From NCBI GenBank assembly GCA_944383275.1, contig CALWOV010000003.1, forward strand, positions 29,827 to 93,826: a DNA stretch of 64,000 nt, in the 5' to 3' direction. This stretch comes from an uncultured Clostridia bacterium (GTDB taxonomy: Bacteria > Bacillota > Clostridia > Christensenellales > UBA1242). This document shows, piece after piece, positions 1-64,000 of this stretch. How positions within the stretch are numbered: position 1 is the stretch's first letter; each line of letters begins with the position of its first letter. The notes under the pieces were generated by a model. That model did not search any database. It had not been told where the DNA came from and worked only from the letters and a program-made list of their open reading frames with translations. The translations under genes were made by a program, and so were the position numbers.

Positions 1-48
1 TAGTGATTTAACATATTAAAATATTTTATTTAATTTATTATTTACTTA

Positions 49-405
49 TTACTTACCATTAGGGTTTCCTAATTTTTCGCCCCCAAGAATATGGATATGT
101 AAATGCATAACTTCTTGCTCTGCATCATTCCCTGTTTCGCCTTTTTGATTGATAATTAAACGGTAACCGTTTGAAAGCCCTAACTGTTTTGAAAGCGTAG
201 GAATTTTCCCCATTATTCTACCCAACATTTGTTCGTCTTCTTTGGTCATTTCGTTTAATGTTGCAAAGTGTTTGCGTGGGACTGCTAGATAGTGAAGTTT
301 TGCCTTTGGGTTAAGGTCTGTAAAAACTATAAAATCGTCATCGCTATATACTATGTTACTAGGAATTTCTCCATTAATAATTTTACAAAAAATGCAATTT
401 TCCAT
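49..405 (-). CDS. HIT-family (histidine triad) nucleotide hydrolase
   Basis: 118-aa ORF with C-terminal histidine-triad motif HLHIHIL; typical HIT size. Confidence 0.85.
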   Translation of the reverse strand: MENCIFCKIINGEIPSNIVYSDDDFIVFTDLNPKAKLHYLAVPRKHFATLNEMTKEDEQMLGRIMGKIPTLSKQLGLSNGYRLIINQKGETGNDAEQEVMHLHIHILGGEKLGNPNGK

Positions 406-408
406 TTT

Positions 409-1260
409 TTATTTACCCCTGTTATTTAATTCTTTCCAATGCTCTTTTGTAAGTTCAAATTCAACACCTTGTTGCATTTCTCCATTTGCATCTTTGAATT
501 CAAACTCTTTAACTAATTCTGTGTTTAACTTGTTTTTATAAACATATATTGCTCTTGTGTTTTTCTTATTTGTTGATATCGAAATCTTATTTACATTATC
601 ATTTTTAAACAATTCTTTAAAAAACTTTTTCATAACAAAGGTGCCTATGCCTTTGTTTTGATACTCGGCGTTACAAATTTTTATTCCAAAATCAGCAACT
701 CCATCTTTAATATTTGCACTTAGTTCGCCAATTGGTTCTTTATTGTAGCAAATTATAAAAAGTAAATTATAAAAATTGCGATTAACTATTTTATCACGAA
801 CTTCATTAACAGTTATTCCTAATCCATCAGGAAAACCTGCGTGTTCCATAATATTACCATCGTTCCACCATTTTGCAAGCAACTCGGCATCACTTACCTG
901 CGCTTTCCTAAATGATTCTTTATGCCCAGAAAAACTATAGGATACTTTTTTGTTAAAAATTTTCCAACCTTTACATTCAAACTCATCTTCTAAAATGCTT
1001 AACTTAAAACCTACATCATAGATTTTGTTTTTAAGTTCAGTTTTAATATCTTCATCTATCTCTTTGTTGTTTAAAAATTCGTTAGAAATATCTTTTTGCT
1101 TTTTATAAATATCTTTGATTACATCTAGTTTATTAATTGCTATTTCTAGGTCTTTGGTATTTTCGACTTGTGCTATTTCTGCTTTTAATTTTTCTAAATT
1201 GTTAAAAATTATATTATATTCAGAATTATTGTGTGTTAATTCTTTATTCATTAATAACAT
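409..1260 (-). CDS. GNAT-family N-acetyltransferase with N-terminal coiled-coil extension
   Basis: C-terminal ~170 aa has a GNAT-like pattern (WWNDGNIMEHAGFPDGL ... NKGIGTFVMKKF); N-terminal ~100 aa is K/E/N-rich and helical. Confidence 0.6.
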   Translation of the reverse strand: MLLMNKELTHNNSEYNIIFNNLEKLKAEIAQVENTKDLEIAINKLDVIKDIYKKQKDISNEFLNNKEIDEDIKTELKNKIYDVGFKLSILEDEFECKGWKIFNKKVSYSFSGHKESFRKAQVSDAELLAKWWNDGNIMEHAGFPDGLGITVNEVRDKIVNRNFYNLLFIICYNKEPIGELSANIKDGVADFGIKICNAEYQNKGIGTFVMKKFFKELFKNDNVNKISISTNKKNTRAIYVYKNKLNTELVKEFEFKDANGEMQQGVEFELTKEHWKELNNRGK

Positions 1261-1264
1261 CTGA

Positions 1265-2545
1265 TTAATCGTCCTTTACAATTTCAACAAGACTACCCTT
1301 AACTCCATCAAGATATAGTTCATCTATACGAACATATGCAAGGTCGTTTGGTTCTGCCTGCTTTTTAGGTAGATATACTTTTGTAAAATTTCTGGTATGA
1401 CCAACAATATATTCGTCTTTTTCTTGTTCGCACAACATTTCTTGAACAGTGCCGAGTTGCTTTTCTAAAAATTCTTTTTCAAGTTCATCTCGAAGTTTTG
1501 TTACTTTCATAACTCTTTCTTTAACAACATTGGCATCTACATTAGGTTTACGAGAAGCAACAGTTCCTGCCCTTCTTGAATAAGGGAATATATGTATATA
1601 GCCAAATTTTGCCCGTTTTATTGTATCAATGGTTTGTTTGAAATCTTCATCAGTTTCCCCCGGAAAACCAACAATTAAGTCGGTGGTTATGTTACAATCT
1701 GGGAAAGCATCTTTTAGCATTTTAACTTTTTCTAAAAATTCAGCAGATGTATAATGCCTGTTCATATCTTTTAAAACTTTATCACAGCCACTTTGCATAC
1801 TTAAATGAAAGTGATGACAAAAATTTGGCATTTTTTTAATAGTTTCTATAAGTTGTGGTGTGATGATGTTCATTTCCATTGAACTTATGCGAATTCTTGC
1901 ATTAATTGTGGTAAGTGAACTTAAAAGGTCTATCATATCTCGATTTATATCCTGACCCCAAGCAGAAATGTTTATGCCTGTTAGCACAATTTCTTTACTG
2001 TGCTTTGCAATGTTAAAACATTCAACAATAATTGATTCTAGGGGTCTGCTTCTGCTTCGCCCCCGAACATATGGAATTAAACAGTATGAACAAAAATTGT
2101 TACAGCCATCTTGCACTTTAACATAAGCGCGTGTTCTATGTTTAAGGGGCGCACTCATCTCTTCCCAATCTAGTGGTGGTTCTACAACAAATGCTCCACT
2201 TTCTTCCAAAATTAAAGGTAGCAGATGTTTACTGCTTGTTCCTATTATTACACTAACATTTTTCTTGCCTTCAAAGTTTTTTGCTTGATGTTGACTTGCA
2301 CAGCCACACACAATTATTCGTGCATTTGGTGCAAGTTTATTTATCTTTGAAAGCATTTGTCGTGATTTTCGTTCGGCTTCATTGGTTACTGCACAAGTTG
2401 AAAGAATAACAAAATCGCAATCGCTTGTTATTTCATTTTCAACTATAAAACCATTTTCTTCCAATTGCTTTGCAACACTGTCGGCTTCAAACTGATTTAC
2501 TTTACAACCGAGTGTTAAAAAGGCAACTTTTTTTTGTTTATTCAT
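1265..2545 (-). CDS. mtaB: tRNA methylthiotransferase, MtaB-like (radical SAM, MiaB family)
   Basis: Radical-SAM CNNFCSYC motif, N-terminal MTTase domain (TLGCKVNQFE), C-terminal TRAM-like end; lies after rsmE as yqeV does in the Bacillus dnaK region. Confidence 0.75.
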   Translation of the reverse strand: MNKQKKVAFLTLGCKVNQFEADSVAKQLEENGFIVENEITSDCDFVILSTCAVTNEAERKSRQMLSKINKLAPNARIIVCGCASQHQAKNFEGKKNVSVIIGTSSKHLLPLILEESGAFVVEPPLDWEEMSAPLKHRTRAYVKVQDGCNNFCSYCLIPYVRGRSRSRPLESIIVECFNIAKHSKEIVLTGINISAWGQDINRDMIDLLSSLTTINARIRISSMEMNIITPQLIETIKKMPNFCHHFHLSMQSGCDKVLKDMNRHYTSAEFLEKVKMLKDAFPDCNITTDLIVGFPGETDEDFKQTIDTIKRAKFGYIHIFPYSRRAGTVASRKPNVDANVVKERVMKVTKLRDELEKEFLEKQLGTVQEMLCEQEKDEYIVGHTRNFTKVYLPKKQAEPNDLAYVRIDELYLDGVKGSLVEIVKDD

Positions 2546-3272
2546 TTTTCCATTCTCCTAATTCATATAACAAAGCACTTAATAATGCAACGCTTGCAGT
2601 TTCGGCACGCAATATATTTTTGCCCATACTTATAACAGAAGCACCTAAATTTTTAAAATCTTCAATTTCTTGCTCTGAAAAGCCACCTTCACTGCCAACA
2701 ATTATGGCAACAGGTTTTGTTTTATCAAGTTTCGTTATTATTTCTTTTGCAGGCTTTGTTTCTTTTTCATATGCAACAATTATTTGGCTATATTCTTTTA
2801 ACTTTTCAAGCATTTCATTATACTGAACTATGTTTGAAATTTGAGGCATAATGTTTCTTCCACTTTGCTTACAGGCTTCAACTGCAATTTTAGATAATCG
2901 CTCTTGCTTATTATCTTTAGGTTTTACATTTGTGAAAGTGCTTATAAATGGTATAATTTTGGTTACACCAAGTTCAGTTGTTTTTTGAACGCACCATTCC
3001 ATATGCTCACCTTTTATAATGGCTTGAAAAAGTGTGATATTATAGTCTGTTGGTTTTAAATTAGATGTTGAAAGAATTTTAAGTAAGGTATAATCTTTTT
3101 TAATTTCAGTTATTTTGCAATTGAATTCTTTATCTATAAAATTAGATACAATAATTTCATCGCTAACAGATAATCTTAACACTCGGCTTATATGGGTGTG
3201 TTCTGCCCCACTTATTTTGATTTGATTATCATTTATAATATTTTCATTTGAAATATAAAATTGTCTTGCCAC
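2538..3272 (-). CDS. rsmE: 16S rRNA (uracil1498-N3)-methyltransferase RsmE
   Basis: 244 aa with the GSEGGFSEQEI motif typical of RsmE; synteny downstream of dnaJ. Confidence 0.8.
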   Translation of the reverse strand: MARQFYISNENIINDNQIKISGAEHTHISRVLRLSVSDEIIVSNFIDKEFNCKITEIKKDYTLLKILSTSNLKPTDYNITLFQAIIKGEHMEWCVQKTTELGVTKIIPFISTFTNVKPKDNKQERLSKIAVEACKQSGRNIMPQISNIVQYNEMLEKLKEYSQIIVAYEKETKPAKEIITKLDKTKPVAIIVGSEGGFSEQEIEDFKNLGASVISMGKNILRAETASVALLSALLYELGEWKNE

Positions 3273-3273
3273 T

Positions 3274-3936
3274 TTATTCTTCCTCTATAATATAATCTGC
3301 AACAAGGTCGCCTTTATTAAACTCGTGTTCTACCCCAACAGTTGTAAAACCTTGATTTTTCGCATAAGTTAAATATTTTTGAGCATCTTCAAAAATAACG
3401 CAAGTATTTGAATTTTCGCCAATATATTCTTTGATATTATCTAAAATTTTAAATTTACTTGTTGTATAACTTGAAATTAATTTTGTAAATTTAAAAAGCA
3501 CATTCCATTTTGATAAATAGTATTTTAAAAACTCTTCACTTTCATTTGAAAGAACATATAATTTTTTATTAGGAAATTCACTTAAAATATCAAGAAAATA
3601 ACTATTTAATTTAGGCTCATACTGTTCAACTATCTCTTTATAAAATGCTGGTAAATCTTTTTTTAATTTTTCAAAATCAAAATTATAGTTAAATAAATTG
3701 CATAAATTTTGGTGAATAACAGATATTTGCTGGTGTATGATTAATTTTTTAAAATCTTCCTTTGAAAGTTCAAAACCATATTGTTTGCAATTTTTAACAT
3801 GGACTAGATATTGCAGTGGCTCGTTATTCGTAAGAGTTCCATCGAAATCAAAAATAAAATTATCTTTACTATTCAATAAATCAAAAAGTTCTTTTTTCAT
3901 AAAAGAAATATTAACATTATAATAGTTAAAAGTCAA
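3274..3936 (-). CDS. HAD-superfamily hydrolase
   Basis: DxDGT motif (FDFDGTL) near the N-terminus. The true start may be the ATG at 3900 (MKKELFDLL); the 3936 start is non-ATG. Confidence 0.6.
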   Translation of the reverse strand: MTFNYYNVNISFMKKELFDLLNSKDNFIFDFDGTLTNNEPLQYLVHVKNCKQYGFELSKEDFKKLIIHQQISVIHQNLCNLFNYNFDFEKLKKDLPAFYKEIVEQYEPKLNSYFLDILSEFPNKKLYVLSNESEEFLKYYLSKWNVLFKFTKLISSYTTSKFKILDNIKEYIGENSNTCVIFEDAQKYLTYAKNQGFTTVGVEHEFNKGDLVADYIIEEE

Positions 3937-4030
3937 TTAATTAGTTATTAACAATATTATTTCATTAAAATTAGAAACTTTTTTTGAAAATTAATTTTTT
4001 ATATTAAATGATTAAAAATTGGTTATTTAA

Positions 4031-4060
4031 TAAAAAGTTCGCAAAAATTTGCGAACTTTT
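4031..4060 (-). terminator. Rho-independent terminator after dnaJ
   Basis: GTTCGCAAA/TTTGCGAAC hairpin at 4037-4056. It is flanked by T-runs on the minus strand and abuts the dnaJ stop. Confidence 0.7.
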
Positions 4061-5187
4061 TATAATGTTTTTAACTTTTCTTGATAGCGTTTATATTGTT
4101 CAAAGTTACTGTCGGAAATAGAATTTGATAATTGTTCTATTTTGTCTTTTAACTTTCTATCAACATTTTTTGGAAGTTCAACACAAACCTTAACAAACAT
4201 ATCACCTGTTCCTGATTTATTTAAGCGCTTTATACCTTTGCCTTTTAATTTCAATATTGTATTAGGTTGAGTATTTTCAGGAATATTAAGTTCAAGTTTA
4301 CCTTCCAAACTTGGAATAATAACTTTTCCACCTAACATTGCTGTGGTAAATGGCACAGGTAAATCTAGATAGATATCAAAACCATCACGAACAAGCATTT
4401 TATGTTTTTCAACATTAACTATAATTTGTAAGTCGCCATCAGGCCCACCACGAATACCTGCATCGCCGTATCCACGCAAAGTCATAACCTGACCGTCATC
4501 AATACCTGCAGGAATATCAACTGTTATAGGAGAATTGTTTTTATAATAGCCTTTACCATTACAATGTTCGCATTTATCTTTAACAATTTTTCCTGTTCCA
4601 TTACATTTTTTACAAGGTGCTGTGTTAACAACTCTGCCAAACAATGTATCTTGTGCATAACGAACTTGACCTGAACCACCACAATCTGAACAAGTTGTGT
4701 AGGCTGTGCCATTTTTAGCCCCTGTTCCGTGACAATGTGAACAATTTACTGTTCTTACAAGATTTATTGTTTTCTTTACACCAAAAGCAGCTTCTTCAAA
4801 TTTAAGAGTAATTCTTGTGGTTAAAGTGTTGCCTGCAACTGCTGTTGAATTTCGTTGCCCACCACCAGCAAAATTTGTAAATATATTAAAGATATCTTCA
4901 AAGCCACCACCAAAACCTGAAAAACCACCACTGCTACCACTGCCACCACCAAAGAAATCGTTTGGGTTTGGTCCACTAGCACTGCCATATTTATCATAGT
5001 TTGCTTTTTTAGTTGCATCAGATAAAACTTCATATGCTTCATTGATTTCTTTGAATTTATTTGCAGCATCTGGTTCTTTGTTTAAATCGGGATGATATTT
5101 TTTAGCAAGTTTACGGTATGCACTTTTGATTTCATCTGCTGATGCTGATTTGTCAACACCCAAAATATCGTAATAATTTTTTGCCAC
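4060..5187 (-). CDS. dnaJ: Chaperone DnaJ
   Basis: J domain (YYDILGV...HPD), G/F-rich linker, four CxxCxGxG zinc-finger repeats. Confidence 0.95.
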
Positions 5188-5202
5188 TTTACTTTACTCC
5201 AA

Positions 5203-7047
<1,845 letters not shown>

Positions 7048-7089
7048 TTATTTTTAATATTAAAACGCAAATAAATGCGTGAAAATTTA

Positions 7090-7716
7090 TTATTTTGCAA
7101 CTTTTACCATACTGTGTCTTATAACGCCGTTTGGTGAAACAAAACCTTTTTGCATTTCATCAAGCACTATTCCACTTTCAACGCCTTCAACCTCTTCTGA
7201 TAAAATTGCATTGTGCAAGTTAGGGTCAAAACTTTTCCCAACTGCTTCAATAGGTGTTATATTAATTTCTTTAAGCGAATTAATGAATTCTCGTTCAACC
7301 ATTTCTAGCCCTTGTTTTGTTTGCTCATCTGTAATATGTTTCAAAGCATTATCTACTGCGTCATATGATGGCAAAATTGCTTTTGCTGCATAGGCAATGC
7401 CTTTATTATATGCATCAATTTCAAGTTTTGCATTACGCTTTCTGTAATTATCAAAATCTGCTTGAAGTTGTTGCAACATTTTTGTTAATGCTATACTGTT
7501 TTCGCGCTCTAATTGCAACTTTAAGTTCATATCTTGTGGGGGTTGCAAATCTTCTGCTGGCTCTTCTGCAATATATGGGTCAACAGGTGGCGAATCATTT
7601 GTATTTTGCTGTTTTTCGGTATCTATATTATTTTTGCTATTTTCTTTGTAATTATTGTGATGATGATTGTTATATTTATGATTTTTTGACATCTTTATTC
7701 TCATCTCCTTTTGCAC
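7090..7716 (-). CDS. grpE: Nucleotide exchange factor GrpE
   Basis: C-terminal GrpE domain in the hrcA-grpE-dnaK order; H/N-rich N-terminal extension; probable start at 7692 (MSKNHKY). Confidence 0.9.
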   Translation of the reverse strand: MQKEMRIKMSKNHKYNNHHHNNYKENSKNNIDTEKQQNTNDSPPVDPYIAEEPAEDLQPPQDMNLKLQLERENSIALTKMLQQLQADFDNYRKRNAKLEIDAYNKGIAYAAKAILPSYDAVDNALKHITDEQTKQGLEMVEREFINSLKEINITPIEAVGKSFDPNLHNAILSEEVEGVESGIVLDEMQKGFVSPNGVIRHSMVKVAK

Positions 7717-8779
7717 TATTAGTTAAGGCTTTTAAGTTTTGAAATTCTCCAACAACGAATTTCAAAGCACCTGCAATTTTTGCATAATCCATTCGTTGTG
7801 GACCAATTATTCCAATACTTGCAATATTTTCGCCATCTACTTGATAATTTGTTTGCGCAATGGCACAATCTTGCAAGTCTTCAATAGGTATTTCAGCACC
7901 TATTTTAAAACTGACTTCTTCAGTGTTTTCGTTTTCATCTGCGTTTAAAATTGTTTCAACTTCTTTAGGATTATGAATTGCATCTATTACTCGTTTAACT
8001 TTTATTGGGTCGTTATATTCAGGATTTTCAAGCAATTTTAATTCTCCACTGCTTGCAATTCTAGGGTCATTGTTTATACTTTCTATTAATGCTTTTAATG
8101 AATTTAACAAAGTATCAAAAATTGTTTTAAATTCGTCAAGTTCGTTTTCCATTGATTGCCTGTATGTGCCAATGTTTTTTATCATATCGGCAATTGTATG
8201 TTCGGCAAAAGTTTTTGTTAAAAAATTACTTGCATCAATAAAAGTTTCTGTAACCACTTCAGAGTTAATATCCATGGTGTTATTTATCACGCCACTGTTT
8301 GTTTCTATTAATATCAGTGCCTGACCTGTTAAAAGAGGCACAATTTTTATATTTTTTATTACCAATTTTTCAAAACCACGAAGCATTACCACTGTTGGAT
8401 AATTTGTTGCTTTACTTACAACAGATGCGATTTCGTTTACTATATCGCCAAGATACACAGTTCTTTTATTAAATAGGTTTTGAATTTCCGAAAGCGTGCT
8501 TGTATCCATTGGAATATCACACATCATAGAATTAACAAAAAAACGATAACCCTTACTTGTTGGAACACGACCACCCGATGTATGCAACTGTCTTAAAAAG
8601 CCCATCGCTTCAAGTGCATTCAGTTCGGTTCGCAAAGTTGCAGTGCTTAGGTTCTCGCAACATTTGTTTTTAATTGCACTGCTAGTTATGGGGCTTGCTT
8701 GTTGAATATACTCTTCAACAGCGTTTAACAATATTTGTCTTTTTCTTTCACTTAAATTTGAAAATTCATCATTATTCAA
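7676..8779 (-). CDS. hrcA: Heat-inducible transcription repressor HrcA
   Basis: 367 aa with an N-terminal wHTH (RKRQILLNAVEEYI); lies upstream of grpE-dnaK-dnaJ and is preceded by CIRCE. Confidence 0.9.
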   Translation of the reverse strand: MNNDEFSNLSERKRQILLNAVEEYIQQASPITSSAIKNKCCENLSTATLRTELNALEAMGFLRQLHTSGGRVPTSKGYRFFVNSMMCDIPMDTSTLSEIQNLFNKRTVYLGDIVNEIASVVSKATNYPTVVMLRGFEKLVIKNIKIVPLLTGQALILIETNSGVINNTMDINSEVVTETFIDASNFLTKTFAEHTIADMIKNIGTYRQSMENELDEFKTIFDTLLNSLKALIESINNDPRIASSGELKLLENPEYNDPIKVKRVIDAIHNPKEVETILNADENENTEEVSFKIGAEIPIEDLQDCAIAQTNYQVDGENIASIGIIGPQRMDYAKIAGALKFVVGEFQNLKALTNSAKGDENKDVKKS

Positions 8780-8800
8780 TTTTCTACCCCCTTTGTATTG

Positions 8801-8827
8801 CTAGCACTTTTATTATATGAATGTTAG
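8801..8827 (-). promoter_or_regulatory. Second, degenerate CIRCE-like inverted repeat
   Basis: CTAGCACTT-N9-GAATGTTAG sits directly next to the strong CIRCE and overlaps it by 4 bp; several mismatches. Confidence 0.3.
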
Positions 8828-8850
8828 CACTCTTTTGTTGCGATTGCTAA
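8824..8850 (-). promoter_or_regulatory. CIRCE operator (HrcA binding site)
   Basis: TTAGCACTC-N9-GATTGCTAA matches the consensus TTAGCACTC-N9-GAGTGCTAA with one mismatch; about 45 bp upstream of the hrcA start. Confidence 0.85.
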
Positions 8851-8948
8851 TATTATATTACCCAATTTTTAAAAAGTCAACACATTTGCACCACTTTTTT
8901 TAAAAATTTTTTAATTTTTTATTAACTATTTTTAAAAAACAAAAAAAC

Positions 8949-8977
8949 AAGCCTTATTAAGACTTGCTTTTTTATAG
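8949..8977. terminator. Bidirectional hairpin terminator
   Basis: CAAGCCTTA/TAAGACTTG hairpin with one mismatch, flanked by an A-run upstream and a T-run downstream. Confidence 0.45.
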
Positions 8978-9021
8978 TTTTTCCTTTTCTTATTATATAT
9001 AGCATTTTTTAAATGCAAATT

Positions 9022-9297
9022 TTACATTTGCTTTTCAGAAGTTTTACTTTCTTTTGATACCCTATCCCAATCAACAATATTAGATAATTTTTTAATTGGC
9101 GCAACATAATTTTTAAATTCATTTAAACTAGAAACATATTCTAGTTCAGTTTTTTGGTTTTTATCTTCAATTGGTCTTACTTTTCTCATTTCAGGAGCAA
9201 ACGAACTGTATGGCCTTACATAGTTATATCTATAATGGTAAATTGTTTTTTCTGCAACATCTACTTTTTCTTTTATAATTTCTTTTCTATCTTCCAT
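9022..9297 (-). CDS. Hypothetical protein
   Basis: 91-aa ORF in an otherwise empty interval; no recognisable motif. Confidence 0.35.
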   Translation of the reverse strand: MEDRKEIIKEKVDVAEKTIYHYRYNYVRPYSSFAPEMRKVRPIEDKNQKTELEYVSSLNEFKNYVAPIKKLSNIVDWDRVSKESKTSEKQM

Positions 9298-9384
9298 ATC
9301 ATAACCTACCTTAATAACTTATATTGATAATTTAATTTTAACACAATATTTTATAAAAAGCAATACCCTTTTTTTAAGTATTGC

Positions 9385-9891
9385 TTATTTAAGGTTTAAA
9401 TAGAAAACTTCTATATCTTTCTCATCTGCTTTTAATTTCCCATTTTCTTTTAGATTATATTGTTTAAAAGAATTTGCTTTTAACACTTTTTTAGAAATTT
9501 CGTTATTCTTTTTTACTTGCGCTATTAAACAAGAACAACCAAGATTAAAACTTTCTTTTACAATTTGATTTAACAAATAATTTCCAAAACCTTTCCCACG
9601 ATAACTATTTCGTATTCTATATGAAATATGATTGCCAACAAGTTCGCTATAAGCATTATCACCTTCTGTTCTTATAATTCCTATACCAACAGGAATATCG
9701 TTACACAATAATGTATAATATTTTCTTATCTCTGCATTTTTAAGAATTTTTTTAAAATACTTTTTAAACTCTCCATATTTCATATTTGTTTCAGAATAAT
9801 AGTCATCAAACTCTTCCTGTGGAAAATCTTTAAACATTTCGTATAATTGTTTTTTAAGTTTTATGTTGAATGGTATGAATTCTAATTTCAT
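9385..9891 (-). CDS. GNAT-family N-acetyltransferase
   Basis: 168 aa with an acetyl-CoA binding-type motif (YRGKGFGNYLL). Confidence 0.7.
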   Translation of the reverse strand: MKLEFIPFNIKLKKQLYEMFKDFPQEEFDDYYSETNMKYGEFKKYFKKILKNAEIRKYYTLLCNDIPVGIGIIRTEGDNAYSELVGNHISYRIRNSYRGKGFGNYLLNQIVKESFNLGCSCLIAQVKKNNEISKKVLKANSFKQYNLKENGKLKADEKDIEVFYLNLK

Positions 9892-11007
9892 TTAAAAAAA
9901 TTCCTCTATAATTAAATTTGTAATTTCTGTTTTAATAACTTTTAAAAATTCATTTTCGATTTTCACAGTGTTATTATTTATTAATTTGTTTAGTTGTTTT
10001 GAATATTCTTTTTTAAAATCAGTTTTAAAAATTTGGTTATATTTTGAAATATCCAAGCCATTTGTAGTTCTTAAAGCAAGCATTATAAATTCTTCTTTTG
10101 CAGTTTTTTCTGTTTCTTTTTCTATGTTTAATTTTTTAAATTCATTTTTTAAGTATTCAGATAAAGAAGTTGTGTTTTCCCAATGCATACCGTTATAAAA
10201 ACTGTATGCTGCCACCCCAAAACCTATAAATTCTCCACGTGCCCAATAGTTTAAATTATGTTTACTTTCATAACCAATTTTTGCAAAATTGCTTATTTCA
10301 TAGCAAAAATAACCATTTTTTTCAAGTTTTTTTCGAGTTTTTTGATAAAATTTCACACTTTTATCATCATTTGGGATTTTTAATTCCCCACTTTCAACTT
10401 GTTTATATAACTTAGTTTCTGGTTCTAAAATTAAACCATATGCTGAAATATGATTAACTTTTAATTTAATTAATTTATTAATTGTTCTATTTATGTTTAG
10501 CCATTTTTGTCTTGGCAAGCCAATTAAAATATCTGTGCTGATGTTTGTTATTCCTGCTCTTTTAATTTGTTGAATTGCATTTTTAAAATCATTATAATTA
10601 TGTGGTCTGTTTAATAGTTTTAAAAGTTTATTACTTTTAGCCTGTAACCCAATACTTATTCGGTTAACTTTAGCATCTACCCATATTTTTACTTTTTCAT
10701 AAGTTAATGAATTTGGGTTTGCTTCAACTGTGATTTCGGCATTATCATCTATATTATAGTTTGCATATATTACATTCAAAATATTGGCAATACTTTCGGC
10801 TTTTAAAATTGATGGGGTTCCACCCCCAACATATATAGTTTTTACTATTGTGTTTTTACATTCTTTTGAAAATAATTTAATTTCCTTTATTAGACTTTGA
10901 ACATACTCTTCAAAATAATTTTCACAATTTACAAAAGAAACAAAATTGCAATAGGAACATTTTGATTTACAAAACGGTATATGAATGTATATTGAAATCT
11001 CTTTCAT
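9892..11007 (-). CDS. hemW: Radical-SAM heme chaperone HemW (HemN-like)
   Basis: CxxxCxYC motif (CKSKCSYCNF) at the N-terminus, 371 aa; lies between lepA and hrcA as in Bacillus. Confidence 0.8.
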   Translation of the reverse strand: MKEISIYIHIPFCKSKCSYCNFVSFVNCENYFEEYVQSLIKEIKLFSKECKNTIVKTIYVGGGTPSILKAESIANILNVIYANYNIDDNAEITVEANPNSLTYEKVKIWVDAKVNRISIGLQAKSNKLLKLLNRPHNYNDFKNAIQQIKRAGITNISTDILIGLPRQKWLNINRTINKLIKLKVNHISAYGLILEPETKLYKQVESGELKIPNDDKSVKFYQKTRKKLEKNGYFCYEISNFAKIGYESKHNLNYWARGEFIGFGVAAYSFYNGMHWENTTSLSEYLKNEFKKLNIEKETEKTAKEEFIMLALRTTNGLDISKYNQIFKTDFKKEYSKQLNKLINNNTVKIENEFLKVIKTEITNLIIEEFF

Positions 11008-11009
11008 TA

Positions 11010-11519
11010 TTAATTACCCTGTTTTTCATAGTGCATAAAAATTTGAAAGTTTTTATTAAAATATGGCAAATCTATATCTTGTTCATTTTCTTCTATAATA
11101 AAGCCAAGTTTTTTATATAAATTTATTGCATTAACATTATCCTTATTTACGCCCAAACAAATTTGAAAACTTGGTGTATCTTTTAAAACTTTGCCTATAC
11201 CTTTTTGCAAAACTTTTGAAGCAATACCACGATTTCTAAAGTCTTCTAGTGTTGCAAGACCTGTGATTAAAACTTTGTTTTTCATATCTAAATTATCAAT
11301 ACTATACTTGTATTCAAAACGAGCAACTGATAAAATATTGTCATTTTCTTTTGCAATTACTATAAAATTATTTTTATGCGTTTTATAAAAATTTTCTAAA
11401 AAATATGATAAATAACACAAATATTCAGGTTTTGTGTTATATATTTTGCTTACTTTTATTATAAAATCTTTTTCTTTTAACATTTGATTTTCATTTTTTA
11501 AAATTTTAAAAGTTATCAT
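11010..11519 (-). CDS. GNAT-family N-acetyltransferase
   Basis: 169 aa with motif FRNRGIASKVLQ. Confidence 0.7.
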   Translation of the reverse strand: MITFKILKNENQMLKEKDFIIKVSKIYNTKPEYLCYLSYFLENFYKTHKNNFIVIAKENDNILSVARFEYKYSIDNLDMKNKVLITGLATLEDFRNRGIASKVLQKGIGKVLKDTPSFQICLGVNKDNVNAINLYKKLGFIIEENEQDIDLPYFNKNFQIFMHYEKQGN

Positions 11520-11529
11520 ATATAACCTT

Positions 11530-13329
11530 TTAATCTATTTTAAGTATTGATATAAACGCATCAGAAGGAACTTCAACCGAACCTAAACTTCGCATTTTCT
11601 TTTTACCTTCTTTTTGTTTTTCAAGCAATTTTCGTTTTCTTGTGATATCACCACCATAGCATTTTGCAAGGACATCTTTTCTAACTGCTTTAACCGTTTC
11701 TCGAGCAATTATTTTTCCACCGATTGTTGCTTGAATTGGAACTTCAAACTGTTGTCTTGGTATTACATTTTTTAACTTTTCAGCAATCGCACGACCACGC
11801 TCGTATGCCTTGTCCTGATGCACTATTAAAGATAATGCATCACAAACTTCTCCGTTTAACATTAAGTCTAGTTTTACAAGTTTGCTTGTTTTATAATCTG
11901 ATAATTCATAATCTAAACTTGCATAACCACGTGTTCTGCTTTTAAGGCTATCAAAAAAATCATAAATAATTTCGTTAAGTGGAATTTCATATACCATCTT
12001 AACGCGTTTATCATCTAGATATTGAACATCTATGCTTACACCACGGCGTTGCTGACACAAGTCCATAATCGACCCCAAGTATTCTGGTGGGGTGAAAATA
12101 TTCATTTTAACATAAGGTTCTTCCATATGCTCGATTTCTGTGGTTGGTGGAAGATTGCTTGGATTACTTACTTCAAGCATTGTTCCATCGGTGTTATATA
12201 CCTTATAACTAACACCCGGTGCTGTTGTTATAATGTCTAAATTAAATTCTCTTTCCAACCTTTCTTGAATAACTTCCATATGCAAAAGACCTAAAAAGCC
12301 ACAACGAAAACCAAAACCAAGAGCAACACTTGTTTCTGGCTGGTAGTCTAATGCGCTGTCATTTAATTTAAGTTTTTCAAGTGCATCTTTTAATTCATTA
12401 TATTTACTTCCGTCAACCGGAAAAACACCAGAAAATACAACCGGTCTTACTTGTTTATAGCCAGCAAGTGCTTTTTCTGCTGGATTTAAAGCATTGGTTA
12501 TAGTGTCGCCAACATGAGCATCGCTTACCTTTTTAATGCTTGCAGCAATATAGCCTACATCGCCTGCTTGCAAAATATCAGTTGCCTTAGGTGATGGAGT
12601 GAAAAAACCAACTTCGGTTACATCAAACTCTGTTCCACCTTGCATAAATCTTATTCTGTCGCCAACTTTAACTTTGCCATCAAACACACGCACTAAACAT
12701 ATAGCCCCCTTAAAGTTATCATAATAACTGTCAAAAATAAGGCATTTTAACGGAGCATCTTCATTCCCCCTTGGTGCAGGAAATTCTTTTATAATTGCTT
12801 TTAAAACACTGTCGATATTAATTCCTTCTTTTGCTGAAATACAAGGTGCGTGCATTGCTGGAATTCCAATTACATCTTCAATTTCTTTTTTTGCTTTTTC
12901 AGGGTCTGCACTTGGTAGGTCTATTTTGTTAATTACAGGTAAAATTTCAAGATGATTATCTAATGCCAAATAAGCATTAGCCAAAGTTTGCGCTTCAACA
13001 CCCTGACCTGCATCTACAATTAAAATTGCACCTTCACAAGCAGCAAGAGAACGACTTACTTCATAAGTAAAGTCAACATGCCCTGGGGTGTCTATTAAAT
13101 TTAAAATATATTCTTGCCCATCAAGATTATATTTCATTCTTGTTGGAGTAAGTTTTATGGTTATTCCCCTTTCGCGTTCTAGTTCCATACTGTCTAACAC
13201 CTGATTTGTTAAATCGCGCGATTGCATTGTGCCTGTTGCTTCAATTAATCTATCTGCAAGTGTGCTTTTACCGTGGTCTATGTGTGCAACAATGCAAAAA
13301 TTTCTTATATATTTTTGTCTATCGTTCAT
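11530..13329 (-). CDS. lepA: Translation elongation factor 4 (LepA)
   Basis: 599 aa with GTPase motifs AHIDHGKST and DTPGH, and a LepA-type C-terminal domain. Confidence 0.95.
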
Positions 13330-13493
13330 AGTTAATTCCTTTTTTATTTGTGAATATATTATATAAAAATAATGTTATTTTTGCAATAAAAAACATATAA
13401 TTAAAAAAATTGAATTAAAATGCTAGCATATTAGCTTAACAAATGCTATGATTAATTTAATAAACATATTTAAAAAACTTTTAAGGAGTTTTT

Positions 13494-14237
13494 ATGGAAA
13501 TTTTTGAAAGTTGGTTGGTTTCAAAACCTATTGCTCACCGTGGATATTATAATAATGAAGATGCGCCAGAAAATTCGCTTAAAGCATTTTTGAAAGCCAT
13601 TGAAAATAATTTTGCTATTGAACTTGATGTTCATGTTATTGCTGATGGAACTGTTGCTGTTTTTCACGATAATCAACTTAGCAGAATGACAGGAAAAGAT
13701 GGGTATATTAATAATCTAACAAAAGAACAATTAAAGAAATGTAAACTTGGCAATTCTGACCAAACTATTCCTACTTTAAAAGAAGTTTTCGATTTGGTTG
13801 ATGGGAAAACCCCAATTTTAATTGAGATAAAACAAGAATCAATAAAAATTGGCAACAGTGAGCAAATAATTTTAAACGAATTAAAAAATTATAAGGGCGA
13901 AATTGCAATTCAATCGTTCAACCCTTTTACGCTTGAGTGGTTTAAAAATAATGCGCCAGAATATTGGCGTGGTGTTTTAAGTTCATTTTTCCCTAAAACT
14001 GATGCAAACAGACCAAACTCGTGGATTAAACGCCACGTTCTTAAAAAGATGATGTTTAATAAAAGAATTAAGCCAGATTTTATTTCTTATGATGTTAGAA
14101 ATTTACCAAATAGATTTGTGAAAAAATATAAAAATCTTCCACTTTTAGGGTGGACAGTTAAATCTCAAGAACAATTTTTAGAAGCTATAAAAGTTGTTGA
14201 TAATGTTATTTTTGAAGGATTTGAGCCTAAAATATAA
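13494..14237 (+). CDS. Glycerophosphodiester phosphodiesterase family protein
   Basis: GDPD signatures (IAHRGYY; IELDVHV; IEIK), 247 aa. Confidence 0.75.
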   Translation: MEIFESWLVSKPIAHRGYYNNEDAPENSLKAFLKAIENNFAIELDVHVIADGTVAVFHDNQLSRMTGKDGYINNLTKEQLKKCKLGNSDQTIPTLKEVFDLVDGKTPILIEIKQESIKIGNSEQIILNELKNYKGEIAIQSFNPFTLEWFKNNAPEYWRGVLSSFFPKTDANRPNSWIKRHVLKKMMFNKRIKPDFISYDVRNLPNRFVKKYKNLPLLGWTVKSQEQFLEAIKVVDNVIFEGFEPKI

Positions 14238-14486
14238 TTTGCATTATATGAACTGTGCTTAATAATGTATTATAAGTATTTAAAGCATTTTATATAAATA
14301 AAGTTAAAAATTTGAAAAATTAAATTATAATATTTAGTTATAATTAAAATATTTAATTTGTTATAAAAATAAAAATTTATCTTTAGATTAATATTTTATT
14401 TATTTTATAATTTTAAATTAAATGTTTAAATGTATTATAAAAAAACATTTAATATAAACAAAAAATGCCTTATTGACTTAGGCATT

Positions 14487-14954
14487 TTATTTTTTTAATA
14501 TTGTTTCGTAAGTGTATTTTTTTATTTTCATATTTAATTTTTCATAGAATTTTATTGCATCAATATTAAATGCCCACACATCAACCTGCACTGCGTTGAC
14601 ATTGTTTTGCTTTGCTAGTTCTAATACAAAATTATATAATTTAGTTCCTATACCCTGCCTTCTATGCGTTGATATTACAGCAATATCATATATAGCAAAA
14701 TAAGTTCGTTTATTAAGTGAAGCATAATTTTCAGAATGTATTTCTTTAAACAAAATTGCGCCTAATAAATTGCCTTTTTCTTCATAAACATAACAATGCT
14801 TGCAATTTGAAGTTAATATTTCATTAAAATATTCTTGTGTTATTGGGTGGTTTTTTGTAAACACATCGGAACGATTTTTATAATGAATTTGATATAATTC
14901 TGAAAATATTTTTTGTAAATTGCTATAATCTTTTGCTTCTAACTTTCTTATCAT
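14487..14954 (-). CDS. GNAT-family N-acetyltransferase
   Basis: 155 aa with motif HRRQGIGTKLYNF. Confidence 0.7.
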   Translation of the reverse strand: MIRKLEAKDYSNLQKIFSELYQIHYKNRSDVFTKNHPITQEYFNEILTSNCKHCYVYEEKGNLLGAILFKEIHSENYASLNKRTYFAIYDIAVISTHRRQGIGTKLYNFVLELAKQNNVNAVQVDVWAFNIDAIKFYEKLNMKIKKYTYETILKK

Positions 14955-14991
14955 AATATACCTTAATGTTTTATAAAAATTTTAAATAACT

Positions 14992-15888
14992 TTAGATAAT
15001 TGCTTCAACAAAATCAGTTGCATTAAACTGCTCTATATCTTCAAGCCCCTCCCCTGTGCCTATAAACATAACAGGAACTTCATATTCTTGCGAAATTGCC
15101 AACACAACGCCCCCCTTTGCTGTTCCATCTAGTTTGGTAAGCACTAGTCCATCTAGTTCTATTGCTTCGTTAAAATATTCAACTTGGCTTAACGCATTTT
15201 GACCTGTGGTTGCATCAAGAACAAGAAGTTTTTTATAACAAGCATCTTCCCAATTGTTTGCAACAACACGAGAAACTTTTTTTAACTCTTCCATCAAATT
15301 AACTTTATTGTGCAATCTGCCAGCAGTATCAATAATTACAACATCATATTTTTTTGCCTTTGCACTTGATATTCCATCAAAAACGACACTTGCAGGGTCG
15401 CTTCCTTCATTGTTTTTAACAATTTTAACATCGTTTCGTTTTGCCCACTCGGTTAACTGTTCGGCTGCTGCAGCACGGAATGTGTCGCCTGCCACAAGCA
15501 AAACACTTTTACCTTGATTTTTATAATAATTTGCAAGTTTACCGATGGTTGTAGTTTTACCAACTCCATTAACACCAACAACCATTAAAACTAATGGATA
15601 GTTTATTTCTGGTTGTGGATTTTGCTGTAGAATTTCAACCATTATATCGCGTAAGGCAACCTTTACATCATCTTGATTACGAAGTTTTTGTTTTGATGCA
15701 ACAGCACGAAGTTTTTCAACAATTTCTTCTGATGCTGTTGCGCCAATGTCTGACGAAACCAAAACATATTCAAGTTCTTCAAAGAACTCGTCATTTAATT
15801 CACCTTTTGAAAAAATTTGTAAAAGTTTATTATCTATTGCTGTTTTTGTTTTTTTAAATGCGTTTTTTATTTTTGAAAAAAAGCCCAT
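14992..15888 (-). CDS. ftsY: Signal recognition particle receptor FtsY
   Basis: NG domain with GVNGVGKTTTIGKLA and DTAGR; short form without an acidic A domain. Confidence 0.9.
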   Translation of the reverse strand: MGFFSKIKNAFKKTKTAIDNKLLQIFSKGELNDEFFEELEYVLVSSDIGATASEEIVEKLRAVASKQKLRNQDDVKVALRDIMVEILQQNPQPEINYPLVLMVVGVNGVGKTTTIGKLANYYKNQGKSVLLVAGDTFRAAAAEQLTEWAKRNDVKIVKNNEGSDPASVVFDGISSAKAKKYDVVIIDTAGRLHNKVNLMEELKKVSRVVANNWEDACYKKLLVLDATTGQNALSQVEYFNEAIELDGLVLTKLDGTAKGGVVLAISQEYEVPVMFIGTGEGLEDIEQFNATDFVEAII

Positions 15889-16035
15889 AAAATAAAGTTC
15901 CTTTTATTTTTAATTTAAAACACAGGTTTATTAAGTTTTAAAACTTTTAAACCTGCTTTTAATTTTTTATTAGAAGTTAAAATATGCAAAATATTTTTAT
16001 TTTAAAAATATAATTTCATAACATTTTTATATTTC

Positions 16036-19000
16036 TTATTTTGCTTCTGTTGCTTTAATTGCATCGCTTAATTTAATTGACACAATCTTACTAACACCCT
16101 TTTCTTCCATTGTTACACCAAAAAGTGAGTCGGCAAGTTCCATTGTTGGCTTACGGTGTGTAATAACAATAAACTGTGTTTCTTGCGCAAATCGATGCAA
16201 ATATTTTGCAAAGCGTTCAACATTGGCATCATCAAGTGCTGCTTCAATTTCGTCAAGCAGACAAAATGGCATTGGACGCAATTTTAAAATTGCAAACAAT
16301 ATTGCAATAGCAGTTAATGCTTTTTCCCCACCTGAAAGCAAACTTAAGTTCTGCAATTTTTTCCCTGGTGGTTCGGCGATTATATCTATACCAGCAGTTA
16401 AAATATCATCGCTGTCGGTAAGCACAAGTCTTGCATTACCACCGTTGAAAAGTTCACGGAAAATTTTTGTAAAGTTATTGTTTATTTGCTCAAACTCTGC
16501 TTCAAATTTAGCAGTCATTTGTTCGCTTAAATCTTTAATTATAGATAAAATATCAGATTCTGTTTTAGTAAGGTCTTCCATTTTTTCTACATATTCATTA
16601 TAACTTTCTTCTAATATTTTACTGTCTTCTATTGCGTTAACATTAACATAACCTAATGCGCTGATAGACTTTTTAAGTTCACTTATGCGTTTTTGACCTT
16701 CTTGATTATCATAGTTTTCATCTTTTAATGCAAGTGCAGTGTTATATGTTAACTCGTAATCTTCAAAGATTTTTTCTTTCATTGCTTCAATGTTAACATC
16801 AATTTGACCAAGTTTTGCTTCTTCTTGGAATAAACGCTCTTGCGCTTTACTAAGTTCAATGGTGATTCGGTCGCGTTCTTCGCCAATAAGTTTTAACATT
16901 TCGTGAATTTGGTCTTTGGTTTTTTCATATTCTGCAACCTGTTCTCTGATTTGAGAAACTTTTTGCTCTTCTTGACCTAAAGATGTTAAATCTTTATTAG
17001 CATCTAATTGCATTGCTGTTTCCATTGTTTGTTTGTTTTTAGCAAGTAATGAAGTGTTCTCGTCAATATTTTCATTCAAAACAGATTGCTCATTTAACAA
17101 TCTTTGAATGTTTTCATCAAACGAAGTGATTTCACTTTCAATAGTTGCAATTTGAACACGCAAGTCGGTTAAAGTTTCGCTTAATTTGTCGCGTTGTTCG
17201 CGAAGTTGCTCTGCCCTTTGTGTTCGCATTGAACCTTGTTTACTTACATCAAGACCATCGGTTGATTGAACTTTTTTAATATTTTCTATTTCTGAATTTA
17301 AGTATTCCTTTTTAGTAACCAATCTTGAAAGTTCGTCTTGGACTGATTGAATTTCATTTGAAAGTTCCGAACTTCTTTCTGATGCTGATTTCAAAATTGT
17401 TTCTTTATTTGAAAGAGCAATTTCACAGTCTTGAAGATTTTTATTTAATTCTTCAATAGAATTAAGCAATTCTTGCATTTTTGAATTATATTTATTTATT
17501 GTGCTGTGCATTGTTTCAATTTCGGCTTGCAAATTCTTTATATCTTTAGCAATAGTTTCAATTTCTCTTTCACGAGAAAGCAAGTTGTTAATTTCTGCCT
17601 TTTTACTTCCACCTGTTATTGAACCTGCTGGGTTAATTATATCTCCTTCTAAGGTTACAATTTTGAAAGAAAACTTTGTGTCTTTTGCAAGTTTAACTGC
17701 AATATCCATATTTTCAACAATAACAGTGCTTCCAAGCAAGCCTTTAAATATAGGCTCTAGTTTTGAATCAAACTGAATTAAATCACAAGCAATACCATAT
17801 ACTCCATTTGATTTAAGATATGCTTTAAACTGGTCATTAATAAACTTTGGTTTTAATGAGTTAATAGGCAAAAAGGTTGCTCGACCATAACTTTTTGCTT
17901 TTAAGTATGATACAAGTTTTTTAGCATCTTCTTCATTATTAGTAACAATGTTTTGAACACCAGCACCCAAAGCCATCTCGATTGCTGTTTCATATTGTTT
18001 AGGAACTTTTATAAGTTCGGCAACCACACCAACAATACTTCTTTTAAGTTCTGGATTTTTACCACTATCAACAAGCAATTTTCTAACGGTTCCATTAAAG
18101 CCTTCATATTCTGCGTGCATTTCGTTAAGCAATTTTTCTCGGCTTTCCATACTTGCAAGTTTGTTATTTAAGTATGAAAGTTTTATTTGATTTTCTTTGT
18201 TTTCTTTTTCAATTTGCGCATAATTTTCTTTGATTGCTGTTAATTTATTAAAAGTTTCTTTTCTTTCTTGTTCACTTCGATTGCGCTCTTGCTCTGCTTG
18301 GTTTTCGGCTTTTTTAAGAATTTCTAATCTTTCGGATAAACTTTCTTTTCTTAATTTAAGTTCATTTTCTCGTTCATTTAACGAATCATATTCTGCATCA
18401 AGTCTTGATGCTTGTGCTTTAATATCGGAAAGTTTATCAAATTCAGCAAAAATCTTTTTCTGAGAACTGTCTGCTTCTGTTTCAAGTGCTTTAAGTTCTT
18501 CTAGCACTTGAAGGTATATATTTTGCATTTCATCGGCTTTAGATTGCAGGTTTTTAAGTTCTTCAGAATGACTATTTCTGTCTTGCTGTTTACTTTCTAA
18601 TTCGGTATTAATAGACTGAAAACGCAACTTATCTGCATCAAGTTCTTCTTGAATTCTAGATATTTGCTCTTTCATATAATTCATTTTTTCTTGAGCAAGG
18701 CGTTGGTCTCCTGCTTGCTTTTCTATATCAACAGTTAAAGTTAAAATTTGCTCACGCAAAACATTGATTTGCGCGTCAATTTCTTTAATTGTATCCATAC
18801 TTTGAGTGTTTCTTGTGTTGCAATCTTCTATTTGCGCATTTTTAAGTGCAACTTCTTGATTATACCCATCTATTTTGTCTTGTATTGCACGCTTTACTTG
18901 GTTTGCACTTTCGTGATGGTAGATATAATTATTAACTTCATAGTGTTTTAATTCTTCTTTATAAGCAAGGTATTTTCTAGCATCTTCTGCCTGTTTCTTT

Positions 19001-19614
19001 AAAGGACCAAGTTGGCGTTCGCGTTCGGTCATTATGTCTTTAGTTCTTGTCATTGCATCGCGAGTTCGCTCGAGTGACCTTTCTGCTTCTTCTTTACGGC
19101 TTTTAAACTTGGCAATACCTGCTGCTTCTTCAAAAATTGCTCTTCTATTTTCTGGTTTACTGCTGATAATTTCTTCAACTTTACCCTGACCTATTATGGA
19201 ATAACCATCACGACCAATACCACTGTCGTGCAACAAATTGGTGATATCTTTCAACAAGCAAGGGGTGCGATTTAGTGCATATTCGCGTTCACCTGAACGA
19301 AACAATTTTCTGGTTATAACAACTTCGTCATAATCAGTGTTAAAAGTGTGGTCAGTATTATCGAACACCAAAGAAACCTCGCAAAAAGACAAGCCTTTTC
19401 GAGTTTCACTTCCCTTAAATATAACATCTTGCATATTTGAACCACGCAAAAGTTTTGGGCTTTGCTCTCCCAAAACCCAACGAATCGCGTCTGCAACATT
19501 ACTTTTTCCACAACCGTTTGGCCCAACTATGGCAGTTATACCTTTATCAAACTTAATGTCAAGTCGGTCTGCAAACGATTTAAAACCAGAAACTTCTATC
19601 CTTTTAAAACTCAT
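16036..19614 (-). CDS. smc: Chromosome partition protein Smc
   Basis: 1192 aa: Walker A GPNGCGKSN, long coiled coils, a hinge, and a C-terminal LSGGE signature with Walker B (LLDEIEAALD). Confidence 0.95.
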   Translation of the reverse strand: MSFKRIEVSGFKSFADRLDIKFDKGITAIVGPNGCGKSNVADAIRWVLGEQSPKLLRGSNMQDVIFKGSETRKGLSFCEVSLVFDNTDHTFNTDYDEVVITRKLFRSGEREYALNRTPCLLKDITNLLHDSGIGRDGYSIIGQGKVEEIISSKPENRRAIFEEAAGIAKFKSRKEEAERSLERTRDAMTRTKDIMTERERQLGPLKKQAEDARKYLAYKEELKHYEVNNYIYHHESANQVKRAIQDKIDGYNQEVALKNAQIEDCNTRNTQSMDTIKEIDAQINVLREQILTLTVDIEKQAGDQRLAQEKMNYMKEQISRIQEELDADKLRFQSINTELESKQQDRNSHSEELKNLQSKADEMQNIYLQVLEELKALETEADSSQKKIFAEFDKLSDIKAQASRLDAEYDSLNERENELKLRKESLSERLEILKKAENQAEQERNRSEQERKETFNKLTAIKENYAQIEKENKENQIKLSYLNNKLASMESREKLLNEMHAEYEGFNGTVRKLLVDSGKNPELKRSIVGVVAELIKVPKQYETAIEMALGAGVQNIVTNNEEDAKKLVSYLKAKSYGRATFLPINSLKPKFINDQFKAYLKSNGVYGIACDLIQFDSKLEPIFKGLLGSTVIVENMDIAVKLAKDTKFSFKIVTLEGDIINPAGSITGGSKKAEINNLLSREREIETIAKDIKNLQAEIETMHSTINKYNSKMQELLNSIEELNKNLQDCEIALSNKETILKSASERSSELSNEIQSVQDELSRLVTKKEYLNSEIENIKKVQSTDGLDVSKQGSMRTQRAEQLREQRDKLSETLTDLRVQIATIESEITSFDENIQRLLNEQSVLNENIDENTSLLAKNKQTMETAMQLDANKDLTSLGQEEQKVSQIREQVAEYEKTKDQIHEMLKLIGEERDRITIELSKAQERLFQEEAKLGQIDVNIEAMKEKIFEDYELTYNTALALKDENYDNQEGQKRISELKKSISALGYVNVNAIEDSKILEESYNEYVEKMEDLTKTESDILSIIKDLSEQMTAKFEAEFEQINNNFTKIFRELFNGGNARLVLTDSDDILTAGIDIIAEPPGKKLQNLSLLSGGEKALTAIAILFAILKLRPMPFCLLDEIEAALDDANVERFAKYLHRFAQETQFIVITHRKPTMELADSLFGVTMEEKGVSKIVSIKLSDAIKATEAK

Positions 19615-20315
19615 GAATTTATCCCCTTGTCTAGTGTTTGTTTTGCAACTTCTTGTTCGGCTTTACGCTTTGAAATATTTGTTGCAACAGCACCACCTTT
19701 ATCATCTATGAAAATTTGAATTGTATATAATCTTTCGTGTGGCTTACCCTTTGAATCAATCACCCTATATTCAGCACGCTTATTTTGTTGTTGCAATTTT
19801 TCTTGCAACATAGTTTTATAATCTTGGTCAGAACTTATGTTTAAAGCGAAATCTTGATTATCAAGCCCAATTTTATGTATTGCCCACTTTTTTGCTTTTT
19901 TATAGTTTGAATCAAGATATATCGCCCCCAACACTGCTTCGAACAAATCGGCACGAACACTTTTAAGTGTTTTTAAACTTTGGTCTTGTCTTCCAGAGTT
20001 TACCCTTAAATGTTCATAAATTCCAAGTTGTTCAACAATATTTGCAAGTGAATTTTCATCAACCAAATGACTGCGCATCGTGCTTAACTTGCCTTCACGC
20101 TCGTGTTTGTTTTTAAAAAGCCATTCAGCAACTATAAGATTTAAAACGGCATCGCCTAAAAATTCTAGTCGCTGATTGTTTTTTACATTAAAACTGTGTG
20201 CATAAGTGGTGTGCGTAAAAGCAGTTATTAAAAGTTGTTTATCTTTGAATTTATAATTTATTTGCTTTTCAATAAGTTTTGTATCTAATTCAATTTGCTT
20301 CATCTTGTTCACCAA
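19611..20315 (-). CDS. rnc: Ribonuclease III
   Basis: RNase III signature LEFLGDAVL and a C-terminal dsRBD; rnc-smc-ftsY order. Confidence 0.9.
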   Translation of the reverse strand: MVNKMKQIELDTKLIEKQINYKFKDKQLLITAFTHTTYAHSFNVKNNQRLEFLGDAVLNLIVAEWLFKNKHEREGKLSTMRSHLVDENSLANIVEQLGIYEHLRVNSGRQDQSLKTLKSVRADLFEAVLGAIYLDSNYKKAKKWAIHKIGLDNQDFALNISSDQDYKTMLQEKLQQQNKRAEYRVIDSKGKPHERLYTIQIFIDDKGGAVATNISKRKAEQEVAKQTLDKGINS

Positions 20316-21315
20316 ACTGTATTTCTGAAAGCGCAGTTTCTATATCTTTGTTAATATTTTTACTTCCAATTTCAATTAACTGATTAATTGCAATTAAAGT
20401 TTCTTTTGCCTTACTTGAACCGTGTGCTTTAATAACTATTCGTTTTGTTCCAAGCAACGGAGAACCACCAAAACTGTGATAATCGAATCGCTTTAAAGTT
20501 TTCTTTAATGGTTTTTTGATTAAAAGACCACCAATTTTTGCAAAAAATGAACTTTTTATTGTGCCTTTTATTTGCTCCATACACAGTTTAAATGCACCTT
20601 CAATAGATTTTAAAAGAACATTTCCAGCAAAACCATCGGCAACAATAATGTCATATTTACCACTTAAAGCATCACGCGCTTCCATATTCCCAACAAAATT
20701 GATTGGAAGTGATTTTAACTGTTTAAAACTTTCTTTAACAAGTTCATTTCCCTTACTATCTTCTGTTCCAACGCTTAAAAGTGCAATTCTTGGATTTTCT
20801 ATGTTAAGCATTTTTTTCATATACACAGAACCCATAACAGCAAATTGAACAAGGTTTAATGGTTTTGTGTCCATATTTGCGCCACAATCTATTAAAAGAA
20901 CTTGCCCACCCGTTGCCGTTGGAAGTAACGGAGCCAACGCAGGACGATTTAACCCTTTTATTCTTCCCAATTTCAGCACGGCACCAGAAAGCAACGCACC
21001 TGTGCTTCCAGCAGATATAAGCCCCAAAATTTCTGGGTCTTGTTTTAATTTATCAATAGCAACAACCATTGAACTATCTTTTTTCGTTCTTATTGCTTCA
21101 ACCGGAGAATCATCAAACTCGATAACATCGCTTGCTGGAACTATAATTAGGCGTTCTTTATCATATTTTTTCCCATTTAGTTCCTGTTCAAGCACATCTT
21201 GTTTTCCAACAAGGTAAATTACAAGTTCTGGGTTTTGATACAAGCCAAGCAAAGCACCTTTAACAATTTCTGTTGGTGCATAGTCGCCACCAAAAGCATC
21301 TAAAATAATTTTCAT
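20290..21315 (-). CDS. plsX: Phosphate acyltransferase PlsX
   Basis: 341 aa with a PlsX-like N-terminus (MKIILDAFGGDYAP); downstream of rpmF. Confidence 0.9.
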   Translation of the reverse strand: MKIILDAFGGDYAPTEIVKGALLGLYQNPELVIYLVGKQDVLEQELNGKKYDKERLIIVPASDVIEFDDSPVEAIRTKKDSSMVVAIDKLKQDPEILGLISAGSTGALLSGAVLKLGRIKGLNRPALAPLLPTATGGQVLLIDCGANMDTKPLNLVQFAVMGSVYMKKMLNIENPRIALLSVGTEDSKGNELVKESFKQLKSLPINFVGNMEARDALSGKYDIIVADGFAGNVLLKSIEGAFKLCMEQIKGTIKSSFFAKIGGLLIKKPLKKTLKRFDYHSFGGSPLLGTKRIVIKAHGSSKAKETLIAINQLIEIGSKNINKDIETALSEIQFGEQDEAN

Positions 21316-21407
21316 AGTAAAATTCCTTATGTTTAGTATAGTTAGATTATACTAAAAATACTAAACAAAAGCAACCAATTATGCGTAAAATCTACAATTT
21401 CCCTTTA

Positions 21408-21446
21408 TTTAGCAAAAATAAAAAGAGCAATCTTTCGATTACTCTT
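21408..21446 (-). terminator. Rho-independent terminator after rpmF
   Basis: On the minus strand, AAGAGTAATC-GAAA-GATTGCTCTT followed by TTTATTTTTG; the hairpin overlaps the rpmF stop codon. Confidence 0.6.
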
Positions 21447-21636
21447 CTGCTTTCTTTTCTTTCTCTACAACAAGATATTCTTTACCATCGTAGTATCCAC
21501 ATTTTTTGCACACACGGTGAGCAAGTTTTGGTTCGTGGCAACGAGGGCATTCCATTATTGATGGACCTGAGATTTTCCAATTCGCATAACGGGAATGTTT
21601 TCTTGCCTTAGAGGTTCTCGATTTAGGAACAGCCAT
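21439..21636 (-). CDS. rpmF: 50S ribosomal protein L32
   Basis: MAVPKSRTSKARK N-terminus and a CxxC...CxxC zinc ribbon. Confidence 0.9.
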   Translation of the reverse strand: MAVPKSRTSKARKHSRYANWKISGPSIMECPRCHEPKLAHRVCKKCGYYDGKEYLVVEKEKKAEE

Positions 21637-22023
21637 TTGTTCGCAACCTCCGTTTAATATAATATGTAAAAAAATTTACGAAAATAATTATACATATTTA
21701 ACATAACTTTGTCAATAATTTTTAATAAGAACATTTTAAAAAAAATAAATTTAATTTGTAAATTTAAAATACAAAAATCAAAAAAGATTGGCTAATCTTA
21801 CTAATTTATGAAAGATTTAACGATGAAAAATTACTACATTTTTAACATTATATTCAATATACTGTTTGTTCATAACACTTTTTAATAATAAATTTTAAGA
21901 AATAAAACTCAATTTATCTTCTTTTAATTGCTATTTTATGTTTTTTTTATTATACTAAATTGTAATAATAAAGTTAAATTTATGAATTTATTTTAAACTA
22001 AATTTAAACCAAGCGAGGAATTA

Positions 22024-23304
22024 ATGAAACTTTGTGCTATTATTTGTGAATATAACCCTTTTCATAATGGACACGCATATCACATTAAAAAAAGTTTAGA
22101 AATATCTGGTTGTGATGCTGCAGTTTGTATTATGAATGGAAATTTTAGTCAGCGTGGTGAAGCAACCATTGTTGATAAGCAAGTTCGTGCTAAAATGGCT
22201 ATTGCTGGTGGTGCAAGTGCAGTTTTGCAAATTCCAACCTATTTTGCAAGCACTAATGCCGAAGTTTTTGCGCTAACTGCTGTAAAGATTGCTGCAAGTT
22301 TAAAAGATGTTACTCACCTTTCCTTTGGAAGTGAATGTGGTGATATTGATAGCATAAAAGAACTTGCAAACTTTTTATATCACGAGCCTAAATTTTATAG
22401 CGAAAAAATAAAGAAAAATCTTAGCGAGGGCTATTCGCTTGGAATGTCAAAAACAAAAGCATTAGCCGAAAGCATTCAGCAAGGTTTGGTTCTGTTTTCT
22501 AAACCCAAAGTTGTAATGGATATGCTTAATCACCCAAATAATATTTTAGCAGTTGAATATGTAAGGGCTTTAATGAAAATTAAAAATAAAACAATAACCC
22601 CTATTACTGTTGAAAGACAAACGCCATATTCTGAAACTGACATTGACTATGATTTAAAATTGTCTGATGCAACAAGTTTAAGAAATTCCGTTATAAAAAC
22701 AAAGCGAGTAAAAAGCCTTAAAAAATATATACCATTAAATAGTTTTTATGTTTTACAAAACCATTTAAAAGAAACTAACCTTCCAGATTATGAACTTTAT
22801 GGTAAACTTGCTTTATATAAATTAAGAACAACAAGCGCTTCAGAACTTAAACTTAATTATGATGTTGTTGAAGGTATTGAAAACAAACTTATTTCAAGCG
22901 CACGAGAAAGTGTTGGTTTTGAACAATTTTTGGAATTGGCAAATTCTAGAAGATACTCGAGATACAGAATTCAAAGAATTGTTTTGGCTTGTGCGTTAAA
23001 TTTAAGAGCCGAAATTGTTAAACAAATTTATTCCTTAGATAGACTTCCATATGTTAAAGTTATTGCTTGTAAAAATGACAGAAATCTTATTGCTTCATTA
23101 CACAACAGTGAAGATACCATAGTTGTTACAAGAAAGGCTGATGCTTTAATTGCGCATAAAAATGATTATGCTAAAACTTTAATGTTTGCAGAAGACCGTG
23201 CTGAAAGTTTATATCAGATGTTACTTAACTTAAATAAATTTAAGCAAGGTAAACTTGCAGATGAAAGTGATATTTTTAGAAAAACTATTTTTATAGATGA
23301 TTAA
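22024..23304 (+). CDS. tmcAL: tRNA(Met) cytidine acetate ligase TmcAL (YlbM/UPF0348 nucleotidyltransferase)
   Basis: N-terminal EYNPFHNGHAYH HIGH-like motif characteristic of the YlbM family; 426 aa. Confidence 0.7.
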   Translation: MKLCAIICEYNPFHNGHAYHIKKSLEISGCDAAVCIMNGNFSQRGEATIVDKQVRAKMAIAGGASAVLQIPTYFASTNAEVFALTAVKIAASLKDVTHLSFGSECGDIDSIKELANFLYHEPKFYSEKIKKNLSEGYSLGMSKTKALAESIQQGLVLFSKPKVVMDMLNHPNNILAVEYVRALMKIKNKTITPITVERQTPYSETDIDYDLKLSDATSLRNSVIKTKRVKSLKKYIPLNSFYVLQNHLKETNLPDYELYGKLALYKLRTTSASELKLNYDVVEGIENKLISSARESVGFEQFLELANSRRYSRYRIQRIVLACALNLRAEIVKQIYSLDRLPYVKVIACKNDRNLIASLHNSEDTIVVTRKADALIAHKNDYAKTLMFAEDRAESLYQMLLNLNKFKQGKLADESDIFRKTIFIDD

Positions 23305-23340
23305 AATTGTTAACTAAATAATTTAAAAATAAAAAATTAA

Positions 23341-23380
23341 AAGAATAAAAGTTGGTTTCAATTTTTATTCTTTTTTATTA
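23341..23380 (+). terminator. Rho-independent terminator after tmcAL
   Basis: AAGAATAAAA / TTTTATTCTT 10-bp stem followed by TTTTATTA. Confidence 0.6.
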
Positions 23381-23680
23381 AAAATATATTTTATTATTAA
23401 AATTTTAGTGTTTTATATGATTTTTTAGAAAAAAATATCTTGTATTATGATATTAATAAAAATAGTTGAACTGATTATTAATGTTTATTTTTATATAATT
23501 TTTCTATAAAATTAATTATTAAGCGCTTTAATTATAGAAAGTTATATAAACAATATAGTTTATTTTTGTATTTTTTTATTTTTTGTAAGATTTAAATAAG
23601 TTTGCCCCAATTAGAATTTAGAGAAAACTTTATTTAATTGGTTAATAATTTTGATTTTAAAAAGTTTACAACTTAATAAC

Positions 23681-23832
23681 TATATTATCGGAAGTCGAAC
23701 CAAGCACAACTTTAGTTGTATTTGAGTGAGACTGATGTTTATTCAAACTGCGATGGCGGGCAAAGCACGCAAATTCGTTAGAATTTATTAAAATTTTATG
23801 TTAGTAAAATTTTAATATCACATAGTTTATAT
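23681..23832 (+). repeat. Non-coding module A, copy 1 (152 bp)
   Basis: Starts TATAT-TATCGGAAGT, has a long hairpin, the central box ACTGATGTTTATTCAAACTG and an AT hairpin, and ends ATATCACATAGTTTATAT. Matches 56550-56701 with 5 substitutions by hand alignment. Confidence 0.85.
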
Positions 23833-23990
23833 TATCGGAAGTTTTGTCTGAATGCATACGAAGCAAAGCGAGTGTATATTCAAGCAAAACTGATGTTAAT
23901 TCAAACAGTGTTGCCGTTGGAACAACGGGTTTGCGTTTAGCAAATTGGTTTGCGAACATCGTGAGCAAAACAACATCACATAGTTTATAT
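23828..23990 (+). repeat. Non-coding module B, copy 1 (163 bp)
   Basis: Same 5-prime, central and 3-prime boxes as module A but different internal hairpins. Matches 56392-56554 with 3 substitutions by hand alignment. Confidence 0.85.
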
Positions 23991-24075
23991 AATAAGAAGT
24001 TTTGTTTGTAAGCACCTATAAGCATTGGCAAGCAAATCTTGTTTATTTGTAATATAAAATGAAGATTTATATTGT
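23986..24075 (+). repeat. Degenerate short module (C), decayed relative of the 56148-56248 mini-module
   Basis: TATAT-AATAAGAAGTTTTGTTTG ... CAAGCAAATCTTGTTTATTTG ... GATTTATAT; boxes recognisable but eroded. Confidence 0.5.
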
Positions 24076-24244
24076 AGTTTTATTTTGCTTTAAATTAAAT
24101 AAATTTAAAAATTTACATTACATACTTGATACACTATGTAACTTAATTTAAACTATTATTAAAAAAGTATATTAAAATATAATATCAAGTATGTTAAGAA
24201 TAATAATTAGGTTTTGATATTTATAGTTTTTATAATTATATAGG

Positions 24245-24269
24245 TAATAAAAAAGCACACTAGGTGTGC
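24245..24269 (-). terminator. Rho-independent terminator after the U32 gene
   Basis: GCACAC-CTA-GTGTGC hairpin overlapping the stop codon, followed on the minus strand by TTTTTTATTAC. Confidence 0.55.
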
Positions 24270-25522
24270 ATTCTTCTTAATATATCTTTTGGGTTTAATT
24301 TATATGGAGTTTTAATTTTTACTAACTCTTGAACTTTTATTGCAGCCTGAACACTGTTGTTATTACTGTCTATAATTTCTTCAACTTTGAATGTTTTATT
24401 AAAGTTATCATCTGGTGATAGAACTTCTAGCACATCACCTACACTGAATTTATTTCGTTGTTCTACTGTTACATAGCCATCAGAATCAGTTTTTTTAACA
24501 ACATTAGCAATGAAGTCTGCACTGCTTACAGGCAAACTACTTTCTAAACTTTCAGTGTTTCCTTCTCCTAGACAAAACCCTGTTGTGAATTTTCTATGAC
24601 TGCTTTTTTCAAGTTCTTTTACCCATTTTAAATCTGGCTTAAAATTATCTGGGTCTTTTTGAAGCTGATTTAAAACACGCCTATATGCATTTACAACTGT
24701 TGCAACATAGTAGGGTGATTTCATTCTTCCTTCTATTTTAAAACTTGTAACACCTGCCTGTGCCATTTTATCAAGATGATTAATCATACACAAGTCTTTG
24801 CTGTTTAATATATATGTTCCCTTTTCATCTTCTTGAATTTCAAGTTCGTTATCTTTATCTCGAGAAACTTCTCGAACATAGTATTGCCATCGGCAAGCCT
24901 GAACACATTGCCCCCTGTTGCTGTCGCGATTGGCAAGATAGTTAGACAACAAACATCTTCCAGAATAACTGATACACATTGCACCGTGAACAAATGCTTC
25001 TAATTCTATTTCTTTGGGTAAGTAGTCGCGTATTTCGGCAATCTCTGATAAACTTAATTCTCGCGCTAAAATTATTCTTTTAGCACCAGCATCTGCCCAA
25101 AATTTTGCAGCATATTTATTTGACGCACAGGCTTGGGTTGATAGATGAACAGGTAGATTAGGCACAACCTGTTTTGCAAGGCTTAAAATTCCTGCATCAG
25201 AAACAATAATTGCATCTGCGCCAATAGAATATAAAAATTTTAAATAATCTTCAAGACCAATAAAATCTGAATTATGTGCTTGAATGTTAACTGTTATATA
25301 TGCTTTTTTATTTAAAGAATGAGCATAATTAATATATTGTTTTAATTCATCATCTTCAAAATTATCAGAAAAAGCACGAAGTCCCCACTTTTTACCAGCA
25401 AAATAGCAAGCATCAGCACCAAAATAAAATGCTGTTTCTAATTTTTCTTTGTCACCTGCTGGTGCTAATAGTTCAAGTTCCATATTATCCCCTTTCGTTC
25501 CACTGCACAACACAAAGCCCAT
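24260..25522 (-). CDS. Peptidase U32 family protein (TrhP/YrrN-YrrO-like, tRNA ho5U synthesis)
   Basis: U32 N-terminus (ELLAPAG...), 407-420 aa, paired with an upstream O-methyltransferase as in Bacillus yrrM-yrrN-yrrO. Probable start is the ATG at 25483, preceded by AAAGGGGA. Confidence 0.7.
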   Translation of the reverse strand: MGFVLCSGTKGDNMELELLAPAGDKEKLETAFYFGADACYFAGKKWGLRAFSDNFEDDELKQYINYAHSLNKKAYITVNIQAHNSDFIGLEDYLKFLYSIGADAIIVSDAGILSLAKQVVPNLPVHLSTQACASNKYAAKFWADAGAKRIILARELSLSEIAEIRDYLPKEIELEAFVHGAMCISYSGRCLLSNYLANRDSNRGQCVQACRWQYYVREVSRDKDNELEIQEDEKGTYILNSKDLCMINHLDKMAQAGVTSFKIEGRMKSPYYVATVVNAYRRVLNQLQKDPDNFKPDLKWVKELEKSSHRKFTTGFCLGEGNTESLESSLPVSSADFIANVVKKTDSDGYVTVEQRNKFSVGDVLEVLSPDDNFNKTFKVEEIIDSNNNSVQAAIKVQELVKIKTPYKLNPKDILRRMHT

Positions 25523-26081
25523 CGCCTATGTGTTTGATTTCTGATTGTATTTCTTTTTTTGATTTTACATAATTTATAAAATCTTTTAAATGTTCAACTG
25601 TATTAAAAAATCTGTTTTCGGTTATTTCTTTATTGTCTAAAACCATACCCCTGAAAAGAACATTATCTGCCACCAATACACCATTTTTATTAAGATGTGG
25701 TAAAAGTAAATCAAAGATTTCTTTATATTTAGCTTTGGGGCCATCTAAAAAAATCAAGTCAAATTTTTCATCTTTATAATCGGGTAAAGTTTTTAAGCAA
25801 TCTCCAACAACAATTTTAACTCTGTTTGTTAATTTTAATTTTTCAAAATTTTGTTTTGCTATTTCTATATTTGGTAAACTTGCTTCAAAACAAACAATAT
25901 TTGCATTGCAAGATTTTAGCATACAAGATGCTGAATAACCTATTGCCATACCCACTTCTAAAATGCGTTTTGGTTGCAATTTTGCGCACAAATCTTCTAA
26001 AAACTTTCTTGTATCATCTAATATAACCGGTATATTATTTTCTCGTGCATAACGCCTAATGCTATCAAGTATTTGTTGCAA
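25485..26081 (-). CDS. Class I SAM-dependent O-methyltransferase (TrmR/YrrM-like)
   Basis: 198 aa with the SAM-binding fold pattern ILEVGMAIGYS ... DLIFLDGPK; adjacent to the U32 peptidase. Confidence 0.65.
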   Translation of the reverse strand: MQQILDSIRRYARENNIPVILDDTRKFLEDLCAKLQPKRILEVGMAIGYSASCMLKSCNANIVCFEASLPNIEIAKQNFEKLKLTNRVKIVVGDCLKTLPDYKDEKFDLIFLDGPKAKYKEIFDLLLPHLNKNGVLVADNVLFRGMVLDNKEITENRFFNTVEHLKDFINYVKSKKEIQSEIKHIGDGLCVVQWNERG

Positions 26082-26090
26082 AACAGCCCC

Positions 26091-27950
26091 CTATATTTCC
26101 ATTATCATTGGTATTATCATAGGTTTGCGTTTAGTCTTTTTAAAGAATAAGTTTGTTAATGTTCTTTTAATTATGTTTTTCATTTCTGAAATTTCAATTT
26201 TTGCTTCATTAGAAGTTTGCAATGCATTTAAAACAACTTCTTTTGCTTCTTTTATTAAATCACCATATTCACTTGGATAAATAAAACCACGAGAAACAAT
26301 TTCTGGACTTCCCATAACTGTTCCTAACTTTTTATTAACATTTAGAACTACAACACAAATTCCATCTTCGGCAAGTTGTAATCTGTCTTTAAACACTCCA
26401 TTTTCAACATCGCAAACTGTTTTTCCGTCAACAATTTTAACACCAGCCTGAACACTGTTTATTTCTTTTATAGAATTTTTGTTAACTTCTACAACTGTTC
26501 CAACAGTTGGAACAATTATGTTTTGAGGTTTAACGCCCATTTTCTCTGCAAATTTTGCGTGATATTTTAAGTGTTTAACTTCTCCGTGAACAGGAATAAA
26601 GAATTTAGGTTTAATTAATTTATGCACAACCATAAATTCAGTTTGACAAGCGTGCCCTGAAGCGTGAACATCACTTAAATCATCATAAATAACATTTGCA
26701 CCTTTAAGCATAAGTTCGTTTATTATATTTGTAACAGATTTTTCGTTTCCTGGCACTGGTGAAGATGAGAAAATAATTGTATCATTTGGCCCAATTTCTA
26801 TGCCAATGCTTGCAAACTCATCATTAGCCATTCTATCTAATGCTGTGTGTTCTTGCCCCTGGCTTCCTGTTGCTAAAATTAAAATTTCTTTATCTGGGAA
26901 TTTTTGAACTTTTTCTAAATCAATAATTTGTTTGTGGTCGAATTTAATTTCACCTATTTTCATTGCCACTTCCATATTATTAATCATACTTCTTCCAGAA
27001 AAAGCAACTTTTCGGTTATATTTCTTTGCAAGGTCTATAATTTGCTGAACGCGATGAACATTTGATGCAAAAGAAGTTATAACAATTCTATTATCTTTGC
27101 ACTCATCAAAAATTTTATCTAGGGTTTCACCAACCACACTTTCGCTTAAAGAAACACCTGGTCGTTCTATGTTTGTGCTTTCGCAAAGCATAAGCAAAAC
27201 ACCTTTTCTGCCCAATTCTCCCATTCTGGCAAGGTCAGTTGTTTCGCCTGCTATTGGTGTGAAATCTATTTTAAAGTCGCCTGAAACAAAAACTACTCCA
27301 ACAGGTGTTGTTATTGCCAATGCATATGCACCAGCAATAGAGTGGTTTACATGAATAAATTCCACGGTAAAGCAACCAATTCTTACTACATGCCCTGGAT
27401 TTACAGGAACGCCCTTCATTTTAATTTTAGGAAATTCACGAAGTTTATTGTCTATTAATGCTAAACTTAACTTGCTTGCATAAACAGGAACTTTAACATC
27501 ATCTAAAAAATATGGCAAACTTCCTATATGGTCTTCGTGTGCGTGTGTGATACAAATACCTTTTATTAATTCTTTATGTTCTTTTAGCCAAGTCATATCA
27601 GGTATAACAAGGTCAACGCCCGGCATATCAGCCTCAGCAAAGCCAACACCACAATCTATAACTAATATGTCGTTACCATATCTTAGTGCTGTGATATTGT
27701 CTCCAATTTTACCAACGCCCCCAAAAAACATAACTTGAAGTTTGTTTTTGCTGAACTTTGGATTATGGTTTACAAATTGCCTTTTGTGCATTGTTCGATT
27801 TTGTTCATTGTTTTGAAAATTATTATTGTTTACATTTTGATTATTATTTGTGTTCTGATTTCTTGCAAAAATTCTTTTTCTTATTCTTGGCATATCAGAA
27901 ACATTGCCCTTGCTCTCCACAGGGCTTTCTTGTGTAATTTCGTTATTCAA
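26091..27950 (-). CDS. rnj: Ribonuclease J
   Basis: Metallo-beta-lactamase/beta-CASP motifs (HAHEDHIG, SGHA), 619 aa; N-terminal N/Q-rich extension of about 65 aa. Confidence 0.9.
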   Translation of the reverse strand: MNNEITQESPVESKGNVSDMPRIRKRIFARNQNTNNNQNVNNNNFQNNEQNRTMHKRQFVNHNPKFSKNKLQVMFFGGVGKIGDNITALRYGNDILVIDCGVGFAEADMPGVDLVIPDMTWLKEHKELIKGICITHAHEDHIGSLPYFLDDVKVPVYASKLSLALIDNKLREFPKIKMKGVPVNPGHVVRIGCFTVEFIHVNHSIAGAYALAITTPVGVVFVSGDFKIDFTPIAGETTDLARMGELGRKGVLLMLCESTNIERPGVSLSESVVGETLDKIFDECKDNRIVITSFASNVHRVQQIIDLAKKYNRKVAFSGRSMINNMEVAMKIGEIKFDHKQIIDLEKVQKFPDKEILILATGSQGQEHTALDRMANDEFASIGIEIGPNDTIIFSSSPVPGNEKSVTNIINELMLKGANVIYDDLSDVHASGHACQTEFMVVHKLIKPKFFIPVHGEVKHLKYHAKFAEKMGVKPQNIIVPTVGTVVEVNKNSIKEINSVQAGVKIVDGKTVCDVENGVFKDRLQLAEDGICVVVLNVNKKLGTVMGSPEIVSRGFIYPSEYGDLIKEAKEVVLNALQTSNEAKIEISEMKNIIKRTLTNLFFKKTKRKPMIIPMIMEI

Positions 27951-28014
27951 TTTTATTCTCCTTTTATAAAAATTTTTATATTAAAACACATAATAGAAAT
28001 TTCTATTAAGTTTA

Positions 28015-28965
28015 TTAAACTATAAATTTAACTGTATTTAAACTTTCTTGTTCTTCAACCTTTTTAGGTGTAACAATGTTCTCACGGTCAATATAATAAC
28101 GCAAACCATTAAGTTGAAAATATAATACATTATTTACGATGCATGAATATAAAATGCTTGCTGGAATTGTAAATAAACAACCAACACCACAAGTTAAAAT
28201 TAATACACCAACATTAATAACAAATAAAATTACTATTATTGCAAGTTGAGATAACCAAACTGTTTTGAATTTTTTAAATATAGATTTAAAGTTATCTTTT
28301 AATGCTTTAAAAATGCTTTGATTTTTAACAACAACTGCTGGCGCCCAACAACAGAAAAATGCATATCTAAAACTTAATAATAAAATAAGACCTGTAAGCA
28401 AAATTATTGGCCCAAGATAATTCATTATGCCACCTATTGACAACAACCTGAAAGAAAAAATTAAGCCTGTTATTATTAAAAGGTCTAGTATCATAACAGT
28501 TGCCATTTTGCTTAATGCATATTTCACAGAGCGTCCTAAGTTACTGATTAAGCAACCTGTGAAACTTAATTTTGCGCAACTTCCCATAAAACCATACATA
28601 CATTCTGTTATTGCAATATCTGCAAGTGAAAACAAAAACGTTCCACCAAAAACTATGATTACAAATAAAACAATAACCAAAGGTAATAATGTTGACAAAT
28701 CTGCACTAATTATTTCAAAAAATTGATTAATTAAAACAGAAACATTGGTCATAAGTAAATCTATTCTTACATTGAACACATTATCTACAAAAAATTGTGC
28801 AACACGGTCAAAAAAGCCTGTTTGAACCAAACTTTCTATAAGATTATAGCAACAAGCAAGCGAAATTCCTGCCAAAACTATAACGCAAACTAATTGGTAA
28901 AGCAAAACTTTCCAAACCAAGTTAAATCGATTTACAAACAACTTAAAACTGTTGTCAATACTCAT
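28015..28965 (-). CDS. Polytopic membrane protein, unknown function
   Basis: 316 aa with 6 or more long hydrophobic segments; no catalytic motif recognised. Confidence 0.5.
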   Translation of the reverse strand: MSIDNSFKLFVNRFNLVWKVLLYQLVCVIVLAGISLACCYNLIESLVQTGFFDRVAQFFVDNVFNVRIDLLMTNVSVLINQFFEIISADLSTLLPLVIVLFVIIVFGGTFLFSLADIAITECMYGFMGSCAKLSFTGCLISNLGRSVKYALSKMATVMILDLLIITGLIFSFRLLSIGGIMNYLGPIILLTGLILLLSFRYAFFCCWAPAVVVKNQSIFKALKDNFKSIFKKFKTVWLSQLAIIVILFVINVGVLILTCGVGCLFTIPASILYSCIVNNVLYFQLNGLRYYIDRENIVTPKKVEEQESLNTVKFIV

Positions 28966-28974
28966 AGTTTTCCC

Positions 28975-29793
28975 CTATCGAAGATTATAATATGGTCTTG
29001 TATCATAGCGAGTAATATCGTAATGTTCAAAAATTTTTGTTACTGCAAAAATGCACACATAAGGAATTATAAACAATAGCGAAATTGTGTTAAACAAAAA
29101 TTCTAATTTTAACAAACACCCCAATATTGCAAATACAACGCCAACTAAAATAGGTATTAAAATTCCTAAAAAGTTTTTAAATGATTTTTTGTGAAGTGCT
29201 GTGCTTGCGTTACTTAATGCCACGCTGAATGGTGAGCCCATTATTGCCATATCTACACAAGTAACCGACAAAATTGCAAGAACCCACGCAAATGCAAGAT
29301 ATACAAGTAATGTTATTATTGCACAAGCAACAAGCCCAACGACCCAAGAAATTTCATTTATAACAACAATAAAATGTGCAAGCAACATTAAAAGCACGCC
29401 AACAAGCATAAGCAGAAAATAAGATATAAAAATAAGAGCAGATATTAAAAGCACACTTAAAAAGTTGTTATTAAGTTCAGTGGTTTTTAATGAATAACTA
29501 AACTTGCCTGTTCTAAAATGTGATTCAATCTTACCTAAAATAAGACTTACAAACGCGGTGCAAACAAAAATTCCAACAATGAAAAACAACAATGTTAGCC
29601 AATCTATTGCAAACACGGCATTAAAAAAGTCAGCAAATCCATTAATTTCAAGAGTGTTATAGTTCCATAGAAAATTTATAGATTGAAATGGGTTTAACAA
29701 AACCCCAATATATATTGCAGGAATTAATGCAAAAATTAGCATTGGAATTATGTTTTTAAAATAATATAAAAAAGTTGATTTAACAAATTCCAT
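28975..29793 (-). CDS. Polytopic membrane protein, unknown function
   Basis: 272 aa with 6 or more hydrophobic segments; its short polar C-terminal tail resembles that of the neighbouring gene. Confidence 0.5.
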   Translation of the reverse strand: MEFVKSTFLYYFKNIIPMLIFALIPAIYIGVLLNPFQSINFLWNYNTLEINGFADFFNAVFAIDWLTLLFFIVGIFVCTAFVSLILGKIESHFRTGKFSYSLKTTELNNNFLSVLLISALIFISYFLLMLVGVLLMLLAHFIVVINEISWVVGLVACAIITLLVYLAFAWVLAILSVTCVDMAIMGSPFSVALSNASTALHKKSFKNFLGILIPILVGVVFAILGCLLKLEFLFNTISLLFIIPYVCIFAVTKIFEHYDITRYDTRPYYNLR

Positions 29794-29826
29794 AATTTTT
29801 ACACCACACCTTAAAATATTTGTTTT

Positions 29827-29855
29827 AAATTAAAAGTTTGACGAACACTCGTCAA
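29827..29855 (-). promoter_or_regulatory. Candidate promoter with palindromic operator
   Basis: Perfect palindrome TTGACGA-ACAC-TCGTCAA (29838-29855). On the minus strand TTGACG acts as a -35, followed by a 17-nt spacer and a weak -10 TAATTT, upstream of the 29793 start. Confidence 0.35.
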
Positions 29856-30010
29856 TAATTATAAACAAAAAAATTGCTTAACTTTTCTTATATATTATTA
29901 TATAGAATAAACAAAACAAAATCAAATATTTTAAAGTAAATTTATAAATATTTTATTATTTTTTAACCACTGTTAAATTTATGTTAGCACAAAACTTTAT
30001 TTTTGTCAAC

Positions 30011-30042
30011 ATAAAATAAAAAAGGAACCATATGTGGTTCCC
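30011..30042 (-). terminator. Rho-independent terminator
   Basis: GGAACCACATATGGTTCC hairpin followed on the minus strand by TTTTTTATTTTAT, about 20 bp after the stop at 30063. Confidence 0.7.
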
Positions 30043-30062
30043 ATTTTAATTTAATATGTTAG

Positions 30063-30866
30063 TTATTCAAAGTTTATTTGTGCTTTTTCTATATTATTTA
30101 ATTCATTGTTTTTATCGACAAAAACATCGTTTTGCTGGCAATTTTCTGCCTGCTTGTCAAAATTAACTAAACCATTTTCTGCAATAATACTGTTATTTTC
30201 TTCATTTGAATTTACAATGGTTTCAGTTATATAATTTTGATTTTCATTATTATTAATGCTCATAGAATAATCATTACTGTTTGCATTTTCTAATGAATTA
30301 TCATTTATAACTGTTTCAGTTAAACATTCAGAGTTCGTATTTACCTGACTTTGTTGTGCGTCATTAAATTCTTTAATTTCAGTTGTTAAGTTTTCTGTAT
30401 CTTTTTCAGCATTTTGATTTATATCGGTTATATTATCATTGTTTTCTAAATTTATATTTTCATTAGTAAAGTTGCTGTTTATTTCGTTTTCAACCATAAT
30501 ATTTTCTTCACTATTTTGGTTAATTTCATTGTATAAATTTATTTCAGCATTTTGCTCTGCACTGTTATTAACTATTGTATTTTCTGAATTGATAATGTTT
30601 TCAGTTTCACTTATATTGATATTTTCCATTTCTTCCTCACTTTTAATATTTTGATTTTCATTATTATTTTGCGTGGCATTAGGATATGTTAATATTCCAA
30701 GAACAACAAATATACCTAATACTGCATTAATAATTGACATATAAATTTCTTCATTTATATTAAGCCCTAAAGGTTTACCTATGGCTTGAACAAGCAAAAA
30801 GATGGCACTTGCAAGTGATAGCCAAAAACTGTAACTTTTCTTTTGTTCATTAAAATTAAACTTCAA
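30063..30866 (-). CDS. Membrane-anchored N/E-rich low-complexity protein
   Basis: Two N-terminal hydrophobic helices followed by about 190 aa of Asn/Glu/Ile-rich low-complexity sequence. Confidence 0.45.
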   Translation of the reverse strand: MKFNFNEQKKSYSFWLSLASAIFLLVQAIGKPLGLNINEEIYMSIINAVLGIFVVLGILTYPNATQNNNENQNIKSEEEMENINISETENIINSENTIVNNSAEQNAEINLYNEINQNSEENIMVENEINSNFTNENINLENNDNITDINQNAEKDTENLTTEIKEFNDAQQSQVNTNSECLTETVINDNSLENANSNDYSMSINNNENQNYITETIVNSNEENNSIIAENGLVNFDKQAENCQQNDVFVDKNNELNNIEKAQINFE

Positions 30867-31071
30867 AGCCTACACCTCCTTATTTAATTTAAAATTTACT
30901 TTTTATATTTTTATAAATAACACTTAAAAATTAAAATTTATTAAAACTTCTTTATTTTTATTTAACAAAATTAATATATTGATGATTTTAATCTGCTATT
31001 AAACTTTATAAAAGTAATAATAAAAATTTTTAAACATAAATAAAACAGATAAAAAATTACTAAAAGCAATT

Positions 31072-31884
31072 TTATTTTCGTGTATTGTTCCAAGTTAAAA
31101 CATTGTTATACCAAGGTGTTCCGATTGTATCAATTAATTCTTGTTTACCACTGCTTAAAATAGACGCTGCTTCTGACTTGCTTTTTTGTGCTAAATAATT
31201 AATTAAAGTTACTGCCTTATGTTGTTGAACTTGGCTGTTTATGTTTGATAGTTCGTTGTTGATACTTTCATATGTATAAGCATTTGAATTGCTTTGTTCC
31301 ATTTCTTTTGTCAAACTTGCTATTTCATCGTTTAATTTTTTAGCATAAGCAATATCAAAATTTTCAAGAGCATTTTCTTTTTGTGTTTCAAGCAATTCTT
31401 TTTGGAATTGTAAAGAACTCATTTTTATATTATTTTCTTCTTGCAAATCTTGTAATTCAGATTGATAAGTTGAATTAATTTTGTTTAAAGTGTTATCAAA
31501 AATACTTGAATTTCTCCACCCTTTTTCAATAGAACCATAGTTTAAACTGTTTGTTGCATTAAGTTTTTCTGCATCTAAATCTTCGACATCGTCTTGATAG
31601 TCTTTTTGTGCTGTAGCAATTTTTTCATCTAATTTAACTTGTTTTTCGCCATATTTAGCTTCAATAGATTCAATATTGCTTGTTTTATATTGATTTAAAT
31701 TTTGTTCGGCTTGTGCTTTTATGTTGCTTGCTTGAGTGTCTAACTCGTTCTTTTTTGTTAACCATTCGTTAATTCTTGACTCATACATTTTGTCTATATT
31801 ATTAAATTCTTTTTGAATTTCAGAATTTATTGTAAGTTTAGGTAAAGAAGATGCTGAAACTGTTTTTTCAAATTTTTGTGCCAT
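31072..31884 (-). CDS. Coiled-coil structural protein (phage-like), unknown role
   Basis: Last gene of the cluster. The start at 31884 (MAQKFEK) is preferred because GGAGGTG lies 7 nt upstream; the longer ORF to 31980 overlaps the previous gene. Confidence 0.4.
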   Translation of the reverse strand: MAQKFEKTVSASSLPKLTINSEIQKEFNNIDKMYESRINEWLTKKNELDTQASNIKAQAEQNLNQYKTSNIESIEAKYGEKQVKLDEKIATAQKDYQDDVEDLDAEKLNATNSLNYGSIEKGWRNSSIFDNTLNKINSTYQSELQDLQEENNIKMSSLQFQKELLETQKENALENFDIAYAKKLNDEIASLTKEMEQSNSNAYTYESINNELSNINSQVQQHKAVTLINYLAQKSKSEAASILSSGKQELIDTIGTPWYNNVLTWNNTRK

Positions 31885-31957
31885 ATAAGCACCTCCATTT
31901 ATATAATAATTTTTATCATTTATTTGATTAATTAAAAATTTAACATAGTTTTGAGAA

Positions 31958-33529
31958 CTATATTTCGTCTTTAAAGGCATAGTTTAAAACCCCGTGTAAT
32001 CTTCTAAAATATGCATTTCTGCTTTCAAAAAAATATTGACCTTCTGTTACATATCTTTCCTTTGACACTTCTTTTGTATCTAAATTTAATTCTTTAGTGT
32101 AAATTCTTCCTACTCTTGAATAGTAAAATCTAACAATGTTATCAAACAGTGTTGCTGTTACATTTTTACCTGTTCCGATATAAAGTGCAGACTCGTAGGC
32201 AGGAGTTAAAAAGGAACTATTTGTTGGAGTGGTTATTGTGTTGTTATAACAAGGAAGAATATAGAATTTATCATTTTCCCCGTAAAACCCCGGAATACAA
32301 AAATAACCATATTTATTATCTTTAATATCAAAGACACTAAATGCACCATTAACTTCAGATAAACCTGTTGTTAAATACCCCCTGCTGGTTATCCTAGATG
32401 AGTTATCTGTTCCCATTGGAATGAACGACACTTTATCTTTGGTATCGTTTTTTATATGCGCAAACACAATACCCGCTATGTAATAACGATTTATATCATT
32501 GTCTGAGGTCTGTCCTATAGTTAAAGTTGTTCCATTCATTAAATAATCGTTGTAATTAAAGATTTCCACCCCAGTCCACCAATCCACTTTATAATCAGGG
32601 TCTATTGTTGATGTTTTAAACCAAAAACTTCCTAATCTTAAAAAATTGGTATTTGTTATAACCATTATTACAGGTCTTGAAAAATACTGTCCATTTGTAT
32701 CTTTTTCATAACTAGGAAAAATTTGAAAATGCTTTATTACAGTATTAGTTGGAATTAAAAAGAAACCTGATGCAGCTTTTAAATCTGTTTCATTAAGTTC
32801 TGTTTCTGTTTTGTTATTTTCGTCAACAAATCTATTTTCAGCATAACGAGGTCTATATTTCATAAGATAAACCCCATATCTATCTGATGGTATTTCTGTT
32901 AAATGTGTTGGCGATTTATATGCTGGGCAAACAAGTTCACCAAAGTTGTTTTCAAAGTTAAATGCTTCGTGTCCTATTAACTCGTAATGTAAATTTTCAA
33001 GCGAAAAACGAACATTTGTGTTATTTGAATCTTTTGTATAATGATAAGTTTTTAACTCTATTATTGATGGTGTAGAATTAGCAAAGAAATTATATTCAAA
33101 ACTATAAACATCAATGTTATCAGAAAAACTAAACGAATTTTCGTGAATTAATTTACTATCAAAATAAAACTCTACCTTCCCATCACCACTTTCACCAGAC
33201 ACATAACTTTTTATGTCATAAACCACTTTTAATCTTGCAACTGTTTCTTTTTTGACTTGTAGTTTTGCAACAAAATAAGTAGCATCGCTTGTAAGTCGTG
33301 CCTCAAAAAAATAGTTTGTAAACACTTGAACTATATCGTTATCTATTTTATTAAATATTTCAAAGTTTCGTTTATCACGCTTATCTAAAAAAATATTATT
33401 TTCTTGTAAAGAATTTATTTCTTTTTTTACTTTAATTATTTCATTATTATTAACTTCATTTACCTCTTCCATTTCATCTATAAGTTTTAACGCTTTATTT
33501 CCATCGGTATTTTTAAAATTATTTTGCAT
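31958..33529 (-). CDS. Phage-like structural protein (candidate tail, fibre or receptor-binding)
   Basis: 523 aa, beta-rich, aromatic/Asn-rich composition; position distal to the adaptor. Confidence 0.4.
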   Translation of the reverse strand: MQNNFKNTDGNKALKLIDEMEEVNEVNNNEIIKVKKEINSLQENNIFLDKRDKRNFEIFNKIDNDIVQVFTNYFFEARLTSDATYFVAKLQVKKETVARLKVVYDIKSYVSGESGDGKVEFYFDSKLIHENSFSFSDNIDVYSFEYNFFANSTPSIIELKTYHYTKDSNNTNVRFSLENLHYELIGHEAFNFENNFGELVCPAYKSPTHLTEIPSDRYGVYLMKYRPRYAENRFVDENNKTETELNETDLKAASGFFLIPTNTVIKHFQIFPSYEKDTNGQYFSRPVIMVITNTNFLRLGSFWFKTSTIDPDYKVDWWTGVEIFNYNDYLMNGTTLTIGQTSDNDINRYYIAGIVFAHIKNDTKDKVSFIPMGTDNSSRITSRGYLTTGLSEVNGAFSVFDIKDNKYGYFCIPGFYGENDKFYILPCYNNTITTPTNSSFLTPAYESALYIGTGKNVTATLFDNIVRFYYSRVGRIYTKELNLDTKEVSKERYVTEGQYFFESRNAYFRRLHGVLNYAFKDEI

Positions 33530-33532
33530 ATT

Positions 33533-35032
33533 TTAAACCAAATTTATTTCTAATTGAGGATTGGAAATATTGCAAGTATCATCTTCACTTATAAATGAAA
33601 TTGAAAAAAGTTTAGCCCTTAATGAAAGAGGTATTTTAATTGGTTTATTACTTCCCATTACCGAAAATTTATATTCTTTTTCTTCTTCTGTTTTAATAAT
33701 TACTGTTATATCACCTTTACTTAACAAGCATAAATTTCTTAAAACTTTGGTTTTATCTGGATAGCCCATATCTGTTTTTGGAGATGTCCATACCTTTTTA
33801 CTTACAGTGTCAAAAATTTTACCAGAATGTGTAAGTTCGCCTAATTTATTTTGATACTGCGTTTTAAAACACGCAACTAATTTACTTGTTTTGTCTATTT
33901 GAATAGGCCTTAGGGCGCAAATATCTACGCCACGCATAATTAAATATTCCCCAGAATTTATATCAAACTCTACTAATGCATTATTCTGATAGCCCTGTGT
34001 GGCTTCACAACCTATTTGCTGACCATCACCAAAATCTAGTTTACAAGCAAGGTAATATTTCCCATCTAAAAAACCACCAATTGCATTGCTGTTGTCAAAC
34101 TTTGTTATCATATCAACAAAGCCTGCATCAATTTTGCTAAAATTTATCCCATCAAATGAATATAGACCATCTCGACATAACATTAAAATTATATCTCCAC
34201 ATAAAATTGCAGATTTTTCATATATTCTTGAATTTGAAAGTGCTAAATGTTTTATTGTAAAATCGGTTTGTTCCCCATAACCTGACACTCTTGAAATACC
34301 AAATTCTCTTATAATGTAAAGATAATTTTTATAACTTATAACATTATTAAGCCCACCACGCTCGTCATTAATTTCTATGTAACCACCATCAAATTCGCTT
34401 ACATTCCAATTACACGGGTTTGTTTCATCAGAAAACCAAAGTTCATTTTTCATATTTCCAACTGTTGCAAAAAGCCTGTTTGCGTGAGTTGCCAAAGTGT
34501 TGATTTTGGGTGTGTCTGGATATGACACAGGGAAATTTTGCCCGTCCCACGCAGTTAGTTGGTCATTTTCGTTATTACTACAAAATACTATTCTGTTTCT
34601 GCCATCAATATACATATTTATGGCAACCGGTTCACTGTTAAAAGTTAGATTAAGCAATTCATAAAAATTGGTATCAGTTGTATACATTGGTGCCCAATAT
34701 AATTTCTTTTCACTAGTGTAAAAAACTAAAACAGGTTGAAATTCTTCATATGTTTTATTATAGTTATTAAAAAACCAAAAATTTTTTATTTCAGAAACCG
34801 TTGACGGAACTGACATTGTTTTTGTTACATCACCTACTGTTATTGTTAAGTCTTTAAAACCAAGACCATTTGTTAATGCACCAGAACTGAAATCATAGTT
34901 ATAAGTTTGCCTTGCTATGTTTAAAGGTAAAATATTTTGTTCCGTTTTAGTATCAACACCATTTAAAAAGTTTGAAAGTTTAACTTGCAAAACAGTATGT
35001 TCGTTTATAGGTAAAATATCACGATAAAACAC
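33533..35032 (-). CDS. Phage-like structural protein (candidate tail, nozzle or baseplate)
   Basis: The ORF is open to 35116, but AAGGAGGTG lies 8 nt before the GTG at 35032, which overlaps the upstream stop (TAGTG coupling); about 499 aa. Confidence 0.45.
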   Translation of the reverse strand: MFYRDILPINEHTVLQVKLSNFLNGVDTKTEQNILPLNIARQTYNYDFSSGALTNGLGFKDLTITVGDVTKTMSVPSTVSEIKNFWFFNNYNKTYEEFQPVLVFYTSEKKLYWAPMYTTDTNFYELLNLTFNSEPVAINMYIDGRNRIVFCSNNENDQLTAWDGQNFPVSYPDTPKINTLATHANRLFATVGNMKNELWFSDETNPCNWNVSEFDGGYIEINDERGGLNNVISYKNYLYIIREFGISRVSGYGEQTDFTIKHLALSNSRIYEKSAILCGDIILMLCRDGLYSFDGINFSKIDAGFVDMITKFDNSNAIGGFLDGKYYLACKLDFGDGQQIGCEATQGYQNNALVEFDINSGEYLIMRGVDICALRPIQIDKTSKLVACFKTQYQNKLGELTHSGKIFDTVSKKVWTSPKTDMGYPDKTKVLRNLCLLSKGDITVIIKTEEEKEYKFSVMGSNKPIKIPLSLRAKLFSISFISEDDTCNISNPQLEINLV

Positions 35033-35598
35033 TAGAACCACCTCCTTGGTGGCATTTTTACTCCACTTTTTTTGCGTTGTGCCACAAGCATACTTTGAGC
35101 AAACTTTGTGTCCCAAGCACTTGCATCAGAAAACAAACCTTTATAAAGGAAATATCTTGCAACAACGCCGTTAGCAAATGCATAGTCATCTATTTTATAA
35201 GACACATCTATTGTGTCTGTTAACTCTTCAATAAGCGCAGGAGCATAAGTGTATGTGATGATATAATTACCATTTGAACATTCAATAAAAGTTGGAAAAG
35301 TGTTATATTTTTGTTTTATTCCATTATTGTTTTTCACAGAAATTAGTTCTATTAAATTTTTTGATAAATCGGAAAAATTAAATTTATTATTAGAAATTGT
35401 TATATTTTCAGTTGTTTTCAATGGAATATACATAAAGGCTATTAAATGATTTACATCATTAATACAACTTATTATTTGATTTATTTGTGCTTGCTGGTCT
35501 TCTGTTGAAGTTGAAGTTCCACCAAGTTCTGTTATTTGCAAAAGGTTGTTTAAGTTTAAATGCTTGCACACTAGTTTTACTATATCTTTAACAATCAT
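35032..35598 (-). CDS. Candidate head-tail adaptor / connector protein
   Basis: 188 aa; lies after the capsid genes; N-terminus (IVKDIVKLVCKHLNL) resembles gp6-type connector starts; start at 35598 preceded by AAGGAGA. Confidence 0.4.
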   Translation of the reverse strand: MIVKDIVKLVCKHLNLNNLLQITELGGTSTSTEDQQAQINQIISCINDVNHLIAFMYIPLKTTENITISNNKFNFSDLSKNLIELISVKNNNGIKQKYNTFPTFIECSNGNYIITYTYAPALIEELTDTIDVSYKIDDYAFANGVVARYFLYKGLFSDASAWDTKFAQSMLVAQRKKSGVKMPPRRWF

Positions 35599-35609
35599 TT
35601 CTTCTCCTT

Positions 35610-35987
35610 TTAAACCCATCTATCTTTATAGGCATCATTAAAATTTACATCATTATTTTTCTTGTTTGCATAGTCATACATTTCTTTAAGTTTCCACCTT
35701 GCTTCATCATTTTGTACTCGTTTAATCTCTTGTTCTAGTTTTTCATTATGAATTTCCATTTCTTTTATTAATTTATCAGCATTTTCTCTTCTGGTTTTTC
35801 TAACATACGGAACCAGCCTTGCGTCAATTTTATTAAATGGAACAACCAAGCAAAAAGTTTGTTTTTGCCCTGAATTATGCACTTCATATCTTTGTTTATT
35901 TGTGTTATATACAATAAAATAGTTATTATCTATTGCTTTTAGTCTTGATAAAATATCAAAAACATCTGTTGTTATATTTACTAACAT
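35610..35987 (-). CDS. Hypothetical phage-like protein
   Basis: 125-aa ORF between the capsid and adaptor genes. Confidence 0.4.
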   Translation of the reverse strand: MLVNITTDVFDILSRLKAIDNNYFIVYNTNKQRYEVHNSGQKQTFCLVVPFNKIDARLVPYVRKTRRENADKLIKEMEIHNEKLEQEIKRVQNDEARWKLKEMYDYANKKNNDVNFNDAYKDRWV

Positions 35988-36002
35988 ATTACTTCCCTTT
36001 TA

Positions 36003-36031
36003 CAAATCAAGGGTGAGCAAAAGCCCACCCC
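36003..36031 (-). terminator. Terminator/attenuator-like hairpin after the capsid genes
   Basis: On the minus strand, GGGTGGGC-TTTT-GCTCACCC followed by TTGATTTGT, directly after the stop at 36040. Confidence 0.45.
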
Positions 36032-36039
36032 TGATAAAA

Positions 36040-37206
36040 TTAAGATGCAGTTATTGAAAGTTTGCCTTGTCCACCTGTTTTATCACAAATAAGTTCAGCA
36101 TATTTTACCAATGTTGCAGTGTGAATTGGGTATCCTTCTTTTTGTTTCAAAATTCTGCCGTTATCAGAACTTAACCATTCCCAATCACAAAGTTGATGAA
36201 TTTTAAAATCTTTACTGTTTAAAAAGTAAACTTCACCATCTTTAGCGAAACGGTCGGCAACAAAAGGAATACCATTGAATGATATGGTTTTATATCCACC
36301 CTCAAGATTTAAAATGTCAACATTTAATTTATTTGCTGAAAGTTTTTCTTGGTATAATCTTCTTGCATCAAGTGCACCCATTATGAAGTCTATTTCTGAA
36401 CCTTTTTGTTCAGACAATGTGTCTAGAACTTCCATAAAAGATGCTTCTGTAAAATTCGCTTTTGTAACAGATGCACTGTAAGGTTTTAAAAATGGATAAG
36501 TAGTAACCGAGTTACCATAAAGTGTTGCACCTTCAAAAATCGACTTTAAGCCTGTAATTTCTTTATCTTTACTTCCCTGCACATATAAAGATACAGTTTT
36601 TTGAGTGTTTGCCATATCTTCTGTTGCAGCATCACTTAAAGTTATTGTTTTTGTGCCGAAATCACAATTAAGAATTCTTGTTGTATGTGAATAAACGCCA
36701 TCTACATAAATATCAACCATCATTCCTATCATTAAATTTTTAATACTGTCAACTGTGAATGTATAAACATCTTTTGCTGAAGAATTTCCAGACGCTAAAA
36801 GCCCTGTTCCATCTCCGTAAAGCATTCTACTCATATTAAATTTGCTCGCTTCTATCATTCCTTCCATTTCGGCTGTAAGCAAATTTACAAAAGCACCAGC
36901 CTCTGACGAAGATGCACGCAAAGCCTTGTCTGAAAGTTCTATTGTTCCATAAAGGTTTTTTAGCGTAGAGGTTAGCAACAAGTAATTATTAAAGCCACTT
37001 AAAGGCAAAGCACCCACTTCTGTTCCTGCACCAATTCCACCATTAACACCATATGGAACTAATTTTTTTATCGCTTTTCCAACAACATCTTGGCTTGTTT
37101 TTTCAAGTTTTGACAAAAATGGGTGTGTTTTTGTGTTAAGTTGATTTGCTACAATACCAAGATACATAGTTTTAAGCGCTTCATTTGCTGTTTGTAATGT
37201 AACCAT
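36040..37206 (-). CDS. Major capsid protein paralog 2 (presumed HK97-fold)
   Basis: 388 aa, immediately after the scaffold and paralog 1. Shares N- and C-terminal blocks with paralog 1 (LKNLYGTIE, AGAFVNLLTAEMEG, SRMLYGDG, HQLCDWEW, LKQKEGY, TLVKYAEL). Confidence 0.65.
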   Translation of the reverse strand: MVTLQTANEALKTMYLGIVANQLNTKTHPFLSKLEKTSQDVVGKAIKKLVPYGVNGGIGAGTEVGALPLSGFNNYLLLTSTLKNLYGTIELSDKALRASSSEAGAFVNLLTAEMEGMIEASKFNMSRMLYGDGTGLLASGNSSAKDVYTFTVDSIKNLMIGMMVDIYVDGVYSHTTRILNCDFGTKTITLSDAATEDMANTQKTVSLYVQGSKDKEITGLKSIFEGATLYGNSVTTYPFLKPYSASVTKANFTEASFMEVLDTLSEQKGSEIDFIMGALDARRLYQEKLSANKLNVDILNLEGGYKTISFNGIPFVADRFAKDGEVYFLNSKDFKIHQLCDWEWLSSDNGRILKQKEGYPIHTATLVKYAELICDKTGGQGKLSITAS

Positions 37207-37224
37207 AAATTCCCCCTTTAAATT

Positions 37225-38403
37225 TTAAGATAAATTAGTAAGTTTAGCTTGTCCTGCTGGTTTTGAACACATAAGTTCGGCATATTTTACCAAGGTTGCA
37301 ATAAAACTTGCATAGCCTTCTTTTTGTTTTAAAACAGAACCATCTTCATTGCAAAGCCATTCCCAATCGCAAAGTTGATGCATTGCAAAATCATTTGTGT
37401 TTAATAGATACATTGTTCCAGATGGAATAAATTTATCACTTATCATAGGAATTCCATTGAAACTTAAAGTTCTATAGCCACCTTGTAAATTCAATGGTTC
37501 TAAGTTTGCTCGTTTTTCCATTAAAAGTGATGCGAATTTGCGTTTTAATGCACTTGTTGTTGCAATAAAGTTTATTTCATTGCCCGTGCGTTCAAGCACT
37601 GTATCTATTGCAGTTTGAATGTATATATCGTTAAATGTATCACTTGTGGTTTTAGATTTTGTATAAGCGTTTATCCAAGGATAAGATGTTCTATTTACAC
37701 CGTAAATTGAACCTGTAGTTTCGAATATTTTTTCGATACCTGTTAATTCTTGGTCTTTACTGTTTTGCATATAAACTTTGTAACTAGATGCCGATGTTGC
37801 AAATTCGGTTGTAACAACAGTTGATAAAGTTATTTTTTTACTTGCTCTATCAATGCTTGCAATTCGAACTCCACAAAAACCAGAAACTTTAGAAGTGCCA
37901 TTATAAAAATCGATAACCATACCTTCTAAAAGTTTGCTAACATCGTCAACTGTAATTTCATTTTTTGATACATTTGCAGAAGATACAGAGCAAAGACAAC
38001 CACTGCCATCACCATATAACATTCTGCTTAAATTAAACTTACTTGCTTCAAGCAAACCTTCCATTTCGGCTGTAAGCAAGTTTACAAAAGCACCAGCATC
38101 ATCTATTGATGCACGCATTGCTTTATCTGAAATCTCTATTGTTCCATAAAGATTTTTTAGTGTTGATGTAAACAACATATATTTATTTTCTGCACTTTTA
38201 GGTAGAATACCACCTTCATCACCAGCGCCAACACCACCATTAACACCATATGGCGCAAGTTTTTGAATTTCTCTGCCATAAACATCAGAAGTTGTTTGTT
38301 TTATCTGGTTATAAAGTGCATTTGTGTTTGTGTTTAACTGATTACTTACAACGCCAAGATATACATCTTTTAAAGCGTTTTCAGCAGTTTGCATTGTTAC
38401 CAT
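37225..38403 (-). CDS. Major capsid protein paralog 1 (presumed HK97-fold)
   Basis: 392 aa, directly downstream of the scaffold gene; size and position typical of an MCP; conserved blocks shared with paralog 2. Confidence 0.65.
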   Translation of the reverse strand: MVTMQTAENALKDVYLGVVSNQLNTNTNALYNQIKQTTSDVYGREIQKLAPYGVNGGVGAGDEGGILPKSAENKYMLFTSTLKNLYGTIEISDKAMRASIDDAGAFVNLLTAEMEGLLEASKFNLSRMLYGDGSGCLCSVSSANVSKNEITVDDVSKLLEGMVIDFYNGTSKVSGFCGVRIASIDRASKKITLSTVVTTEFATSASSYKVYMQNSKDQELTGIEKIFETTGSIYGVNRTSYPWINAYTKSKTTSDTFNDIYIQTAIDTVLERTGNEINFIATTSALKRKFASLLMEKRANLEPLNLQGGYRTLSFNGIPMISDKFIPSGTMYLLNTNDFAMHQLCDWEWLCNEDGSVLKQKEGYASFIATLVKYAELMCSKPAGQAKLTNLS

Positions 38404-38414
38404 ATATAAAACTC

Positions 38415-39137
38415 CTATTTACTAAAGATTTTTTTTGCCAGTTCTTTTGCTTCTTCAAGTGTAGTTGCTGATTTGATTTGATTTTCAAAATTAACTCCAT
38501 TATTTGAATTTATAAAAGTTGGCACATTAGGTTTTGTGCTGTTAACTTGTTTTAAATAATCTTTTATAACAGCATCACGAACTTTGTTGTTTTTTAACAC
38601 TTGATTAAAATTAGTTTCACTTTCCAAATAATTCTGGTTATTAACAAGTTGCTGTTCTAGAAATTTTAACCAAGCATTATGCAAGGGGTTTTGACTTTCT
38701 GCAATAACCTTATCTTGCAAAATTAGATTAGAGAGTTCTTTTGCATATTCTTTTGCGCGTGGATTTTCTTGCAAGAAATTTTCTACATAACCTTTCCATT
38801 CCTTTTTATCAAATAAATTATTTGTAGATGCCCCTTGCATTTCTTCTTGTTTTTGTAAACTAGACAAAAGTTGACTTTTGCGAGTGAACTCTTTTTCTAA
38901 ATTTTCATAAGCATTTTTTAAAGATTCAACATCTTTAAATTTTCCTAATGGAGAACCATCGGGTAATGGTTGCTCTCCTGTTTTTTCTTTTATATTGCTA
39001 TTATTTAGTGCATTTTCTATGTTTTTTAAAGAATTTTTATCTTGTTCTATGATATTTGGTTTTAAATTTATATTTTTAATATTTAAGTTATTTTCATTTT
39101 GTAAACTTAAATTTGGTGTATTTTCAACAATTTCCAT
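38415..39137 (-). CDS. Candidate scaffolding protein
   Basis: 240 aa, acidic, helical and low-complexity; lies between portal and capsid. Confidence 0.5.
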   Translation of the reverse strand: MEIVENTPNLSLQNENNLNIKNINLKPNIIEQDKNSLKNIENALNNSNIKEKTGEQPLPDGSPLGKFKDVESLKNAYENLEKEFTRKSQLLSSLQKQEEMQGASTNNLFDKKEWKGYVENFLQENPRAKEYAKELSNLILQDKVIAESQNPLHNAWLKFLEQQLVNNQNYLESETNFNQVLKNNKVRDAVIKDYLKQVNSTKPNVPTFINSNNGVNFENQIKSATTLEEAKELAKKIFSK

Positions 39138-39148
39138 AAAAAATTCTC

Positions 39149-41038
39149 CTAATTTTCAAAAACTTTATTTGCTTCTTGTTCTAGTTTTTTAAACTGTTTA
39201 TGTTCCCTTATATGTTTCAAAAGCATATCTTTTAATTCGGCATTTTCTTTACACGCTTTTTCGAAATCTCCACTTAACATAAAATTTATGTGTTCATTAA
39301 TATGTAAATCGTGATTATGAATTTCTAAAACTTCACATTCCTTTTTATTTAAAAACTCAATATTTTCGCGCTTTGCTTTCTGAATTTGTAAAGTGTTTTG
39401 GTCAAGAGCATCTTCCCACATTCCAAACCCAAGCATTTCCAATGTCTTGCTTCTTAATGAATTAGACATCTTTCCGTTCTCATCTAAAAGCAATCCGGAA
39501 TTTAAAAGTTCAAAAACCATATTTCTTTTTTGAGCCACAGTTTGACCAAGTTCAGATTCTGTTTCAAAAGCAATTTCATCTGACGATATATTTCCCCTGT
39601 CCCAATAAAAGAACTCGCTTGCACCGTTTTGCCCAACCACTCGCCCCATTCGATTAGTTGTTGCAAATTGTTTATATAATCTTAATATTTGTTGGGCAAC
39701 CATTTTTAAAGCAAAACAAATATATTCTCCACTTGCAGAAATTCTAGCCTCTTCTTGTTCAATTAAAATTTGCAATGCAACTCCACTCATACTACTTATA
39801 TTTGTTGAACCACCAAGCAAATCACTAACCCCACTTACAGTTATAAATTCACTTTCAAGTCTTTGCTCTTCTTCGGTAAAGTTTGCAGGAACAGAATCCG
39901 TTGCTAATATTTTAGGAGTATTTGAACCTTGTCTGTAAACCAAAACTTTTCCAGGACTTAACCCCTCTTCCTCCAACTCATCAATATCTATAGAGCCATC
40001 TTCTACGGTTAAAATTCCCATAGACAGCCGGTTAATAAATTCGTGTTTCCTATTTTTTATTGCGTTATAAGCGCGTTGAACAGGTATCATTCTTTCTATA
40101 ACACTTCCCCCCCAAAACAAAGATGGTTGTTCAATAGAAATTTGTCGCACAAAAGGAAAACCTCGTTCCCCATATTTTAAATTTTTATAAGGTAATTCAC
40201 CATCGAACACAAGTTTATCACCAGCAACAATAACCAATCTTCCATTTGGGAATTTTTTACTAGGTTCTTCATATCTTTCTATAACCATAGCAGAATCTTT
40301 TTGTTTAGTTTTTTGAAATTTTGAAATATATAATTGATTATCAACAAAGCCATCTGCCTGGACGCTTGACAAAGTGTAGATATCTAAATCTTCGCCTTCA
40401 AGTTTTATACCCCAAACTTTTTCTATTGTATCTACCGAAAAGGGTTTTGCGTGTATTATACTTTTACAATAATTTATATCTGCACTTCCGTTACTGTCTG
40501 GATATATTTCAAATGGAGAACAAACCATAACATCTACATCACCTTCATAGATTCGTTCACCATATGGCGTTATTCCAACAACAGAACCCGAACTGTTATT
40601 CCAAACTATTTTATAAAATGCCGTTCCACAAATTTCACTCCATCTAGTTGCTTGAGAAATTAATTTACTCATATCAAGTTTATTAGATATTGATTGCAAA
40701 ATATTTTTACTAACTTTTGCATTACTTAAATCATCTTCATCAGAACTTGCTGGAAGAACTGTCATGGTTGGTCTTACTTTTGCAAGTTTTGCAATTCTAC
40801 TTTCTAATATTGGTGCTATATGATTGTAAACTTGTTTTTCTTCCCAAAAATATTTTTTATCAATTTCGTTTTGTATTTGACTTTGTGTTACTTCACAATA
40901 CTGATTTCCTAAAACAAAATTTAAGTTTAATTGCCATTGTGTTTCAAAAGGTTTTCGTGCTTCATGCCTTTTTTTAAAATCATTCCAAACATCTTCAACT
41001 AACTCTTTTTCATAATCTTTTTTATTTGTGTTTTTCAT
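39149..41038 (-). CDS. Phage portal protein
   Basis: 629 aa; N-terminal pattern RKPFETQWQLNLNFVLGNQY is typical of portals; lies after the terminase. Confidence 0.8.
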   Translation of the reverse strand: MKNTNKKDYEKELVEDVWNDFKKRHEARKPFETQWQLNLNFVLGNQYCEVTQSQIQNEIDKKYFWEEKQVYNHIAPILESRIAKLAKVRPTMTVLPASSDEDDLSNAKVSKNILQSISNKLDMSKLISQATRWSEICGTAFYKIVWNNSSGSVVGITPYGERIYEGDVDVMVCSPFEIYPDSNGSADINYCKSIIHAKPFSVDTIEKVWGIKLEGEDLDIYTLSSVQADGFVDNQLYISKFQKTKQKDSAMVIERYEEPSKKFPNGRLVIVAGDKLVFDGELPYKNLKYGERGFPFVRQISIEQPSLFWGGSVIERMIPVQRAYNAIKNRKHEFINRLSMGILTVEDGSIDIDELEEEGLSPGKVLVYRQGSNTPKILATDSVPANFTEEEQRLESEFITVSGVSDLLGGSTNISSMSGVALQILIEQEEARISASGEYICFALKMVAQQILRLYKQFATTNRMGRVVGQNGASEFFYWDRGNISSDEIAFETESELGQTVAQKRNMVFELLNSGLLLDENGKMSNSLRSKTLEMLGFGMWEDALDQNTLQIQKAKRENIEFLNKKECEVLEIHNHDLHINEHINFMLSGDFEKACKENAELKDMLLKHIREHKQFKKLEQEANKVFEN

Positions 41039-41176
41039 ATTTATCTCCTTAAATTTTTTAATATTAAAACAGCAAAATATGCTGATTGTTTTTAATAAAT
41101 TGATTAAATTTTATTATTTTTAATGCTTTTTATTGTTTTATTATAAATTTTTATCTTTAATTATGATATTTGATAT

Positions 41177-41467
41177 TTACTTTAAAAGCTTTAAAAGTCG
41201 TTGTTTTTCGTTTTCCAATTCTTCATCTGTATAATTTTTATAATCTTTATTTTTATCCCAGAACAGTTCAAGCAATGCTCGTGCTGCTGGTATATCTGGT
41301 GGTATATGTTTTTTTGTAACTTTTCTTTTAGTTAATGTAAGATTATCCTCATCTGTTTTTGCATATTCTTCAACAATTTCATCAACCGAATATCCCATTG
41401 CTTTTTTTAATAATGCTTTAGTTAATTCTTTATTTTCTTTATCATCTTTCAACTTATCATTACTCAT
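41177..41467 (-). CDS. Small DNA-packaging accessory protein (possible small terminase-like)
   Basis: 96 aa, charged, with an HTH-like segment (KAMGYSVDEIVEEY) and an IPPDIPAARALLEL motif; overlaps the TerL stop; unusually downstream of TerL. Confidence 0.35.
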   Translation of the reverse strand: MSNDKLKDDKENKELTKALLKKAMGYSVDEIVEEYAKTDEDNLTLTKRKVTKKHIPPDIPAARALLELFWDKNKDYKNYTDEELENEKQRLLKLLK

Positions 41468-42938
41468 AGTCTTCTCCGTTGAACAACTTTTCTATTTTGT
41501 TTTTTAATCTTAGTCTATATCTATTTTGTTTGGAAATTAATTTATCTTTATGTTTTTGTATGCTTGTTTTTATGGTTGCAATTTTAGGAACTTCAGGTCT
41601 TGACATAACATAATATCTTAATTCATCTAAAGCGTGGTCATCTTTTTTTATTGGAGCATCATCGTTACCCCACCAATATGCTTTAATTTCTCTTATTAAG
41701 TTTACACAATTTTTAAAAATGAAAAGTTTTGTTACGCCATCGCTAGAACGCAATAAACTTTTCACTCTTGATATTCCTGAAAACAAATCTTTATTAACAT
41801 TGGTATTCACATTAATTCCATATTCATAAAACAACTCTGCCACACTTTTACTGCTTGCTAAAGTTTTTTGGTTTGCGGCAGAATCTATTAACGCCGAGAT
41901 TTTTCCATTAAAAGTTTTCCATTTAAGTTTTTTACAAATTTCTTTTATACAAATTGAATGTTCTTCAACCGTTTTGTTTGAAGCATAATGTTCGGCAATT
42001 ACATAAATATTTCCATCATAATCAACAGCATACCAATGCGCACTTAATGGGTTATGAAGGCCTGGGTCGATTGAAATATTATCATACCAATCAATAGGAA
42101 CTTCGAATGGTTCTATAACGTGAATTGCTGGGTCAAACTCGTTATAAACCATTCCACCATGCCCAACAAATTTTCCATACCTTCTACTATCCAACTCATC
42201 TTCAGACAATAACCTTGACATCTCTTCAATTTCATTTTTATCAAGATAAGGGTTATCTGCCCATTCCATATTTATCGTCCAAATTTGTGGGTCTTGTTTT
42301 TTGTTTAAATATATTTCTTCATAAACCCAAGTTAAGCCTTTAAGTGGTGTCATCGTTCCAAATATTTCACCTTTTCTATCTAGAACACGCATTTTACATT
42401 CAAGATAAATATCATAGGGTGGTTCTTCGTCAAACCAAACAAAATCTAAACTTGTTCCTTGAAATTTTTCTCTACCTTGGTCGCAACTTTTAAATGCTAT
42501 TTTACTTAAACTTCCAAAAACATTTCTTATTAATATATAGTCAATTACACCATTTTCTGGGTCATCTTTTCTTCCTGACAACATAATTATTTCGACTATC
42601 CAATCGGGATTTAAAAAGGATAAAATTTTCTGTTGAGCAACATCTCGTTGAACCTGTGTGCTAAGCGATACTACCCAGCAACTTATTGGTTTGTTTTTTC
42701 TAAACGGGTGATTTCCTCTTGCAAGCCAAACGGTTTCTGCTGCACCGCACTGACTTTTACCACTTCGGTTTCCACCAAATACCCACCTATTTTTTGATAA
42801 GCATTTATGAAATTCGATTTGCTTTAAATGAATTTTATCACCAGTGTTATAGTTTTTCATTCGGTCATTATTGATTCTGCGTTGCTGTTCATTTTCAATT
42901 TTTTTTATTTCTAAAACTATGTTGTTTAAGTCATACAT
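41460..42938 (-). CDS. terL: Phage terminase large subunit
   Basis: Walker A GGNRSGKS, Walker B LDFVWFDEEP, C-terminal RNaseH-like nuclease region (SIDPG ... DDHALDELRY); RBS AAGGAGAA. Confidence 0.9.
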   Translation of the reverse strand: MYDLNNIVLEIKKIENEQQRRINNDRMKNYNTGDKIHLKQIEFHKCLSKNRWVFGGNRSGKSQCGAAETVWLARGNHPFRKNKPISCWVVSLSTQVQRDVAQQKILSFLNPDWIVEIIMLSGRKDDPENGVIDYILIRNVFGSLSKIAFKSCDQGREKFQGTSLDFVWFDEEPPYDIYLECKMRVLDRKGEIFGTMTPLKGLTWVYEEIYLNKKQDPQIWTINMEWADNPYLDKNEIEEMSRLLSEDELDSRRYGKFVGHGGMVYNEFDPAIHVIEPFEVPIDWYDNISIDPGLHNPLSAHWYAVDYDGNIYVIAEHYASNKTVEEHSICIKEICKKLKWKTFNGKISALIDSAANQKTLASSKSVAELFYEYGINVNTNVNKDLFSGISRVKSLLRSSDGVTKLFIFKNCVNLIREIKAYWWGNDDAPIKKDDHALDELRYYVMSRPEVPKIATIKTSIQKHKDKLISKQNRYRLRLKNKIEKLFNGEDYE

Positions 42939-43020
42939 TTTATTCTCCTTAAAGAATTATCAACAAAAAACTTATTTAATTTATATTTTTTCTTCAAATT
43001 AGGTTTAATTTTGCAATAAA

Positions 43021-43056
43021 AAACAATAATTGCACATGAAAGCACAATTATTGTTT
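43021..43056. promoter_or_regulatory. 12-bp-stem inverted repeat between terL and the divergent gene
   Basis: AAACAATAATTG-N12-CAATTATTGTTT. On the minus strand it is followed by TTTATTGC (terminator-like), about 85-120 nt upstream of the terL start. Confidence 0.4.
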
Positions 43057-43905
43057 GATAAAATTAAACAAGGTGATATTATGATAAAAGTTTTAGTTTT
43101 TGTTTTATTTTTATTATTTTGTATGCCAACACAATATGGCGTGGTGAATGCTGAAGAATTATATACCCCTTCTTATTATAGAATTGAAAGTTCTAACTGT
43201 TTATTATATCGCACAGAACAAGATAATCAAGATATTTCAAATGTTTGGTTTTTATTACCCAAAACATATTTTGTTCAAGTTCTAGATGAAAGTGATGAAC
43301 TGTTTTTTAAAGTTAAGTATCAAGATTTTATAGGTTATGTTTTTAAAACAGATGTTTCAGCTGTTTATGAAACGCCACAATATCCTTGGGCTGATAATTT
43401 AACTTTTGATATAAATGGAACAGCAAATGTTGTTATTCGTTCAGCACCGTCAAGTGATAGTGCATATTTAGGGCTAATTCCATTTAATGCAACAAGTGTT
43501 ACTTATCACGGAAGCATTGTTGGAGATGAAGCACTAAGTGGGCTTGGCAATTCTTGGTATTTTGCGACTTACACAAGTTTTGAACAAGGAATTATAAGTG
43601 GTTATGTTTATGCGCCTTTAACTCAAAATTTAACAGTAATTCAAGATAATACTGAAGTTCTTAGCACAGTAAAGCCATCTAGTGGAAGTGAAATCATTGA
43701 TGAAGTTATTTCGCCAGAACTGCAAAATGGTCAAAATTTATTGATTATTGGTTTATTAAGTTTAGTTGGAATTGCTATTTTACTTTTACTGTTTAGACCA
43801 AAACGCAAATCAAAAAAAGCAAAGCAAAGCGTTAAAGGAACACAACTAAATCAATCAAATAACAATAAACAATTTTTAACATTTGATGAAAGTGATAATT
43901 TTTGA
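43030..43905 (+). CDS. Secreted, C-terminally membrane-anchored protein with two SH3b-like domains
   Basis: Probable start at 43081 (MIKVLVFVLF signal peptide). Two SH3b-like segments, a C-terminal TM helix and a basic tail (RPKRKSKKAK). Confidence 0.5.
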   Translation: MHMKAQLLFDKIKQGDIMIKVLVFVLFLLFCMPTQYGVVNAEELYTPSYYRIESSNCLLYRTEQDNQDISNVWFLLPKTYFVQVLDESDELFFKVKYQDFIGYVFKTDVSAVYETPQYPWADNLTFDINGTANVVIRSAPSSDSAYLGLIPFNATSVTYHGSIVGDEALSGLGNSWYFATYTSFEQGIISGYVYAPLTQNLTVIQDNTEVLSTVKPSSGSEIIDEVISPELQNGQNLLIIGLLSLVGIAILLLLFRPKRKSKKAKQSVKGTQLNQSNNNKQFLTFDESDNF

Positions 43906-44460
43906 TTACTTGTCAAAATAAACTGATTGTAAAATTGGATTTTTAAATTTAATTTTTTGAATATTGGTTTCAATTTTCAAATTATGATATTTACTTGAAA
44001 GTTTGCTTACATTATCATTATACATTCCAATAAGCCAACTTTCTTTTGCAAACATTTTTTCTAAAACATTATAAGAATAACCATTTTTAATAAAAAAATC
44101 TACAGCCATATCAAGCCCTTTATTAATTCTTCGCTGTAAAGTTCTTCGGCTTAAATTAAAAATTTTTGCAATATCTACCTGCGAATAGCAATCTATAAAA
44201 AACAAAACCAATAGTTTTGAAAATTCTGGGTCAATAAAATTTAAGCAATCATCTACTAGCGATTTTATTAACAACAAATTCTTTTTTCTTTCAATTAAAT
44301 TGATAATGGTTTCAGTTAATTCCAAAGTATCATCATAGCCATATGTATGCAAATGAGACATTATACTTTGCTCGTTAACCCTGTTATCTATTGCCTTATT
44401 TACCATATTAACAATGTTATAAGATTGTAAAATAGTTTTTAACCACAATCTTCCTTTCAT
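43906..44460 (-). CDS. Sigma-70 region-4 / ArpU-like transcriptional regulator
   Basis: 184 aa. The segment LLVLFFIDCYSQVDIAKIFNLSRRTLQRRINKGLDMAVDFF resembles the region-4 HTH of small phage late regulators and group-5 sigma factors. Confidence 0.5.
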   Translation of the reverse strand: MKGRLWLKTILQSYNIVNMVNKAIDNRVNEQSIMSHLHTYGYDDTLELTETIINLIERKKNLLLIKSLVDDCLNFIDPEFSKLLVLFFIDCYSQVDIAKIFNLSRRTLQRRINKGLDMAVDFFIKNGYSYNVLEKMFAKESWLIGMYNDNVSKLSSKYHNLKIETNIQKIKFKNPILQSVYFDK

Positions 44461-44624
44461 TTTACTCCCCCTTTTTTGTAAAAAAATAAATCACATTATA
44501 AAAAATCGCACAAAGGCATTACATTTCTGCATATTACTATATCAATTCGACATTTGTCAATACTCCTGCGCTATATTTTTGTAAAATATTTTACAAAATT
44601 AATTAATTTTTTGTTCAATTTTTT

Positions 44625-44647
44625 AGAACATATGTTCGATTATAGCA
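44625..44647 (-). promoter_or_regulatory. LexA (Cheo) box next to an extended -10 promoter facing the regulator gene
   Basis: AGAACATATGTTCG (44625-44638) matches 13 of 14 positions of CGAACATATGTTCG. On the minus strand it is directly preceded by TGCTATAAT (44639-44647). Confidence 0.6.
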
Positions 44648-44862
44648 TATCAAATATGACATCTAGCGTCAAATTTAATTTAAAGAGATAAAATTTTAAA
44701 AACTTTTTTATTTGAATTTTTAAATTATAATTTTAAGAGAAATTTTTAAATATTAACCTAAAATTTATCAATAAATTTTAAGTAAAAATTTTGTCCAAAA
44801 TATTATTAATATGTTTGAAAAAAACGAAAATTCTGCTATAATATATAATTAGAGGTAAACTT

Positions 44863-46773
44863 ATGAAAAAATCAAACATATTTTTCTTCAGTTTGTTGGC
44901 AATTCTTTTACTTCCCTTTACGCTTTTTGCAAATAATAATCAACAAGGTTCAGTTTCTGCTGCACCAAGTTTTTCTATTACTGTTACCGATATTGCAAGC
45001 ACAGAAACACCACCTTCTGTTGACACAATAAATTATCAAGATATAGAATTTGCATATGATACAATTTATGTAACAGATAAAATAACCAACTCAAAAATTT
45101 TTACTTATTCTGTTAATAATGATTATGCAAAACAGGAAATTTCCGTTTTTAGTAGTGATGAAAACTTTTTTCCTGTTAAGATTGCTTTAAACCTTAATGA
45201 ACAATCTTTATATTACACTTCTTTAAGTAATGTAGGAATTTATAAAACAGACACTGAAGGACATTACAATTTAAAAACATTTTTAGAGCCTTCGTTAGAA
45301 AATTCTAGTTTTATTCAGGTTGACATAACAAATGTTTATGACTTAGATTGTTCTGATGATGGTTCAATTTTTGCTATTGCAAGAAGTTTTAATGGTCAAG
45401 ATATTTTGGTTTACAAAACTAAAACAGATACTTTCTTTAACTTAATATGCTTTATTCAAGATTTACCTTCACCATATAACGAATTAGTTTTTAATGATAA
45501 CAGCCATATAGAAGTAAGTTCTGATAAAAGTTTCATAACAATTTCAGTAAACAACACCATTTTTACCCTTAATATGAATGGCGAAATTATTGAAAATAAA
45601 TTTAGTTTACCAGAAAGTTTAGACTTAATTTGCGATATTGAATTTGATTGGCAAAACAATCTTGTTATATTAACAAAAGGAACTTATAATAAAATTATTC
45701 TAGCAACTGAAACAGAATATTCCGTTTTTGATGATTTAAACAATTTATTATCTAAAATTAATGCTTTTTGTCTTGATAATGAAAATGGAATTATGTATGC
45801 TTGTAACTACTATACTGTTTTGAAAATTACCATTAACAATGAAGTATCAAACTTTTTTTCAACTATTTCAAAGCAAATTAAACCAGATTTAAGAAACTAT
45901 ACGCTTACCGATGTTTGTCAAATACTTAATGTTAATGATGATACTTTGGTTTATGAAAATGAAAGTTTACATATGTTAAACTGCAAACCTGCTTCTAGTT
46001 TAATTTTAATTGAAGATAACCCTAATTCACTATATTATTACGTATTAATTAACGATTATGAAATTTTTGATAATAACATAATATTAAGTCAACAAATTCG
46101 AACTTTAGCACCAGAAAAAATTGAACTTAACACTGGTTATGTTCTTAAAACTGAAGTTACTTTTGCAGAAAAACAAGAACCAGACCAAGAATTAACACAA
46201 GTTAGAACTATTTTTCCTAATACCCCTGTTTACAGATTTCCAACCACAAAAGAAGATGGAAATGGTGAAATAATTGTTACTGTTATAGAAAGAAGCACGC
46301 AAAACCCTAACCCTATTCTTCCAATTTTGGCAACTGCAGAAATTCCACTTGATGATAATAATGTTGATTTTTATGCTATTCAATATGGTTCAATTATTGG
46401 ATACATAGACAAAAACAGCGTGATTGCATCAGACAATGTTCCACTTGAATTTAAGTTTTATCCAACAGGAAAAATTACTGAAGATACAAATATATATGCC
46501 GACTCTGGACTTATTAATTTTACAACTGAAATAACAAAGGATAAAGAAGTTCAAGTGGTTGAAGAACAAAATGGTGTTGCAAAAATTTATTGGCTTGAAC
46601 AAGGTGTTTTGTTCGTTGGTTTTGTTAATATGAATTATATTGATGATGGCAACCTTACAACAGCCCAAGTGGTTGGCATAAGTTTAATGGCTGGTGCTGT
46701 TGCTATTGCAATAATTATACTTTGCGTTGAATGTTATAGAAGAAAACGCAAGAAGAAAAAAGAAAATGTTTAA
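44863..46773 (+). CDS. Secreted repeat/beta-rich protein with C-terminal 2x SH3b-like domains and membrane anchor
   Basis: Signal peptide (MKKSNIFFFSLLAILLLPF), 636 aa, C-terminal TM helix and a RRKRKKKKE tail; the C-terminal architecture matches the 43081-43905 protein. Confidence 0.5.
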   Translation: MKKSNIFFFSLLAILLLPFTLFANNNQQGSVSAAPSFSITVTDIASTETPPSVDTINYQDIEFAYDTIYVTDKITNSKIFTYSVNNDYAKQEISVFSSDENFFPVKIALNLNEQSLYYTSLSNVGIYKTDTEGHYNLKTFLEPSLENSSFIQVDITNVYDLDCSDDGSIFAIARSFNGQDILVYKTKTDTFFNLICFIQDLPSPYNELVFNDNSHIEVSSDKSFITISVNNTIFTLNMNGEIIENKFSLPESLDLICDIEFDWQNNLVILTKGTYNKIILATETEYSVFDDLNNLLSKINAFCLDNENGIMYACNYYTVLKITINNEVSNFFSTISKQIKPDLRNYTLTDVCQILNVNDDTLVYENESLHMLNCKPASSLILIEDNPNSLYYYVLINDYEIFDNNIILSQQIRTLAPEKIELNTGYVLKTEVTFAEKQEPDQELTQVRTIFPNTPVYRFPTTKEDGNGEIIVTVIERSTQNPNPILPILATAEIPLDDNNVDFYAIQYGSIIGYIDKNSVIASDNVPLEFKFYPTGKITEDTNIYADSGLINFTTEITKDKEVQVVEEQNGVAKIYWLEQGVLFVGFVNMNYIDDGNLTTAQVVGISLMAGAVAIAIIILCVECYRRKRKKKKENV

Positions 46774-46790
46774 TTTAATATTTGACAACT

Positions 46791-46835
46791 AAAAAAGAAC
46801 GTTATCAATTTTGATAACCTTCTTTTTTGTTTATT
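46791..46835. terminator. Bidirectional rho-independent terminator
   Basis: AGAACGTTATCAA-TT-TTGATAACCTTCT hairpin with one mismatch, flanked by A6 upstream and T6 downstream. Confidence 0.7.
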
Positions 46836-46880
46836 TTTATAATTTAACAAATTAAATTTTTAATAATATATTGTTTAATG

Positions 46881-46943
46881 TGCTAAAAATTTAAAATTAA
46901 AATTTCTACGACACATAAAGTTTTATGACACATAAAGTTTTAT
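46881..46943. repeat. Conserved ~40-nt motif plus perfect 17-bp tandem duplication
   Basis: TGCTAAAAATTTAAAATTAAAATTTCTACGACACATAAAG recurs at 62910-62946; GACACATAAAGTTTTAT is repeated twice in tandem (46910-46943). Confidence 0.6.
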
Positions 46944-47000
46944 TTATATTGAAAAAGTCAATCATTATTATAACAACTTATTTATTTTTATTAAATAATT

Positions 47001-47726
47001 TTATATTTCATAAGAACTAAAATTGTGGTGCAATGGCATTTCTATATCATAATGGTCAACGCCTTTATCTAGAACACGGTCAACATTGTTTTCGGTTGAA
47101 ACTTTACCAACAGATACTTCGAATGCTGTTCTTGTTTCAATATCGTTTTCATTAATTCTTTTTTGATATTGACGACTTTGAATTCTACCTGTTAAATATA
47201 TTTTTTCACCAACAGAAAGTTCACTTACAAATTTTGCATTACGCCCCCAAGCAATGCAAGGGAGATAATCTGATTTATTGTAGGCACGATTTACTGCAAG
47301 CAAAACATCACAAATTTCACGCTTGAATGGTGTTGTTCTAAAAATTGGTTCTTTACAAACATAACCAACTAATTCAATTATATTTGAATTAAGATTAGGA
47401 ATTGGTTCGCAAATTTCTCGAACAAAAACAGTAAGCATAAGTTTACTTTTCCCATCTACCATTTTATTGTAACTTCTAAACTGCCCTTTTACTGCTATTT
47501 GTGTTCCTATTGCCATATTTTTTTCTGCAAACAATCTTTCTGACACAGTTATTGGAATTATATCGCATTGTTCAGAAAGTCTTGGCACTTCTAGATTTAT
47601 ATCATAAAATCCTTCCCCATAAATTTCGTGGCTGAAAACTGGTTCACACACAATTTTCCCACATAAATAAACTCTGTTGTTTGTTGATAATTCAAAATTC
47701 ATAAAAAATTTTCCCCCGTTTTTCAT
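47001..47726 (-). CDS. SSB-like protein with two OB-fold domains
   Basis: Two segments with the SSB pattern (NRVYLCGKIV.EP...; NIIELVGYVCKEPIFR...LAVNR...CIAWGRNAKFV...GEKIYLTGRIQSRQY). Probable start at 47702 (MNFELST). Confidence 0.55.
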   Translation of the reverse strand: MKNGGKFFMNFELSTNNRVYLCGKIVCEPVFSHEIYGEGFYDINLEVPRLSEQCDIIPITVSERLFAEKNMAIGTQIAVKGQFRSYNKMVDGKSKLMLTVFVREICEPIPNLNSNIIELVGYVCKEPIFRTTPFKREICDVLLAVNRAYNKSDYLPCIAWGRNAKFVSELSVGEKIYLTGRIQSRQYQKRINENDIETRTAFEVSVGKVSTENNVDRVLDKGVDHYDIEMPLHHNFSSYEI

Positions 47727-48487
47727 TTCTTTTTCTGCACGCCTGCTCGGTCTATTTCGTAATTATCGTGCAATACAAGGTTTCCCACATTGGTAACTTT
47801 ATAACCCTGCATTTTTAATCTTTCTAAAATTACAGGCAATGCTTCTAATATATGATCTGAGTTATTATGAAACAAAATAATGGAACCTGATTTAACTTTA
47901 CTCATAACTCGATTTGTTATTTCCGTTGCACTGATTCCTTTCCAATCAAGAGAATCTACATCCCACTGAATTGTTTGCATACCCAAACTTTCGGCAGTAT
48001 CTATAAGAGTGTTATTGTAACTTCCAAAAGGTGCACGGAATAAAGAAATTTCTGTTGGAACAATATTGTTAACTAGTTCTATACATTTAGATAATTCCAA
48101 CTCCATTTGATTTTGCGTCAGTTTAACCATATCTGGATGAGTGTTGCTGTGATTGCCAATTTCCATACCTGCATCAGCAATCGCTTTTACCATTTCTGGA
48201 TATTTTTCTACCCAAAAGCCCACCAAAAAGAAAGTTGCTTTTGTGTCATATTCTTTTAGAATATCTAAAATCCCTTGTGTTTTATCTGCGCCCCAAGCCG
48301 CGTCAAACGAAATAGCCACAGTTTTTTCTTCTATTTCAACTGAATATATTGGCACTTTTCTTAGATTATCTCCGAAAAAAACAGAAGCCGCCACATTTTC
48401 ACCCAAAGGTATTGCCAGCAGCGCGCACGCCAGCAATAATCCTGCGCTGAAAAGTAACACTGATTTTTTTAACACAATAAACTTCAT
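47723..48487 (-). CDS. Polysaccharide deacetylase (NodB family, PdaB-like)
   Basis: N-terminal TM/signal segment; NodB motifs (SFDAAWG, HSNTHPDM, LFRAPFG). Confidence 0.8.
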   Translation of the reverse strand: MKFIVLKKSVLLFSAGLLLACALLAIPLGENVAASVFFGDNLRKVPIYSVEIEEKTVAISFDAAWGADKTQGILDILKEYDTKATFFLVGFWVEKYPEMVKAIADAGMEIGNHSNTHPDMVKLTQNQMELELSKCIELVNNIVPTEISLFRAPFGSYNNTLIDTAESLGMQTIQWDVDSLDWKGISATEITNRVMSKVKSGSIILFHNNSDHILEALPVILERLKMQGYKVTNVGNLVLHDNYEIDRAGVQKKK

Positions 48488-48637
48488 GTCTCATCCTCTC
48501 TCCATTTTAATTTTTATTTTAAAAAATAGCCACTAAAAAACCTGTAATTTTATATAACAATAAGTCAAATTTTGCGATAAATGTCGATTTGCTCCGACTT
48601 AAATTATTTCTATGCTTTTATATAAAACTTAATGACA

Positions 48638-48678
48638 AAAAAGCAAAATAAAAAGAGAGTTATTTTTTTAACTCTCTT
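48638..48678 (-). terminator. Rho-independent terminator after parC
   Basis: AAGAGAGTTA-A7-TAACTCTCTT hairpin followed on the minus strand by TTTATTTTGCTTTT. Confidence 0.7.
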
Positions 48679-48683
48679 AAATT

Positions 48684-51179
48684 TTAAGACTTATCACAAT
48701 ATACTTTTTTAATTGTGCCTTTAGATTTTAACATTGGTTTTCCTTTGGTTGTTCTAGCCTCGATTGGTATATCTTCGCTTGAAATTCCATAGTCTTCATC
48801 TGCCTCTATAACAAATGGTTCAGGAAGAGTGCAAAGATGAACAAACACAACCTTGTCTTTATCACCAAGCCCAATTAAACGAACACCTTTTCTGTATCGT
48901 GGAAGTTTATCAATTTGTGCCACAATAACTCGTTTGCAATAGCCTTGCTCTGTTATAACAGCAAGTTCGCCTTCATCTGAACAAATATCAGCATAGACAA
49001 CTTTATCATTTTCGTAAAGATTAATTCCACGAACGCCACCACTTATTCTTCCTTGTTCTGGAACATCGGTTTTTTCGGCATAAAGAACTTGACCCTTTTC
49101 AGTTGCAAATACCATATCTGTGTCAACTTCATCAAATACAACATTAATAAGTTGGTCATCGTCACGAATTTTAACTGCTTGGAAATAATTTTTTAATAAG
49201 TTATATTCTTTAAATTTTGTTCGTTTAACAAAACCCTGTTCTGTAAAGAATAATAAATCTTGGTCATCAAACTGTGCAACAAAGATTGCTACAATTTTTT
49301 CATCTAGACCAAAATCTACAAACAATTCTCTTGGGTTTATTCCTTTATCTTTAAACCTGCACATAGGAATTGATTTTGCTTCAAACTTAACACAATAACC
49401 TTTATTTGTAAACGCAAGTAAAGTTGTGTTGTTAAGCATACTAGATGAAATTAAATGAACTTGGCTTAATTTCGAACCTTCTTTAAACTCTTTATTAGAA
49501 ATGTCGTAGCCTTTTTTAGACATAGCCTTTAAGTTACCTTGTGCTGTTAGACCAACAACAATTTCTTCAGGCACATTAAGGTCAACAGTTTCTGGCTCTT
49601 GTTCTAATTGACCATTTTTTAAAATAGTTGTTTTTCTTGGAGTTTTATATTTTCGTTTAATTTCAAGTAATTCTTGTTTAACAATATCAAGTTGCAACGC
49701 TTCAGAATTAATAATTGCTGTTAATTGTTTTATTTTTGCTTCAAGTTCGGCAATTTCGTTTGTTATTTTGTTAACTTCCAAGTTAGTTAACCTTGCAAGG
49801 CGCATATCCAAAATTGCTTGAGCCTGACGCTCGGACAAGAAAAATCTTTCTTTTAATTTAACTTTTGCATCTACAGGAGATGTTGCTTTTTTAATTATTG
49901 CAACAACTTCATCTATATTCTTTATTGCAATTAACAAACCTTGCAAAATATGCAATCTATCTTTTGCAACTGCAAGTTCATATTTACTTCTTCGTAAGAT
50001 AATATTTTTTTGGTAATTAACATAATATGCAATAATTTCTTTAAGCCCTAATGTTTTTGGCTTTCCACCTGCAATAGCAACCATATTTATACCAAAGCTG
50101 CTTTCAAGTTCGGTAGATTTCATTAAAGCATTCATAACAGCCTTTGCATCGCCATCTTTCTTAATAACAATAACAGCGCGCATACCCTGTCTATCACTTT
50201 CATCTCGAACATCGGAAATATCTGTTAAAACGCCTTTCTTTTCTTCCCTTAACTCTACAATACTTTGCAATAGTTTTGCTTTGTTAACCTGATAAGGCAT
50301 TTCTGTTATAACTATATTTTTCTTTTCGTTTTTTGTTTCTTCAATGAAATATTTTGCTCGTAATATAATTTTGCCTTTTCCTGTTGAATATGCTTTTTCT
50401 ATTTCAGACAAAATCATATTTCCACCAGTTGGAAAATCTGGACCTTTTATATAGTGCATTAAACCCTGCAAGGAAATTTTAGGGTCGTCGATGTAAGCCA
50501 CAACACCATCTATTACTTCGCCAAGGTTATGTGGTGGAATGTTTGTTGCAAGCCCAACAGCAATACCTGTTGCACCATTAACAAGTAAATTTGGAAAACG
50601 CCCTGGTAACATATCAGGTTCTTTTAAAGTGTCATCAAAGTTTAAACTCCACCTAACTGTGTCTTTTTCCAAATCACGCAACAATTCCATTGCTAGTGGA
50701 GCAAGTTTTGCTTCGGTATAACGCATTGCCGCAGCACTGTCGCCATCGTTAGAACCAAAGTTTCCGTGCCCTTGCACTAAAATTTCACCCATATTATGTG
50801 GTTGCGCCATTCTTACCATAGCGTCATAAATTGAAGTATCACCGTGTGGGTGATATTTACCTAAACAATCTCCAACGATACGAGCCGATTTTCTGTATGG
50901 TTTATCTGGCTCTAACCCCAATTCTAGCATTGTGTATAAAATTCTTCGTTGAACAGGTTTTAAACCATCTTCTACGCGTGGCAAAGCACGGTCTAGAATA
51001 ACATGTTCACTATAAGGAATCATACTGTCGTGCAAAACTTCATCTATAGAGCGTGTGATAATTCCACCAGCAACAATTTCTTCATTGGAATGGTCTTTGT
51101 GTGGTGCTGTTGGCTTTTCATTGCCTTTTGTTTCGTTGGTTAGTTCGTTGTTGTTAACTTCGTTGTTGTCTTCTTCCAT
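48684..51179 (-). CDS. parC: Type IIA topoisomerase subunit A, ParC-like (topoisomerase IV) rather than GyrA
   Basis: Catalytic-region motifs KYHPHGD and AAMRYTE; KPVQRRILY (Q as in ParC, where GyrA has H); no QRRGGKG GyrA-box seen at the start of the C-terminal domain. Confidence 0.65.
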
Positions 51180-51194
51180 ATTTCCCCCAATTTA

Positions 51195-53159
51195 TCAGTT
51201 ACCAGCAAACTTATCTTCACGGTTGAAGTTTGCGTGTTCACTGATATAACTTTTTCGTGCTTCTATGTTATCACCCATAAGTGTTGTTATTAAAAGTTCA
51301 GCATTAGCAGCATCATCAACAGACACTTGCATTAACGAACGATTTTGTGGATCCATTGTTGTTTGCCAAAGTTGTTCTGGGTTCATTTCACCCAAACCTT
51401 TATATCGTTGCAAAGTGTAACCTTTTCCTACTCTGTTAATTGCATCTTGAAGTTCTGCATCACTATAAACATATTCAATTTTATCTTTCTTTTGAATTTT
51501 ATATAAAGGCGGCATACCAATATATAAATGTCCATTTGTAACTAATTCTTTCATGTAACGGAAAAAGAAAGTTAATAAAATTGCTCTTATATGTGCACCA
51601 TCTTGGTCAGCATCTGAAAGTATAATAACTTTGTGATATTTTAATGAATCTAAATTAAAATCTTCCCCAATACCTGCACCTAATGCACTGATTATTGTTC
51701 TTATTTCTTCATTTGCAAGAACCTGTGATAATCTTTTCTTTTCTGCATTAAGTGGTTTTCCACGAAGTGGCAAAATTGCTTGGAATGACCTGTCTCTTGC
51801 TTGTTTTGCGCTTCCACCTGCACTATCACCTTCCACAATAAACAATTCGTTAAGTTCTGGCTTTTTACCTGTGCAACTTGAAAGTTTTCCAATTAAATTA
51901 CTGTTTTCAATACTGTTTTTAGCACGAGTTATTTCTTTTGCTTTTCTTGCTGCCTCTCTTACTTTTGCGGCTGCCTTACCCTTTTTAAGTGCAAGTTCTA
52001 AAACTGATTTATTTTCGTTTTTTTCAAAGAATGCAACAAGTTGATTGTAGACAATATTTTCAACTTCTGCTTTAATTTCAGGGTTACCAAGTTTTGTTTT
52101 TGTTTGACCTTCGAACTGAACATTTCGCATTTTTATTGATAATGCCAAAGTCATTCCTTCTCGGTAATCTTCGCCCATTAAGTTTGCTTCTTTATCTTTA
52201 AGCAAATTCAACCTTCTACCCATATCGTTAAAGACACGAGTTAAAGCACTTTTAAGACCTGTTTCGTGCGTTCCACCTTCGCTGGTTGGAATGTTGTTTA
52301 CATAACTGAAAACATTTTCGGTATAAGAATTTGTATATTGAAAAGCGCAAGCAAGTGTAACAAGGTCTGATTTTCCTTCTATGTAAACAGGGTCAGGATT
52401 TTCAACAGTTTTATTTGTGTTAAGATAGATAACAAAATCTCGAAGTCCACCACTATATTTGAAAACTTGTTGTTTTGAAGAATTGCCACGCCCCATTGTT
52501 TCATCTATAAAAACAATTTCAACACCTTTATTTAAAAAAGCTAATTCTCTTAATCTTTTTGAAATAATTTCTGGGCTGAATGTTATATCTTCAAAAACAC
52601 GGTCGTCTGGTAAAAATCTTACTCTTGTTCCAAACTTATCTGTTGTTCCTATTTGTGTTAAATGTTTAACTGGAATACCTGATGAAATTTTGCCGTTTTT
52701 AGAAATGCTTTCAAAACGCATTTCATATTCTTTTCCATCACGGCAAACATAAACTTCTAGCCAACGAGATAAAGCATTTGTAACAGAAGCACCAACACCG
52801 TGTAGACCCCCAGAATAACTATAGTTATCGTTACCAAACTTTCCACCTGCGTGAAGTTGAGTGAAAACAACTTCAACACCCGAAACGCCCATTTGTGGGT
52901 GAATATCAACGGGAATACCCCTTCCATTGTCTTCAACTTCAATACTACCATCATTATATAAAGTTACAATTATTTTATTTCCAAAACCATTTGAAATTTC
53001 ATCGATAGAGTTATCAACGATTTCCCAAAGCAAATGGTGCAAACCTTTGATACCTGTTGTTCCTATATACATACCCGGTCTCATACGAACAGCATCAAGC
53101 CCTTCTAAAATCATTATATCTTTTGAATCATACGCTTTTGCCAAAATAAAGTCCCCCAA
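51195..53159 (-). CDS. parE: Type IIA topoisomerase subunit B, ParE-like
   Basis: GHKL ATPase N-terminus (LEGLDAVRMRPGMYIG), Toprim EGDSAGGSAKQARDR. Called ParE because of the ParC-like partner and because the C-terminus lacks the -NLDI ending I recall for B. subtilis GyrB. Confidence 0.6.
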   Translation of the reverse strand: MGDFILAKAYDSKDIMILEGLDAVRMRPGMYIGTTGIKGLHHLLWEIVDNSIDEISNGFGNKIIVTLYNDGSIEVEDNGRGIPVDIHPQMGVSGVEVVFTQLHAGGKFGNDNYSYSGGLHGVGASVTNALSRWLEVYVCRDGKEYEMRFESISKNGKISSGIPVKHLTQIGTTDKFGTRVRFLPDDRVFEDITFSPEIISKRLRELAFLNKGVEIVFIDETMGRGNSSKQQVFKYSGGLRDFVIYLNTNKTVENPDPVYIEGKSDLVTLACAFQYTNSYTENVFSYVNNIPTSEGGTHETGLKSALTRVFNDMGRRLNLLKDKEANLMGEDYREGMTLALSIKMRNVQFEGQTKTKLGNPEIKAEVENIVYNQLVAFFEKNENKSVLELALKKGKAAAKVREAARKAKEITRAKNSIENSNLIGKLSSCTGKKPELNELFIVEGDSAGGSAKQARDRSFQAILPLRGKPLNAEKKRLSQVLANEEIRTIISALGAGIGEDFNLDSLKYHKVIILSDADQDGAHIRAILLTFFFRYMKELVTNGHLYIGMPPLYKIQKKDKIEYVYSDAELQDAINRVGKGYTLQRYKGLGEMNPEQLWQTTMDPQNRSLMQVSVDDAANAELLITTLMGDNIEARKSYISEHANFNREDKFAGN

Positions 53160-53330
53160 TTTATCTTAAAGAATAATTTAAAAATCACACATCATTGTGT
53201 GCAAAATAAAAATATATATAAATATAATATCACATTTTTTTTGAAAAACAAAAAGAAAAAATCTGATTTTTCAAAATTTTTTTCATAAAAAAGCAAAAAT
53301 GTTCATATAATTACTATTAAGGAGAAGTTT

Positions 53331-54431
53331 ATGGCATCAATAATTTTAACCGGTGGTGGCACTGCTGGACATATAATTCCCAATATTGCACTGCTATCTA
53401 GACTTAAAACTAAATTTGATAAAATAGTTTACATTGGAAGTGAAAATGGAATGGAAAAAGATTTAATTAAGAACTACCCTTTTGTGTCTTATATTCCTAT
53501 TACCACTGTTAAATTAGTTAGAAAATTTACTTTAAAAAATTTAAAAATACCATTTTTGTTATTAAAAGGTATTAAGCAAGCAAACAAAATTATAAAAGAA
53601 TTAAAGCCTGCAATAATTTTTAGCAAGGGTGGATTTGTAAGTGTTCCCGTGGTTCTTGCTGGCAAAAAAAATAAAGTTCCTATTGTTTCACACGAAAGCG
53701 ATTTCAGTTTGGGACTTGCAAATAAAATAACTAAAAACAAAGTTAATTGTATTTGCACAACATTTCCACAAACTGCAGATATGCTTAAAAATGGCGTTTA
53801 TGTTGGCTCGCCTGTTCGTGATGAATTATTCAAAGTTAATAAAAATGCCGTTAAAGCTAAACTTAATATTCATACAACAAAACCAATTTTAACCATCATT
53901 GGTGGAAGTGCTGGTTCAAAAACTTTTAATGATATTATTTGGAAAAATATAGATAAATTACTTGAAAAATTTTTTATAATTCACATAACAGGAAAAAACA
54001 AACTTAATAAAAACATTAGTAAAAACGATTACATTCAAATAGAATATACAAACAATATAGAAGAAATTTATGCTATCGCTGATTTTGCAATAACTCGTGG
54101 TGGTTCTAATGTTATATGGGAACTTGCTGCACTTTGTATTCCGATGATTATAATTCCTTTAAGTAAAAAAATATCTCGTGGAGACCAAATTCAAAATGCA
54201 TTATATTTTGAAAAAATGGGATATGCATTAACACTGTTTGAAGAAGAATTAAATATAGAAAATTTACTTATCAAACTTGATGAACTTAAAGCAAAAGAAA
54301 ATATTTTTAAGTCTAATTTAAAAAAACTTGATGCTTCTAAAGGTTTAGATAAAATATTTAATTTAATTTGTAACTACAGTAATACTGAAAATTGTCCTAA
54401 CTCCAATCTAAAAATAACAGTAACTAACTAA
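53331..54431 (+). CDS. murG: UDP-GlcNAc:lipid I N-acetylglucosaminyltransferase MurG
   Basis: N-terminal GGGTAGHIIP motif, 366 aa, GT28 pattern. Confidence 0.85.
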   Translation: MASIILTGGGTAGHIIPNIALLSRLKTKFDKIVYIGSENGMEKDLIKNYPFVSYIPITTVKLVRKFTLKNLKIPFLLLKGIKQANKIIKELKPAIIFSKGGFVSVPVVLAGKKNKVPIVSHESDFSLGLANKITKNKVNCICTTFPQTADMLKNGVYVGSPVRDELFKVNKNAVKAKLNIHTTKPILTIIGGSAGSKTFNDIIWKNIDKLLEKFFIIHITGKNKLNKNISKNDYIQIEYTNNIEEIYAIADFAITRGGSNVIWELAALCIPMIIIPLSKKISRGDQIQNALYFEKMGYALTLFEEELNIENLLIKLDELKAKENIFKSNLKKLDASKGLDKIFNLICNYSNTENCPNSNLKITVTN

Positions 54432-54456
54432 AAAAACACCATATGGTGTTTTTTAT
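54431..54456 (+). terminator. Rho-independent terminator after murG
   Basis: ACACCATATGGTGT hairpin followed by TTTTTATAC. Confidence 0.7.
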
Positions 54457-54502
54457 ACATTTTTTATTCAAAAAATTAAAGTGAAAACATAAATTAAAAA
54501 TT

Positions 54503-54542
54503 AGAACATATGTTTGACTTTTTGTTTTTTTAGTGTTATAAT
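54503..54542 (+). promoter_or_regulatory. Sigma-A-type promoter overlapped by a LexA (Cheo)-type box
   Basis: -35 TTGACT (54514-54519), 17-nt spacer, -10 TATAAT (54537-54542); AGAACATATGTTTG (54503-54516) overlaps the -35. Confidence 0.65.
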
Positions 54543-54579
54543 ATTACCAATAATTACCAATTTTAAAAAGGAGTAGATT

Positions 54580-54912
54580 TTGACAATTTCAATATTAATG
54601 GGAATTATATGGGAACTTTTGCAACATAAAAAACTAACTGCAAAACAAATTTCTGAAAAATATGAAATAAGCATAAGAAGTGTTTATAGATATGTTGATG
54701 CGCTGTGTTCTAGTGGTTTCCCTGTTATTACATATGTTGGCAAAAATGGTGGAATATCTATTGAGCCAAGTTGTATAATTAAAAATAATTACTTTACCAA
54801 AAACGAAATAAATTATCTTTTAGAGCTTAGTTCTAATTCTAATAATCTAAATGATGAAATTAAAAGTTTGAATGAAAAATTAAGATATTTATATATGAAT
54901 AATAATTCATAA
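54580..54912 (+). CDS. Small wHTH transcriptional regulator (YafY/DeoR-type HTH only)
   Basis: 110 aa with a TTG start after AAGGAG; HTH pattern LTAKQISEKYEISIRSVYRYVDAL; no WYL or effector domain. Confidence 0.6.
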   Translation: MTISILMGIIWELLQHKKLTAKQISEKYEISIRSVYRYVDALCSSGFPVITYVGKNGGISIEPSCIIKNNYFTKNEINYLLELSSNSNNLNDEIKSLNEKLRYLYMNNNS

Positions 54913-54918
54913 TTTTGT

Positions 54919-56055
54919 TTATTTATGCGTTTTTCCACTTTTGATTTTTGAAAAATTTATTAATGCTTCAGTTTTAAAAACATAATTTAATCTTTCTTTT
55001 TCAGTCTTTTTCTCTTTGGCTAAAACAATTAATTTTGATATTAATTGGCCAAAACTTATTTTTTTGTCTTTCCATAAATAAAATGCTAAAGAACCCGGTA
55101 TTGTATTTATTTCATTTAACCAAACTTTATTGTTTATATCAATAAAAAAATCCATTCTTACTACACCTGCACAATCAAAAGAAATAAAGGCTTTTTTAGC
55201 ATACTTTTGTATTGTTCTTATCACAGCATCATCTAACTTAACATCAACTTTTCTAGAATGTTTAGGTTTTATATATTTTTCATCAAAATTAAAAATATCG
55301 CCATCGCTTTCAATTTGTTCTAAAACAGAGCATTCAATTTTATCTTCCACACCCAAACAAGCAATATTTACTTCTTTAAAATCTTCCATAGCCTTTTCAA
55401 CTATAATTTTATTATCAAAATGAGAAGCAAATTCTATGGCTGAATTAAGTTCGTTTTCTGTTTTACACTTTGAAATTCCTACACTACTTCCAAGTCTGCA
55501 AGGTTTAACAATAACAGGAAACCCACATTTAATTTTAATCATTCTTACAATTTCTTTTCGATTAGCAAGAAATTGCTTATATAAAAAACTATAATAAGGC
55601 AAGGTGTTTATATTTACAGATTTCATAACGGCTTTTGAAATTGCTTTATCCATACAAACAGCACTTCCAAGAACAGATGCAGAAGTATATGGTATTCCAC
55701 ACATTTCTAACAAACCTTGAATGCTTCCATCTTCGCCATTTGTTCCGTGTAAAGCAAGTAAAGCACAATCTATTTCATATTCTCTAACGCCTAATTTGTG
55801 CTTAATTTTTATTTTTTTATCATTTGTTGTAAAATAGCATTTTTTTAGTTTACTTGTTTCAAAATTTTCATAAAATCCTGCATCTTGAAGTTTATCGCCA
55901 GTCCACCACTCGCCTTCTCGTGTTATATAAACAGGAATTAAATTATAAATTGGGTGTATATTTTGCATAATTTGTAAACCTGTTATAATTGAAATGTCGT
56001 GCTCAACTGATTTTCCACCAAAAATAACAACTAAATTTTTCATAACAACCTCCAC
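54919..56055 (-). CDS. ddl: D-alanine--D-alanine ligase
   Basis: N-terminus VVIFGGKSVEHDISI and an ATP-grasp pattern; probable start at 56043 after GGAGGT. Confidence 0.9.
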   Translation of the reverse strand: MEVVMKNLVVIFGGKSVEHDISIITGLQIMQNIHPIYNLIPVYITREGEWWTGDKLQDAGFYENFETSKLKKCYFTTNDKKIKIKHKLGVREYEIDCALLALHGTNGEDGSIQGLLEMCGIPYTSASVLGSAVCMDKAISKAVMKSVNINTLPYYSFLYKQFLANRKEIVRMIKIKCGFPVIVKPCRLGSSVGISKCKTENELNSAIEFASHFDNKIIVEKAMEDFKEVNIACLGVEDKIECSVLEQIESDGDIFNFDEKYIKPKHSRKVDVKLDDAVIRTIQKYAKKAFISFDCAGVVRMDFFIDINNKVWLNEINTIPGSLAFYLWKDKKISFGQLISKLIVLAKEKKTEKERLNYVFKTEALINFSKIKSGKTHK

Positions 56056-56103
56056 TGATTAAATTTTTATATGAAAGTTGTTATAAAAATGTTAATAATA
56101 AAT

Positions 56104-56128
56104 AAAAGCAACAAAATTTGTTGCTTTT
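56104..56128. terminator. Bidirectional hairpin terminator between the repeat locus and ddl
   Basis: AAAAGCAACAAA/TTTGTTGCTTTT palindrome, T-rich on both strands. Confidence 0.55.
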
Positions 56129-56147
56129 ATTTTTAATAACTCGTTTT

Positions 56148-56248
56148 TATATAATCGGAAGTTTTGTCTGCAAGTGCATATTGGCATTCGCAAGCAAAAC
56201 TGATATTTATTTACACTGTATTAAAATTTTACATCACAAAGTCTATAT
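56148..56248 (+). repeat. Mini-module D (101 bp) of the same family
   Basis: TATAT-AATCGGAAGTTTTGTCTG, hairpin, CAAGCAAAACTGATATTTATTTACACTG ... ACATCACAAAGTCTATAT. Has the 5-prime, central and 3-prime boxes but lacks the second hairpin region. Confidence 0.7.
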
Positions 56249-56396
56249 TACAAAAAGTTTATATAAAATTTGGGTTTACTTTAACTTTACATAAATAGTA
56301 ACTAAATCAAATTTATGCCGATAAACATCAGTTTTAAAGTAATTTTTCAATTCGCTAAAAATTTTCATTTTAAAATTGTTACGGCGCAATTTATAT
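56249..56396 (+). repeat. Possible highly degenerate module
   Basis: Begins TACAAAAAGT (compare TAATCAAAAGT at 62577) and ends TTTATAT; contains AACATCAGTTTT, the reverse complement of the central box; otherwise unrecognisable. Confidence 0.25.
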
Positions 56397-56554
56397 TATC
56401 GGAAGTTTTGTCTGAATGCATACGAAGCAAAGCGAGTGTATATTCAAGCAAAACTGATGTTAATTCAAACAGTGTTGCCGTTGGAACAACGGGTTTGCGT
56501 TTAGCAAATTGGTTTGTGAACATCGTGAGCGAAACAACATCTCATAGTTTATAT
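56392..56554 (+). repeat. Non-coding module B, copy 2 (163 bp)
   Basis: Differs from 23828-23990 at 3 positions by hand alignment. Confidence 0.85.
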
Positions 56555-56701
56555 TATCGGAAGTCGAACCAAGCACAACTTTAGTTGTATTTGAGTGAGA
56601 CTGATGTTAATTCAAACTGTGATGACGGGCAAAGCACGCAAATTCGTTAGAATTTATTAAAATTTTATGTTTGTAAAATTTTAACATCACATAGTTTATA
56701 T
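56550..56701 (+). repeat. Non-coding module A, copy 2 (152 bp)
   Basis: Differs from 23681-23832 at 5 positions by hand alignment; its last base is the first base of the murF-like stop-codon triplet. Confidence 0.85.
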
Positions 56702-58362
56702 TAAGTATAATTATCTGGTAAATCATTTTCCCACAATATAATATCTTTAGCACAAACTATATCTTTTAAAATTGCCTGTGCTGTTTCAAAAGTTTCTGCC
56801 TCAAAAATATTGCTTTCACTAAAGCCACCTTCAATTAAGCCTTCTCTTATGGCTAGATAGTGAGTTTTGTTAACAATTACAACTAAATCTGCAACTTTTG
56901 CTATATCTTTACCAAAATTAAAGTTTGCAAGTCTTTCTAAATTTCCAAGTTCAACAAGCCCCGGTGTTATTACAATTTTTCGTCTATCTTTAAACATAGA
57001 TAAAACTTCCAAAGCACGCTTACTGCCTTCTATACTTGCGTTATAAGCATCGTCAAGCACCAAAACATCGTTTTCAGATTTTATAAGTTGTAATCTATGG
57101 TCAACAGGAGATATCTTTTCTATACCCTGTTTAATTTGGTCTAATGTTAAGCCAAGTTTTATACATAAAGGAATGCACAACAAAATATTTACTATATTAT
57201 GTTTACCTAAAACTTTTGTATAACATTCAAGAACATCTTTCCCTATATGAAGTTTAAATTTAGTTCCTTCTGTTGTAGTTTCAACATCACTTGCATAAAC
57301 ATCGCAATCTTTATTATCTATTGATACAAATTTTTTATCACAAACACAACTTTGCGCAATCTTTTCGGCATATTTATTGTCTAAATTAAATACGCACATT
57401 CCATCGTCTGGTAAACTTTTTGGTAATTCAGACTTTGTTTTAACAACATTATCAATTGTGTGAAATGTTGCCATATGCTGTTCTCCAACAGGAGTAATTA
57501 TTGCATATTTGGGTTTAACTATATCACAAAGTTCTTCAATATCTCCAACCGTTCTTGCCCCCATTTCTGCAATAAATATTTGATGACTAAATTCTAGAAA
57601 CTGTATGATAGATTTAGTTACACCCATTGTCGTATTATAATTAAAAGGTGTGCTTAAAACATTATATTTTTCACTTAAAATAGTATCTAAAAAGTTTTTA
57701 ACACTTGTTTTACCATAACTTCCTGTAATTCCAATTTTTATTAAATCAGGATAATTTTGCATTTTCTTTTTTGCTTGATGCACATATTTTTGGTTTATTG
57801 CTTTTTCTAACGGTTTCATTACCCAATGAACAAATGGAACTGTTATTGGCACAATTAAAGGAGTTAAAGCAACAGCACCAAAACGCAAAATATCTATAAA
57901 CATTGAAGATAAAACAATAACCCCAAATGAAATTGCAAGATGCAAAATAAATAATAAAATCATACTTCTAGTCATTCGATTAGTCATTTTTAATGGAGTT
58001 TTTTTAGGGGCTGTATAGACATTTACTATAAAGAAAATAGAAAGTATAAAATAAATAATTAAGCCAAGATAAGCAAGATAATCAAGAAAAGCATTAAAAA
58101 TTGCGTTTGTAACAATAAGTGTTGCAACTGATATAAGCGAAAGCATTGCAAGTCTTAACACATATTTTGCTCTGGTGTTTTTAAGCCAATCAAAGTAGCC
58201 ACGATTATGATAACCGTTAAGTTGAATTATTTGCATAAATTTATAGCCTTCATAACATAGCAAAACTGCATTTATAACTGATAAAACTATGGCAATAATA
58301 AAATGTCCATTACTAAAATCAAAAAAATCTGTTGTCATTGCTCCTCCCAAAATTGCATACAT
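56701..58362 (-). CDS. murF: MurF-like Mur ligase with N-terminal polytopic membrane domain
   Basis: P-loop GITGSYGKTS at about aa 213, with Mur ligase central and C-terminal domains (DDAYNAS). The first ~200 aa form about 5 hydrophobic helices. Probable start at 58338 (GGGAGGAG RBS, ATGA overlap with the upstream stop). Confidence 0.7.
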   Translation of the reverse strand: MYAILGGAMTTDFFDFSNGHFIIAIVLSVINAVLLCYEGYKFMQIIQLNGYHNRGYFDWLKNTRAKYVLRLAMLSLISVATLIVTNAIFNAFLDYLAYLGLIIYFILSIFFIVNVYTAPKKTPLKMTNRMTRSMILLFILHLAISFGVIVLSSMFIDILRFGAVALTPLIVPITVPFVHWVMKPLEKAINQKYVHQAKKKMQNYPDLIKIGITGSYGKTSVKNFLDTILSEKYNVLSTPFNYNTTMGVTKSIIQFLEFSHQIFIAEMGARTVGDIEELCDIVKPKYAIITPVGEQHMATFHTIDNVVKTKSELPKSLPDDGMCVFNLDNKYAEKIAQSCVCDKKFVSIDNKDCDVYASDVETTTEGTKFKLHIGKDVLECYTKVLGKHNIVNILLCIPLCIKLGLTLDQIKQGIEKISPVDHRLQLIKSENDVLVLDDAYNASIEGSKRALEVLSMFKDRRKIVITPGLVELGNLERLANFNFGKDIAKVADLVVIVNKTHYLAIREGLIEGGFSESNIFEAETFETAQAILKDIVCAKDIILWENDLPDNYT

Positions 58363-59066
58363 ATTTTGCTATACTCTTGCAAATTTTCAATATGGCAATA
58401 ATGTCCACCATTTAAAATAATTAATTTACTGTTTTTAATAAGTTTGTTGAAAGTTTTTCCCATATAAAGTGGTGTGTCTTTATCTTTTTTCCCCCACACC
58501 AATAAAGTTGGAATACTTATTTTTCTTGCATCATCACTTAAATCTTCATTTACAACTTTTACAAATGTTTGTTTCATTATATCATTTAATTGTTTATAAT
58601 CATCTGAACCAAACTTTTCTAGCACTTTTTTATCTTTTAAGCCCTCATTTACCTTTATTTTAAGTTTTTTATATCTTTTTATAAGATATTTTTGTTTTAA
58701 AGTTAACTTTTTTCTTAAACCAGCACTATCGGAAAGTATTAAACTTTTACAACTTTTAGGATATTTTGTGCATAGTTTAACAGCCACTCGCCCACCAAAA
58801 GAATGTCCAACAATGTTAACTGTTTTTAACTTTTGTTTATTAATAAAATCATAAACCAAATCCGCATAGTCTTCAACTGATAAAGAAGTTTTTGGATTAT
58901 CACTTTTCCCAAAGCCCCAAAAATCTATATTTATCGTTTTATAGAATTGGGAAACAATATTTGTAACTGCTTTAAAATCTGAAATATCACTTCCCCAACC
59001 GTGTAGAAACAGCACAGGTTCACCTGTTCCTAATATCTCATAATTGGTGTGCAGGTTTAAAGGCAT
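58335..59066 (-). CDS. Alpha/beta-fold hydrolase
   Basis: 243 aa with a nucleophile elbow GHSFGG and an HGWG oxyanion region. Confidence 0.7.
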   Translation of the reverse strand: MPLNLHTNYEILGTGEPVLFLHGWGSDISDFKAVTNIVSQFYKTINIDFWGFGKSDNPKTSLSVEDYADLVYDFINKQKLKTVNIVGHSFGGRVAVKLCTKYPKSCKSLILSDSAGLRKKLTLKQKYLIKRYKKLKIKVNEGLKDKKVLEKFGSDDYKQLNDIMKQTFVKVVNEDLSDDARKISIPTLLVWGKKDKDTPLYMGKTFNKLIKNSKLIILNGGHYCHIENLQEYSKICMQFWEEQ

Positions 59067-59076
59067 TACTCCCCCA

Positions 59077-64000: not shown

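What the first reader, a model, noticed from the sequence alone, without database searches (positions are those of the whole stretch)
23681..24075. Family of non-coding modules (about 100-165 bp) arranged head to tail, present at three intergenic loci
Seven recognisable units share three boxes. These are the 5-prime TATAT-TATCGGAAGT, the central ACTGATGTTWATTCAAACWG, and the 3-prime AWCATCACATAG-TTTATAT. What lies between the boxes differs between unit types A to E. Units abut so that the 3-prime box of one runs straight into the 5-prime box of the next. This locus reads A-B-C(decayed) and sits between the terminators of two convergent genes. There it cannot be a leader or a simple UTR of either gene. 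No ORF is conserved across copies. The pattern is modular, like BOX or MITE elements, but I do not recognise the boxes as any described repeat or RNA family.
Basis: seen in the sequence. Interest (0 to 1): 0.8.

Follow-up and report, generated by a model that had tools for sequence, protein, structure and literature searches.

The report
Structured mobile repeat in gut Clostridia
The window carries eight copies of a roughly 150-base non-coding repeat that folds into a conserved two-part structure, occurs in at least 38 uncultured gut Clostridia genomes and is gained one unit at a time between strains, so it looks like an undescribed small mobile element, not a gene or a regulatory leader.

Summary
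All are on the + strand.

No Rfam family, plasmid, phage or paper matches it.

- **Structure:** each unit folds on one strand into a 60-nt rod with an invariant tandem G·A motif, followed by a four-way junction. 90% of cells pair, against about 40% when partners are slid, and 44 of 52 pairs show compensatory changes.
- **Mobility:** contigs of the same species carry C only, B+C, or A+B+C at locus 1, with exact unit joints at TATAT. Some also carry an extra A unit at locus 3.
- **Not a gene or leader:** orientation relative to genes is random. There is no fixed promoter, no excess of terminators, no conserved ORF and no recurring neighbouring protein.

Best reading: a non-autonomous, strand-specifically structured mobile repeat. 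It behaves like BOX, REP or MITE elements but lacks terminal inverted repeats. The mobilising enzyme, and whether the folded strand is RNA or single-stranded DNA, remain unknown.

The parts
23681..23831 (+). Unit A1, intact, 151 nt
   Evidence: nhmmer full-unit profile 77.5 bits. 97% identical to A2. Folds into the rod plus four-way junction. Absent from same-species contigs L122-L125.
23828..23989 (+). Unit B1, intact, 162 nt. 5' box 23828-23842; P2 hairpin about 23843-23888; central box 23889-23908; four-way-junction domain about 23903-23986; 3' box 23973-23990.
   Evidence: Covariance model R1 scores 125.9 bits. Boxes located. Present in L122 and L123, absent in L124 and L125.
23986..24080 (+). 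Unit C1, decayed and truncated (5' box TATATAATAAGAAGT)
   Evidence: 5' box with 2 mismatches. Only a weak profile hit, E about 0.5-1.2. Present in all five same-species contigs, so it is the oldest unit at this locus.
56148..56247 (+). Unit D2, short form: the rod domain is intact and the 3' domain is reduced to its closing stem
   Evidence: R1 scores 58.1 bits with the inner 63 model positions deleted. Conserved in same-species contigs L117-L120.
56321..56335 (-). Possible inverted fragment of the central box (ACTGATGTTTATCGG on the - strand)
   Evidence: Weak nhmmer hit, E = 0.22. Sequence read. Uncertain.
56392..56553 (+). Unit B2, intact
   Evidence: R1 scores 115.8 bits. 97% identical to B1.
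56550..56700 (+). Unit A2, intact, ending one base before the murF stop codon
   Evidence: nhmmer 78.8 bits. Same-species contigs L144-L147 and L117-L120 break inside B2 or A2.
62573..62724 (+). Unit E3, decayed (5' box TAGATAATCAAAAGT, 3' box TATCACAGTATTTACA)
   Evidence: R1 scores 29.6 bits for the rod domain. nhmmer E = 1e-5.
62803..62952 (+). Unit F3, strongly decayed, 150 nt (5' box TATATTACAAGAAGT, 3' box CGACACATAATTGATA)
   Evidence: 5' box with 3 mismatches. In relative L116 the 3' box reads CACATAGTTTATA. Same-species contigs L107 and L147 carry an intact A-type unit joined exactly to its 3' end.

Best explanation
The units belong to a family of small (about 150 nt), non-coding, non-autonomous mobile repeats of low-GC uncultured gut Clostridia.

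On one strand each unit folds into two domains. The first is a roughly 60-nt rod. Helix P1 pairs the 5' box with the central box (nt 4-10 with 56-62), then comes an invariant tandem G.A/A.G internal loop (CG-GA-AGU / ACU-GA-UG), then a variable hairpin P2. The second domain is a four-way junction closed by AAACU...AGUUU and GUGAUG/CAUCAC, holding two or three variable hairpins.

The invariant bases are concentrated in P1, the G.A motif and the unit joint. I infer that this is the site read by an enzyme encoded elsewhere in the genome.

New units join at a short ATAT(T) core that is present at both ends of every unit. Insertions therefore land next to older units and build head-to-tail arrays. 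Recombination at the conserved boxes shuffles the variable modules.

Shown here: the repeat family, its structure and covariation, its strand asymmetry, unit-by-unit gain between strains, and the absence of a linked gene or of transcription signals. Inferred: movement through a folded single-stranded intermediate (RNA or single-stranded DNA, possibly a unit-length circle), a trans-acting enzyme, and a selfish rather than host-serving role.
For: - 149 rod-domain hits fall into 116 arrays of 1-3 units, including one chance hit in L025. Identical copies sit at different loci of one genome (L028, L049 and L055; L007 twice).
- **Assembly breaks:** at least 25 hits lie at true contig ends. Same-species contigs break inside the arrays.
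- **Structure:** 90.1% of cells pair, against 36-42% when partners are slid. 44 of 52 pairs show changes on both sides, and 0 of 500 shuffles reach the observed values. A MAFFT-only alignment already shows compensatory changes in P2. P1 pair 5-61 is U-A in 36 distinct sequences and A-U in 7 of 45; the other two are G-A and G-U.
- **Strand asymmetry:** the given strand is more stable than its complement in 78 of 86 units with RNA parameters and 82 of 86 with DNA parameters. G..A hairpin loops number 182 of 345 against 4 of 340 on the complement.
- **Mobility:** contigs encoding the identical nucleotidyltransferase carry C only (L124, L125), B+C (L122, L123) or A+B+C (window). The joints are exact: AAC-TATAT-[unit]-TATAT-AATAAG. 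L107 and L147 carry an extra A unit at the 3' end of F3 that is absent from the window, L108, L112, L113, L116 and L145.
- **Not a gene or leader:** orientation against flanking genes is unbiased: the upstream gene is on the same strand in 49 arrays and the opposite strand in 51, and the downstream gene in 52 and 39. Against the local majority gene strand, 32 arrays agree and 34 are opposite. No -35 box sits at a fixed distance. Terminators downstream number 5 of 84, against 12 of 84 in the control direction. No frame is conserved.
- **No linked protein:** none recurs among 337 flanking or 629 nearby ORFs.
- **No known match:** nothing in Rfam, plasmids, phages, viral contigs or papers.
Against: - No mobilising enzyme was found, and there are neither terminal inverted repeats nor a clear target-site duplication, so the transposition mechanism is not identified.
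- All three observed gains lie next to an older unit and share 5-6 nt of identity with the joint. Gene conversion or unequal recombination between arrays could produce them without true transposition. However, about 89 solitary copies in unrelated intergenic contexts still need de novo insertion.
- The large covariation alignment was fitted to the model. Wobble counts favour the given strand only modestly: G.U 333 against A.C 167, or 242 against 167 without the invariant pair.
- A host function of the RNA cannot be excluded.
- All data come from metagenome assemblies, which handle repeats poorly. L107 and L144 contain N-gaps in or next to the repeats.
Confidence: 0.6

Rival explanations
1. The units are host genes for a multicopy structured small RNA. 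One possibility is a protein-binding or sponge RNA whose invariant tandem G.A helix is bound by an L7Ae/YbxF-type or other RNA-binding protein. Copy number would then vary by duplication.
For: Strong covariation in all helices, with invariant bases confined to one motif. Strand-specific stability and GNNA/GAA loops. Conservation of the architecture across 38 genomes.
Against: No promoter lies at a fixed distance, and there is no excess of terminators on the element strand (5 of 84 against 12 of 84). Orientation relative to genes is random, so read-through would give the sense strand only half the time. Intact units are present or absent between strains of one species. Many copies are decayed or truncated.
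Confidence: 0.15
2. The units are PATE-like derivatives of an IS200/IS605-family element. A Y1 HUH transposase (TnpA or a RAYT) would move them as single-stranded DNA circles and insert them 3' of a short target (xATAT).
For: There are no terminal inverted repeats. Folded structures lie near both ends. Insertion is oriented next to a conserved (T/A)ATAT. The unit's own 3' end recreates that sequence, which would explain head-to-tail arrays. The family traits are taken from PMC5027513. The structure is as favourable with DNA parameters as with RNA parameters. C(GAA)G loops and tandem G.A are stable in DNA; this last point is from my own knowledge.
Against: There is no orientation bias relative to the dominant gene strand (32 against 34), whereas IS200/IS605 insertion targets the single-stranded lagging-strand template at the replication fork (PMC5027513, PMC6006769), which should bias orientation. 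In the window the folded strand lies opposite to 87% of the coding sequence and against the GC skew. By my reasoning that places it on the leading-strand template. No TnpA or TnpB-like gene recurs in 629 nearby ORFs, although that was a clustering test without family annotation, and none is present in the window. A four-way junction is not a known requirement of these transposases.
Confidence: 0.12
3. The units are non-autonomous retroelements (a bacterial SINE-like RNA). They would be copied by a reverse transcriptase encoded elsewhere and inserted at AT-rich sites.
For: The folded structure is strand-specific and conserved by covariation. There are no inverted repeats. Insertion is oriented. 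There is no replication-strand bias.
Against: No internal promoter was found. There are no 3' tails or variable duplications. The joints are exact at a fixed core. No reverse transcriptase turned up near any copy. No precedent is known to me in bacteria outside group II introns and retrons, and their motifs were not found by Rfam.
Confidence: 0.07
4. The units are cis-acting RNA elements of the neighbouring genes: leaders, riboswitches, 3' UTR stabilisers or terminators.
For: Locus 3 lies just upstream of yhbY on the opposite strand. Locus 2 lies between murF and ddl. Long hairpins could affect the stability of any transcript that includes them; this is known for BOX, ERIC and Correia elements (PMC3049150).
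Against: The units occur in all four gene-orientation classes with no bias. Flanking genes are unrelated housekeeping genes. Locus 1 lies between two terminators of convergent genes. Strains lacking A and B keep identical flanking genes.
Confidence: 0.04

Closest known systems
BOX elements of Streptococcus pneumoniae (boxA-boxB(n)-boxC)
   Same: Both are small, intergenic, non-coding and modular, with a module number that varies between strains. Both are predicted to fold extensively, have about a hundred dispersed copies, no gene of their own, and are considered non-autonomous mobile repeats (PMC3049150).
   Different: BOX ends resemble the inverted repeats of ISSpn2, whereas the present units have no inverted termini. 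Here the repeated module is the whole two-domain unit. The variable parts are covarying helices of a four-way junction. The host clade and the sequence are unrelated.
MITEs in the strict sense (Correia/NEMIS, RUP, Nezha)
   Same: Both are short, AT-rich, highly base-paired, intergenic and non-autonomous, with presence or absence varying between strains.
   Different: MITEs are defined by terminal inverted repeats and target-site duplications and are linked to an IS with similar ends (PMC3049150). Here the ends are direct copies (TATAT...TATAT), not inverted. Insertion is oriented and head to tail. No partner IS is seen.
REP/BIME and REPIN elements with their RAYT transposases
   Same: Both are intergenic, structured, high in copy number, clustered, and thought to be recognised as folded single strands by an enzyme encoded at a single distant locus.
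   Different: REPs are 20-40-nt simple palindromes, usually paired in inverted orientation. The present units are 150 nt with two domains and lie in direct tandem. No RAYT was identified.
IS200/IS605 family ends and their ORF-less derivatives (PATEs)
   Same: Neither has inverted repeats. Both have subterminal secondary structure, insert in one orientation next to a 4-5-nt sequence, and depend on structure in one strand (PMC5027513).
   Different: No replication-strand bias is seen here, no TnpA or TnpB was found, and the architecture is much more elaborate than two simple hairpins.
Integron cassette arrays (attC sites)
   Same: Both form head-to-tail arrays. The recombination site is conserved in structure rather than sequence and is folded in one strand. 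Units are added at a short core next to an existing unit.
   Different: There is no integrase or attI platform and no cassette ORFs. Arrays are scattered over many loci. The joint lies on the 5' side of the rod, not in a GTTRRRY box.

Membership tests
Any Rfam 15 RNA family | Score at or above the family's gathering threshold | tested here: not met
   No hit in the whole window at gathering thresholds. In E-value mode the best hits are mir-19 at 24 bits (threshold 50) and HrrF at 22 bits (threshold 77), which is chance level.
MITE | Terminal inverted repeats | tested here: not met
   The unit starts (T)ATATTATCGGAAGT and ends CACATAGTTTATA(T). The reverse complement of the 3' end (ATATAAACTATGTG) shares only ATAT with the 5' end.
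MITE | Target-site duplication on insertion | tested here: inconclusive
   Filled and empty sites show a 5-6-nt sequence (TATAT or ATATTA) on both sides of each gained unit. The same sequence is part of the unit's own ends. In solitary copies the two flanking pentamers often differ, for example GATAT...TATAA.
MITE | Small, non-coding, multicopy, and polymorphic in presence between strains | tested here: met
MITE | A partner IS in the same genome with matching ends | not testable with these tools
   Only 8-kb blocks around pattern hits could be read. No transposase family recurs in them.
BOX elements | Sequence similarity to the boxA, boxB and boxC consensus | not tested
   No BOX models were available. 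The resemblance is in organisation only (PMC3049150).
IS200/IS605-derived PATE | No inverted repeats, with secondary structure near both ends | tested here: met
IS200/IS605-derived PATE | Left end always inserted 3' of a fixed tetra- or pentanucleotide, with no duplication | tested here: inconclusive
   The 5' flank is (T/A/G/C)ATAT in nearly all copies, which is compatible. However, positions 4-5 of that pentamer pair with nt 61-62 of the unit and covary with them, so they may belong to the element.
IS200/IS605-derived PATE | Orientation bias relative to replication (active strand on the lagging-strand template) | tested here: not met
   32 arrays share the locally dominant gene strand and 34 are opposite to it. 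The gene-strand majority is only a proxy for replication direction.
IS200/IS605-derived PATE | A Y1 HUH transposase in the genome | not testable with these tools
   Whole genomes could not be scanned. None is present in the window, and no transposase-like family recurs in the loci.
Integron attC cassette array | An adjacent integrase and attI, cassettes carrying ORFs, and R''/R' core sites (RYYYAAC / GTTRRRY) | tested here: not met
   No integrase family recurs next to the arrays. No ORFs lie inside units. Arrays lie at many unrelated loci. The core sequences differ.
Stand-alone sRNA gene | Own promoter at a fixed distance and a terminator | tested here: not met
   No positional peak of TTGACA-like hexamers upstream. 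Terminator-like sites follow 5 of 84 arrays, against 12 of 84 in the control direction.
Riboswitch or leader | Consistent position upstream of, and co-oriented with, a functionally related gene set | tested here: not met
   The downstream gene is co-oriented in 52 arrays and opposite in 39. Flanking genes are unrelated.

The most novel reading that the evidence does not exclude
The unit is a new kind of mobile cassette. It would move as a folded single strand (RNA or DNA, possibly a unit-length circle) and integrate at its own ATAT(T) joint. The enzyme, or even an RNA activity, would not have been linked to transposition before. It would read the invariant tandem-G.A helix, and part of the target might be chosen by base pairing with nt 59-63 of the unit.
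Probability: 0.2. Interest if true: 0.85.

Novelty: new variant of a known kind. Interest (0 to 1): 0.62.

Why it matters
These bacteria are abundant, uncultured members of human and animal gut communities and have small, AT-rich genomes. A repeat with tens of copies per genome breaks their assemblies: most same-species contigs examined here end inside it. It also varies between strains, so it could serve as a strain marker.

Biologically, its ends and mode of insertion fit none of the standard classes. The structure is conserved by covariation across dozens of species, and no mobilising gene is linked to it. Finding what moves it could reveal a new partner enzyme or a new use of a known one. 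Working out whether the folded form is RNA or DNA would place it either among structured non-coding RNAs or among single-strand transposons.

Tried and rejected
- **Rfam:** searched at gathering and at E-value thresholds; nothing beyond chance. There are no tRNA or tmRNA genes in the window.
- **Phage or plasmid origin:** rejected. Two viral-contig scans gave only two chance matches inside coding sequence. blastn against plasmids and phages found nothing.
- **Literature:** no paper contains the box sequences. The first 200 of 408 supplementary files of the gut structured-RNA survey PMC8040213 do not contain them either.
- **Protein-coding remnant:** rejected.
- **Linked gene:** flanking and nearby ORFs were clustered, and only housekeeping families recur.
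- **Autonomous copy:** I looked for a rod domain and a 3' box separated by an ORF. Orphan 3' boxes were regex noise or members of a second subfamily, and L104 is just a truncated unit.
- **Fixed promoter or terminator:** none.
- **Replication-strand bias:** none.
- **K-turn reading of the G.A motif:** rejected. The pairing register i+j=66 is continuous, with no 3-nt bulge.
- **Technical caution:** cmsearch drops every second unit of a tandem array because neighbouring units overlap by a few bases, so the census used nhmmer instead.
- **New solitary insertions in other strains:** further look-ups of window proteins (DnaK, TsaD, MurG) found none in the 1-17 kb and 43-64 kb regions.

Full report
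**Observation**

The window is about 30% G+C, uses the standard genetic code and carries Firmicutes-type housekeeping genes. 87% of its coding sequence is on the - strand.

Two intact units, A1 (151 nt) and B1 (162 nt), are followed by a decayed one, C1. Each begins with TATATTATCGGAAGT, has ACTGATGTTWATTCAAACWG in the middle and ends with CATCACATAGTTTATAT. Neighbouring units share the TATAT.

The same B and A units, 97% identical, lie in the order B-A between murF and ddl. They are preceded by a 100-nt short unit, D2. A decayed unit, E3, lies upstream of yhbY.

The boxes are far above chance. I add an eighth, strongly decayed unit, F3 (62803-62952). All eight are on the + strand.

**Known families**

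Rfam 15 has nothing at gathering thresholds anywhere in the window, and only chance-level hits in E-value mode. There are no tRNA genes. No plasmid, phage or viral contig carries the element. No paper in the library contains the box sequences.

**Relatives**

I scanned one genome per species with ATCGGAAGT-N(25-55)-ACTGATRTTWWTT.

- 97 of the loci are real and 9 are chance hits in unrelated phyla.
- The real hits come from 38 assemblies labelled uncultured Clostridia, Christensenella, Christensenellales or Eubacteriales, with a few labelled Lachnospiraceae.
- The source animals are human, chicken, mouse, yak and roe deer.
- Many genomes have many loci, and at least 25 hits sit at true contig ends.
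- A profile of the rod domain finds 149 units in 116 arrays: 89 single, 21 double and 6 triple, including one chance hit in L025.
- Identical copies occur at different loci of one genome.

**Structure**

Single-sequence folds of 43 diverse units agree on one architecture.

- **Rod.** Nucleotides 4-10 pair with 56-62 (P1). An invariant symmetric internal loop follows: G11-A12 opposite G54-A55, a tandem G.A motif in a continuous register, so it is not a kink-turn. Then comes AGU/ACU and a variable hairpin, P2.
- **Four-way junction.** The second half is closed by AAACU/AGUUU and GUGAUG/CAUCAC and holds two or three hairpins. One of them has a C(GNNA)G loop.

A covariance model built from 19 units finds 98 units at 80-164 bits, while antisense matches reach only about 30 bits.

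On that alignment 90.1% of cells form standard pairs, against 36-42% when the 3' partners are slid. 44 of 52 pairs have changes on both sides, and none of 500 shuffles reaches the observed values. The alignment is fitted to the model, which inflates these figures. However, a plain MAFFT alignment already shows compensatory changes in P2. The closing stem also changes visibly in concert: GUGAUG/CAUCAC, GGAAGUG/ACUUCC, CGGUG/CACCG and AUCUAUGU/ACAUAGAU. P1 pair 5-61 is U-A in 36 distinct sequences and A-U in 7 of 45; the other two are G-A and G-U.

**Which strand folds**

- Wobble counts alone are weak evidence: G.U 333 against A.C 167, or 242 against 167 without the invariant pair.
- The given strand is more stable than its complement in 78 of 86 units with RNA parameters and in 82 of 86 with DNA parameters.
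- Its hairpin loops are G..A in 182 of 345 cases, against 4 of 340 on the complement.
- The tandem G.A would be U.C on the other strand.

So the structure belongs to one strand. The data do not say whether that strand is RNA or single-stranded DNA.

**Modules**

The variable hairpin of the rod and the junction domain each fall into 12 sequence clusters. 10 of the 12 rod clusters occur with two or more junction clusters.

A second subfamily of the rod domain exists (5' ...CUCAAGGAAGU, centre ACUGACGCCGAAUC) with the same junction domain.

**Context**

Units are almost always intergenic. Their orientation is unrelated to that of their neighbours.

| Comparison | Same strand | Opposite strand |
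|---|---|---|
| Upstream gene | 49 | 51 |
| Downstream gene | 52 | 39 |
| Locally dominant gene strand | 32 | 34 |

- No -35-like hexamer lies at a fixed distance upstream.
- There is no excess of terminators downstream on the element strand (5 of 84, against 12 of 84 in the control direction).
- No reading frame is conserved.
- The genes on either side are unrelated housekeeping genes. No transposase, recombinase, reverse transcriptase or nuclease family recurs among 337 flanking or 629 nearby ORFs.
- The window itself has none outside a prophage-like stretch.

**Mobility**

Contigs from other samples that encode exactly the same proteins as the window show unit-by-unit differences.

At locus 1, five contigs carrying the identical nucleotidyltransferase differ as follows:

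| Contig | Units present |
|---|---|
| L124, L125 | C only |
| L122 | B+C |
| L123 | B+C, with a 36-nt deletion in the flank |
| window | A+B+C |

The joints are exact. AAC-TATAT-AATAAG (empty) becomes AAC-TATAT-[TATCGG...CATAGTT-TATAT]-AATAAG. A was then added 5' of B in the same way.

At locus 3, L107 and L147 carry an intact A-type unit joined to the 3' end of the decayed F3. It is absent from the window, L108, L112, L113, L116 and L145. There the shared core is ATATT(A).

Six further contigs end a few hundred bases after the nucleotidyltransferase gene. All contigs that reach murF or ddl end inside B2 or A2.

The 5-6-nt identity at the joints could be any of three things:

- a target duplication;
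- insertion next to a target that the unit's own 3' end recreates;
- a crossover within a short core.

The present data cannot separate these. In solitary copies the two flanking pentamers often differ, which argues against a simple duplication.

**Interpretation**

The element behaves like the small interspersed repeats of other bacteria: BOX, REP/BIME, ERIC and MITEs (PMC3049150). It is multicopy, intergenic, non-coding and highly folded. It has no gene of its own and is polymorphic between strains.

It fails the MITE definition because it has no terminal inverted repeats.

It shares several traits with IS200/IS605 ends (PMC5027513): no inverted repeats, structure near both ends, and oriented insertion beside a short sequence. 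It does not show the replication-linked orientation bias expected for that mechanism. No Y1 transposase was seen, and a four-way junction is not known to be needed by such enzymes.

It is not a leader, a UTR element or an ordinary sRNA gene.

The reading I commit to has three parts:

- It is a non-autonomous mobile repeat whose spread depends on a folded single-stranded form.
- The invariant P1/G.A helix next to the joint is the likely recognition site for an enzyme encoded elsewhere.
- The identity of that enzyme, and whether the folded strand is RNA or DNA, are open.

A host-serving multicopy RNA remains the main rival.

**Verdict**

This is a new variant of a known kind of element. It is of real interest to people working on bacterial repeats, mobile DNA and structured RNAs, mainly because conserved structure, oriented self-adjacent insertion and the absence of any linked gene do not fit an established mechanism.

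Noticed in passing
window 28000-47730: Prophage-like region between RNase J and gyrA. It contains a holin-like ORF (30063-30866), a P22-like portal (39149-41038), a large terminase (41460-42938), an SSB (47001-47726) and many ORFs with no Pfam hit. Two adjacent paralogous genes (36040-37206 and 37225-38403) are 72-75% identical at the DNA level.
   Followed up: partly
L048 about 6400-6480; L097 about 180-260; L089 about 6430-6590: A different repeat lies directly next to units in three loci: AAGGAACGAGAGAAAGTG...(hairpin)...CACTTGAAATCGTGACGC. It may be another structured repeat family of the same genomes.
   Followed up: no
L034 about 2990-3140; L087 984-1131; L010 310-444; L014 4301-4446; L092 about 750-895: Second subfamily of the element. 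Its rod domain is diverged (5' ..CUCAAGGAAGU or ..AUACAAGAAGU, centre ACUGACGCCGAAUC) but its junction domain is the same. These units are usually in tandem with main-family units.
   Followed up: partly
L007, minus strand, just 3' of the unit at 4093-4243: A palindrome built from the 5'-box core (AAAAACTTCCGTTATCGGAAATTTT). About 40 nt further on lies the reverse complement of the 5' box, embedded in a perfect TTGACA-17-TATAAT promoter-like site.
   Followed up: no
L123 3782-4125 versus L122 and L124: A 36-nt deletion of flanking DNA lies immediately 5' of unit B in one strain (TTGGTTA|ATATTATCGG). This may be an adjacent deletion linked to insertion or to recombination.
   Followed up: no
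L144, L145 and L146, first 160 nt: Same-species contigs that end in the murF array at one end finish inside a 16S rRNA gene at the other end. An rRNA operon therefore lies a few kb beyond the right end of the window.
   Followed up: no
L107 2382-2575; L144 about 6140: Scaffold gaps (N), and in L107 a duplicated 40-nt stretch, lie inside or next to the repeats. These are assembly artefacts typical of the element.
   Followed up: yes
window 61294-62106 (+): A 270-aa ORF with no Pfam or NCBIfam hit lies between rsfS and yhbY. It is conserved in all same-species contigs.
   Followed up: no

Follow-up and report, generated by a model that had tools for sequence, protein, structure and literature searches.

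A family of small, structured mobile DNA elements in uncultured gut Clostridia whose dif-like core is authentic in one half

The described systems closest to the elements reported here are IMEXs and CTX-phi, integron cassettes, the pdif modules of Acinetobacter, and the PATE and REPIN families. IMEXs and CTX-phi are phages or islands of 5-60 kb that have no integrase of their own and reside at the chromosomal dif. XerC-mediated strand exchange in IMEXs requires homology on the XerC side alone, and in CTX-phi a single XerCD substrate forms when the two inverted dif-like sites of the single-stranded attP(+) fold together. Integron cassettes are added and removed singly by exact recombination at attC, a site that folds as single-stranded DNA into one long, imperfectly palindromic hairpin, and IntI is a member of the Xer-related tyrosine recombinases; to our knowledge, complete integrons are essentially unknown in Firmicutes. 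The pdif modules are discrete, gene-carrying plasmid segments that have XerC/XerD-type 28-bp sites at their boundaries, alternating (inverted) in orientation, and that occur in varied combinations. PATEs and REPINs are small, non-autonomous intergenic repeats with hairpins near their ends, which lack terminal inverted repeats, insert 3' of a short motif, excise seamlessly and leave no target duplication. The present family is a hitherto undescribed group of active mobile elements, very small and structured, in which half of the dif core is authentic.

The window, i.e., the whole stretch of 64,000 nucleotides that was analysed, comes from a low-GC (~30%), cell-walled Firmicute that carries murF, ddl, murG and plsX-rnc-smc-ftsY, and the public sequences nearest to it are metagenome-assembled genomes (MAGs) of uncultured gut Clostridia/Christensenellales. 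Its units all lie on the + strand, and bit scores given here are those of a covariance model of the family. At locus 1, unit A1 (147 nt, 23685..23831, 82.5 bits) is followed directly by unit B1 (158 nt, 23832..23989, 128.7 bits) and by the left-half remnant C' (23990..24060, a weak 12.4 bits), in which a degenerate arm, TAATAAGAAGT, precedes hairpin 1 and a decayed box. Read along the + strand, A1 consists of TTATCGGAAGT, hairpin 1, an internal box (ACTGATG-TTTATTC-AAAC-TGCGATG, 23731..23755), hairpins 2-4, ATATCACATAG and TTTATA, and the box recurs in B1 (+ strand, 23889..23913) as a repeat family within the window. Locus 2 holds a single short unit, C (96 nt, 56152..56247, 66.4 bits), with the arm TAATCGGAAGT and the right end ACATCACAAAG-TCTATA. 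Locus 3 has the reverse order to locus 1, B-A rather than A-B: B2 (56396..56553, 119.8 bits) and A2 (56554..56700, also matched by the covariance model) are each 97% identical to B1 and A1, respectively, and the TTTATA of A2 is flush with the murF stop codon TAA (56701-56703). A2 is fixed in 10 other assemblies, all 10 of which break within units. Farther along lie the left-half remnant E (+ strand, 62577..62649, 31.7 bits, E = 2.5e-4), composed of the arm TAATCAAAAGT, hairpin 1 and the box CTGATGTTTTTTAAACTGAGATG, and a decayed full unit, D (+ strand, 62807..62952), which was found by strain comparison, reads TTACAAGAAGT ... ACGACACATAA-TTGATA and adjoins the obg stop codon. The remnants at 23990-24060 and 62577-62649 and the decayed unit at 62807-62952 are additions to the members named in an earlier, sequence-only reading of this DNA. 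That reading had described non-coding units of about 150 bp, and those around the complete sites are indeed 147-158 bp long and free of ORFs; across the window, units measure 96-158 bp and none contains an ORF.

When a species-representative genome collection was searched with a pattern of left arm, 30-55 nt and internal box, 95 stretches were found in 30 MAGs, all of uncultured Clostridia/Christensenellales type and often at contig ends. The covariance model gave 137 matches at E ≤ 0.001 in the 665 kb of loci found by the pattern, a few of which are opposite-strand echoes inside arrays. The family comprises more than 120 copies in 30 MAGs, in more than 80 arrays dispersed over many contigs. 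Its consensus on the + strand runs TTATCGGAAGT, hairpin 1, ACTGATG-TTTATTC-AAAC-TGTGATG, hairpins 2-4, (A)CATCACA-TAG and TTTATA, so that the unit's own ends are TTATCGGAAGT on the left and CATAGTTTATA on the right. The conservation of left arm and box across MAGs arises partly by construction, because a match had to contain ATCGGAAGT and the box, while the pattern set no condition on the right arm, the hexamers or any of the hairpins. Arrays are intergenic, with 72 of 82 overlapping no long ORF, and at least one unit remnant seems to provide a neighbouring gene with the -35 box of its promoter. Hairpin-1 classes reassort freely with hairpin-2-4 classes at the 25-nt conserved box, from which we infer that the box is also a recombination point, whatever the route. 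An autonomous long version, sought through orphan left and right ends, yielded noise and related subfamilies only. Two patterns run against viral contigs gave 0 matches, as did blastn against PLSDB plasmids and INPHARED phages, a tRNA scan gave nothing, and the literature search found no paper with the junction or box sequence and no description of Xer-type MITEs.

The units are mobile: they come and go singly, with exact breakpoints between TTTATA and TTATCGG. Among conspecific contigs that are 98-100% identical, locus 1 exists in four allelic states with exact boundaries, namely A and B together, A, B, and an empty AACTATA|TAATAAG. The window reads AACTATA|A1|B1|TAATAAGAAGT; A1 is absent from L253 (AACTATA|B1|C') and B1 from L260 (AACTATA|A1|C'), in which A1 carries the diagnostic arm AATATCAC; L254 (AACTATA|C') lacks both; and L255, identical to L001, is likewise empty with one SNP (AACAATA|C'). 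The resident C', present in all strains compared, is the landing site of A1 and B1. Since insertion alone or deletion alone would need a parallel event to produce these four states, single units must be added or removed exactly at the junctions. A second variable site lies at the end of D (62952|62953), which is empty in the window, L264 and L272 and filled in L263, L265, L266 and L270, where an A-type unit stands between the D hexamer and the obg stop codon. No unit-sized indels were found elsewhere, in 1-21.5 kb or 25.6-54.4 kb, across ~20 strain contigs. The sequence-only reading had envisaged integration and excision, with later integrations landing in resident sites; empty, A-only, B-only and A+B alleles are all present in one species, and new copies do settle at the ends of resident units, building head-to-tail arrays. 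Units also multiply within genomes: in one MAG, four unrelated loci each have a copy preceded by a TTTATA hexamer, and the four copies are 100% identical. Public assemblies of the window species break inside units.

On the minus strand, the junctions between units form the 28-mer ACTTCCGATAATATAAACTATGTGATGT, which occurs three times in the window, with 1, 3 and 1 mismatches to its consensus: between A1 and B1 (23815-23842; ACTTCCGATAA-TATAAA-CTATGTGATAT), between B1 and C' (23973-24000; XerC-type arm degenerate, ACTTCTTATTA) and between B2 and A2 (56537-56564). By chance, 0.00 copies are expected (100 dinucleotide shuffles). The layout of two 11-bp arms around a 6-bp spacer, read earlier from the sequence, is borne out, and complete sites do lie between units only; the outer ends of arrays carry half-sites (left arms at 23685-23695, 56152-56162 and 56396-56406; right arms at 56231-56241 and 56684-56694) that abut TATA-containing flanks. 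The dif of Bacillus subtilis, as used for that reading, agrees with the published sequence (Kono et al., 2011; PMC3025954), and the three full sites are the top 3 matches to it among 128,000 window positions, with 21, 20 and 20 of 28 positions identical. It is the A1/B1 copy that has 21, where 20 had been counted, one too low. All other positions in the window reach 19/28 or less, and both 19s are relatives of the unit family.

The likeness to dif is uneven between the two sides of the junction. The XerC-type arm ACTTCCGATAA is identical (11/11) to the predicted dif arms of Desulforudis and Macrococcus, and together with the spacer, as ACTTCCGATAA-TATAAA, it matches 16 of 17 positions of ACTTCCGATAATATATA, the XerC half of the commonest metagenomic dif. 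That dif, ACTTCCGATAATATATATTATGTAAACT, made up 51 of 120 among the matches listed in a metagenome scan for the pattern ACTTCCGATAATATAWATTATGT, which occurred at at least 120 loci. Judged by these identities, the XerC-type half of the joint appears to be a bona fide, widespread dif half. The arm on the XerD side matches at 7/11 positions only and lacks the invariant first T of TTATGT, a motif that every canonical, Xer-type dif predicted in Firmicutes retains, as do all metagenomic matches listed; at its place the units have CTATGT, CTATCG, CTAAGC and others. The outer 7 nt of this 'XerD arm' differ between subfamilies and covary with an internal segment, the box-adjoining one, and its standing as a conserved protein-binding sequence is not supported. 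The dif-like character that the sequence-only reading gave to the whole junction therefore stands for the XerC-type arm and is not supported for the XerD-type arm. On the XerC side, too, the inner ATAA is missing from the left arms of minority subfamilies (CTCAAGGAAGT and ATCAAGGAAAG). The dif-like half of the joint suggests, and does not prove, that a housekeeping recombinase has been hijacked.

The sequences on either side of the insertions show what the target contributes. At 51 non-tandem boundaries the left flanking hexamer is T64 T78 T70 A94 T90 A100, while at right boundaries (n = 72) the element's hexamer is 91-100% TTTATA and is followed by T55 T86 A61; the landing sequence is (T)TTATA|TTA, mostly at a resident unit's end. 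This pattern of conservation implies that the element brings TTTATA with it and that the host hexamer need match only the three bases next to TTATCGG (ATA). In dif orientation, the unit boundary is the boundary between XerC arm and spacer (GATAA|TAT), give or take the few bases that element and target have in common. The inner 4 nt of the right flank match the arm at 2.52 positions (background, 1.44) and the left flank is TTAT-like (MWU p = 0.007), and the flanks weakly resemble the inner dif core, TAA-N6-TTAT. Solo targets have this inner-core likeness alone, TATA|TTA, with no recognisable XerC or XerD arms beyond the inner 3-4 nt. Stop codons were considered as the origin of the TTA flank and rejected, since a convergent stop codon adjoins only 4/66 arrays. 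Orientation is unbiased with respect to the replication strand as told by GC skew (37 vs 35 in 72 locus-strand groups; 31 vs 29 where |skew| > 0.05), and there is no preference with respect to gene strand (29 vs 37).

The hexamers on the two sides of a single insertion are often unequal, TTTATA being paired with ATAATA in L007, GTAATA in L027 and GTAACA in L082, and the hexamers are for this reason not a target duplication; that model was rejected. The same inequality bears on the reading of the units as classical DDE-type MITEs with imperfect terminal inverted repeats, TTATCGGAAGT and CTATGTGATGT, and a 6-bp TTTATA target duplication. The two arms are inverted repeats at 7/11 positions and many copies have TTTATA on either side, as such MITEs would, but excision is seamless, empty sites are free of footprints, and the internal structure and the covariation of arm and box have no role in DDE transposition, all of which makes this reading highly improbable.

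A secondary structure of the units is strongly supported. It has 49 pairs, 39 of them with compensatory changes; 88.4% of cells are paired vs 37-43% in slid controls, the covariation score is 0.435 vs ≤ 0.11 in slid controls, and 0/500 shuffles reach the observed value. RNAalifold independently returned hairpins 1, 2 and 4, in which single positions show as many as four types of Watson-Crick pair. Covariation links the right arm to the segment adjoining the box (CATCACA/TGTGATG, CGACACA/TGTGTCG, CGCCACA/TGTGGCG and ACTTCC/GGAAGT), in a helix that reaches 12 bp in L038; GTTT of the hexamer pairs with AAAC of the box, and the left arm is able to pair with ACTGATG, in columns that are invariant. 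The internal box is, in effect, an imperfect inverted copy of the joint, with which both unit ends pair, and compensatory changes preserve this pairing; in A1, where the box is such a copy of the junction, its flanks pair with both unit ends. As single-stranded DNA, the unit folds with z = -5.2. In this predicted fold the right arm is sequestered, ATA|TTATCGG lies in a linker between two domains, the predicted cut point is in that single-stranded linker, 3 nt past a helix, and the XerC arm is broken by a GGA bulge or single-stranded. Counts of G.T and A.C, 187 vs 145 outside the invariant helix, are near balance, and the fold therefore looks to act at the level of DNA rather than RNA.

Such near-balance is not seen in transcribed RNAs and weighs on the possibility that the units are structured RNA genes or cis-elements, such as sRNAs or stability or attenuator elements, whose copies homologous recombination at joint and box has duplicated, deleted and shuffled. 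The strong, covarying multi-hairpin structure, the reassortment of halves at the 25-nt box and the intergenic position, often at gene ends, would all suit such RNAs. They would not account for the absence of an orientation preference relative to genes, nor for identical copies at unrelated loci behind TTTATA, where there is no flanking homology to template homologous recombination. Rfam 15 had no match in the window at gathering scores, and at E up to 10 locus 1 had chance-level hits only, so that Rfam offers this reading no match either; we regard it as improbable. A hammerhead-like reading of CUGAUG...AAAC was rejected by eye, as helix II, A9 and GAAA are missing.

The elements do not sit at dif, since GC skew in the window is uniform, being negative throughout 39 kb that span the three loci, and the MAGs have upwards of 80 arrays at scattered positions. 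Units were at none of the 120 dif-bearing metagenome loci among the matches listed. The scan for canonical dif returned many genuine dif sites, none from the unit-bearing clade among the matches listed; no stand-alone dif was found in ~830 kb of clade sequence, and GC-skew bracketing of MAG contigs found no terminus.

Searches for an enzyme point away from a linked gene. All-against-all clustering of 679 ORFs gave no gene that recurs beside units; phmmer detected no Xer-like or IS608-TnpA-like ORF among 2,056 six-frame ORFs in ~830 kb of flanks, covered as 8-kb pieces of the MAGs, with sequences of E. coli XerD and IS608 TnpA as queries and with RAYT proteins being divergent; and a Pfam search of 18 ORFs of the window, all Xer-sized candidates included, found no recombinase or transposase. 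These results bear on a dedicated, non-Xer recombinase encoded elsewhere, for example a prophage or ICE integrase of the tyrosine or serine type, that would use the joint as its core site; the Xer-like arm would then go back to an ancestry shared by the core sites of tyrosine recombinases and not to use of the housekeeping enzymes. The arrays and the exactness of gain and loss would fit such an enzyme equally well, the loose target choice is more integrase-like than XerCD-like, and the window does carry a phage-like cluster. It is nonetheless a distinctly unlikely source of the mobility: no integrase is present among the candidate ORFs of the window or in any flank searched, no linked gene recurs in the 30 species-level MAGs, and the arm is identical to real dif arms, which is more than similar.

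We consider a Xer-family enzyme the best candidate, because of the authentic XerC half-site, the crossover at the position where XerC cuts and the asymmetric need for homology. Our main reading, to which we give a rough probability of 45%, is that a tyrosine recombinase of the Xer family moves the units in trans, as cassette-like mini-elements and perhaps by way of a folded single strand. A conservative, site-specific recombinase of this family, either the host's XerC/XerD or some paralogue, would act in trans on the joint as its core site. The enzyme would bind the XerC-type arm ACTTCCGATAA and exchange strands at the boundary of arm and spacer; the right-hand hexamer would travel with the element, and the left-hand hexamer, derived from the host, would need only the three arm-proximal bases (ATA). 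The covariation of arm and box and the inverted copy in the box suggest that the enzyme may act on one folded strand, much like that of CTX-phi attP(+) or integron attC, and a single-strand route would permit copy number to rise. The more specific form of this proposal, gene-less, self-folding mini-IMEXs that would each be little else than a dif-like core and an internal inverted pseudo-copy by which the single strand presents the site, and for which host XerC-type exchange would drive insertion and excision at mimics of the dif core throughout the chromosome, giving mixed tandem arrays, is more tentative.

Several observations speak against an Xer enzyme. The solo targets lack arms, and use of such sites by XerCD is not known; the XerD arm is free to vary, besides the minority left arms that lack the inner ATAA; the folded XerC arm, with its predicted GGA bulge or single-stranded state, would not be an obvious Xer substrate; and deletion alleles could in principle come from recombination between 15-16-bp direct repeats. 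Furthermore, precise excision, a short 5' target and end-proximal hairpins would suit HUH transposases equally. The main rival is accordingly an unlinked HUH (Y1) enzyme acting by 'peel-and-paste', like that of IS200/IS605-derived PATEs or of REP/REPIN-RAYT. It would recognise the hairpin domains, with the AAAC:GTTT and box:arm pairings guiding cleavage, cut after TTTATA at both ends, and release a single-stranded circle that re-inserts 3' of (T)TTATA, the likeness to dif being a coincidence. Such an enzyme would explain why excision is seamless and without target-site duplication, why insertion is always 3' of a hexamer ending in ATA, why stable, covarying hairpin domains stand by both ends with the cut point in a single-stranded linker, why the fold looks DNA-level and why copy number rises within genomes. 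What it leaves unexplained is the 16/17 match of arm and spacer to a genuine, widespread dif half, very unlikely by chance, the preference for TTA in the right flank, and the lack of orientation bias (37 vs 35; 29 vs 37), which is strong in IS200/IS605. No TnpA-like ORF was found in the ~830 kb, with an IS608 sequence as the query and RAYT proteins being divergent. On this evidence, the HUH explanation seems to us unlikely, though it deserves serious attention.

Set beside the described systems, the units borrow features from each of IMEXs, integron cassettes, pdif modules and PATEs but lack defining traits of each. Like IMEXs and CTX-phi, they have no integrase of their own, have an authentic XerC-type arm and spacer with a poor XerD side, form tandem arrays parted by complete sites, with the mapped crossover where XerC cuts, and, like attP1/attP2 of CTX-phi, have within the element a further copy of the site, inverted and able to pair with the first in single-stranded DNA. 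They differ from these in being non-coding and 147 bp long, in using dispersed TATA|TTA sites and resident unit ends instead of the chromosomal dif, in that single units appear to excise, and in the outer 'XerD' arm, which varies freely while pairing with the internal box. With integron cassettes they share exact, single addition and removal, the use of short secondary targets and, with attC, a predicted single-stranded fold of an imperfect palindrome in which recognition appears to rest on structure (covariation) more than on sequence, with unpaired conserved bases by the helices; the internal box recalls the R and L boxes. Unlike cassettes, they have no ORF, the whole unit being the structured site, and their arrays are dispersed, with neither an intI/attI platform nor a tyrosine recombinase beside any array. 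The attC consensus R''/R' (RYYYAAC/GTTRRRY) is not found, as the units pair TTCAAAC with GTTTATA; the unit boundary falls after TTTATA and not at G|TT, with the right hexamer travelling with the element; and there are two multi-hairpin domains instead of one long hairpin.

Like pdif modules, the units are discrete modules bounded by XerC/XerD-type 28-bp sites and occur in varied combinations, whereas their sites are all direct and they are non-coding, chromosomal and internally structured, with no plasmid match. The resemblance to PATEs and REPIN-RAYT extends to small size, lack of autonomy, intergenic position, hairpins near the ends, seamless excision without target duplication, insertion just 3' of a short motif, and an internal sequence that pairs with the end near the cut. 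The unit ends are inverted repeats, if weak ones (7/11). The absence of a replication-strand orientation bias and of a TnpA or RAYT found near copies, the head-to-tail arrays of mixed subfamilies, and ends that make a dif-like two-arm site set them apart. By their defining traits the units fall outside the known IMEXs, not being at dif, outside PATEs, having no strand bias, outside integron cassettes, having neither platform nor R-box consensus, and outside pdif modules, being non-coding with direct sites.

There is a substantial chance, though short of an even one, that these units are a new class of gene-less, self-folding elements that exploit Xer recombination away from dif. If they are moved by Xer, they would be the smallest known elements to exploit the machinery of chromosome-dimer resolution, as well as the first non-coding ones and the first to occur beyond dif; dispersed repeats could then be sown genome-wide by housekeeping recombinases, and the family would be a natural bridge between IMEXs and integron cassettes. 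With its size of 147 nt and its clear covariation, the system lends itself to assays in vitro. Irrespective of the enzyme, the family is an undescribed active repeat of abundant, uncultured Clostridia of the human and animal gut, one that fragments the metagenomic assemblies of its hosts and whose units yield strain-level markers.

The mobile cassettes, hereafter units, are non-coding, hairpin-rich and about 147-158 bp long, and in the window two of their arrays end immediately at TAA stop codons, those of murF (56701-56703) and obg (62953-62955), both minus-strand genes, so that the TTA on the right flank of the insertion point in the target (T)TTATA|TTA is supplied by the stop codon itself. 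The MAGs show this arrangement at 4 of 66 arrays. The array with unit A1 (23685-23831) adjoins a U32 peptidase gene (24260-25522), which was compared with its counterparts on contigs L253-L262. In most strains the called protein has 407 aa; that of L255 has 417 aa, and at this site in the window the longest table-11 ORF encodes 420 aa. The gene call in L255 extends 30 nt further at its 3' (stop-codon) end, the end towards the unit array, so the length difference resides partly there; part of it may simply be start-codon choice.

A 44-nt motif with an internal palindrome, ATATCTTG...ATGATAT, is found in four copies in the window (23411-23454, 39013-39056, 41127-41170 and 62757-62800) with 70-75% identity. 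The last copy reaches exactly to the left hexamer of the decayed unit D (62807-62952), and the copy at 23411 precedes unit A1 by about 230 nt. The motif might serve as an operator or promoter, or be a piece of an older element.

The window also harbors a phage-like gene cluster (28000-45000), bounded by the genes for RNase J and SSB/gyrA. It includes genes for a large terminase (41460-42938; PF03237), a P22-type portal (39149-41038) and a DUF7934 protein (31072-31980), a holin-domain ORF (30063-30866) and two tandem paralogues (36040-37206 and 37225-38403) with 72-75% DNA identity. No integrase is found between 28000 and 45000. Given this lack and its presence in every one of about 20 conspecific contigs compared, the cluster is possibly a prophage that has become fixed or domesticated, or else a GTA-like element. 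In strain L234/L259, an indel is found at about 30974-31115, and no gene is called there for the DUF7934 protein.

Between unit C (56152-56247) and unit B2 (56396-56553), the covariance model of the family matches 56314-56388 weakly and partially (E = 4.4), and the minus strand carries a ACTGATGTTTAT box near 56330. The stretch probably represents a decayed, oppositely oriented unit. Two groups of loci represent sister subfamilies, the first at L062 1991-2139, L075 60-208, L088 6027-6175 and L048 983-1131, and the second at L091 1777-1915, L035 4688-4801 and L073 668-781. Both keep the unit architecture but differ in their left arms (CTCAAGGAAGT; ATCAAGGAAAG) and in their boxes (ACTGACGCCGAATCAAAAC; GCTGATTTCAATC). 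The inner ATAA of Xer sites is missing from these arms, and at the loci examined a canonical unit stands immediately upstream of the subfamily member.

On the 585-kb scaffold_34 of ERZ16268216 (L263), the A-type unit at about 2470-2560 contains an N and a duplicated stretch of about 45 nt. This is probably an artefact, with the repeat misleading the scaffolding. Beyond this scaffold, many public contigs of the window's species terminate within units.

On L009 (CAMEJD010000002.1), an inverted and truncated unit fragment (reverse strand, 3910-4010) adjoins a complete unit and forms TTGACA-17 nt-TATAAT immediately upstream of an HTH-Fic-domain gene, whose product carries the HPFxxGNGR motif. The -35 box of this promoter-like sequence is derived from the hairpin-1 stem, and the spacer contains ACTTCCGATAA. 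Judged from this sequence, unit remnants may create promoters.

What the first reader, a model, noticed from the sequence alone, without database searches (positions are those of the whole stretch)
31072..42938. Compact phage head, packaging and adaptor cluster with no integrase, replication, immunity or lysis genes: candidate domesticated particle (PBSX- or GTA-like)
Eleven colinear, translationally coupled genes span about 12 kb: TerL, a 96-aa protein, portal, scaffold, two MCPs, a 125-aa protein, an adaptor, proteins of about 499 and 523 aa, and a coiled-coil protein. I can recognise no recombinase, repressor/antirepressor, DNA replication gene, tape-measure or tail-tube gene, holin or endolysin within the cluster or 10 kb either side. 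Core genes flank the region (RNase J on one side, parC/parE on the other). The content is smaller than any autonomous tailed phage module. It resembles the structure-only loci of gene transfer agents and defective phage-like particles.
Basis: inference. Interest (0 to 1): 0.7.

Follow-up and report, generated by a model that had tools for sequence, protein, structure and literature searches.

The report
Domesticated short-tailed phage particle genes
A 13-kb operon that builds a phage head and a short tail, but has no genes to replicate or integrate, sits among housekeeping genes, is inherited with the chromosome in hundreds of gut Clostridia species, and is probably a gene-transfer-agent-like particle of the kind recently shown in Faecalibacterium.

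Summary
The cluster is real. Eleven tightly spaced minus-strand genes (42938 to 31072) encode TerL, a small-terminase remnant, a P22-type portal, a scaffold, two paralogous capsid proteins, a small protein, a probable adaptor, a tail nozzle (AlphaFold pLDDT 89; best Foldseek hits are podovirus nozzles), a hypervariable 523-aa protein and a coiled-coil protein.

A holin-like gene and a strong terminator end the operon. A sigma-like regulator lies upstream. The missing tape measure and tail tube simply reflect a short-tailed design.

The domestication reading holds. At least 597 species-level genomes carry the capsid gene. In the 80 loci fetched, the genes are intact, often in the same chromosomal context (PdaB-SSB ... 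RNase J). They diverge in step with RNase J (r about 0.85), match host GC from 28 to 52% (r = 0.94), and have dN/dS of 0.02-0.3.

Gene order is colinear with operon I of FpGTA, the podovirus-like GTA-like element of Faecalibacterium (Nat Commun 2026). That paper also saw GTA-type DNA packaging in Christensenellaceae without finding the genes.

Verdict: a new member of a known kind. Particle production and DNA transfer are untested.

The parts
44863..46773 (+). 636-aa protein with a hydrophobic N-terminus (probable signal peptide) and a C-terminal membrane anchor. Its sequence is highly variable, but a protein of about 600 aa holds this position in many related loci. Possible accessory or neighbour; role unknown.
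   Evidence: No family hit. A same-sized protein with a hydrophobic N-terminus and C-terminal TM sits at this position in many loci. Only 3 loci give a tblastn hit.
43906..44460 (-). 184-aa sigma-70 region-4/ECF-like protein. Candidate transcriptional activator of the operon.
   Evidence: Sigma70_r4_2 1.1e-4; phrog_36 transcriptional regulator 7e-12 and phrog_1740 sigma factor 1.3e-5; TIGR02937 1.9e-5. All NCBIfam and Pfam scores are below the curated cut-offs. Found upstream of TerL in 18 loci by tblastn and by position in more.
43030..43905 (+). SH3-domain protein with a hydrophobic N-terminus (probable signal peptide) and a C-terminal anchor, transcribed divergently from TerL. A conserved neighbour of unknown role.
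   Evidence: SH3_3 1.4e-5, below cut-off. tblastn hits in 27 loci, always on the opposite strand directly upstream of TerL.
43021..43056 (-). 15-bp-stem hairpin followed by a T-run, about 85 nt upstream of the TerL start codon. Candidate leader terminator or operator.
   Evidence: terminator scan; sequence. The stem is conserved and the loop varies in L005, L006 and L007. By my reading of the upstream sequences, analogous hairpin-plus-T-run elements lie upstream of TerL in L018, L025, L046/L048 and L055.
41460..42938 (-). Large terminase (TerL): packaging ATPase plus nuclease.
   Evidence: Terminase_6N 1.5e-15 and phrog_2 1.6e-29. Walker A, Walker B, the TMTPLKG coupling motif and the nuclease Asp motifs are at least 95% conserved in 41 species. 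dN/dS about 0.06.
41177..41467 (-). 96-aa remnant of a small terminase (TerS). It matches only an internal stretch of the TerS profile and has no recognisable DNA-binding part.
   Evidence: phrog_309 TerS 1.9e-5, matching profile positions 195-239 of 319. 17 of 25 family members hit phrog_309, best 1e-7. Conserved in 67 loci at about 49% identity.
39149..41038 (-). Portal protein, P22/SU10 type.
   Evidence: PF16510 2.7e-22 and phrog_156 4.5e-37. Present in 53 of 53 loci that have enough flank.
38415..39137 (-). Probable scaffolding protein (240 aa).
   Evidence: Assigned by position only, between portal and MCP. No family hit. Fast-evolving but present in 71 loci.
37225..38403 (-). Major capsid protein, copy 1.
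   Evidence: NF033394 capsid_maj_Podo 2.3e-69; phrog_14242 2.3e-54. More than 6394 homologues.
36040..37206 (-). Major capsid protein, copy 2. A paralogue 51% identical to copy 1, and a duplication specific to this lineage.
   Evidence: The duplication is seen only in the window clade (L002-L007, L035), where both copies stay intact at 51-69% identity to their window counterparts in L005-L007 and L035.
35610..35987 (-). 125-aa conserved protein of unknown role (head completion or connector candidate).
   Evidence: No significant family or PDB hit. Conserved in 67 loci at about 43% identity. It occupies the position of the small unknown protein RCH50848 in FpGTA I.
35032..35598 (-). 188-aa probable head-to-tail adaptor.
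   Evidence: Assigned by position only, immediately before the nozzle gene. It corresponds to the FpGTA I 'Adaptor' RCH50847. No sequence-level hit. Conserved in 63 loci.
33533..35032 (-). Tail nozzle (hub) protein, 499 aa, with a beta-propeller fold.
   Evidence: AF2 model pLDDT 88.9, pTM 0.88. Foldseek versus PDB: Pa223 tail 9nwi_Y E 9e-22, TM 0.72; VP1 8zkk_O TM 0.74; GP4; SU10; P22 gp10 8eap_D; T7 tail-complex entries. A weak profile hit to the SU10 tail chain 7z47_G.
31958..33529 (-). 523-aa hypervariable protein. Candidate receptor-binding or fibre protein.
   Evidence: Only 2 homologues among 5.8 billion proteins. In relatives, the slot after the nozzle gene holds unrelated 340-600-aa proteins. 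The AF2 model is unusable (pLDDT 47).
31072..31980 (-). 302-aa coiled-coil protein (DUF7934). Virion-associated candidate.
   Evidence: PF25588 1.9e-13. The family is present in 25 loci. It occupies the position of the abundant particle protein RCH50844 ('TolA') of FpGTA I.
30063..30866 (-). Holin-like protein: an N-terminal phiLC3-type holin domain (about the first 70-100 residues) plus a long Asn/Glu-rich tail.
   Evidence: Phage_holin_1 6.6e-6; phrog_297 7.3e-10; TIGR01598 1.2e-5, below cut-off. Relatives carry holin-like ORFs at this position, mostly 73-146 aa.
30023..30042 (-). Intrinsic terminator that ends the operon.
   Evidence: 8-bp stem with 4 GC pairs, followed by TTTTTATTTT. It is the top-listed terminator-like site in the scan of 27.9-47.1 kb.

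Best explanation
This is a chromosomally fixed, vertically inherited gene set derived from a short-tailed (P22/SU10-like) phage. It makes DNA-filled particles for the host, so it is a gene-transfer-agent-like 'viriform' of the FpGTA type.

Proposed mechanism (inferred, except where a step is marked as shown):
1. A host signal acts through the adjacent sigma-like protein (43906-44460) and/or the leader hairpin. It switches on one transcript that runs from TerL (42938) to the holin gene and stops at the terminator at 30042-30023.
2. Portal, scaffold and capsid protein(s) assemble procapsids.
3. TerL has intact ATPase and nuclease motifs (shown). With a TerS remnant that lacks a recognisable DNA-binding part (shown), it fills heads with whatever chromosomal DNA is at hand.
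4. The adaptor and the nozzle (fold shown) close the portal and form a stub tail. The hypervariable 523-aa protein and the coiled-coil protein add receptor binding and/or a plug or decoration.
5. The holin, with a lysin encoded elsewhere, releases the particles from a lysing subpopulation.

The vertical inheritance under purifying selection is shown. Particle formation, random packaging and delivery are inferred by analogy with FpGTA.
For: (1) Parts: TerL, portal and MCP are supported by family searches. The nozzle is supported by structure, the TerS remnant, and the holin plus terminator.

(2) There are no integrase, replication or immunity genes in 19.6-58.4 kb. The rest of the window is housekeeping.

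(3) Breadth: more than 6394 MCP homologues were found, many on contigs of 0.1-1 Mb. At least 597 GTDB species genomes carry a relative.

(4) Recurring context: in many species at about 50% amino-acid identity the order is PdaB-SSB-[about 600-aa surface protein]-sigma-SH3-TerL...nozzle-[variable]-holin-membrane protein-RNase J-OMT-U32. RNase J lies downstream in 22 of 46 loci with enough flank, and SSB upstream in 16 of 43.

(5) ORFs are full length across species. TerL catalytic motifs are at least 95% conserved in 41 species.

(6) Co-divergence: pairwise identities of MCP, portal and TerL correlate with those of RNase J (Pearson 0.84-0.86). MCP is more conserved than RNase J (66% against 52%).

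(7) Cluster GC follows flank GC from 28 to 52% (r = 0.94, n = 17).

(8) dN/dS is 0.02-0.3, similar to RNase J at 0.06-0.08.

(9) Gene order is colinear with FpGTA operon I: TerL, portal, X, MCP, small unknown, adaptor, nozzle (PDB 8eap), X, abundant coiled-coil protein.

(10) FpGTA makes roughly 40-nm particles carrying about 9 kb of host DNA. The same study saw GTA-type packaging of 4-7 kb fragments in Christensenellaceae MAGs without finding the genes.

(11) Phage relatives on long viral contigs carry extra structural genes, so this set is pared down.
Against: - There is no direct evidence of particles, packaged DNA or transfer for this cluster.
- No endolysin is present in the window.
- Minimal relatives have no large protein after the nozzle gene (L018, L029, L034), so a receptor-binding protein is missing or encoded elsewhere.
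- 19 of 60 loci have no TerL within 3-7 kb, and those loci sit in a different context (ABC transporter ... ComEC). The locus is therefore not fixed across the whole family.
- How universal the cluster is within the host clade could not be measured.
- The MCP matches NCBIfam capsid_maj_Podo, whereas the FpGTA MCP is named 'N4-gp56 family'. Orthology with FpGTA is therefore unproven.
- The nearest cultured phages with this MCP family have genomes of about 45 kb. A small head that cannot hold the 13-kb operon is assumed, not shown.
Confidence: 0.6

Rival explanations
1. The cluster makes a domesticated particle that the host does not use for gene delivery. It could be a PBSX-like killing or lysis particle, or a device for releasing DNA. 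DNA would be packaged but not productively injected.
For: All the domestication evidence applies equally. Supporting points:
- A holin gene sits in the operon.
- Several relatives have no recognisable receptor-binding protein.
- The authors of the FpGTA paper themselves leave this option open for FpGTA.
Against: - The short-tail design has no contractile sheath or puncturing apparatus; only adaptor and nozzle genes are present.
- TerL with strictly conserved ATPase and nuclease motifs, plus the portal, argue that DNA packaging itself is under selection.
- The hypervariable slot after the nozzle gene suggests selection on target recognition.
Confidence: 0.22
2. The cluster is a cryptic remnant of a temperate podophage family that repeatedly integrates at the same chromosomal site. 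It would be decaying rather than being kept by the host.
For: - IMG/VR lists 66 fragments carrying this cluster as viral.
- True phage relatives exist (L133, L146, L140).
- Two or more chromosomal contexts are seen.
Against: - No integrase, att site or tRNA is present.
- ORFs are intact in nearly all of the 80 species loci.
- dN/dS is far below 1.
- GC is ameliorated to the host over a 24-point range.
- Divergence tracks the adjacent RNase J gene.
- The same pared-down gene set recurs, rather than random deletion variants.
Confidence: 0.06
3. The cluster is a capsid-forming phage satellite (cf-PICI-like). It would build its own heads and borrow the remaining functions from a helper phage.
For: The element is small and encodes TerL, portal and capsid genes with a transcriptional activator upstream. 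A 2026 preprint notes that such candidates can be confused with GTAs.
Against: - There is no integrase, excisionase or replication/primase gene anywhere in the window.
- It encodes its own nozzle and probable adaptor, i.e. a tail.
- It is vertically inherited and ameliorated.
Confidence: 0.03

Closest known systems
FpGTA of Faecalibacterium prausnitzii (operon I of about 10.5 kb plus operon II of about 5.5 kb; Nat Commun 2026, PMC12946183)
   Same: - Both are podovirus-derived and sit in a core-genome location with no integrase or replication genes.
- Gene order is the same: TerL, portal, small protein, MCP, small unknown, adaptor, nozzle (P22 gp10-like, PDB 8eap), one further gene, then a coiled-coil protein.
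- In both, the TerS-like protein has no obvious DNA-binding domain.
- Both occur in gut Clostridia.
   Different: - The host clade differs: MAGs labelled Clostridia or Christensenella-like, against Oscillospirales.
- The MCP falls in NCBIfam capsid_maj_Podo, with no hit to the N4-gp56 family named for RCH50849.
- The TerS remnant lies after TerL here, not before it.
- No gene is named Prp-like between portal and MCP.
- The holin gene is in the same operon here, whereas FpGTA has it in operon II.
- This lineage has two MCP paralogues.
- A sigma-like regulator and an SH3 membrane protein are conserved upstream.
- Direct sequence comparison with the RCH50844-RCH50853 proteins was not possible with these tools.
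RcGTA-type gene transfer agents of Alphaproteobacteria
   Same: - Phage-derived head and tail cluster with no replication or integration genes.
- Vertical inheritance under purifying selection and GC matching the host.
- A TerS without a recognisable DNA-binding part.
- Some lineages appear to keep parts at other loci (TerL is missing from 19 of 60 loci).
   Different: - RcGTA is siphovirus-like, with a tape measure, tail tube and HK97-type protease. This cluster has a P22-type portal and a nozzle with no long tail.
- The two are unrelated in sequence.
- Regulation differs: a sigma-like protein here, against CtrA/GafA in RcGTA (from established knowledge).
PBSX (Bacillus subtilis defective phage-like particle)
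   Same: A chromosomal, Firmicute, phage-derived particle locus without replication functions. PBSX packages 13-kb host fragments.
   Different: PBSX is a myovirus-like element of roughly 28 kb with a contractile tail and its own repressor and lysis cassette (from established knowledge). No sheath, tube or baseplate genes are present here. The only sequence link is a sub-threshold TerL hit to TIGR01547.
Short-tailed phages with the same capsid and portal families (Microbacterium phage Shocker, Arthrobacter phage Jasmine group; SU10/P22-type tails)
   Same: MCP is 24-27% identical and the portal 22-23% identical over the full length. The nozzle has the fold seen in Pa223, VP1, GP4, SU10, P22 and T7 tail complexes.
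   Different: Those are autonomous genomes of about 45 kb with DNA polymerase, primase/helicase, endolysins and a very large (1,743-aa) hypothetical protein in the late region. None of these is present here.

Membership tests
Gene transfer agent / viriform (general definition, PMC9662315) | Tailed-phage structural genes reside in the cellular chromosome and evolve in concert with the host (vertical inheritance, purifying selection). | tested here: met
   Recurring synteny; co-divergence with RNase J, r about 0.85; GC tracking, r = 0.94; dN/dS 0.02-0.3; intact ORFs.
Gene transfer agent / viriform (general definition, PMC9662315) | No genes for autonomous replication, integration or excision. 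| tested here: met
   None found in 19.6-58.4 kb. The rest of the window is housekeeping (only the 25 most frequent of 49 families are listed).
Gene transfer agent / viriform (general definition, PMC9662315) | Particles package essentially random host DNA and at most part of their own locus. | not testable with these tools
   Needs sequencing of nuclease-protected DNA. Indirect support only: the TerS remnant lacks a DNA-binding part, and GTA-type packaging of 4-7 kb was reported for Christensenellaceae MAGs.
Gene transfer agent / viriform (general definition, PMC9662315) | Particles deliver DNA to recipient cells. | not testable with these tools
   Needs a transfer assay. Nozzle and probable adaptor genes are present. 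The receptor-binding candidate is hypervariable.
FpGTA-type podovirus-like GTA-like element | Operon architecture TerL-portal-X-MCP-small-adaptor-nozzle-X-coiled-coil. | tested here: met
   Window gene order compared with RCH50852 down to RCH50844 and their annotated functions.
FpGTA-type podovirus-like GTA-like element | Sequence homology of the proteins to RCH50844-RCH50853. | tested here: inconclusive
   The FpGTA sequences could not be fetched. Names differ (N4-gp56 family against capsid_maj_Podo), and the window MCPs show no TIGR04387 hit at E <= 0.01.
FpGTA-type podovirus-like GTA-like element | A second locus with fibre/RBP, holin and endolysin. | not testable with these tools
   Only the 64-kb window is held. 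Here a holin gene is in cis and no endolysin is present.
Autonomous temperate P22/SU10-like podovirus (prophage) | Integrase with att sites, immunity, replication and complete lysis modules contiguous with the structural genes. | tested here: not met
   Compare the full phage Shocker.
Capsid-forming PICI (phage satellite) | Integrase, a replication (primase/rep) module and helper dependence, with no tail genes of its own. | tested here: not met
   No int or rep gene. It has its own nozzle.
PBSX-like defective myovirus | Contractile tail sheath, tube, baseplate and tape measure. | tested here: not met
   No such families were hit in any cluster protein. The tail is of the nozzle type.

The most novel reading that the evidence does not exclude
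This cluster and FpGTA could be two branches of one ancient podovirus domestication, or of a recurrent domestication of one phage lineage, spanning several orders of gut Clostridia. That would make it the most widespread GTA family outside Alphaproteobacteria and the unidentified source of the GTA-type DNA packaging seen in Christensenellaceae. A further possibility is that the hypervariable protein after the nozzle and the hypervariable surface protein of about 600 aa upstream form a co-evolving ligand-receptor pair that restricts transfer to kin.
Probability: 0.3. Interest if true: 0.85.

Novelty: new member of a known kind. Interest (0 to 1): 0.7.

Why it matters
Very few GTA-like elements are known outside Alphaproteobacteria. 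The first podovirus-like one, and the first found in the human gut microbiome, was reported only in 2026, and in a single genus. That study saw random chromosomal DNA in virus-like particles from Christensenellaceae and other Clostridia but could not name the genes responsible.

This cluster is a concrete candidate that can be searched for by sequence. It is present in at least 597 species-level genomes of gut and rumen Clostridia and is kept under selection as strong as that on an essential RNase.

If it is active, capsid-mediated gene exchange would be a built-in and ancient trait of a large part of the gut microbiota. It would also produce 'viral' signals in viromes that are not viruses: IMG/VR already lists 66 such fragments. 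The cluster further offers a natural minimal podovirus particle, about ten genes, for structural and engineering work.

Tried and rejected
- Profile searches of the 125-aa, 188-aa, 302-aa and 96-aa families and of the MCP family against PDB sequences gave nothing significant.
- hhalign of the 188-aa and nozzle families against single phage proteins (Shocker gp32 and gp33, an L133 ORF) was uninformative, with probability below 1%.
Only the nozzle had a deep usable alignment among the unassigned proteins.
- The 523-aa protein folded with 3 sequences gave pLDDT 47 and was discarded. The adaptor could therefore not be tested by structure.
- A search for a shared promoter motif upstream of TerL in 42 loci found only AT-rich k-mers and a patchy TTTGTC-like element, so no conclusion was drawn. 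Sigma-70-type promoter matches are no more frequent than in shuffled sequence.
- A listing of cluster members look-up of ten distant MCP representatives returned no organism names. The taxonomic span beyond the record titles remains unknown.
- NCBI organism labels on several MAGs (Corallococcus, Acidiphilium, Spirochaetales, Subdoligranulum) are implausible for this gene context and were not used.
- Rejected readings: an encapsulin (portal and TerL are present) and a phi29-like mini-phage (no protein-primed polymerase).

Full report
**1. What is in the window**

The window has about 30% G+C and no tRNA genes. Eleven ORFs run head to tail on the minus strand from 42938 to 31072. Spacing is tight: TerL and the 96-aa ORF overlap by 8 nt, four gaps are 11-18 nt, the gap after the second capsid gene is 52 nt, the 188-aa and 499-aa ORFs share one base, and the next gap is 3 nt. 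The only larger gap is 138 nt, before the portal gene.

Family searches identify the following:
- a large terminase (Terminase_6N 1.5e-15; phrog_2 1.6e-29);
- a P22-type portal (PF16510 2.7e-22; a weak hit to the SU10 portal);
- two paralogous major capsid proteins (phrog_14242 2e-54 and 1e-52; NCBIfam NF033394 capsid_maj_Podo 2e-69 and 3e-66; 51% identical to each other).

The flanks are housekeeping genes. On one side lie RNase J, an O-methyltransferase, a U32 peptidase, plsX and rnc. The remaining ORFs of the window are also housekeeping, including the dnaK operon, lepA, smc and ftsY. I found no integrase, repressor or replication gene.

**2.

- The 499-aa protein gave a confident AlphaFold model from 50 homologues (pLDDT 88.9, pTM 0.88). 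Its best Foldseek matches in the PDB are all podovirus tail nozzle or hub chains: Pa223 (E 9e-22, TM 0.72), VP1 (TM 0.74), GP4, SU10, P22 gp10 (8eap_D), PhiM1 and T7 tail complexes. The element therefore does encode a tail, of the short type. The absence of a tape measure and tail tube is expected and is not a sign of loss.
- The ORF 205 nt downstream (30063-30866) begins with a phiLC3-type holin domain. The top-listed terminator-like hairpin in the scanned region follows it at 30042-30023. The transcription unit therefore runs from TerL to the holin gene, about 12.9 kb.
- A sigma-70 region-4/ECF-like protein (43906-44460) lies upstream on the operon strand. Its Pfam and NCBIfam scores are all below the curated cut-offs.
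- The 96-aa protein is a small-terminase remnant. 17 of 25 family members match phrog_309 (TerS), and only at profile positions of about 195-239 out of 319.
- The 'scaffold' (240 aa) and 'adaptor' (188 aa) labels remain inferences from gene position.

**3. Relatives: breadth and gene order**

The capsid protein has more than 6394 homologues in the 5.8-billion-protein set. The top 120 are at least 52% identical, and many lie on contigs of 0.1-1 Mb named 'Clostridia bacterium'. A profile search against 50%-identity representatives gives 3957 clusters at E <= 1e-3 and 665 at E <= 1e-30.

I fetched 80 loci. They are gut, rumen and caecal MAGs labelled Clostridia, Christensenella or Christensenellaceae, with G+C of 26-60%.

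tblastn of all window proteins against these loci shows the same gene order from TerL to the nozzle gene. In many loci the same chromosomal context also recurs: PdaB-SSB-[about 600-aa protein with a hydrophobic N-terminus and C-terminal anchor, opposite strand]-sigma-like-[about 250-aa SH3 membrane protein, opposite strand]-TerL...nozzle-[variable]-small holin-like ORFs-membrane protein-RNase J-OMT-U32.
- RNase J lies within reach in 22 of 46 loci with enough downstream sequence.
- SSB lies upstream in 16 of 43 loci with enough upstream sequence.
- A second context exists (for example L020): the cluster starts at the TerS remnant, no TerL lies within 7 kb, and the flanks are an ABC transporter and ComEC.
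- Overall, TerL is adjacent in 36 of 60 loci, separated by an insertion in 5, and not found within 3-7 kb in 19.

**4. Tests of domestication**

- ORFs are full length in nearly all species: MCP is 382-420 aa in 82 of 83 loci, the nozzle 462-534 aa in 60 of 60, and TerL about 470-500 aa in 43 of 46.
- In TerL, Walker A, Walker B, the coupling motif and the three nuclease Asp motifs are at least 95% conserved in 41 species.
- Across 20 species, pairwise identities of MCP, portal and TerL correlate with those of the adjacent RNase J (Pearson 0.86, 0.86 and 0.84). MCP is more conserved than RNase J (mean 66% against 52%).
- Cluster G+C follows flank G+C from 28 to 52% (r = 0.94, n = 17).
- Nei-Gojobori dN/dS in close species pairs is far below 1. 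For L046/L048 it is 0.06 for TerL, 0.03 for portal, 0.02 for MCP and 0.085 for the nozzle. For L011/L015 the values are 0.06, 0.07, 0.11 and 0.12, against 0.08 for RNase J.

**5. The variable part of the cluster**

The 523-aa protein has only two homologues (98% and 41% identity) among 5.8 billion proteins. In other species, the slot after the nozzle gene holds unrelated proteins of 340-600 aa, or nothing. This pattern fits a receptor-binding protein, but the three-sequence model was unusable (pLDDT 47).

The 302-aa coiled-coil protein (DUF7934, 1.9e-13) recurs in 25 loci. The capsid gene duplication is confined to the window's own clade, where both copies stay intact.

**6. Phage relatives**

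The nearest cultured phages are short-tailed actinobacterial phages of about 45 kb. Examples are Microbacterium phage Shocker and the Arthrobacter phage Jasmine group, with MCP 24-27% and portal 22-23% identical. They have full replication and lysis modules.

IMG/VR holds 66 fragments with the cluster. Most are short pieces with the same gene set. One comes from an isolate genome (L135). A few distant relatives lie on long viral contigs (L133, L146, L140, L149). L133 and L146 carry about 5 kb of extra genes between the capsid and nozzle genes; in L133 these and nearby ORFs include an Ig-domain protein and a Hoc-like decoration protein. The chromosomal set is a pared-down version of these.

**7. 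Comparison with the literature**

The searchable library contains one study of a podovirus-like GTA-like element, FpGTA of Faecalibacterium prausnitzii (PMC12946183). Its operon I has ten ORFs and includes a putative TerS without an obvious DNA-binding domain.

The proteomics table of that paper gives this order: TerL (RCH50852), portal (50851), a small protein (50850), MCP (50849), a small unknown (50848), adaptor (50847), tail nozzle matched to PDB 8eap (50846), one further gene, and an abundant coiled-coil protein annotated 'TolA' (50844).

The window cluster is colinear with this, and its nozzle matches the same PDB entry.

Differences:
- the FpGTA MCP is named 'N4-gp56 family', whereas ours is capsid_maj_Podo with no hit to the N4-gp56 model at E <= 0.01;
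- the TerS remnant lies after TerL here;
- the holin gene is in cis here, whereas FpGTA has it in a second operon 125 kb away, together with RBP and endolysin genes.

FpGTA particles are roughly 40-nm heads carrying about 9 kb of host DNA. The same study recorded GTA-type packaging of 4-7 kb fragments for the Christensenellaceae MAGs HGM11616 and QANA01 without finding the responsible genes. A 2026 preprint reports further GTA candidates in other gut Clostridia, but not this cluster.

**8. Conclusion**

The evidence shows a phage-derived head and short-tail operon that has been kept under purifying selection and inherited vertically across a large and deep clade of gut Clostridia.

The evidence does not show that it makes particles, that the particles carry random host DNA, or that they deliver it. 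These steps rest on the close architectural parallel with FpGTA and on the intact packaging enzyme.

I put 0.6 on the GTA-like reading and about 0.2 on a particle with a role other than gene delivery. The remainder is split between prophage remnant, satellite and other readings. The cluster is a new member of a recently recognised kind. It is a strong, directly testable candidate for the unexplained capsid-packaged bacterial DNA from Christensenellaceae-like bacteria in gut viromes.

Noticed in passing
window 36040-38403 (also L005, L006, L007, L035): The capsid gene is tandemly duplicated only in the window's own clade. The two copies are 51% identical to each other, and each is conserved at 51-69% identity in L005-L007 and L035, so both appear to be kept. 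One copy may have specialised, for example as the penton protein, as gp24 has relative to gp23 in T4.
   Followed up: partly
window 43021-43056 (minus strand); L005, L006, L007 upstream of TerL: A 15-bp-stem hairpin followed by a T-run lies about 85 nt upstream of the TerL start, inside the divergent TerL/SH3 intergenic region. The stem is conserved and the loop differs in relatives whose capsid protein is 65-68% identical. By my reading of the sequences, similar terminator-like hairpins precede TerL in L018, L025, L046/L048 and L055. It could be a leader attenuator or an operator.
   Followed up: partly
window 43030-43905 and 44863-46773; the same positions in many loci: Two opposite-strand genes for proteins with a hydrophobic N-terminus (probable signal peptide) and a C-terminal membrane anchor bracket the sigma-like gene. 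One is an SH3-domain protein of about 250 aa, the other a protein of about 600 aa. Their positions are conserved, but the 600-aa protein is almost as variable as the protein after the nozzle. A receptor or sensing role is possible but untested.
   Followed up: partly
L020 18263-20371 (and the L022, L036, L051, L060 group): In the sub-lineage that lacks an adjacent TerL, the cluster is followed by two unknown proteins (about 400 and 700 aa). In L020 these are followed by a ComEC competence channel gene (PF03772 5e-47). This is suggestive, because RcGTA DNA uptake uses ComEC, but it may be coincidence.
   Followed up: no
window 28015-29793: Two multi-pass membrane proteins (316 and 272 aa) with no family assignment lie between the operon terminator and RNase J. 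The 316-aa protein is conserved next to RNase J in 26 loci, and its divergence tracks RNase J most closely (r = 0.92). It is probably a host gene rather than part of the element.
   Followed up: partly
window 30063-30866: The holin-like protein carries an Asn/Glu-rich low-complexity tail of about 190 residues. This tail is absent from most relatives, whose holin-like ORFs at this position are mostly 73-146 aa.
   Followed up: no
IMG/VR loci L085-L150: IMG/VR lists 66 fragments of this chromosomal cluster as viral genomes. If the element is a domesticated particle, these entries are false 'viruses' and could inflate virome counts for gut Clostridia.
   Followed up: partly
window 47001-47726: The SSB next to the element is a 241-aa two-domain form (NF004476, 4e-89). 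It also matches a phage protein family of unknown function (phrog_26861, 5e-30). It is conserved upstream of the cluster in 17 loci and was treated here as a host gene.
   Followed up: no

Follow-up and report, generated by a model that had tools for sequence, protein, structure and literature searches.

A LexA-type (Cheo) box lies on the distal of two predicted promoters of a putative phage-type late-gene activator within the window, as the whole 64-kb stretch of DNA analysed here is termed, and it probably serves as a host LexA operator that places the activator, and through it the terL operon of a GTA-like element, under SOS control. Dozens of related gut Clostridia keep the box on the activator promoter, and particle production is therefore probably induced by DNA damage. 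As long as the DNA is intact, the -10/+1 region of the TGCTATAAT promoter would be covered by a LexA dimer bound to GAACATATGTTC, and transcription would be blocked. Upon DNA damage, the RecA-stimulated self-cleavage of LexA would free the distal promoter, the 184-aa activator, which resembles RinA, ArpU, LtrA and LtrB, would then accumulate and turn on the terminase-portal-capsid-holin operon starting 1 kb downstream, and particle formation and holin-mediated lysis would follow.

The plus strand of the window at 44623-44647 reads TTAGAACATATGTTCGATTATAGCA. It contains the palindrome AGAACATATGTTCG (44625-44638, with no strand assigned), whose GAAC-N4-GTTC core, GAACATATGTTC, occupies 44626-44637, and this is followed by ATTATAGCA (44639-44647), which on the minus strand is TGCTATAAT, the extended -10 element of the predicted distal promoter. 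The preliminary description had claimed both a near-consensus LexA box at 44625 and an extended -10 directly upstream of it on the minus strand, and the two elements are indeed found at these positions, with TGCTATAAT abutting AGAACATATGTTCG and pointing at the regulator gene. The start predicted 6-8 nt 3' of the distal -10 falls inside the box and gives a transcript that runs toward 43906-44460. The palindrome matches CGAACATATGTTCG at 13 of 14 positions, this being a Bacillus/Clostridium consensus and the LexA of the present order having a divergent DNA-binding domain, and no site as good (at least 13 of 14) occurred in any of 100 shuffles. With its AT-rich centre and its C/G flanks, AGAACATATGTTCG also fits the GAAC-N4-GTTC palindrome (CGAACRNRYGTTCG). 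The bare core, of which there is a single occurrence in the window, is not significant by itself, as 0.42 sites are expected and 34 of 100 shuffles contained at least one. The pattern GAACRNRYGTTY has two sites in the window, both of them intergenic and both on promoter elements.

Several further elements surround the box. A -35 element at the proper spacing for the distal -10 was not found. The -10 itself is either TGCTATAAT or TGTTATAAT in the same-species contigs (L001-L011), the variable position being 44645 and both forms being TGnTATAAT. The palindrome TTGACGCTAGATGTCA (44657-44672, minus strand), of the family TGACA-N5/6-TGTCA, is centred near -32 of the distal promoter. Palindromes of this family accompany most box-bearing loci, taking the form TGCCA...TGGCA in two of them (L064 and L084), and may represent an autoregulatory or other operator, the binder of which could be the regulator itself. 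An extra half-site, TGAACA (44612-44617, minus strand), is situated 8 nt 3' of the box, and a GAACA half-site 8-11 nt past the box was seen both in the window and in four other loci (L053, L061, L017 and L058).

The conservation of the box could be followed beyond the species by way of the terminase. A direct protein search with the regulator returned homologues from the same species only, and therefore other species were reached through terL. Eleven same-species contigs have the same neighbourhood and an invariant box, which is uninformative because nearly all of their sequence is invariant. A scan of species-representative genomes recovered relatives on at least 523 genome stretches, and 80 loci of other species, with a terL that is 62-71% identical, were kept which, together with the window, make up a comparison set of 1.38 Mb. 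The regulator was found by profile search in 68 of these 81 loci, always on the same strand as terL and 1-1.5 kb upstream of it, and with 22-43% identity to the protein of the window. The motif does not occur at random frequency across these loci, a concern raised in the preliminary description, since 25 of the 31 exact GAAC-N4-GTTC sites in the 1.38 Mb are at the regulator promoter, where the background predicts ~0.1 in the 400-nt regions concerned. The remaining six exact sites are intragenic and have unrelated centres.

For 65 regulators the upstream sequence was at least 250 nt long, and a scan of these gave a raw result of 23 exact and 13 one-mismatch sites. Manual correction added two exact boxes that had been hidden by mis-called gene starts (L016 and L091) and removed two chance one-mismatch hits (L068 and L041), which leaves 25 exact and 11 one-mismatch boxes (e.g., GAACATATGTTT) at 36 of the 65 regulator promoters. 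All 36 are positioned 0-2 nt 3' of a -10-like (TATAAT-like) hexamer. With the loci aligned on the box, the half-sites hardly vary and form the sole strongly conserved island, the flanks are not conserved and the centre varies (ATAT in 15, AAAT in 14 and others in 7). Near-invariant half-sites around a variable centre point to a protein-binding site rather than an RNA stem. The box-bearing loci range from 26 to 55% G+C and belong to many terL clades, the same box-promoter arrangement is present in independent IMG/VR contigs, and the box-less species, ~45% of the total, include one coherent group of clades from which the box is missing. The data support the site as a real conserved operator carrying the canonical Firmicutes/Clostridia LexA motif, with LexA as its predicted binder.

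The SOS input appears to be neither sole nor universal, given the proportion of box-less species and the retention of a proximal promoter that has no box. The region upstream of the regulator is 402 nt long, and the second promoter predicted in it, the sigma-A-like TTGACA-18-TAATAT (44531-44560, minus strand), is closer to the gene than the box is. The TGGCAGTAnnnTTGACTAT-N17-TATAAT kept in other loci is homologous to it, and the spacer of the window promoter contains a Spo0A-box-like TGTCGAA (44546-44552). Just upstream of this promoter is the palindrome TTTGTAAAATATTTTACAAA (44574-44601, with no strand assigned), and promoter and palindrome are kept together in nearly all species, whether box-bearing or box-less, the proximal promoter being flanked by the TTTGTAAAA/TTTTACAAA palindrome and by Spo0A-box-like TGTCGAA motifs. 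It must receive other inputs and, being box-free, it would leave LexA to gate the distal promoter only. Hence the earlier claim that the box would block transcription toward the regulator is right insofar as the box covers the -10/+1 region of a promoter that points at the regulator, but a second, box-free promoter is closer to the gene. Spo0A-box-like sequences (TGTCGAA / TTTGTCRAA) were also seen to recur in many loci, both ahead of the regulator and ~45 nt before terL, the enrichment of GTCGAA repeats being mild only. No known RNA family was found in the intergenic region.

What binds the box has to be judged largely from the lexA genes of related species. No SOS genes or further boxes were found in the window or in the ~10-20 kb beyond its ends. 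LexA happens to be encoded 0.5-2.4 kb upstream of the regulator in six box-less loci (L024, L026, L027, L037, L043 and L054), and these six proteins exceed the cut-off of the LexA equivalog model in NCBIfam, with both catalytic motifs (Ser and Lys) retained and Cys-Gly at the cleavage site. The recognition helix of this regulator-adjacent clade differs from that of canonical LexA, and its lexA promoters have AAGAAC-N5-GTTCTT and no N4 box. In a metagenome scan, the closest relatives of these LexA proteins (49-61% identical) also came with an N5 palindrome. The scan yielded in addition four LexA at ~51% identity with the gene order lexA - small Zn-ribbon gene - HTH_11 gene, an order seen in three of them, as the contig of the remaining one is too short. 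In two of them (L095 and L096, at 30% G+C like the window), TAGAACAAATGTTCTA is located inside the lexA promoter spacer and is the sole N4 box of these loci, and the other two have ATATAC-N5-GTATAT at lexA. Most of the more distant LexA proteins come with one to five N4-type sites of the canonical form. Judged by these promoter sequences, an N4 box can accompany the genes that encode the LexA proteins of this group. The six species without an N4 box at the lexA promoter are also without a box at the regulator, and this joint absence in the subclade fits LexA as the binder, although one clade carries most of the correlation. On these grounds we infer that LexA is the binder in the window's species, of which GCA_949287445.1 is an assembly.

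Other features of the lexA loci are recorded here in their own right. Among the six regulator-adjacent loci and L092-L098, the palindrome just past the lexA promoter changes with the recognition helix, being AAGAAC-N5-GTTCTT, ATATAC-N5-GTATAT or TGAAC-N6-GTTCA, and this could reflect operator co-evolution or a 5'-UTR hairpin. The N5-spaced GCGAACCTAGCGTTCC sites downstream of lexA were rejected as operators, as they are the arms of a terminator hairpin. The lexA loci of L094-L098 have no sequence in common with the window and its extensions. Just upstream of lexA, a 131-139-aa protein consisting of the Spo0A C-terminal DNA-binding domain only is encoded in L043 (6796-7191) and also in L024, L027, L054 and L092.

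The box is matched in the window by a second LexA-like site, AGAACATATGTTTG (54503-54516, plus strand), which overlaps the -35 element of a near-perfect promoter, TTGACT-17-TGtTATAAT. It is invariant in 10 same-species contigs. Downstream of it, between murG and ddl, is the gene of a 110-aa HTH_11 protein (54580-54912, plus strand), and the site and this gene may be a second member of the same regulon. The LexA of C. difficile binds in vitro to the recA operator AGAACAAATGTTTG (PMC4234289), from which AGAACATATGTTTG differs by one central base.

A rather unlikely reading, and the one that survives best among the alternatives, is that the conserved operator is bound by some other dimeric repressor, of the host or of the element, that shares the GAAC/GTTC half-sites, and that the promoter responds to a signal other than DNA damage. 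It would accommodate the divergent winged-helix domain of the LexA of this order and the several lineages in which the palindrome at lexA is not the N4 box, and the two further conserved palindromes and the Spo0A-box-like repeats show that other factors act in this region. A Spo0A DNA-binding-domain-only protein is encoded nearby in some species. Set against this, no repressor gene was found in the cluster, the motif is identical to the LexA operator established by experiment in clostridia and the lexA promoters of L095 and L096 have the same motif. Moreover, no other Firmicute factor is known to recognize a GAAC-N4-GTTC site.

If LexA is the binder, the consequences depend on the regulator that it would control. 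The gene at 43906-44460 (minus strand) encodes a 184-aa protein with a central sigma-70 region-4-like HTH (residues 77-117). With the Pfam model Sigma70_r4_2 it scores 22.2 bits, below the cut-off of 25.7, and its scores with the ArpU, RinA and sigma models of NCBIfam are all below the cut-off, far below in the case of sigma. Among 45 orthologues, Sigma70_r4_2 was recognized in 24 and DUF1492 in 18. A profile search of PDB sequences with the regulator returned sigma region-4 domains only. Its AlphaFold model (pLDDT 79.5, built with database homologues) matches solved structures only via the sigma-4 domain, over 56-73 residues, and compares poorly as a whole protein with ECF sigma structures (TM ~0.3); among predicted viral structures it matches small phage sigma-70 region 4 / DUF1492 proteins over ~140 residues (TM 0.5-0.69). 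A sigma-2 domain was not detected in the protein, which has region 4 alone, in a central rather than a C-terminal position, and an alternative sigma factor of the ECF type, the TcdR/UviA group or the Xpf type is thereby out. What remains of the earlier label, a sigma/ArpU-like regulator, is the sigma-4-like HTH, the protein being neither a sigma factor nor a member of the ArpU family. Its assignment to the late activators agrees with the present analysis, as it appears to be a small sigma-region-4 protein of the type that activates terminase, head and lysis genes. Since the Sigma70_r4/DUF1492 families include proteins shown to be late activators, the regulator is filed as Ltr-like in its predicted function, and not as a sigma factor or as a member of a curated family.

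The presumed target of the activator is a particle cluster (30063-42938) encoded on the same strand. Its first gene is that of the large terminase (terL, 41460-42938, minus strand), and the rest, from a terS-like protein to a holin-like protein (30063-41467, minus strand), ends at an intrinsic terminator. The cluster encodes a 96-aa terS-like protein, a P22-like portal, a 240-aa protein, two major-capsid paralogues and the holin-like protein. Six of its proteins, the 240-aa protein and five others, belong to no family of known function, with one weak virion-structural match among them. Integrase, repressor, replication and lysogeny genes were not detected in the cluster. The major-capsid paralogues are in tandem (36040-37206 and 37225-38403, of 388 and 392 aa, both phrog_14242), as they are in the same-species contigs. 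Past the terminator of the holin-like gene there is a separate unit (28015-29793) of two proteins without a family match, and its promoter region (29794-30062) contains the palindrome TTGACGAGTGTTCGTCAA.

The window is chromosomal, with hrcA-grpE-dnaK-dnaJ, lepA, ftsY, smc, rnc and plsX on one side of the cluster and a two-OB-fold SSB, topoisomerase subunits, murG, ddl and obg on the other. All same-species contigs have identical cluster neighbours, and the neighbourhood is partly common beyond the species. The two-OB-fold SSB-like protein (47001-47726, NCBIfam PRK05813) and a polysaccharide deacetylase are found beside the regulator region in at least three other loci as well (L013, L089 and L091). 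The terminase is at most 30% identical to that of any of 50,697 sequenced phages and 62-71% identical across at least 523 species genome stretches. Its relatives at 62-71% identity run to thousands, and many of them are on long chromosomal contigs of Clostridia/Christensenellales MAGs. The cluster, of ~13 kb, fits a chromosomal, domesticated, podovirus-derived GTA-like element, known here from its genes alone, that appears to be fixed in the chromosome and vertically inherited.

We infer that the activator acts on the terL operon and that the element makes particles. An improbable alternative is that LexA does bind the box but that the regulator drives either itself or the SH3-domain membrane protein whose gene (43030-43905, plus strand) is convergent with its own and is placed between it and terL, the cluster being silent or otherwise controlled. 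The late-promoter motif common to terL and portal that the preliminary description proposed to look for was not found in the cluster of the window, no convincing motif being shared by the regions upstream of terL, portal and other operon starts, and so no promoter motif in the window links the regulator region to terL. What separates the two is this opposite-strand gene and a terminator-like hairpin with a 15-bp stem and a T-run just upstream of terL (43021-43056, minus strand). The hairpin is kept in the closest relatives, with only the right arm retained in L014, and may act either as a binding site or as a terminator through which read-through is controlled. Most of the 81 loci nevertheless retain the order regulator - SH3 gene - terL, a homologue of the SH3 gene being at the same position in 69 of the 80 fetched loci, and members of the same families whose genes precede those of the terminase have been proven to activate late genes. 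Both observations favour the terL operon as the target.

It is very improbable that the box controls the divergent gene at 44863, which the preliminary description had offered as an alternative target. This gene encodes a 636-aa secreted protein and shares with the regulator the 402-nt intergenic region that contains the box. It has its own promoter, TTGAAA-16-TGcTATAAT (44815-44842), ~180 nt from the box, and the -10 beside the box faces the opposite way. Homologues were found in only 8 of 80 loci, whereas the box tracks the regulator, and because the divergent gene is not conserved the box is taken to belong to the regulator. The promoter of the 44863 gene also uses TGCTATAAT as its -10 (44834-44842). 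Least probable of all, to the point of being negligible, is that no protein binds the palindrome, which would have arisen by chance in AT-rich DNA or would be a hairpin at the 5' end of the transcript. A single exact GAAC-N4-GTTC in 64 kb is nothing unusual taken alone, but positional conservation in 36 species, with invariant half-sites, a variable centre and no compensatory variation, is the opposite of what is expected of an RNA stem, and a stem of 4 bp would be unstable.

The preferred reading, LexA control of the terL operon through the activator, bears on elements that have come to light only recently. An element of this kind, FpGTA, has been described in Faecalibacterium, and GTA-like packaging has been seen in Christensenellaceae, for which no gene cluster or regulator was named (PMC12946183). 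A tentative proposal, possible but open to more doubt than the cascade itself, is that the present cluster is the gene set behind the Christensenellaceae packaging and is LexA-gated via its Ltr-type activator, and that the LexA of one subclade has switched to an N5 operator with a changed recognition helix, this subclade having lost the regulator box and carrying lexA beside the element. If true, gene transfer or lysis in one of the major groups of gut commensals would be set off by DNA damage, for example from antibiotics. The model, if it holds, would provide a simple switch for particle production in an abundant and barely cultured gut order, leading from LexA to an Ltr-like activator and on to a terminase/capsid operon, and would tie DNA-damaging drugs to lysis or gene transfer in these bacteria; the recently reported GTA-like elements of gut Clostridia have so far had no regulator described. 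The box-bearing and box-less clades constitute a natural experiment, and the data point to LexA proteins with an apparently changed operator.

The box resembles the LexA boxes of Bacillus and Clostridium (GAAC-N4-GTT[CT]) in its 12-bp core, AT-rich centre, preference for C/G flanks and overlap with core promoter elements. It differs from them in that the promoter it occupies is that of a phage-type activator and not of a repair gene, and in belonging to an order whose LexA has a divergent DNA-binding domain. Among GTAs, RcGTA has a LexA dependence that is indirect only. The cluster is similar to GTAs (FpGTA, PMC12946183; RcGTA; CcGTA, PMC11150451; and the GTA-like PBSX) in that it is a ~13-kb terL-portal-capsid-lysis cluster, chromosomal and widely conserved, with podovirus-type parts and without replication or integration genes; it differs in that it is a cluster known from genes alone, FpGTA for its part being without a described regulator.

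The activators of the Ltr superfamily of Gram-positive phages, which comprises RinA, ArpU, LtrA/sigma70_r4, LtrB/DUF1492 and LtrC (Quiles-Puchalt 2013, PMC3753634), have their genes directly ahead of terS, and the expression of packaging, head and lysis genes depends on them (PMC3753634). The regulator of the window is like them a small protein, with a predicted HTH of the sigma-region-4/DUF1492 type, that is encoded upstream of terminase genes. It departs from them in its central HTH with ~65 extra C-terminal residues, in scoring below every curated family cut-off and in having an opposite-strand gene between it and terL. The control also differs, as phage ltr is controlled via the CI repressor and here a LexA-type box is found on the promoter of the gene. 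UviA, which acts on bcn in C. perfringens, and Xpf of PBSX are DNA-damage-inducible small regulators that switch on a killing or particle module, and both are genuine sigma factors with sigma-2 and sigma-4 domains. The UviA family is described elsewhere (PMC4885068). The window regulator has in common with UviA and Xpf the proposed role of a DNA-damage-inducible small regulator of a killing/particle module, but it shows a sigma-4-like domain only.

Host LexA is used directly by coliphage 186 (tum), CTXphi and the Bacillus phage GIL01. Operon I of SaPI is likewise repressed directly by LexA, according to Ubeda 2007 as cited in PMC3753634. What the window would share with these four systems is the direct gating of a phage-derived element by host LexA, with no CI-type repressor encoded by the element. 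They are mobile, whereas the element of the window is apparently fixed in the chromosome. Direct LexA control of phage-derived modules and Ltr-type activators are both already well known, and here LexA would act one step further up, on the activator.

Follow-up and report, generated by a model that had tools for sequence, protein, structure and literature searches.

A hairpin-forming mobile repeat of about 150 bp in uncultured gut Clostridia that may borrow the Xer/dif recombination system

The array between the murF-like gene and ddl is composed of copies of a single repeat, a ~150-bp non-coding, hairpin-forming mobile element found in many uncultured gut Clostridia. The sequence at its unit junctions suggests that the repeat may spread by borrowing the chromosome's Xer/dif recombination system. 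The first-pass annotation had treated the segments D, A and B as different modules. Instead, a single ~150-nt unit underlies A, B, C and D, which represent subfamilies of it or decayed copies: three conserved blocks are common to all of them in the alignment, their folds are similar, and a covariance model (R1) assigns D, A and B to the same family. The conserved blocks far exceed the shuffle expectation, which excludes chance. The window, by which we mean the whole 64,000-nt stretch of DNA analyzed here, holds units at three loci within its 64 kb, beside murF, a U32 peptidase gene and obg.

Two repeat pairs, each at 97% identity, connect the first two loci: 23681-23834 with 56550-56703, and 23826-24000 with 56390-56564. 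The A copies (23681-23827 and 56550-56696) differ by 5 substitutions in 147 nt and the B copies (23828-23985 and 56392-56549) by 3 in 158 nt, exact counts that match those made earlier by hand. Units A and B recur at 97-98% identity, and the swapped order noticed at the outset is confirmed, with A-B-(C) at locus 1 and (D)-x-B-A at locus 2. Locus 1 comprises, on the plus strand, unit A1 (23681-23831; R1 score 77.1 bits), unit B1 (23828-23989; 138.6 bits) and unit C (23986-24140), an old decayed copy recognized by alignment, with an R1 score of only 11.9 bits. At locus 2, D and a decayed stretch do precede B-A, as first described. Unit D (56148-56247, plus strand; R1 score 61.7 bits, E = 8e-12, and alignment) is a short copy of ~100 nt that keeps the 5' block, hairpin P1, the mid-block and helix P2 and is without P3-P5. 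The decayed stretch (56248-56391) has no significant R1 match, and a fragment of the mid-block, AAAACTGATGTTTATC, lies inverted within it on the minus strand (56320-56335); in the alignment, ~95 nt of this stretch are missing from strain L132. It is followed on the plus strand by the full-length unit B2 (56392-56553; 129.6 bits) and by unit A2 (56550-56703; 84.8 bits). An ORF of 89 aa spanning B2 gave no family match in a coding-potential check. The third locus, in the interval between a yhbY-like gene and obg, carries two plus-strand units: the decayed unit E (62573-62760; R1 score 32.8 bits, E = 2.6e-5, over 62573-62649) and unit F (62780-62957, start approximate), a decayed remnant recognized from its sequence and from the alignment with L132-L135.

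Module A had been described as reaching only the first base of the murF stop triplet. Identity with locus 1 extends to 56703, however, and the terminal heptamer of A2, TATATTA (56697-56703), holds the whole stop codon (56701-56703, minus strand). The terminal heptamer of unit F, GATATTA (62949-62955), includes the obg stop codon. The end of murF, TTATACTTAATATAAA, is a candidate pseudo-site. The array was originally placed inside a cell-wall operon. We consider it more likely to be the murF 3' region, because it sits between the murF stop codon and a terminator-like hairpin (56104-56128, outside the repeat, between the array and ddl), and because ddl comes with a ribosome-binding site of its own and a plausible promoter. 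In this hairpin, described earlier as a bidirectional terminator, both strands fold (-17.7 and -18.7 kcal/mol) and a T-run follows each; a simple consensus terminator scan did not call it.

Each unit of ~150 nt consists of TATATTATCGGAAGT, the hairpin P1, ACTGATGTTWATTCAAAC, a four-way junction and then CATCACATAGTTTATA. On the strand as written, the fold is a long hairpin P1 followed by the four-way junction P2-P5. TATATTATCGGAAGT opens the unit and ...CATAGTTTATA(TTA) closes it, and adjacent units have the core TATAT(TA) in common. With R1, 136 copies were found on 99 stretches from 35 MAG species of gut Clostridia/Christensenellales, and 0.6 Mb of unrelated, AT-rich DNA from metagenomes yielded none. 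In the R1 alignment, 88.7% of cells are paired and both sides change in 46 of the 50 pairs; the covariation score is 0.431, compared with 0.142 for shuffles and 0.05-0.08 for slid partners, the structure having been derived from per-sequence folds and tested on a model-based alignment, which leans toward the model. From the raw MAFFT alignment, RNAalifold recovered P1 alone. Folding of the circularized unit with DNA parameters gives a rod, with the junction paired to an inverted copy inside the unit. The ends of the main family have only TATA in common, with an imperfect subterminal similarity of 8/11 by hand comparison, and in one minority subfamily the ends are truly inverted over 10 bp (TATCGGAAGT and ACTTCCGATA).

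The copies are always intergenic, lie in either orientation relative to the neighboring genes and occupy different positions in different species. In L096, units adjoin the U32 peptidase gene but on its opposite side, showing that positions are not conserved. A twin at 97% identity or more is present elsewhere in the same genome for 20 units, and units of different species are ~90% identical, compared with 65-75% for housekeeping genes. We infer that the units have no cellular function. Rfam gave no match at the gathering score and only chance-level matches at E up to 10, and ARAGORN detected no tRNA or tmRNA. A hammerhead was rejected, its core being CUGAUGU rather than CUGAUGA and the model giving no match. 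As an integron attC site, the words TTCAAAC and GTTTATA fit, by eye, only the AAC and GTT cores of RYYYAAC (R'') and GTTRRRY (R'). In promoter and terminator scans, promoter-like sites were no commoner than in shuffles, and the units have no signals of their own. A blastn search with A+B against plasmid and phage collections returned no match. Pattern matches in one viral contig, in Poribacteria and in Prolixibacteraceae were not confirmed by the covariance model, and one Ignavibacteria locus matched weakly (25 bits, E = 0.0018). A literature search on the conserved words returned unrelated primers only.

The mobility of the units is illustrated by the comparison of sister strains, a check set beforehand, which revealed presence/absence polymorphism at locus 1, at locus 2 and at the third locus. 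At locus 1, the arrangement differs among strains of the species, being C alone in some, B-C in others and A-B-C in the rest, and the differences fall exactly on unit boundaries. Unit C is present in all sampled strains, L116-L119 among them, B1 is missing from L118 and L119, and A1 is found in the window and in L120 and not in L116-L119. The polymorphic insert is flanked by TATAT on both sides, and the flank haplotypes are mosaic. At locus 2, strain L132 has the arrangement murF-B-...-ddl without A, the murF stop codon abutting B directly. At the third locus, the alignment of L132-L135 places an extra A-type unit in L132 at the site of unit F. All four of these single-unit polymorphisms lie at the end of a resident unit, and all are head-to-tail. 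They could be deletions instead of insertions. The population data directly support the initial proposal of recent movement, with independent insertion of modules preferred over segmental duplication. We propose that in this species both loci already held B when A arrived, and that A took the 5' side of B at locus 1 and, at locus 2, the 3' side that borders the murF stop codon. Insertion on opposite sides of B produces the A-B versus B-A permutation, and the tandem or circular A-B-A intermediate once invoked for it is not needed.

On the minus strand, the unit junction reads ACTTCCGATAA-TATAAA-CTATGTGATGT. It agrees with the predicted Macrococcus dif at 23 of 28 positions (XerC arm 11/11, center 5/6, second arm 7/11), and its first 15 bases, the XerC arm and half the center, are an exact match to the predicted Firmicute dif. 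The sequence ACTTCCGATAATATA forms the first 15 nt of the predicted Macrococcus and Desulforudis dif sites (PMC3025954 supplement). When the B. subtilis sequence, the seed in PMC3025954, is taken as the dif reference, from which the host's own dif may differ, the unit junctions are the three best matches in the window (21, 20 and 20/28). The best of them is the A1/B1 junction (23815-23842, minus strand; ACTTCCGATAA-TATAAA-CTATGTGATAT; 21/28). The B2/A2 junction (56537-56564, minus strand; ACTTCCGATAA-TATAAA-CTATGAGATGT) and the junction of B1 with the decayed C (23973-24000, minus strand) each reach 20/28, which puts B2/A2 in the top 3 of ~128,000 28-mers. In a second unit subfamily the arm takes its B. 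subtilis form, ACTTCCTAGA. The B. cereus dif is ACTGCCTATAATATATATTATGTTAACT. Among at least 120 metagenomic sites that match a dif pattern with a fixed XerC arm and center half and a canonical XerD arm, the commonest sequence is ACTTCCGATAATATATATTATGTAAACT. In the flanks of array-final units, T-T-A is kept after TATA, with T at +2 in 57/68 and A at +3 in 45/68. The second arm is variable and covaries with the internal segment P2, which is atypical of a protein-binding arm, and some similarity in the center is expected given DNA of 30% G+C. The clade's own dif was not found in the fetched loci or in a metagenome scan; canonical dif sites of other organisms were many, none of them unit-linked.

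We put at slightly better than even the chance that the array represents stacked copies of a non-autonomous module inserted site-specifically, probably via an Xer-type tyrosine recombinase. The units would move singly, by conservative, orientation-specific and site-specific recombination that passes through an intermediate, either a circle or a folded single strand, and is probably catalyzed by the host's Xer-type tyrosine recombinase or a relative of it. Insertion would occur at TATAT(TA) cores, most readily at the ends of resident units, since a half-site is already offered there. The joint of two units, or of an excised circle, is the dif-like element, with a perfect Firmicute XerC arm, the XerC-side half of the center and a degenerate second arm. 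Against Xer, the units occupy many loci, their flanks retain only ~7 nt of similarity, no recombinase gene was linked to them and no excised circle was observed. The conserved hairpins, too, would be unneeded for double-strand site-specific recombination, which also counts against an Xer mechanism. A more specific model, which we advance tentatively and judge possible rather than probable, describes the units as gene-less 150-bp 'mini-IMEXs', selfish circles with nothing in them except an attachment site in folded form. Once excised, the single strand or circle would take the shape of a rod, and pairing of the joint with the internal inverted copy would yield an imperfect dif duplex, much like the attP(+) hairpin of CTX-phi. 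Pseudo-dif cores (TATATTA) would then serve host Xer as integration targets, among them stop-codon contexts (..ATAA-TATA) and the termini of resident units.

A classical non-autonomous transposon (MITE or bcr1-like), cut and pasted by a transposase encoded elsewhere with duplication of the 5-bp AT-rich target TATAT, would reduce the dif likeness to coincidence or target preference. Size, copy number, intergenic placement and strain polymorphism all fit such an element, as do the TATAT on each side of the polymorphic insert and the subfamily with 10-bp inverted ends, and bcr1 offers a precedent of ~155 bp with 5-bp direct repeats and compensatory changes that preserve stem-loops (PMC3184786). 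We nevertheless regard it as unlikely. Terminal inverted repeats in the main family do not extend beyond TATA, and the flanking repeats always equal the element consensus and never co-deviate with the flank, so that no true target duplication is demonstrable. The arrays are strictly head-to-tail, the polymorphic insertions are at unit ends in 4/4 cases, and an exact 15-nt dif identity is improbable by chance. No recurrent transposase was present in 0.8 Mb of flanks (799 ORFs), where the recurrent neighbor genes were only those for an ABC ATPase, DegV, MetRS and similar, and Pfam identified no transposase among the ~30 window ORFs scanned. Orientation-specific insertion beside a fixed pentanucleotide regenerated by the element end would also suit a single-strand element moved by an HUH enzyme (IS200/IS605 TnpA or RAYT). 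Such an element would insert 3' of TATAT and, with its right end, restore the target, which would let arrays extend at both ends. It would explain the subterminal hairpins and the lack of inverted ends. The apical loops are mostly C-GNA-G and C-G(N)nA-G, on a single strand only, and not of the RNA GNRA type; loops of these two kinds form stable DNA mini-hairpins. Conversely, a strong preference for one replication strand marks IS200/IS605 elements, whereas the arrays show no GC-skew bias (44:38, p = 0.58), and the left hairpin is unlike the right one. A tblastn search of the fetched 0.9 Mb with two approximate TnpA/RAYT queries found no Y1 transposase, a weak negative. On balance, we find the HUH route improbable.

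The strong covariation across all seven helices raises the question of whether the units act as RNA. They could be structured small-RNA genes or RNA-level elements whose arrays arose by tandem duplication, unequal crossing-over and gene conversion, with no dedicated mobility. The strand as written has 447 G-U pairs against 235 A-C mismatches, the units are conserved above the genome background, tandem G.A motifs are possible, and bcr1 is transcribed. However, new loci and single-unit gains at different loci require an insertion mechanism. The absence of promoter and terminator, the random orientation relative to genes, the non-conserved positions, the loops that are not of the GNRA type and the lack of an Rfam match even at E up to 10 further argue against this explanation, to which we assign little probability. 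Mis-joining of a repeat during assembly would account for the breaks of short-read assemblies inside arrays. Assemblies from other samples do break within the array, as expected of a true multi-copy repeat. At least 10 independent samples agree on the junctions on both sides, one 585-kb scaffold spans the locus 2 array, and the copies are distinguished by specific substitutions. Assembly error, which had been named as a possible refutation, is therefore hardly credible.

The Xer-type insertion that we favor would bear on a wider class of repeats. Those of the bcr1 type have no identified mobilizing enzyme and NIMEs have only a proposed one, and the present family provides a testable candidate. 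Its 15 most conserved terminal bases are identical to those of the XerC arm and center half of the Firmicute dif. The family inserts with site and orientation specificity, and within one gut species its insertions still vary between strains. If Xer moves the units, a universal housekeeping recombinase would double as a transposase-like engine for miniature elements, and the scattered chromosomal pseudo-dif sites would need explaining. Should the mini-IMEX model be true, this would be the first MITE-like family mobilized by the chromosome dimer-resolution machinery, and the model might also explain bcr1 and similar 'orphan' repeats. In practical terms, the repeat breaks short-read assemblies of widespread uncultured gut Clostridia and supplies strain-typing markers.

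Among known systems, RUP, Correia and pneumococcal BOX elements are likewise small, structured, intergenic, multi-copy and non-autonomous, and a BOX element is built of repeat sequences in tandem (PMC3184786). The main family departs from MITEs and BOX in lacking terminal inverted repeats and in having a fixed array orientation and a dif-like junction, and no insertion sequence matching it was found. The group A repeat bcr1 of the B. cereus group is ~155 bp long, non-coding and present in many intergenic copies; no transposase is known for it, and its proposed mechanism is 'site-specific recombination-like' (PMC3184786, PMC6542083). The two families share a 5-bp AT-rich flanking direct repeat (TTTAT in bcr1, TATAT here) and positions that vary between strains, and in bcr1 compensatory changes preserve two stem-loop domains. 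They differ in host clade and in the head-to-tail arrays typical of the present family, and no dif-like junction has been reported for bcr1. Copies of bcr1 occur on B. cereus-group plasmids. Homology was checked indirectly through the plasmid blastn search, in a collection expected to include such plasmids, and no match was found.

The NIMEs of Neisseria (RS units flanked by dRS3) are intergenic arrays of 50-150-bp units whose number and order vary between strains; their separator is a short pseudo-palindromic site thought to be bound by a site-specific recombinase, and a 2007 paper described such arrays as not observed outside Neisseria (PMC1797815). NIMEs, however, comprise more than 100 unrelated RS families with no conserved fold, separated by dRS3 (ATTCCC-N8-GGGAAT), which does not resemble dif; the family here is single and structured, and its separator mimics dif. 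In TLC-phi, GGI and EludIMEX-1, the XerC arm is conserved and the XerD arm divergent, and the folded single-strand attP of CTX-phi, ~150 nt, is formed from two inverted dif-like sequences; GGI measures 57 kb and EludIMEX-1 29.1 kb (PMC5357621). The apparent likeness to these IMEXs (CTX-phi, TLC-phi, VGJ-phi, GGI and EludIMEX-1) lies in the 28-bp dif-like site with its XerC arm and center conserved and its XerD arm divergent. IMEXs, which range from several to tens of kilobases, bear genes and integrate at the single chromosomal dif, whereas the units described here are gene-less, measure 150 bp and occupy many loci.

G+C content is about 30% in the window, whose genes lie mostly on the minus strand. 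In a repeat search, 23681-23834 matches 56550-56703 and 23826-24000 matches 56390-56564, each at 97% identity, and exact counts of 5 substitutions between the copies of unit A and 3 between those of unit B reproduce the hand count of the first-pass annotation. The swapped order it described is likewise present: locus 1 (about 23681-24140) reads A-B-(C), and locus 2 (about 56148-56703) reads (D)-x-B-A. D, previously taken for a different mini-module, belongs to the same family, as alignment of A, B, C and D gives a single architecture in which D is a short copy without helices P3-P5 and C is a decayed copy. The unit opens with a 5' block, TATATTATCGGAAGT, followed by a long variable hairpin (P1), the mid-block ACTGATGTTWATTCAAAC, a variable branched domain and the 3' block AACATCACATAGTTTATA; adjacent units overlap in a shared TATA(T).

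When 45 non-redundant copies were folded, nearly all adopted the same fold, in which P1 precedes a four-way junction that P2 (AAACUGUGAUG paired to CAUCACAUAGUUU) closes and that bears the hairpins P3, P4 and P5. Selection acts on this structure. In the model-based alignment, pairing holds in 88.7% of cells, and both sides change in 46 of 50 pairs. The covariation score is 0.431, versus 0.142 for column shuffles and 0.05-0.08 for slid partners, on an alignment that was fitted to the model and hence favors it; independent single-sequence folds agree. Covariation is especially clear in P2, with the compensatory alternatives GUGAUG/CAUCAC, GGAAGU/ACUUCC, AUGUGU/ACACAU and GCGGUA/CGCCGC. The strand as written has 447 G-U pairs versus 235 A-C mismatches, and P1 and P4 end mostly in C-GAA-G, C-GCA-G, C-GGA-G, C-GTTA-G and C-GATA-G loops. 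The G-U excess and these loop types point to the strand as written as the folded one. Loops of the C-GNA-G and G...A-closed types form the classic DNA mini-hairpins of very high stability and differ from the RNA GNRA type; the resemblance of the P1 and P4 tips to them hints that the units may fold as single-stranded DNA.

A degenerate-pattern search of a species-representative genome collection matched more than 105 stretches, nearly all from gut MAGs (human, chicken, mouse, yak and roe deer) labeled uncultured Clostridia, Christensenella or Christensenellales; contig ends were a frequent position. R1, a covariance model built from 45 copies, scores the B copies of loci 1 and 2 at 138.6 and 129.6 bits, the A copies at 77.1 and 84.8 bits, respectively, and D at 61.7 bits. 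A decayed copy at locus 3 (62573-62649) is also detected by R1, which in total finds 136 copies on 99 stretches from 35 MAG species. It returns no hit in 0.6 Mb of metagenomic DNA that is AT-rich but unrelated. Viral, Poribacteria and Prolixibacteraceae pattern matches were not confirmed by R1, and one Ignavibacteria locus matched only weakly. The repeat units had no Rfam match even at E values up to 10, a tRNA scan found none, and comparison with plasmids and phages revealed no similarity to them. No description of the family was found in a literature search.

This family acts like a mobile element. Its copies are intergenic in every case, lie in both orientations relative to the flanking genes and show no orientation bias against GC skew (44:38, p = 0.58). 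Unit positions differ between species, the nearest relative of a unit lies within its own MAG for 65 of 100 units, and 20 of 100 have a twin at ≥97% elsewhere in the same genome. Between species, units are up to ~90% identical, compared with 65-75% for housekeeping DNA, a gap that suggests either horizontal spread or strong constraint. No recurrent transposase was found in the flanks of the units, nor any transposase in a Pfam scan of about 30 window ORFs.

Strains were compared through contigs from other samples that encode flanking proteins identical to those of the window. The presence/absence check proposed earlier yielded four single-unit differences. Two are at locus 1, where B and then A is added: C only (contigs L118 and L119), B-C (L116 and L117) and A-B-C (the window and L120). 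Without the unit, the site reads AAC-TATAT-AATAAG; filled, it reads AAC-TATAT-[TATCGG...CATAGTT-TATAT]-AATAAG. At locus 2, most strains have the window arrangement; in L132, from a 585-kb scaffold, B directly follows the murF stop and A is absent as an exact 147-nt block. The same scaffold carries at locus 3 (obg to yhbY) an extra A-type unit at the end of a decayed unit, immediately after the obg stop. All four differences lie at resident-unit ends, and all four are head-to-tail. Therefore, A was added 5' of B at locus 1 and 3' of B at locus 2, which is enough to give A-B versus B-A. Independent insertion of modules, as the first-pass annotation suggested, is supported; neither segmental duplication nor its tandem or circular A-B-A intermediate is needed. 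Individual strain differences could be deletions instead of insertions. At locus 1, the flank haplotypes form a mosaic relative to unit content, so between-strain recombination also seems to contribute there.

Smaller changes accompany these loci. A 38-bp unique-flank deletion lies immediately beside unit B in L117 (3781-4557, compared with window 23304-24262). Locus 3 (window 62523-62957) holds two decayed units between the yhbY-like gene and obg and varies among strains: L132 has the extra A unit, and L133 has lost 84 nt. The extra unit (L132:7485-7676) contains one N and an internal 40-nt duplication, probably a scaffolding artifact within the repeat. Just past the window's right end, L132:848-3275 spans 2.4 kb without a called gene, and R1 finds no repeat copy in it. 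Within the window, 28000-48000 is a phage-like block with a holin (30063-30866), a P22-like portal (39149-41038), a large terminase (41460-42938), an SSB (47001-47726) and many ORFs without a family, as well as adjacent paralogues (36040-37206 and 37225-38403) with 72-75% DNA identity.

The heptamer TATATTA both opens and closes the unit. It is kept in full in about half of the array-final copies; after the terminal TATA, 57 of 68 copies carry T at +2 and 45 of 68 carry A at +3. On the minus strand it reads TAATATA, with a stop codon at its start. The reported contact between unit A and the murF stop is real, and it involves the whole TAA (56701-56703), the first triplet of the minus-strand heptamer, rather than one base. 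The obg TAA (62953-62955) is likewise the first triplet of a heptamer, and at both genes the overlap is independent of the extra unit's presence. Gene ends of the type ..ATAA-TATA therefore look like natural landing sites.

At locus 2, the array is flanked by the MurF-like ligase gene (56701-58362, minus) and ddl, whose true start codon (ATG at 56043) follows a GGAGG. The hairpin at 56104-56128, earlier called a bidirectional terminator, is plausible as a two-way terminator, and beyond it ddl has a ribosome-binding site of its own, along with a promoter-like TTAACA-18-TATAAA (read by eye). Given this hairpin and these ddl signals, the A-B-x-D stack would make up the 3' region of the murF transcript, in antisense orientation. 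At 553 aa, the MurF-like protein is long; no Pfam family matches its first ~200 residues, and it scores 240 bits against TIGR01143, under the 288.6 cut-off.

On the minus strand, the unit-unit joint reads ACTTCCGATAA-TATAAA-CTATGTGATGT. The dif site of B. subtilis is ACTTCCTAGAATATATATTATGTAAACT (PMC3025954), and among the ~128,000 window 28-mers the three that best match it are the three unit junctions (21, 20 and 20 of 28). Predicted dif sites of other Firmicutes, e.g., Macrococcus caseolyticus (ACTTCCGATAATATATATTATGTAAACT) and Desulforudis, begin exactly ACTTCCGATAATA (PMC3025954 supplement). Given these starts, the 15 most conserved bases of the unit, TATATTATCGGAAGT, read as the reverse complement of the XerC arm and the adjoining four center bases. 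A metagenome scan for the 15-mer plus a canonical XerD arm returned at least 120 single-copy sites, most commonly ACTTCCGATAATATATATTATGTAAACT. Copies found by R1 without the search pattern retain the 5' block, and ACTTCCTAGA, the arm variant of B. subtilis, occurs in a separate subfamily. The second arm matches at only 7 of 11 positions and is variable. Each unit also contains ACTGATGTTAATTCAAACTGTGATG, an imperfect inverted copy of the junction; with DNA parameters, a circularized unit folds into a single rod of P1, the junction paired with its internal copy (mismatched center), P2 and P3-P5.

Variants of the ends also occur. In L044, L051, L062, L065, L033 and L079, a subfamily has the 3' end ACTTCCGATAGTTTATA; its ends are true 10-bp inverted repeats, and its junction, with an XerC arm on either side, is a complete palindrome. 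Another subfamily begins TCTAGGAAGT, the B. subtilis-type arm. In L017 (reverse strand, offset ~3924-4010), a 47-bp mini palindrome, TTATCGGAAATTTTG...CAAAACTTCCGATAA, with two inverted XerC-arm-like ends adjoins a full unit, its 3' end overlapping a TTGACA-17-TATAAT promoter-like site.

We propose that the units most likely move as discrete modules, through recombination at the TATAT(TA) core that is conservative and orientation-specific. With a half-site already in place, the ends of resident units would make the best targets. The catalyst is probably a Xer-type tyrosine recombinase, whose substrate would be the dif-like joint in an excised circle or a folded strand; this enzyme and intermediate we infer, whereas the family, fold, boundaries, polymorphism and dif likeness are observed. 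Several points count against a Xer enzyme: known Xer-exploiting elements are confined to the single dif of the chromosome, the second arm is variable and covaries with P2 rather than being fixed, the clade's own dif was not found in the retrieved unit loci or the metagenome scan, and the similarity of the AT-rich center to dif is partly expected by chance. The rivals to Xer-type recombination are transposition of the bcr1/MITE kind with duplication of 5 bp, a single-strand HUH mechanism, which the missing strand bias disfavors, and spread of an RNA gene family via recombination, disfavored by the lack of signals, the random orientation and the new loci.

Among known systems, a classical MITE does not fit, as the main family lacks inverted ends and no parent element was found in the flanks or the scanned window ORFs; nor does an IMEX (an element exploiting Xer recombination), as the units are not at dif, or an IS200/IS605 derivative, as strand bias is missing. 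By behavior, the two closest are bcr1 of the B. cereus group (~155 bp, 5-bp direct repeats, compensatory stem-loops, no known mobilizing enzyme) and the Neisseria NIME arrays, with 50-150-bp units in variable order and a putative recombinase site between them. In sequence logic, IMEX attachment sites are closest. Those of TLC-phi, GGI and EludIMEX-1 conserve the XerC arm and center with a divergent XerD arm (PMC5357621), and the unit junction similarly keeps the XerC arm and the four adjoining center bases with a divergent second arm. The attP of CTX-phi is a folded single strand of ~150 nt formed from two inverted dif-like sequences (PMC5357621), to which the pairing of junction and internal copy in a circularized unit can be likened. 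We file the family with the small structured interspersed repeats, distinguished by its dif-like unit junction.
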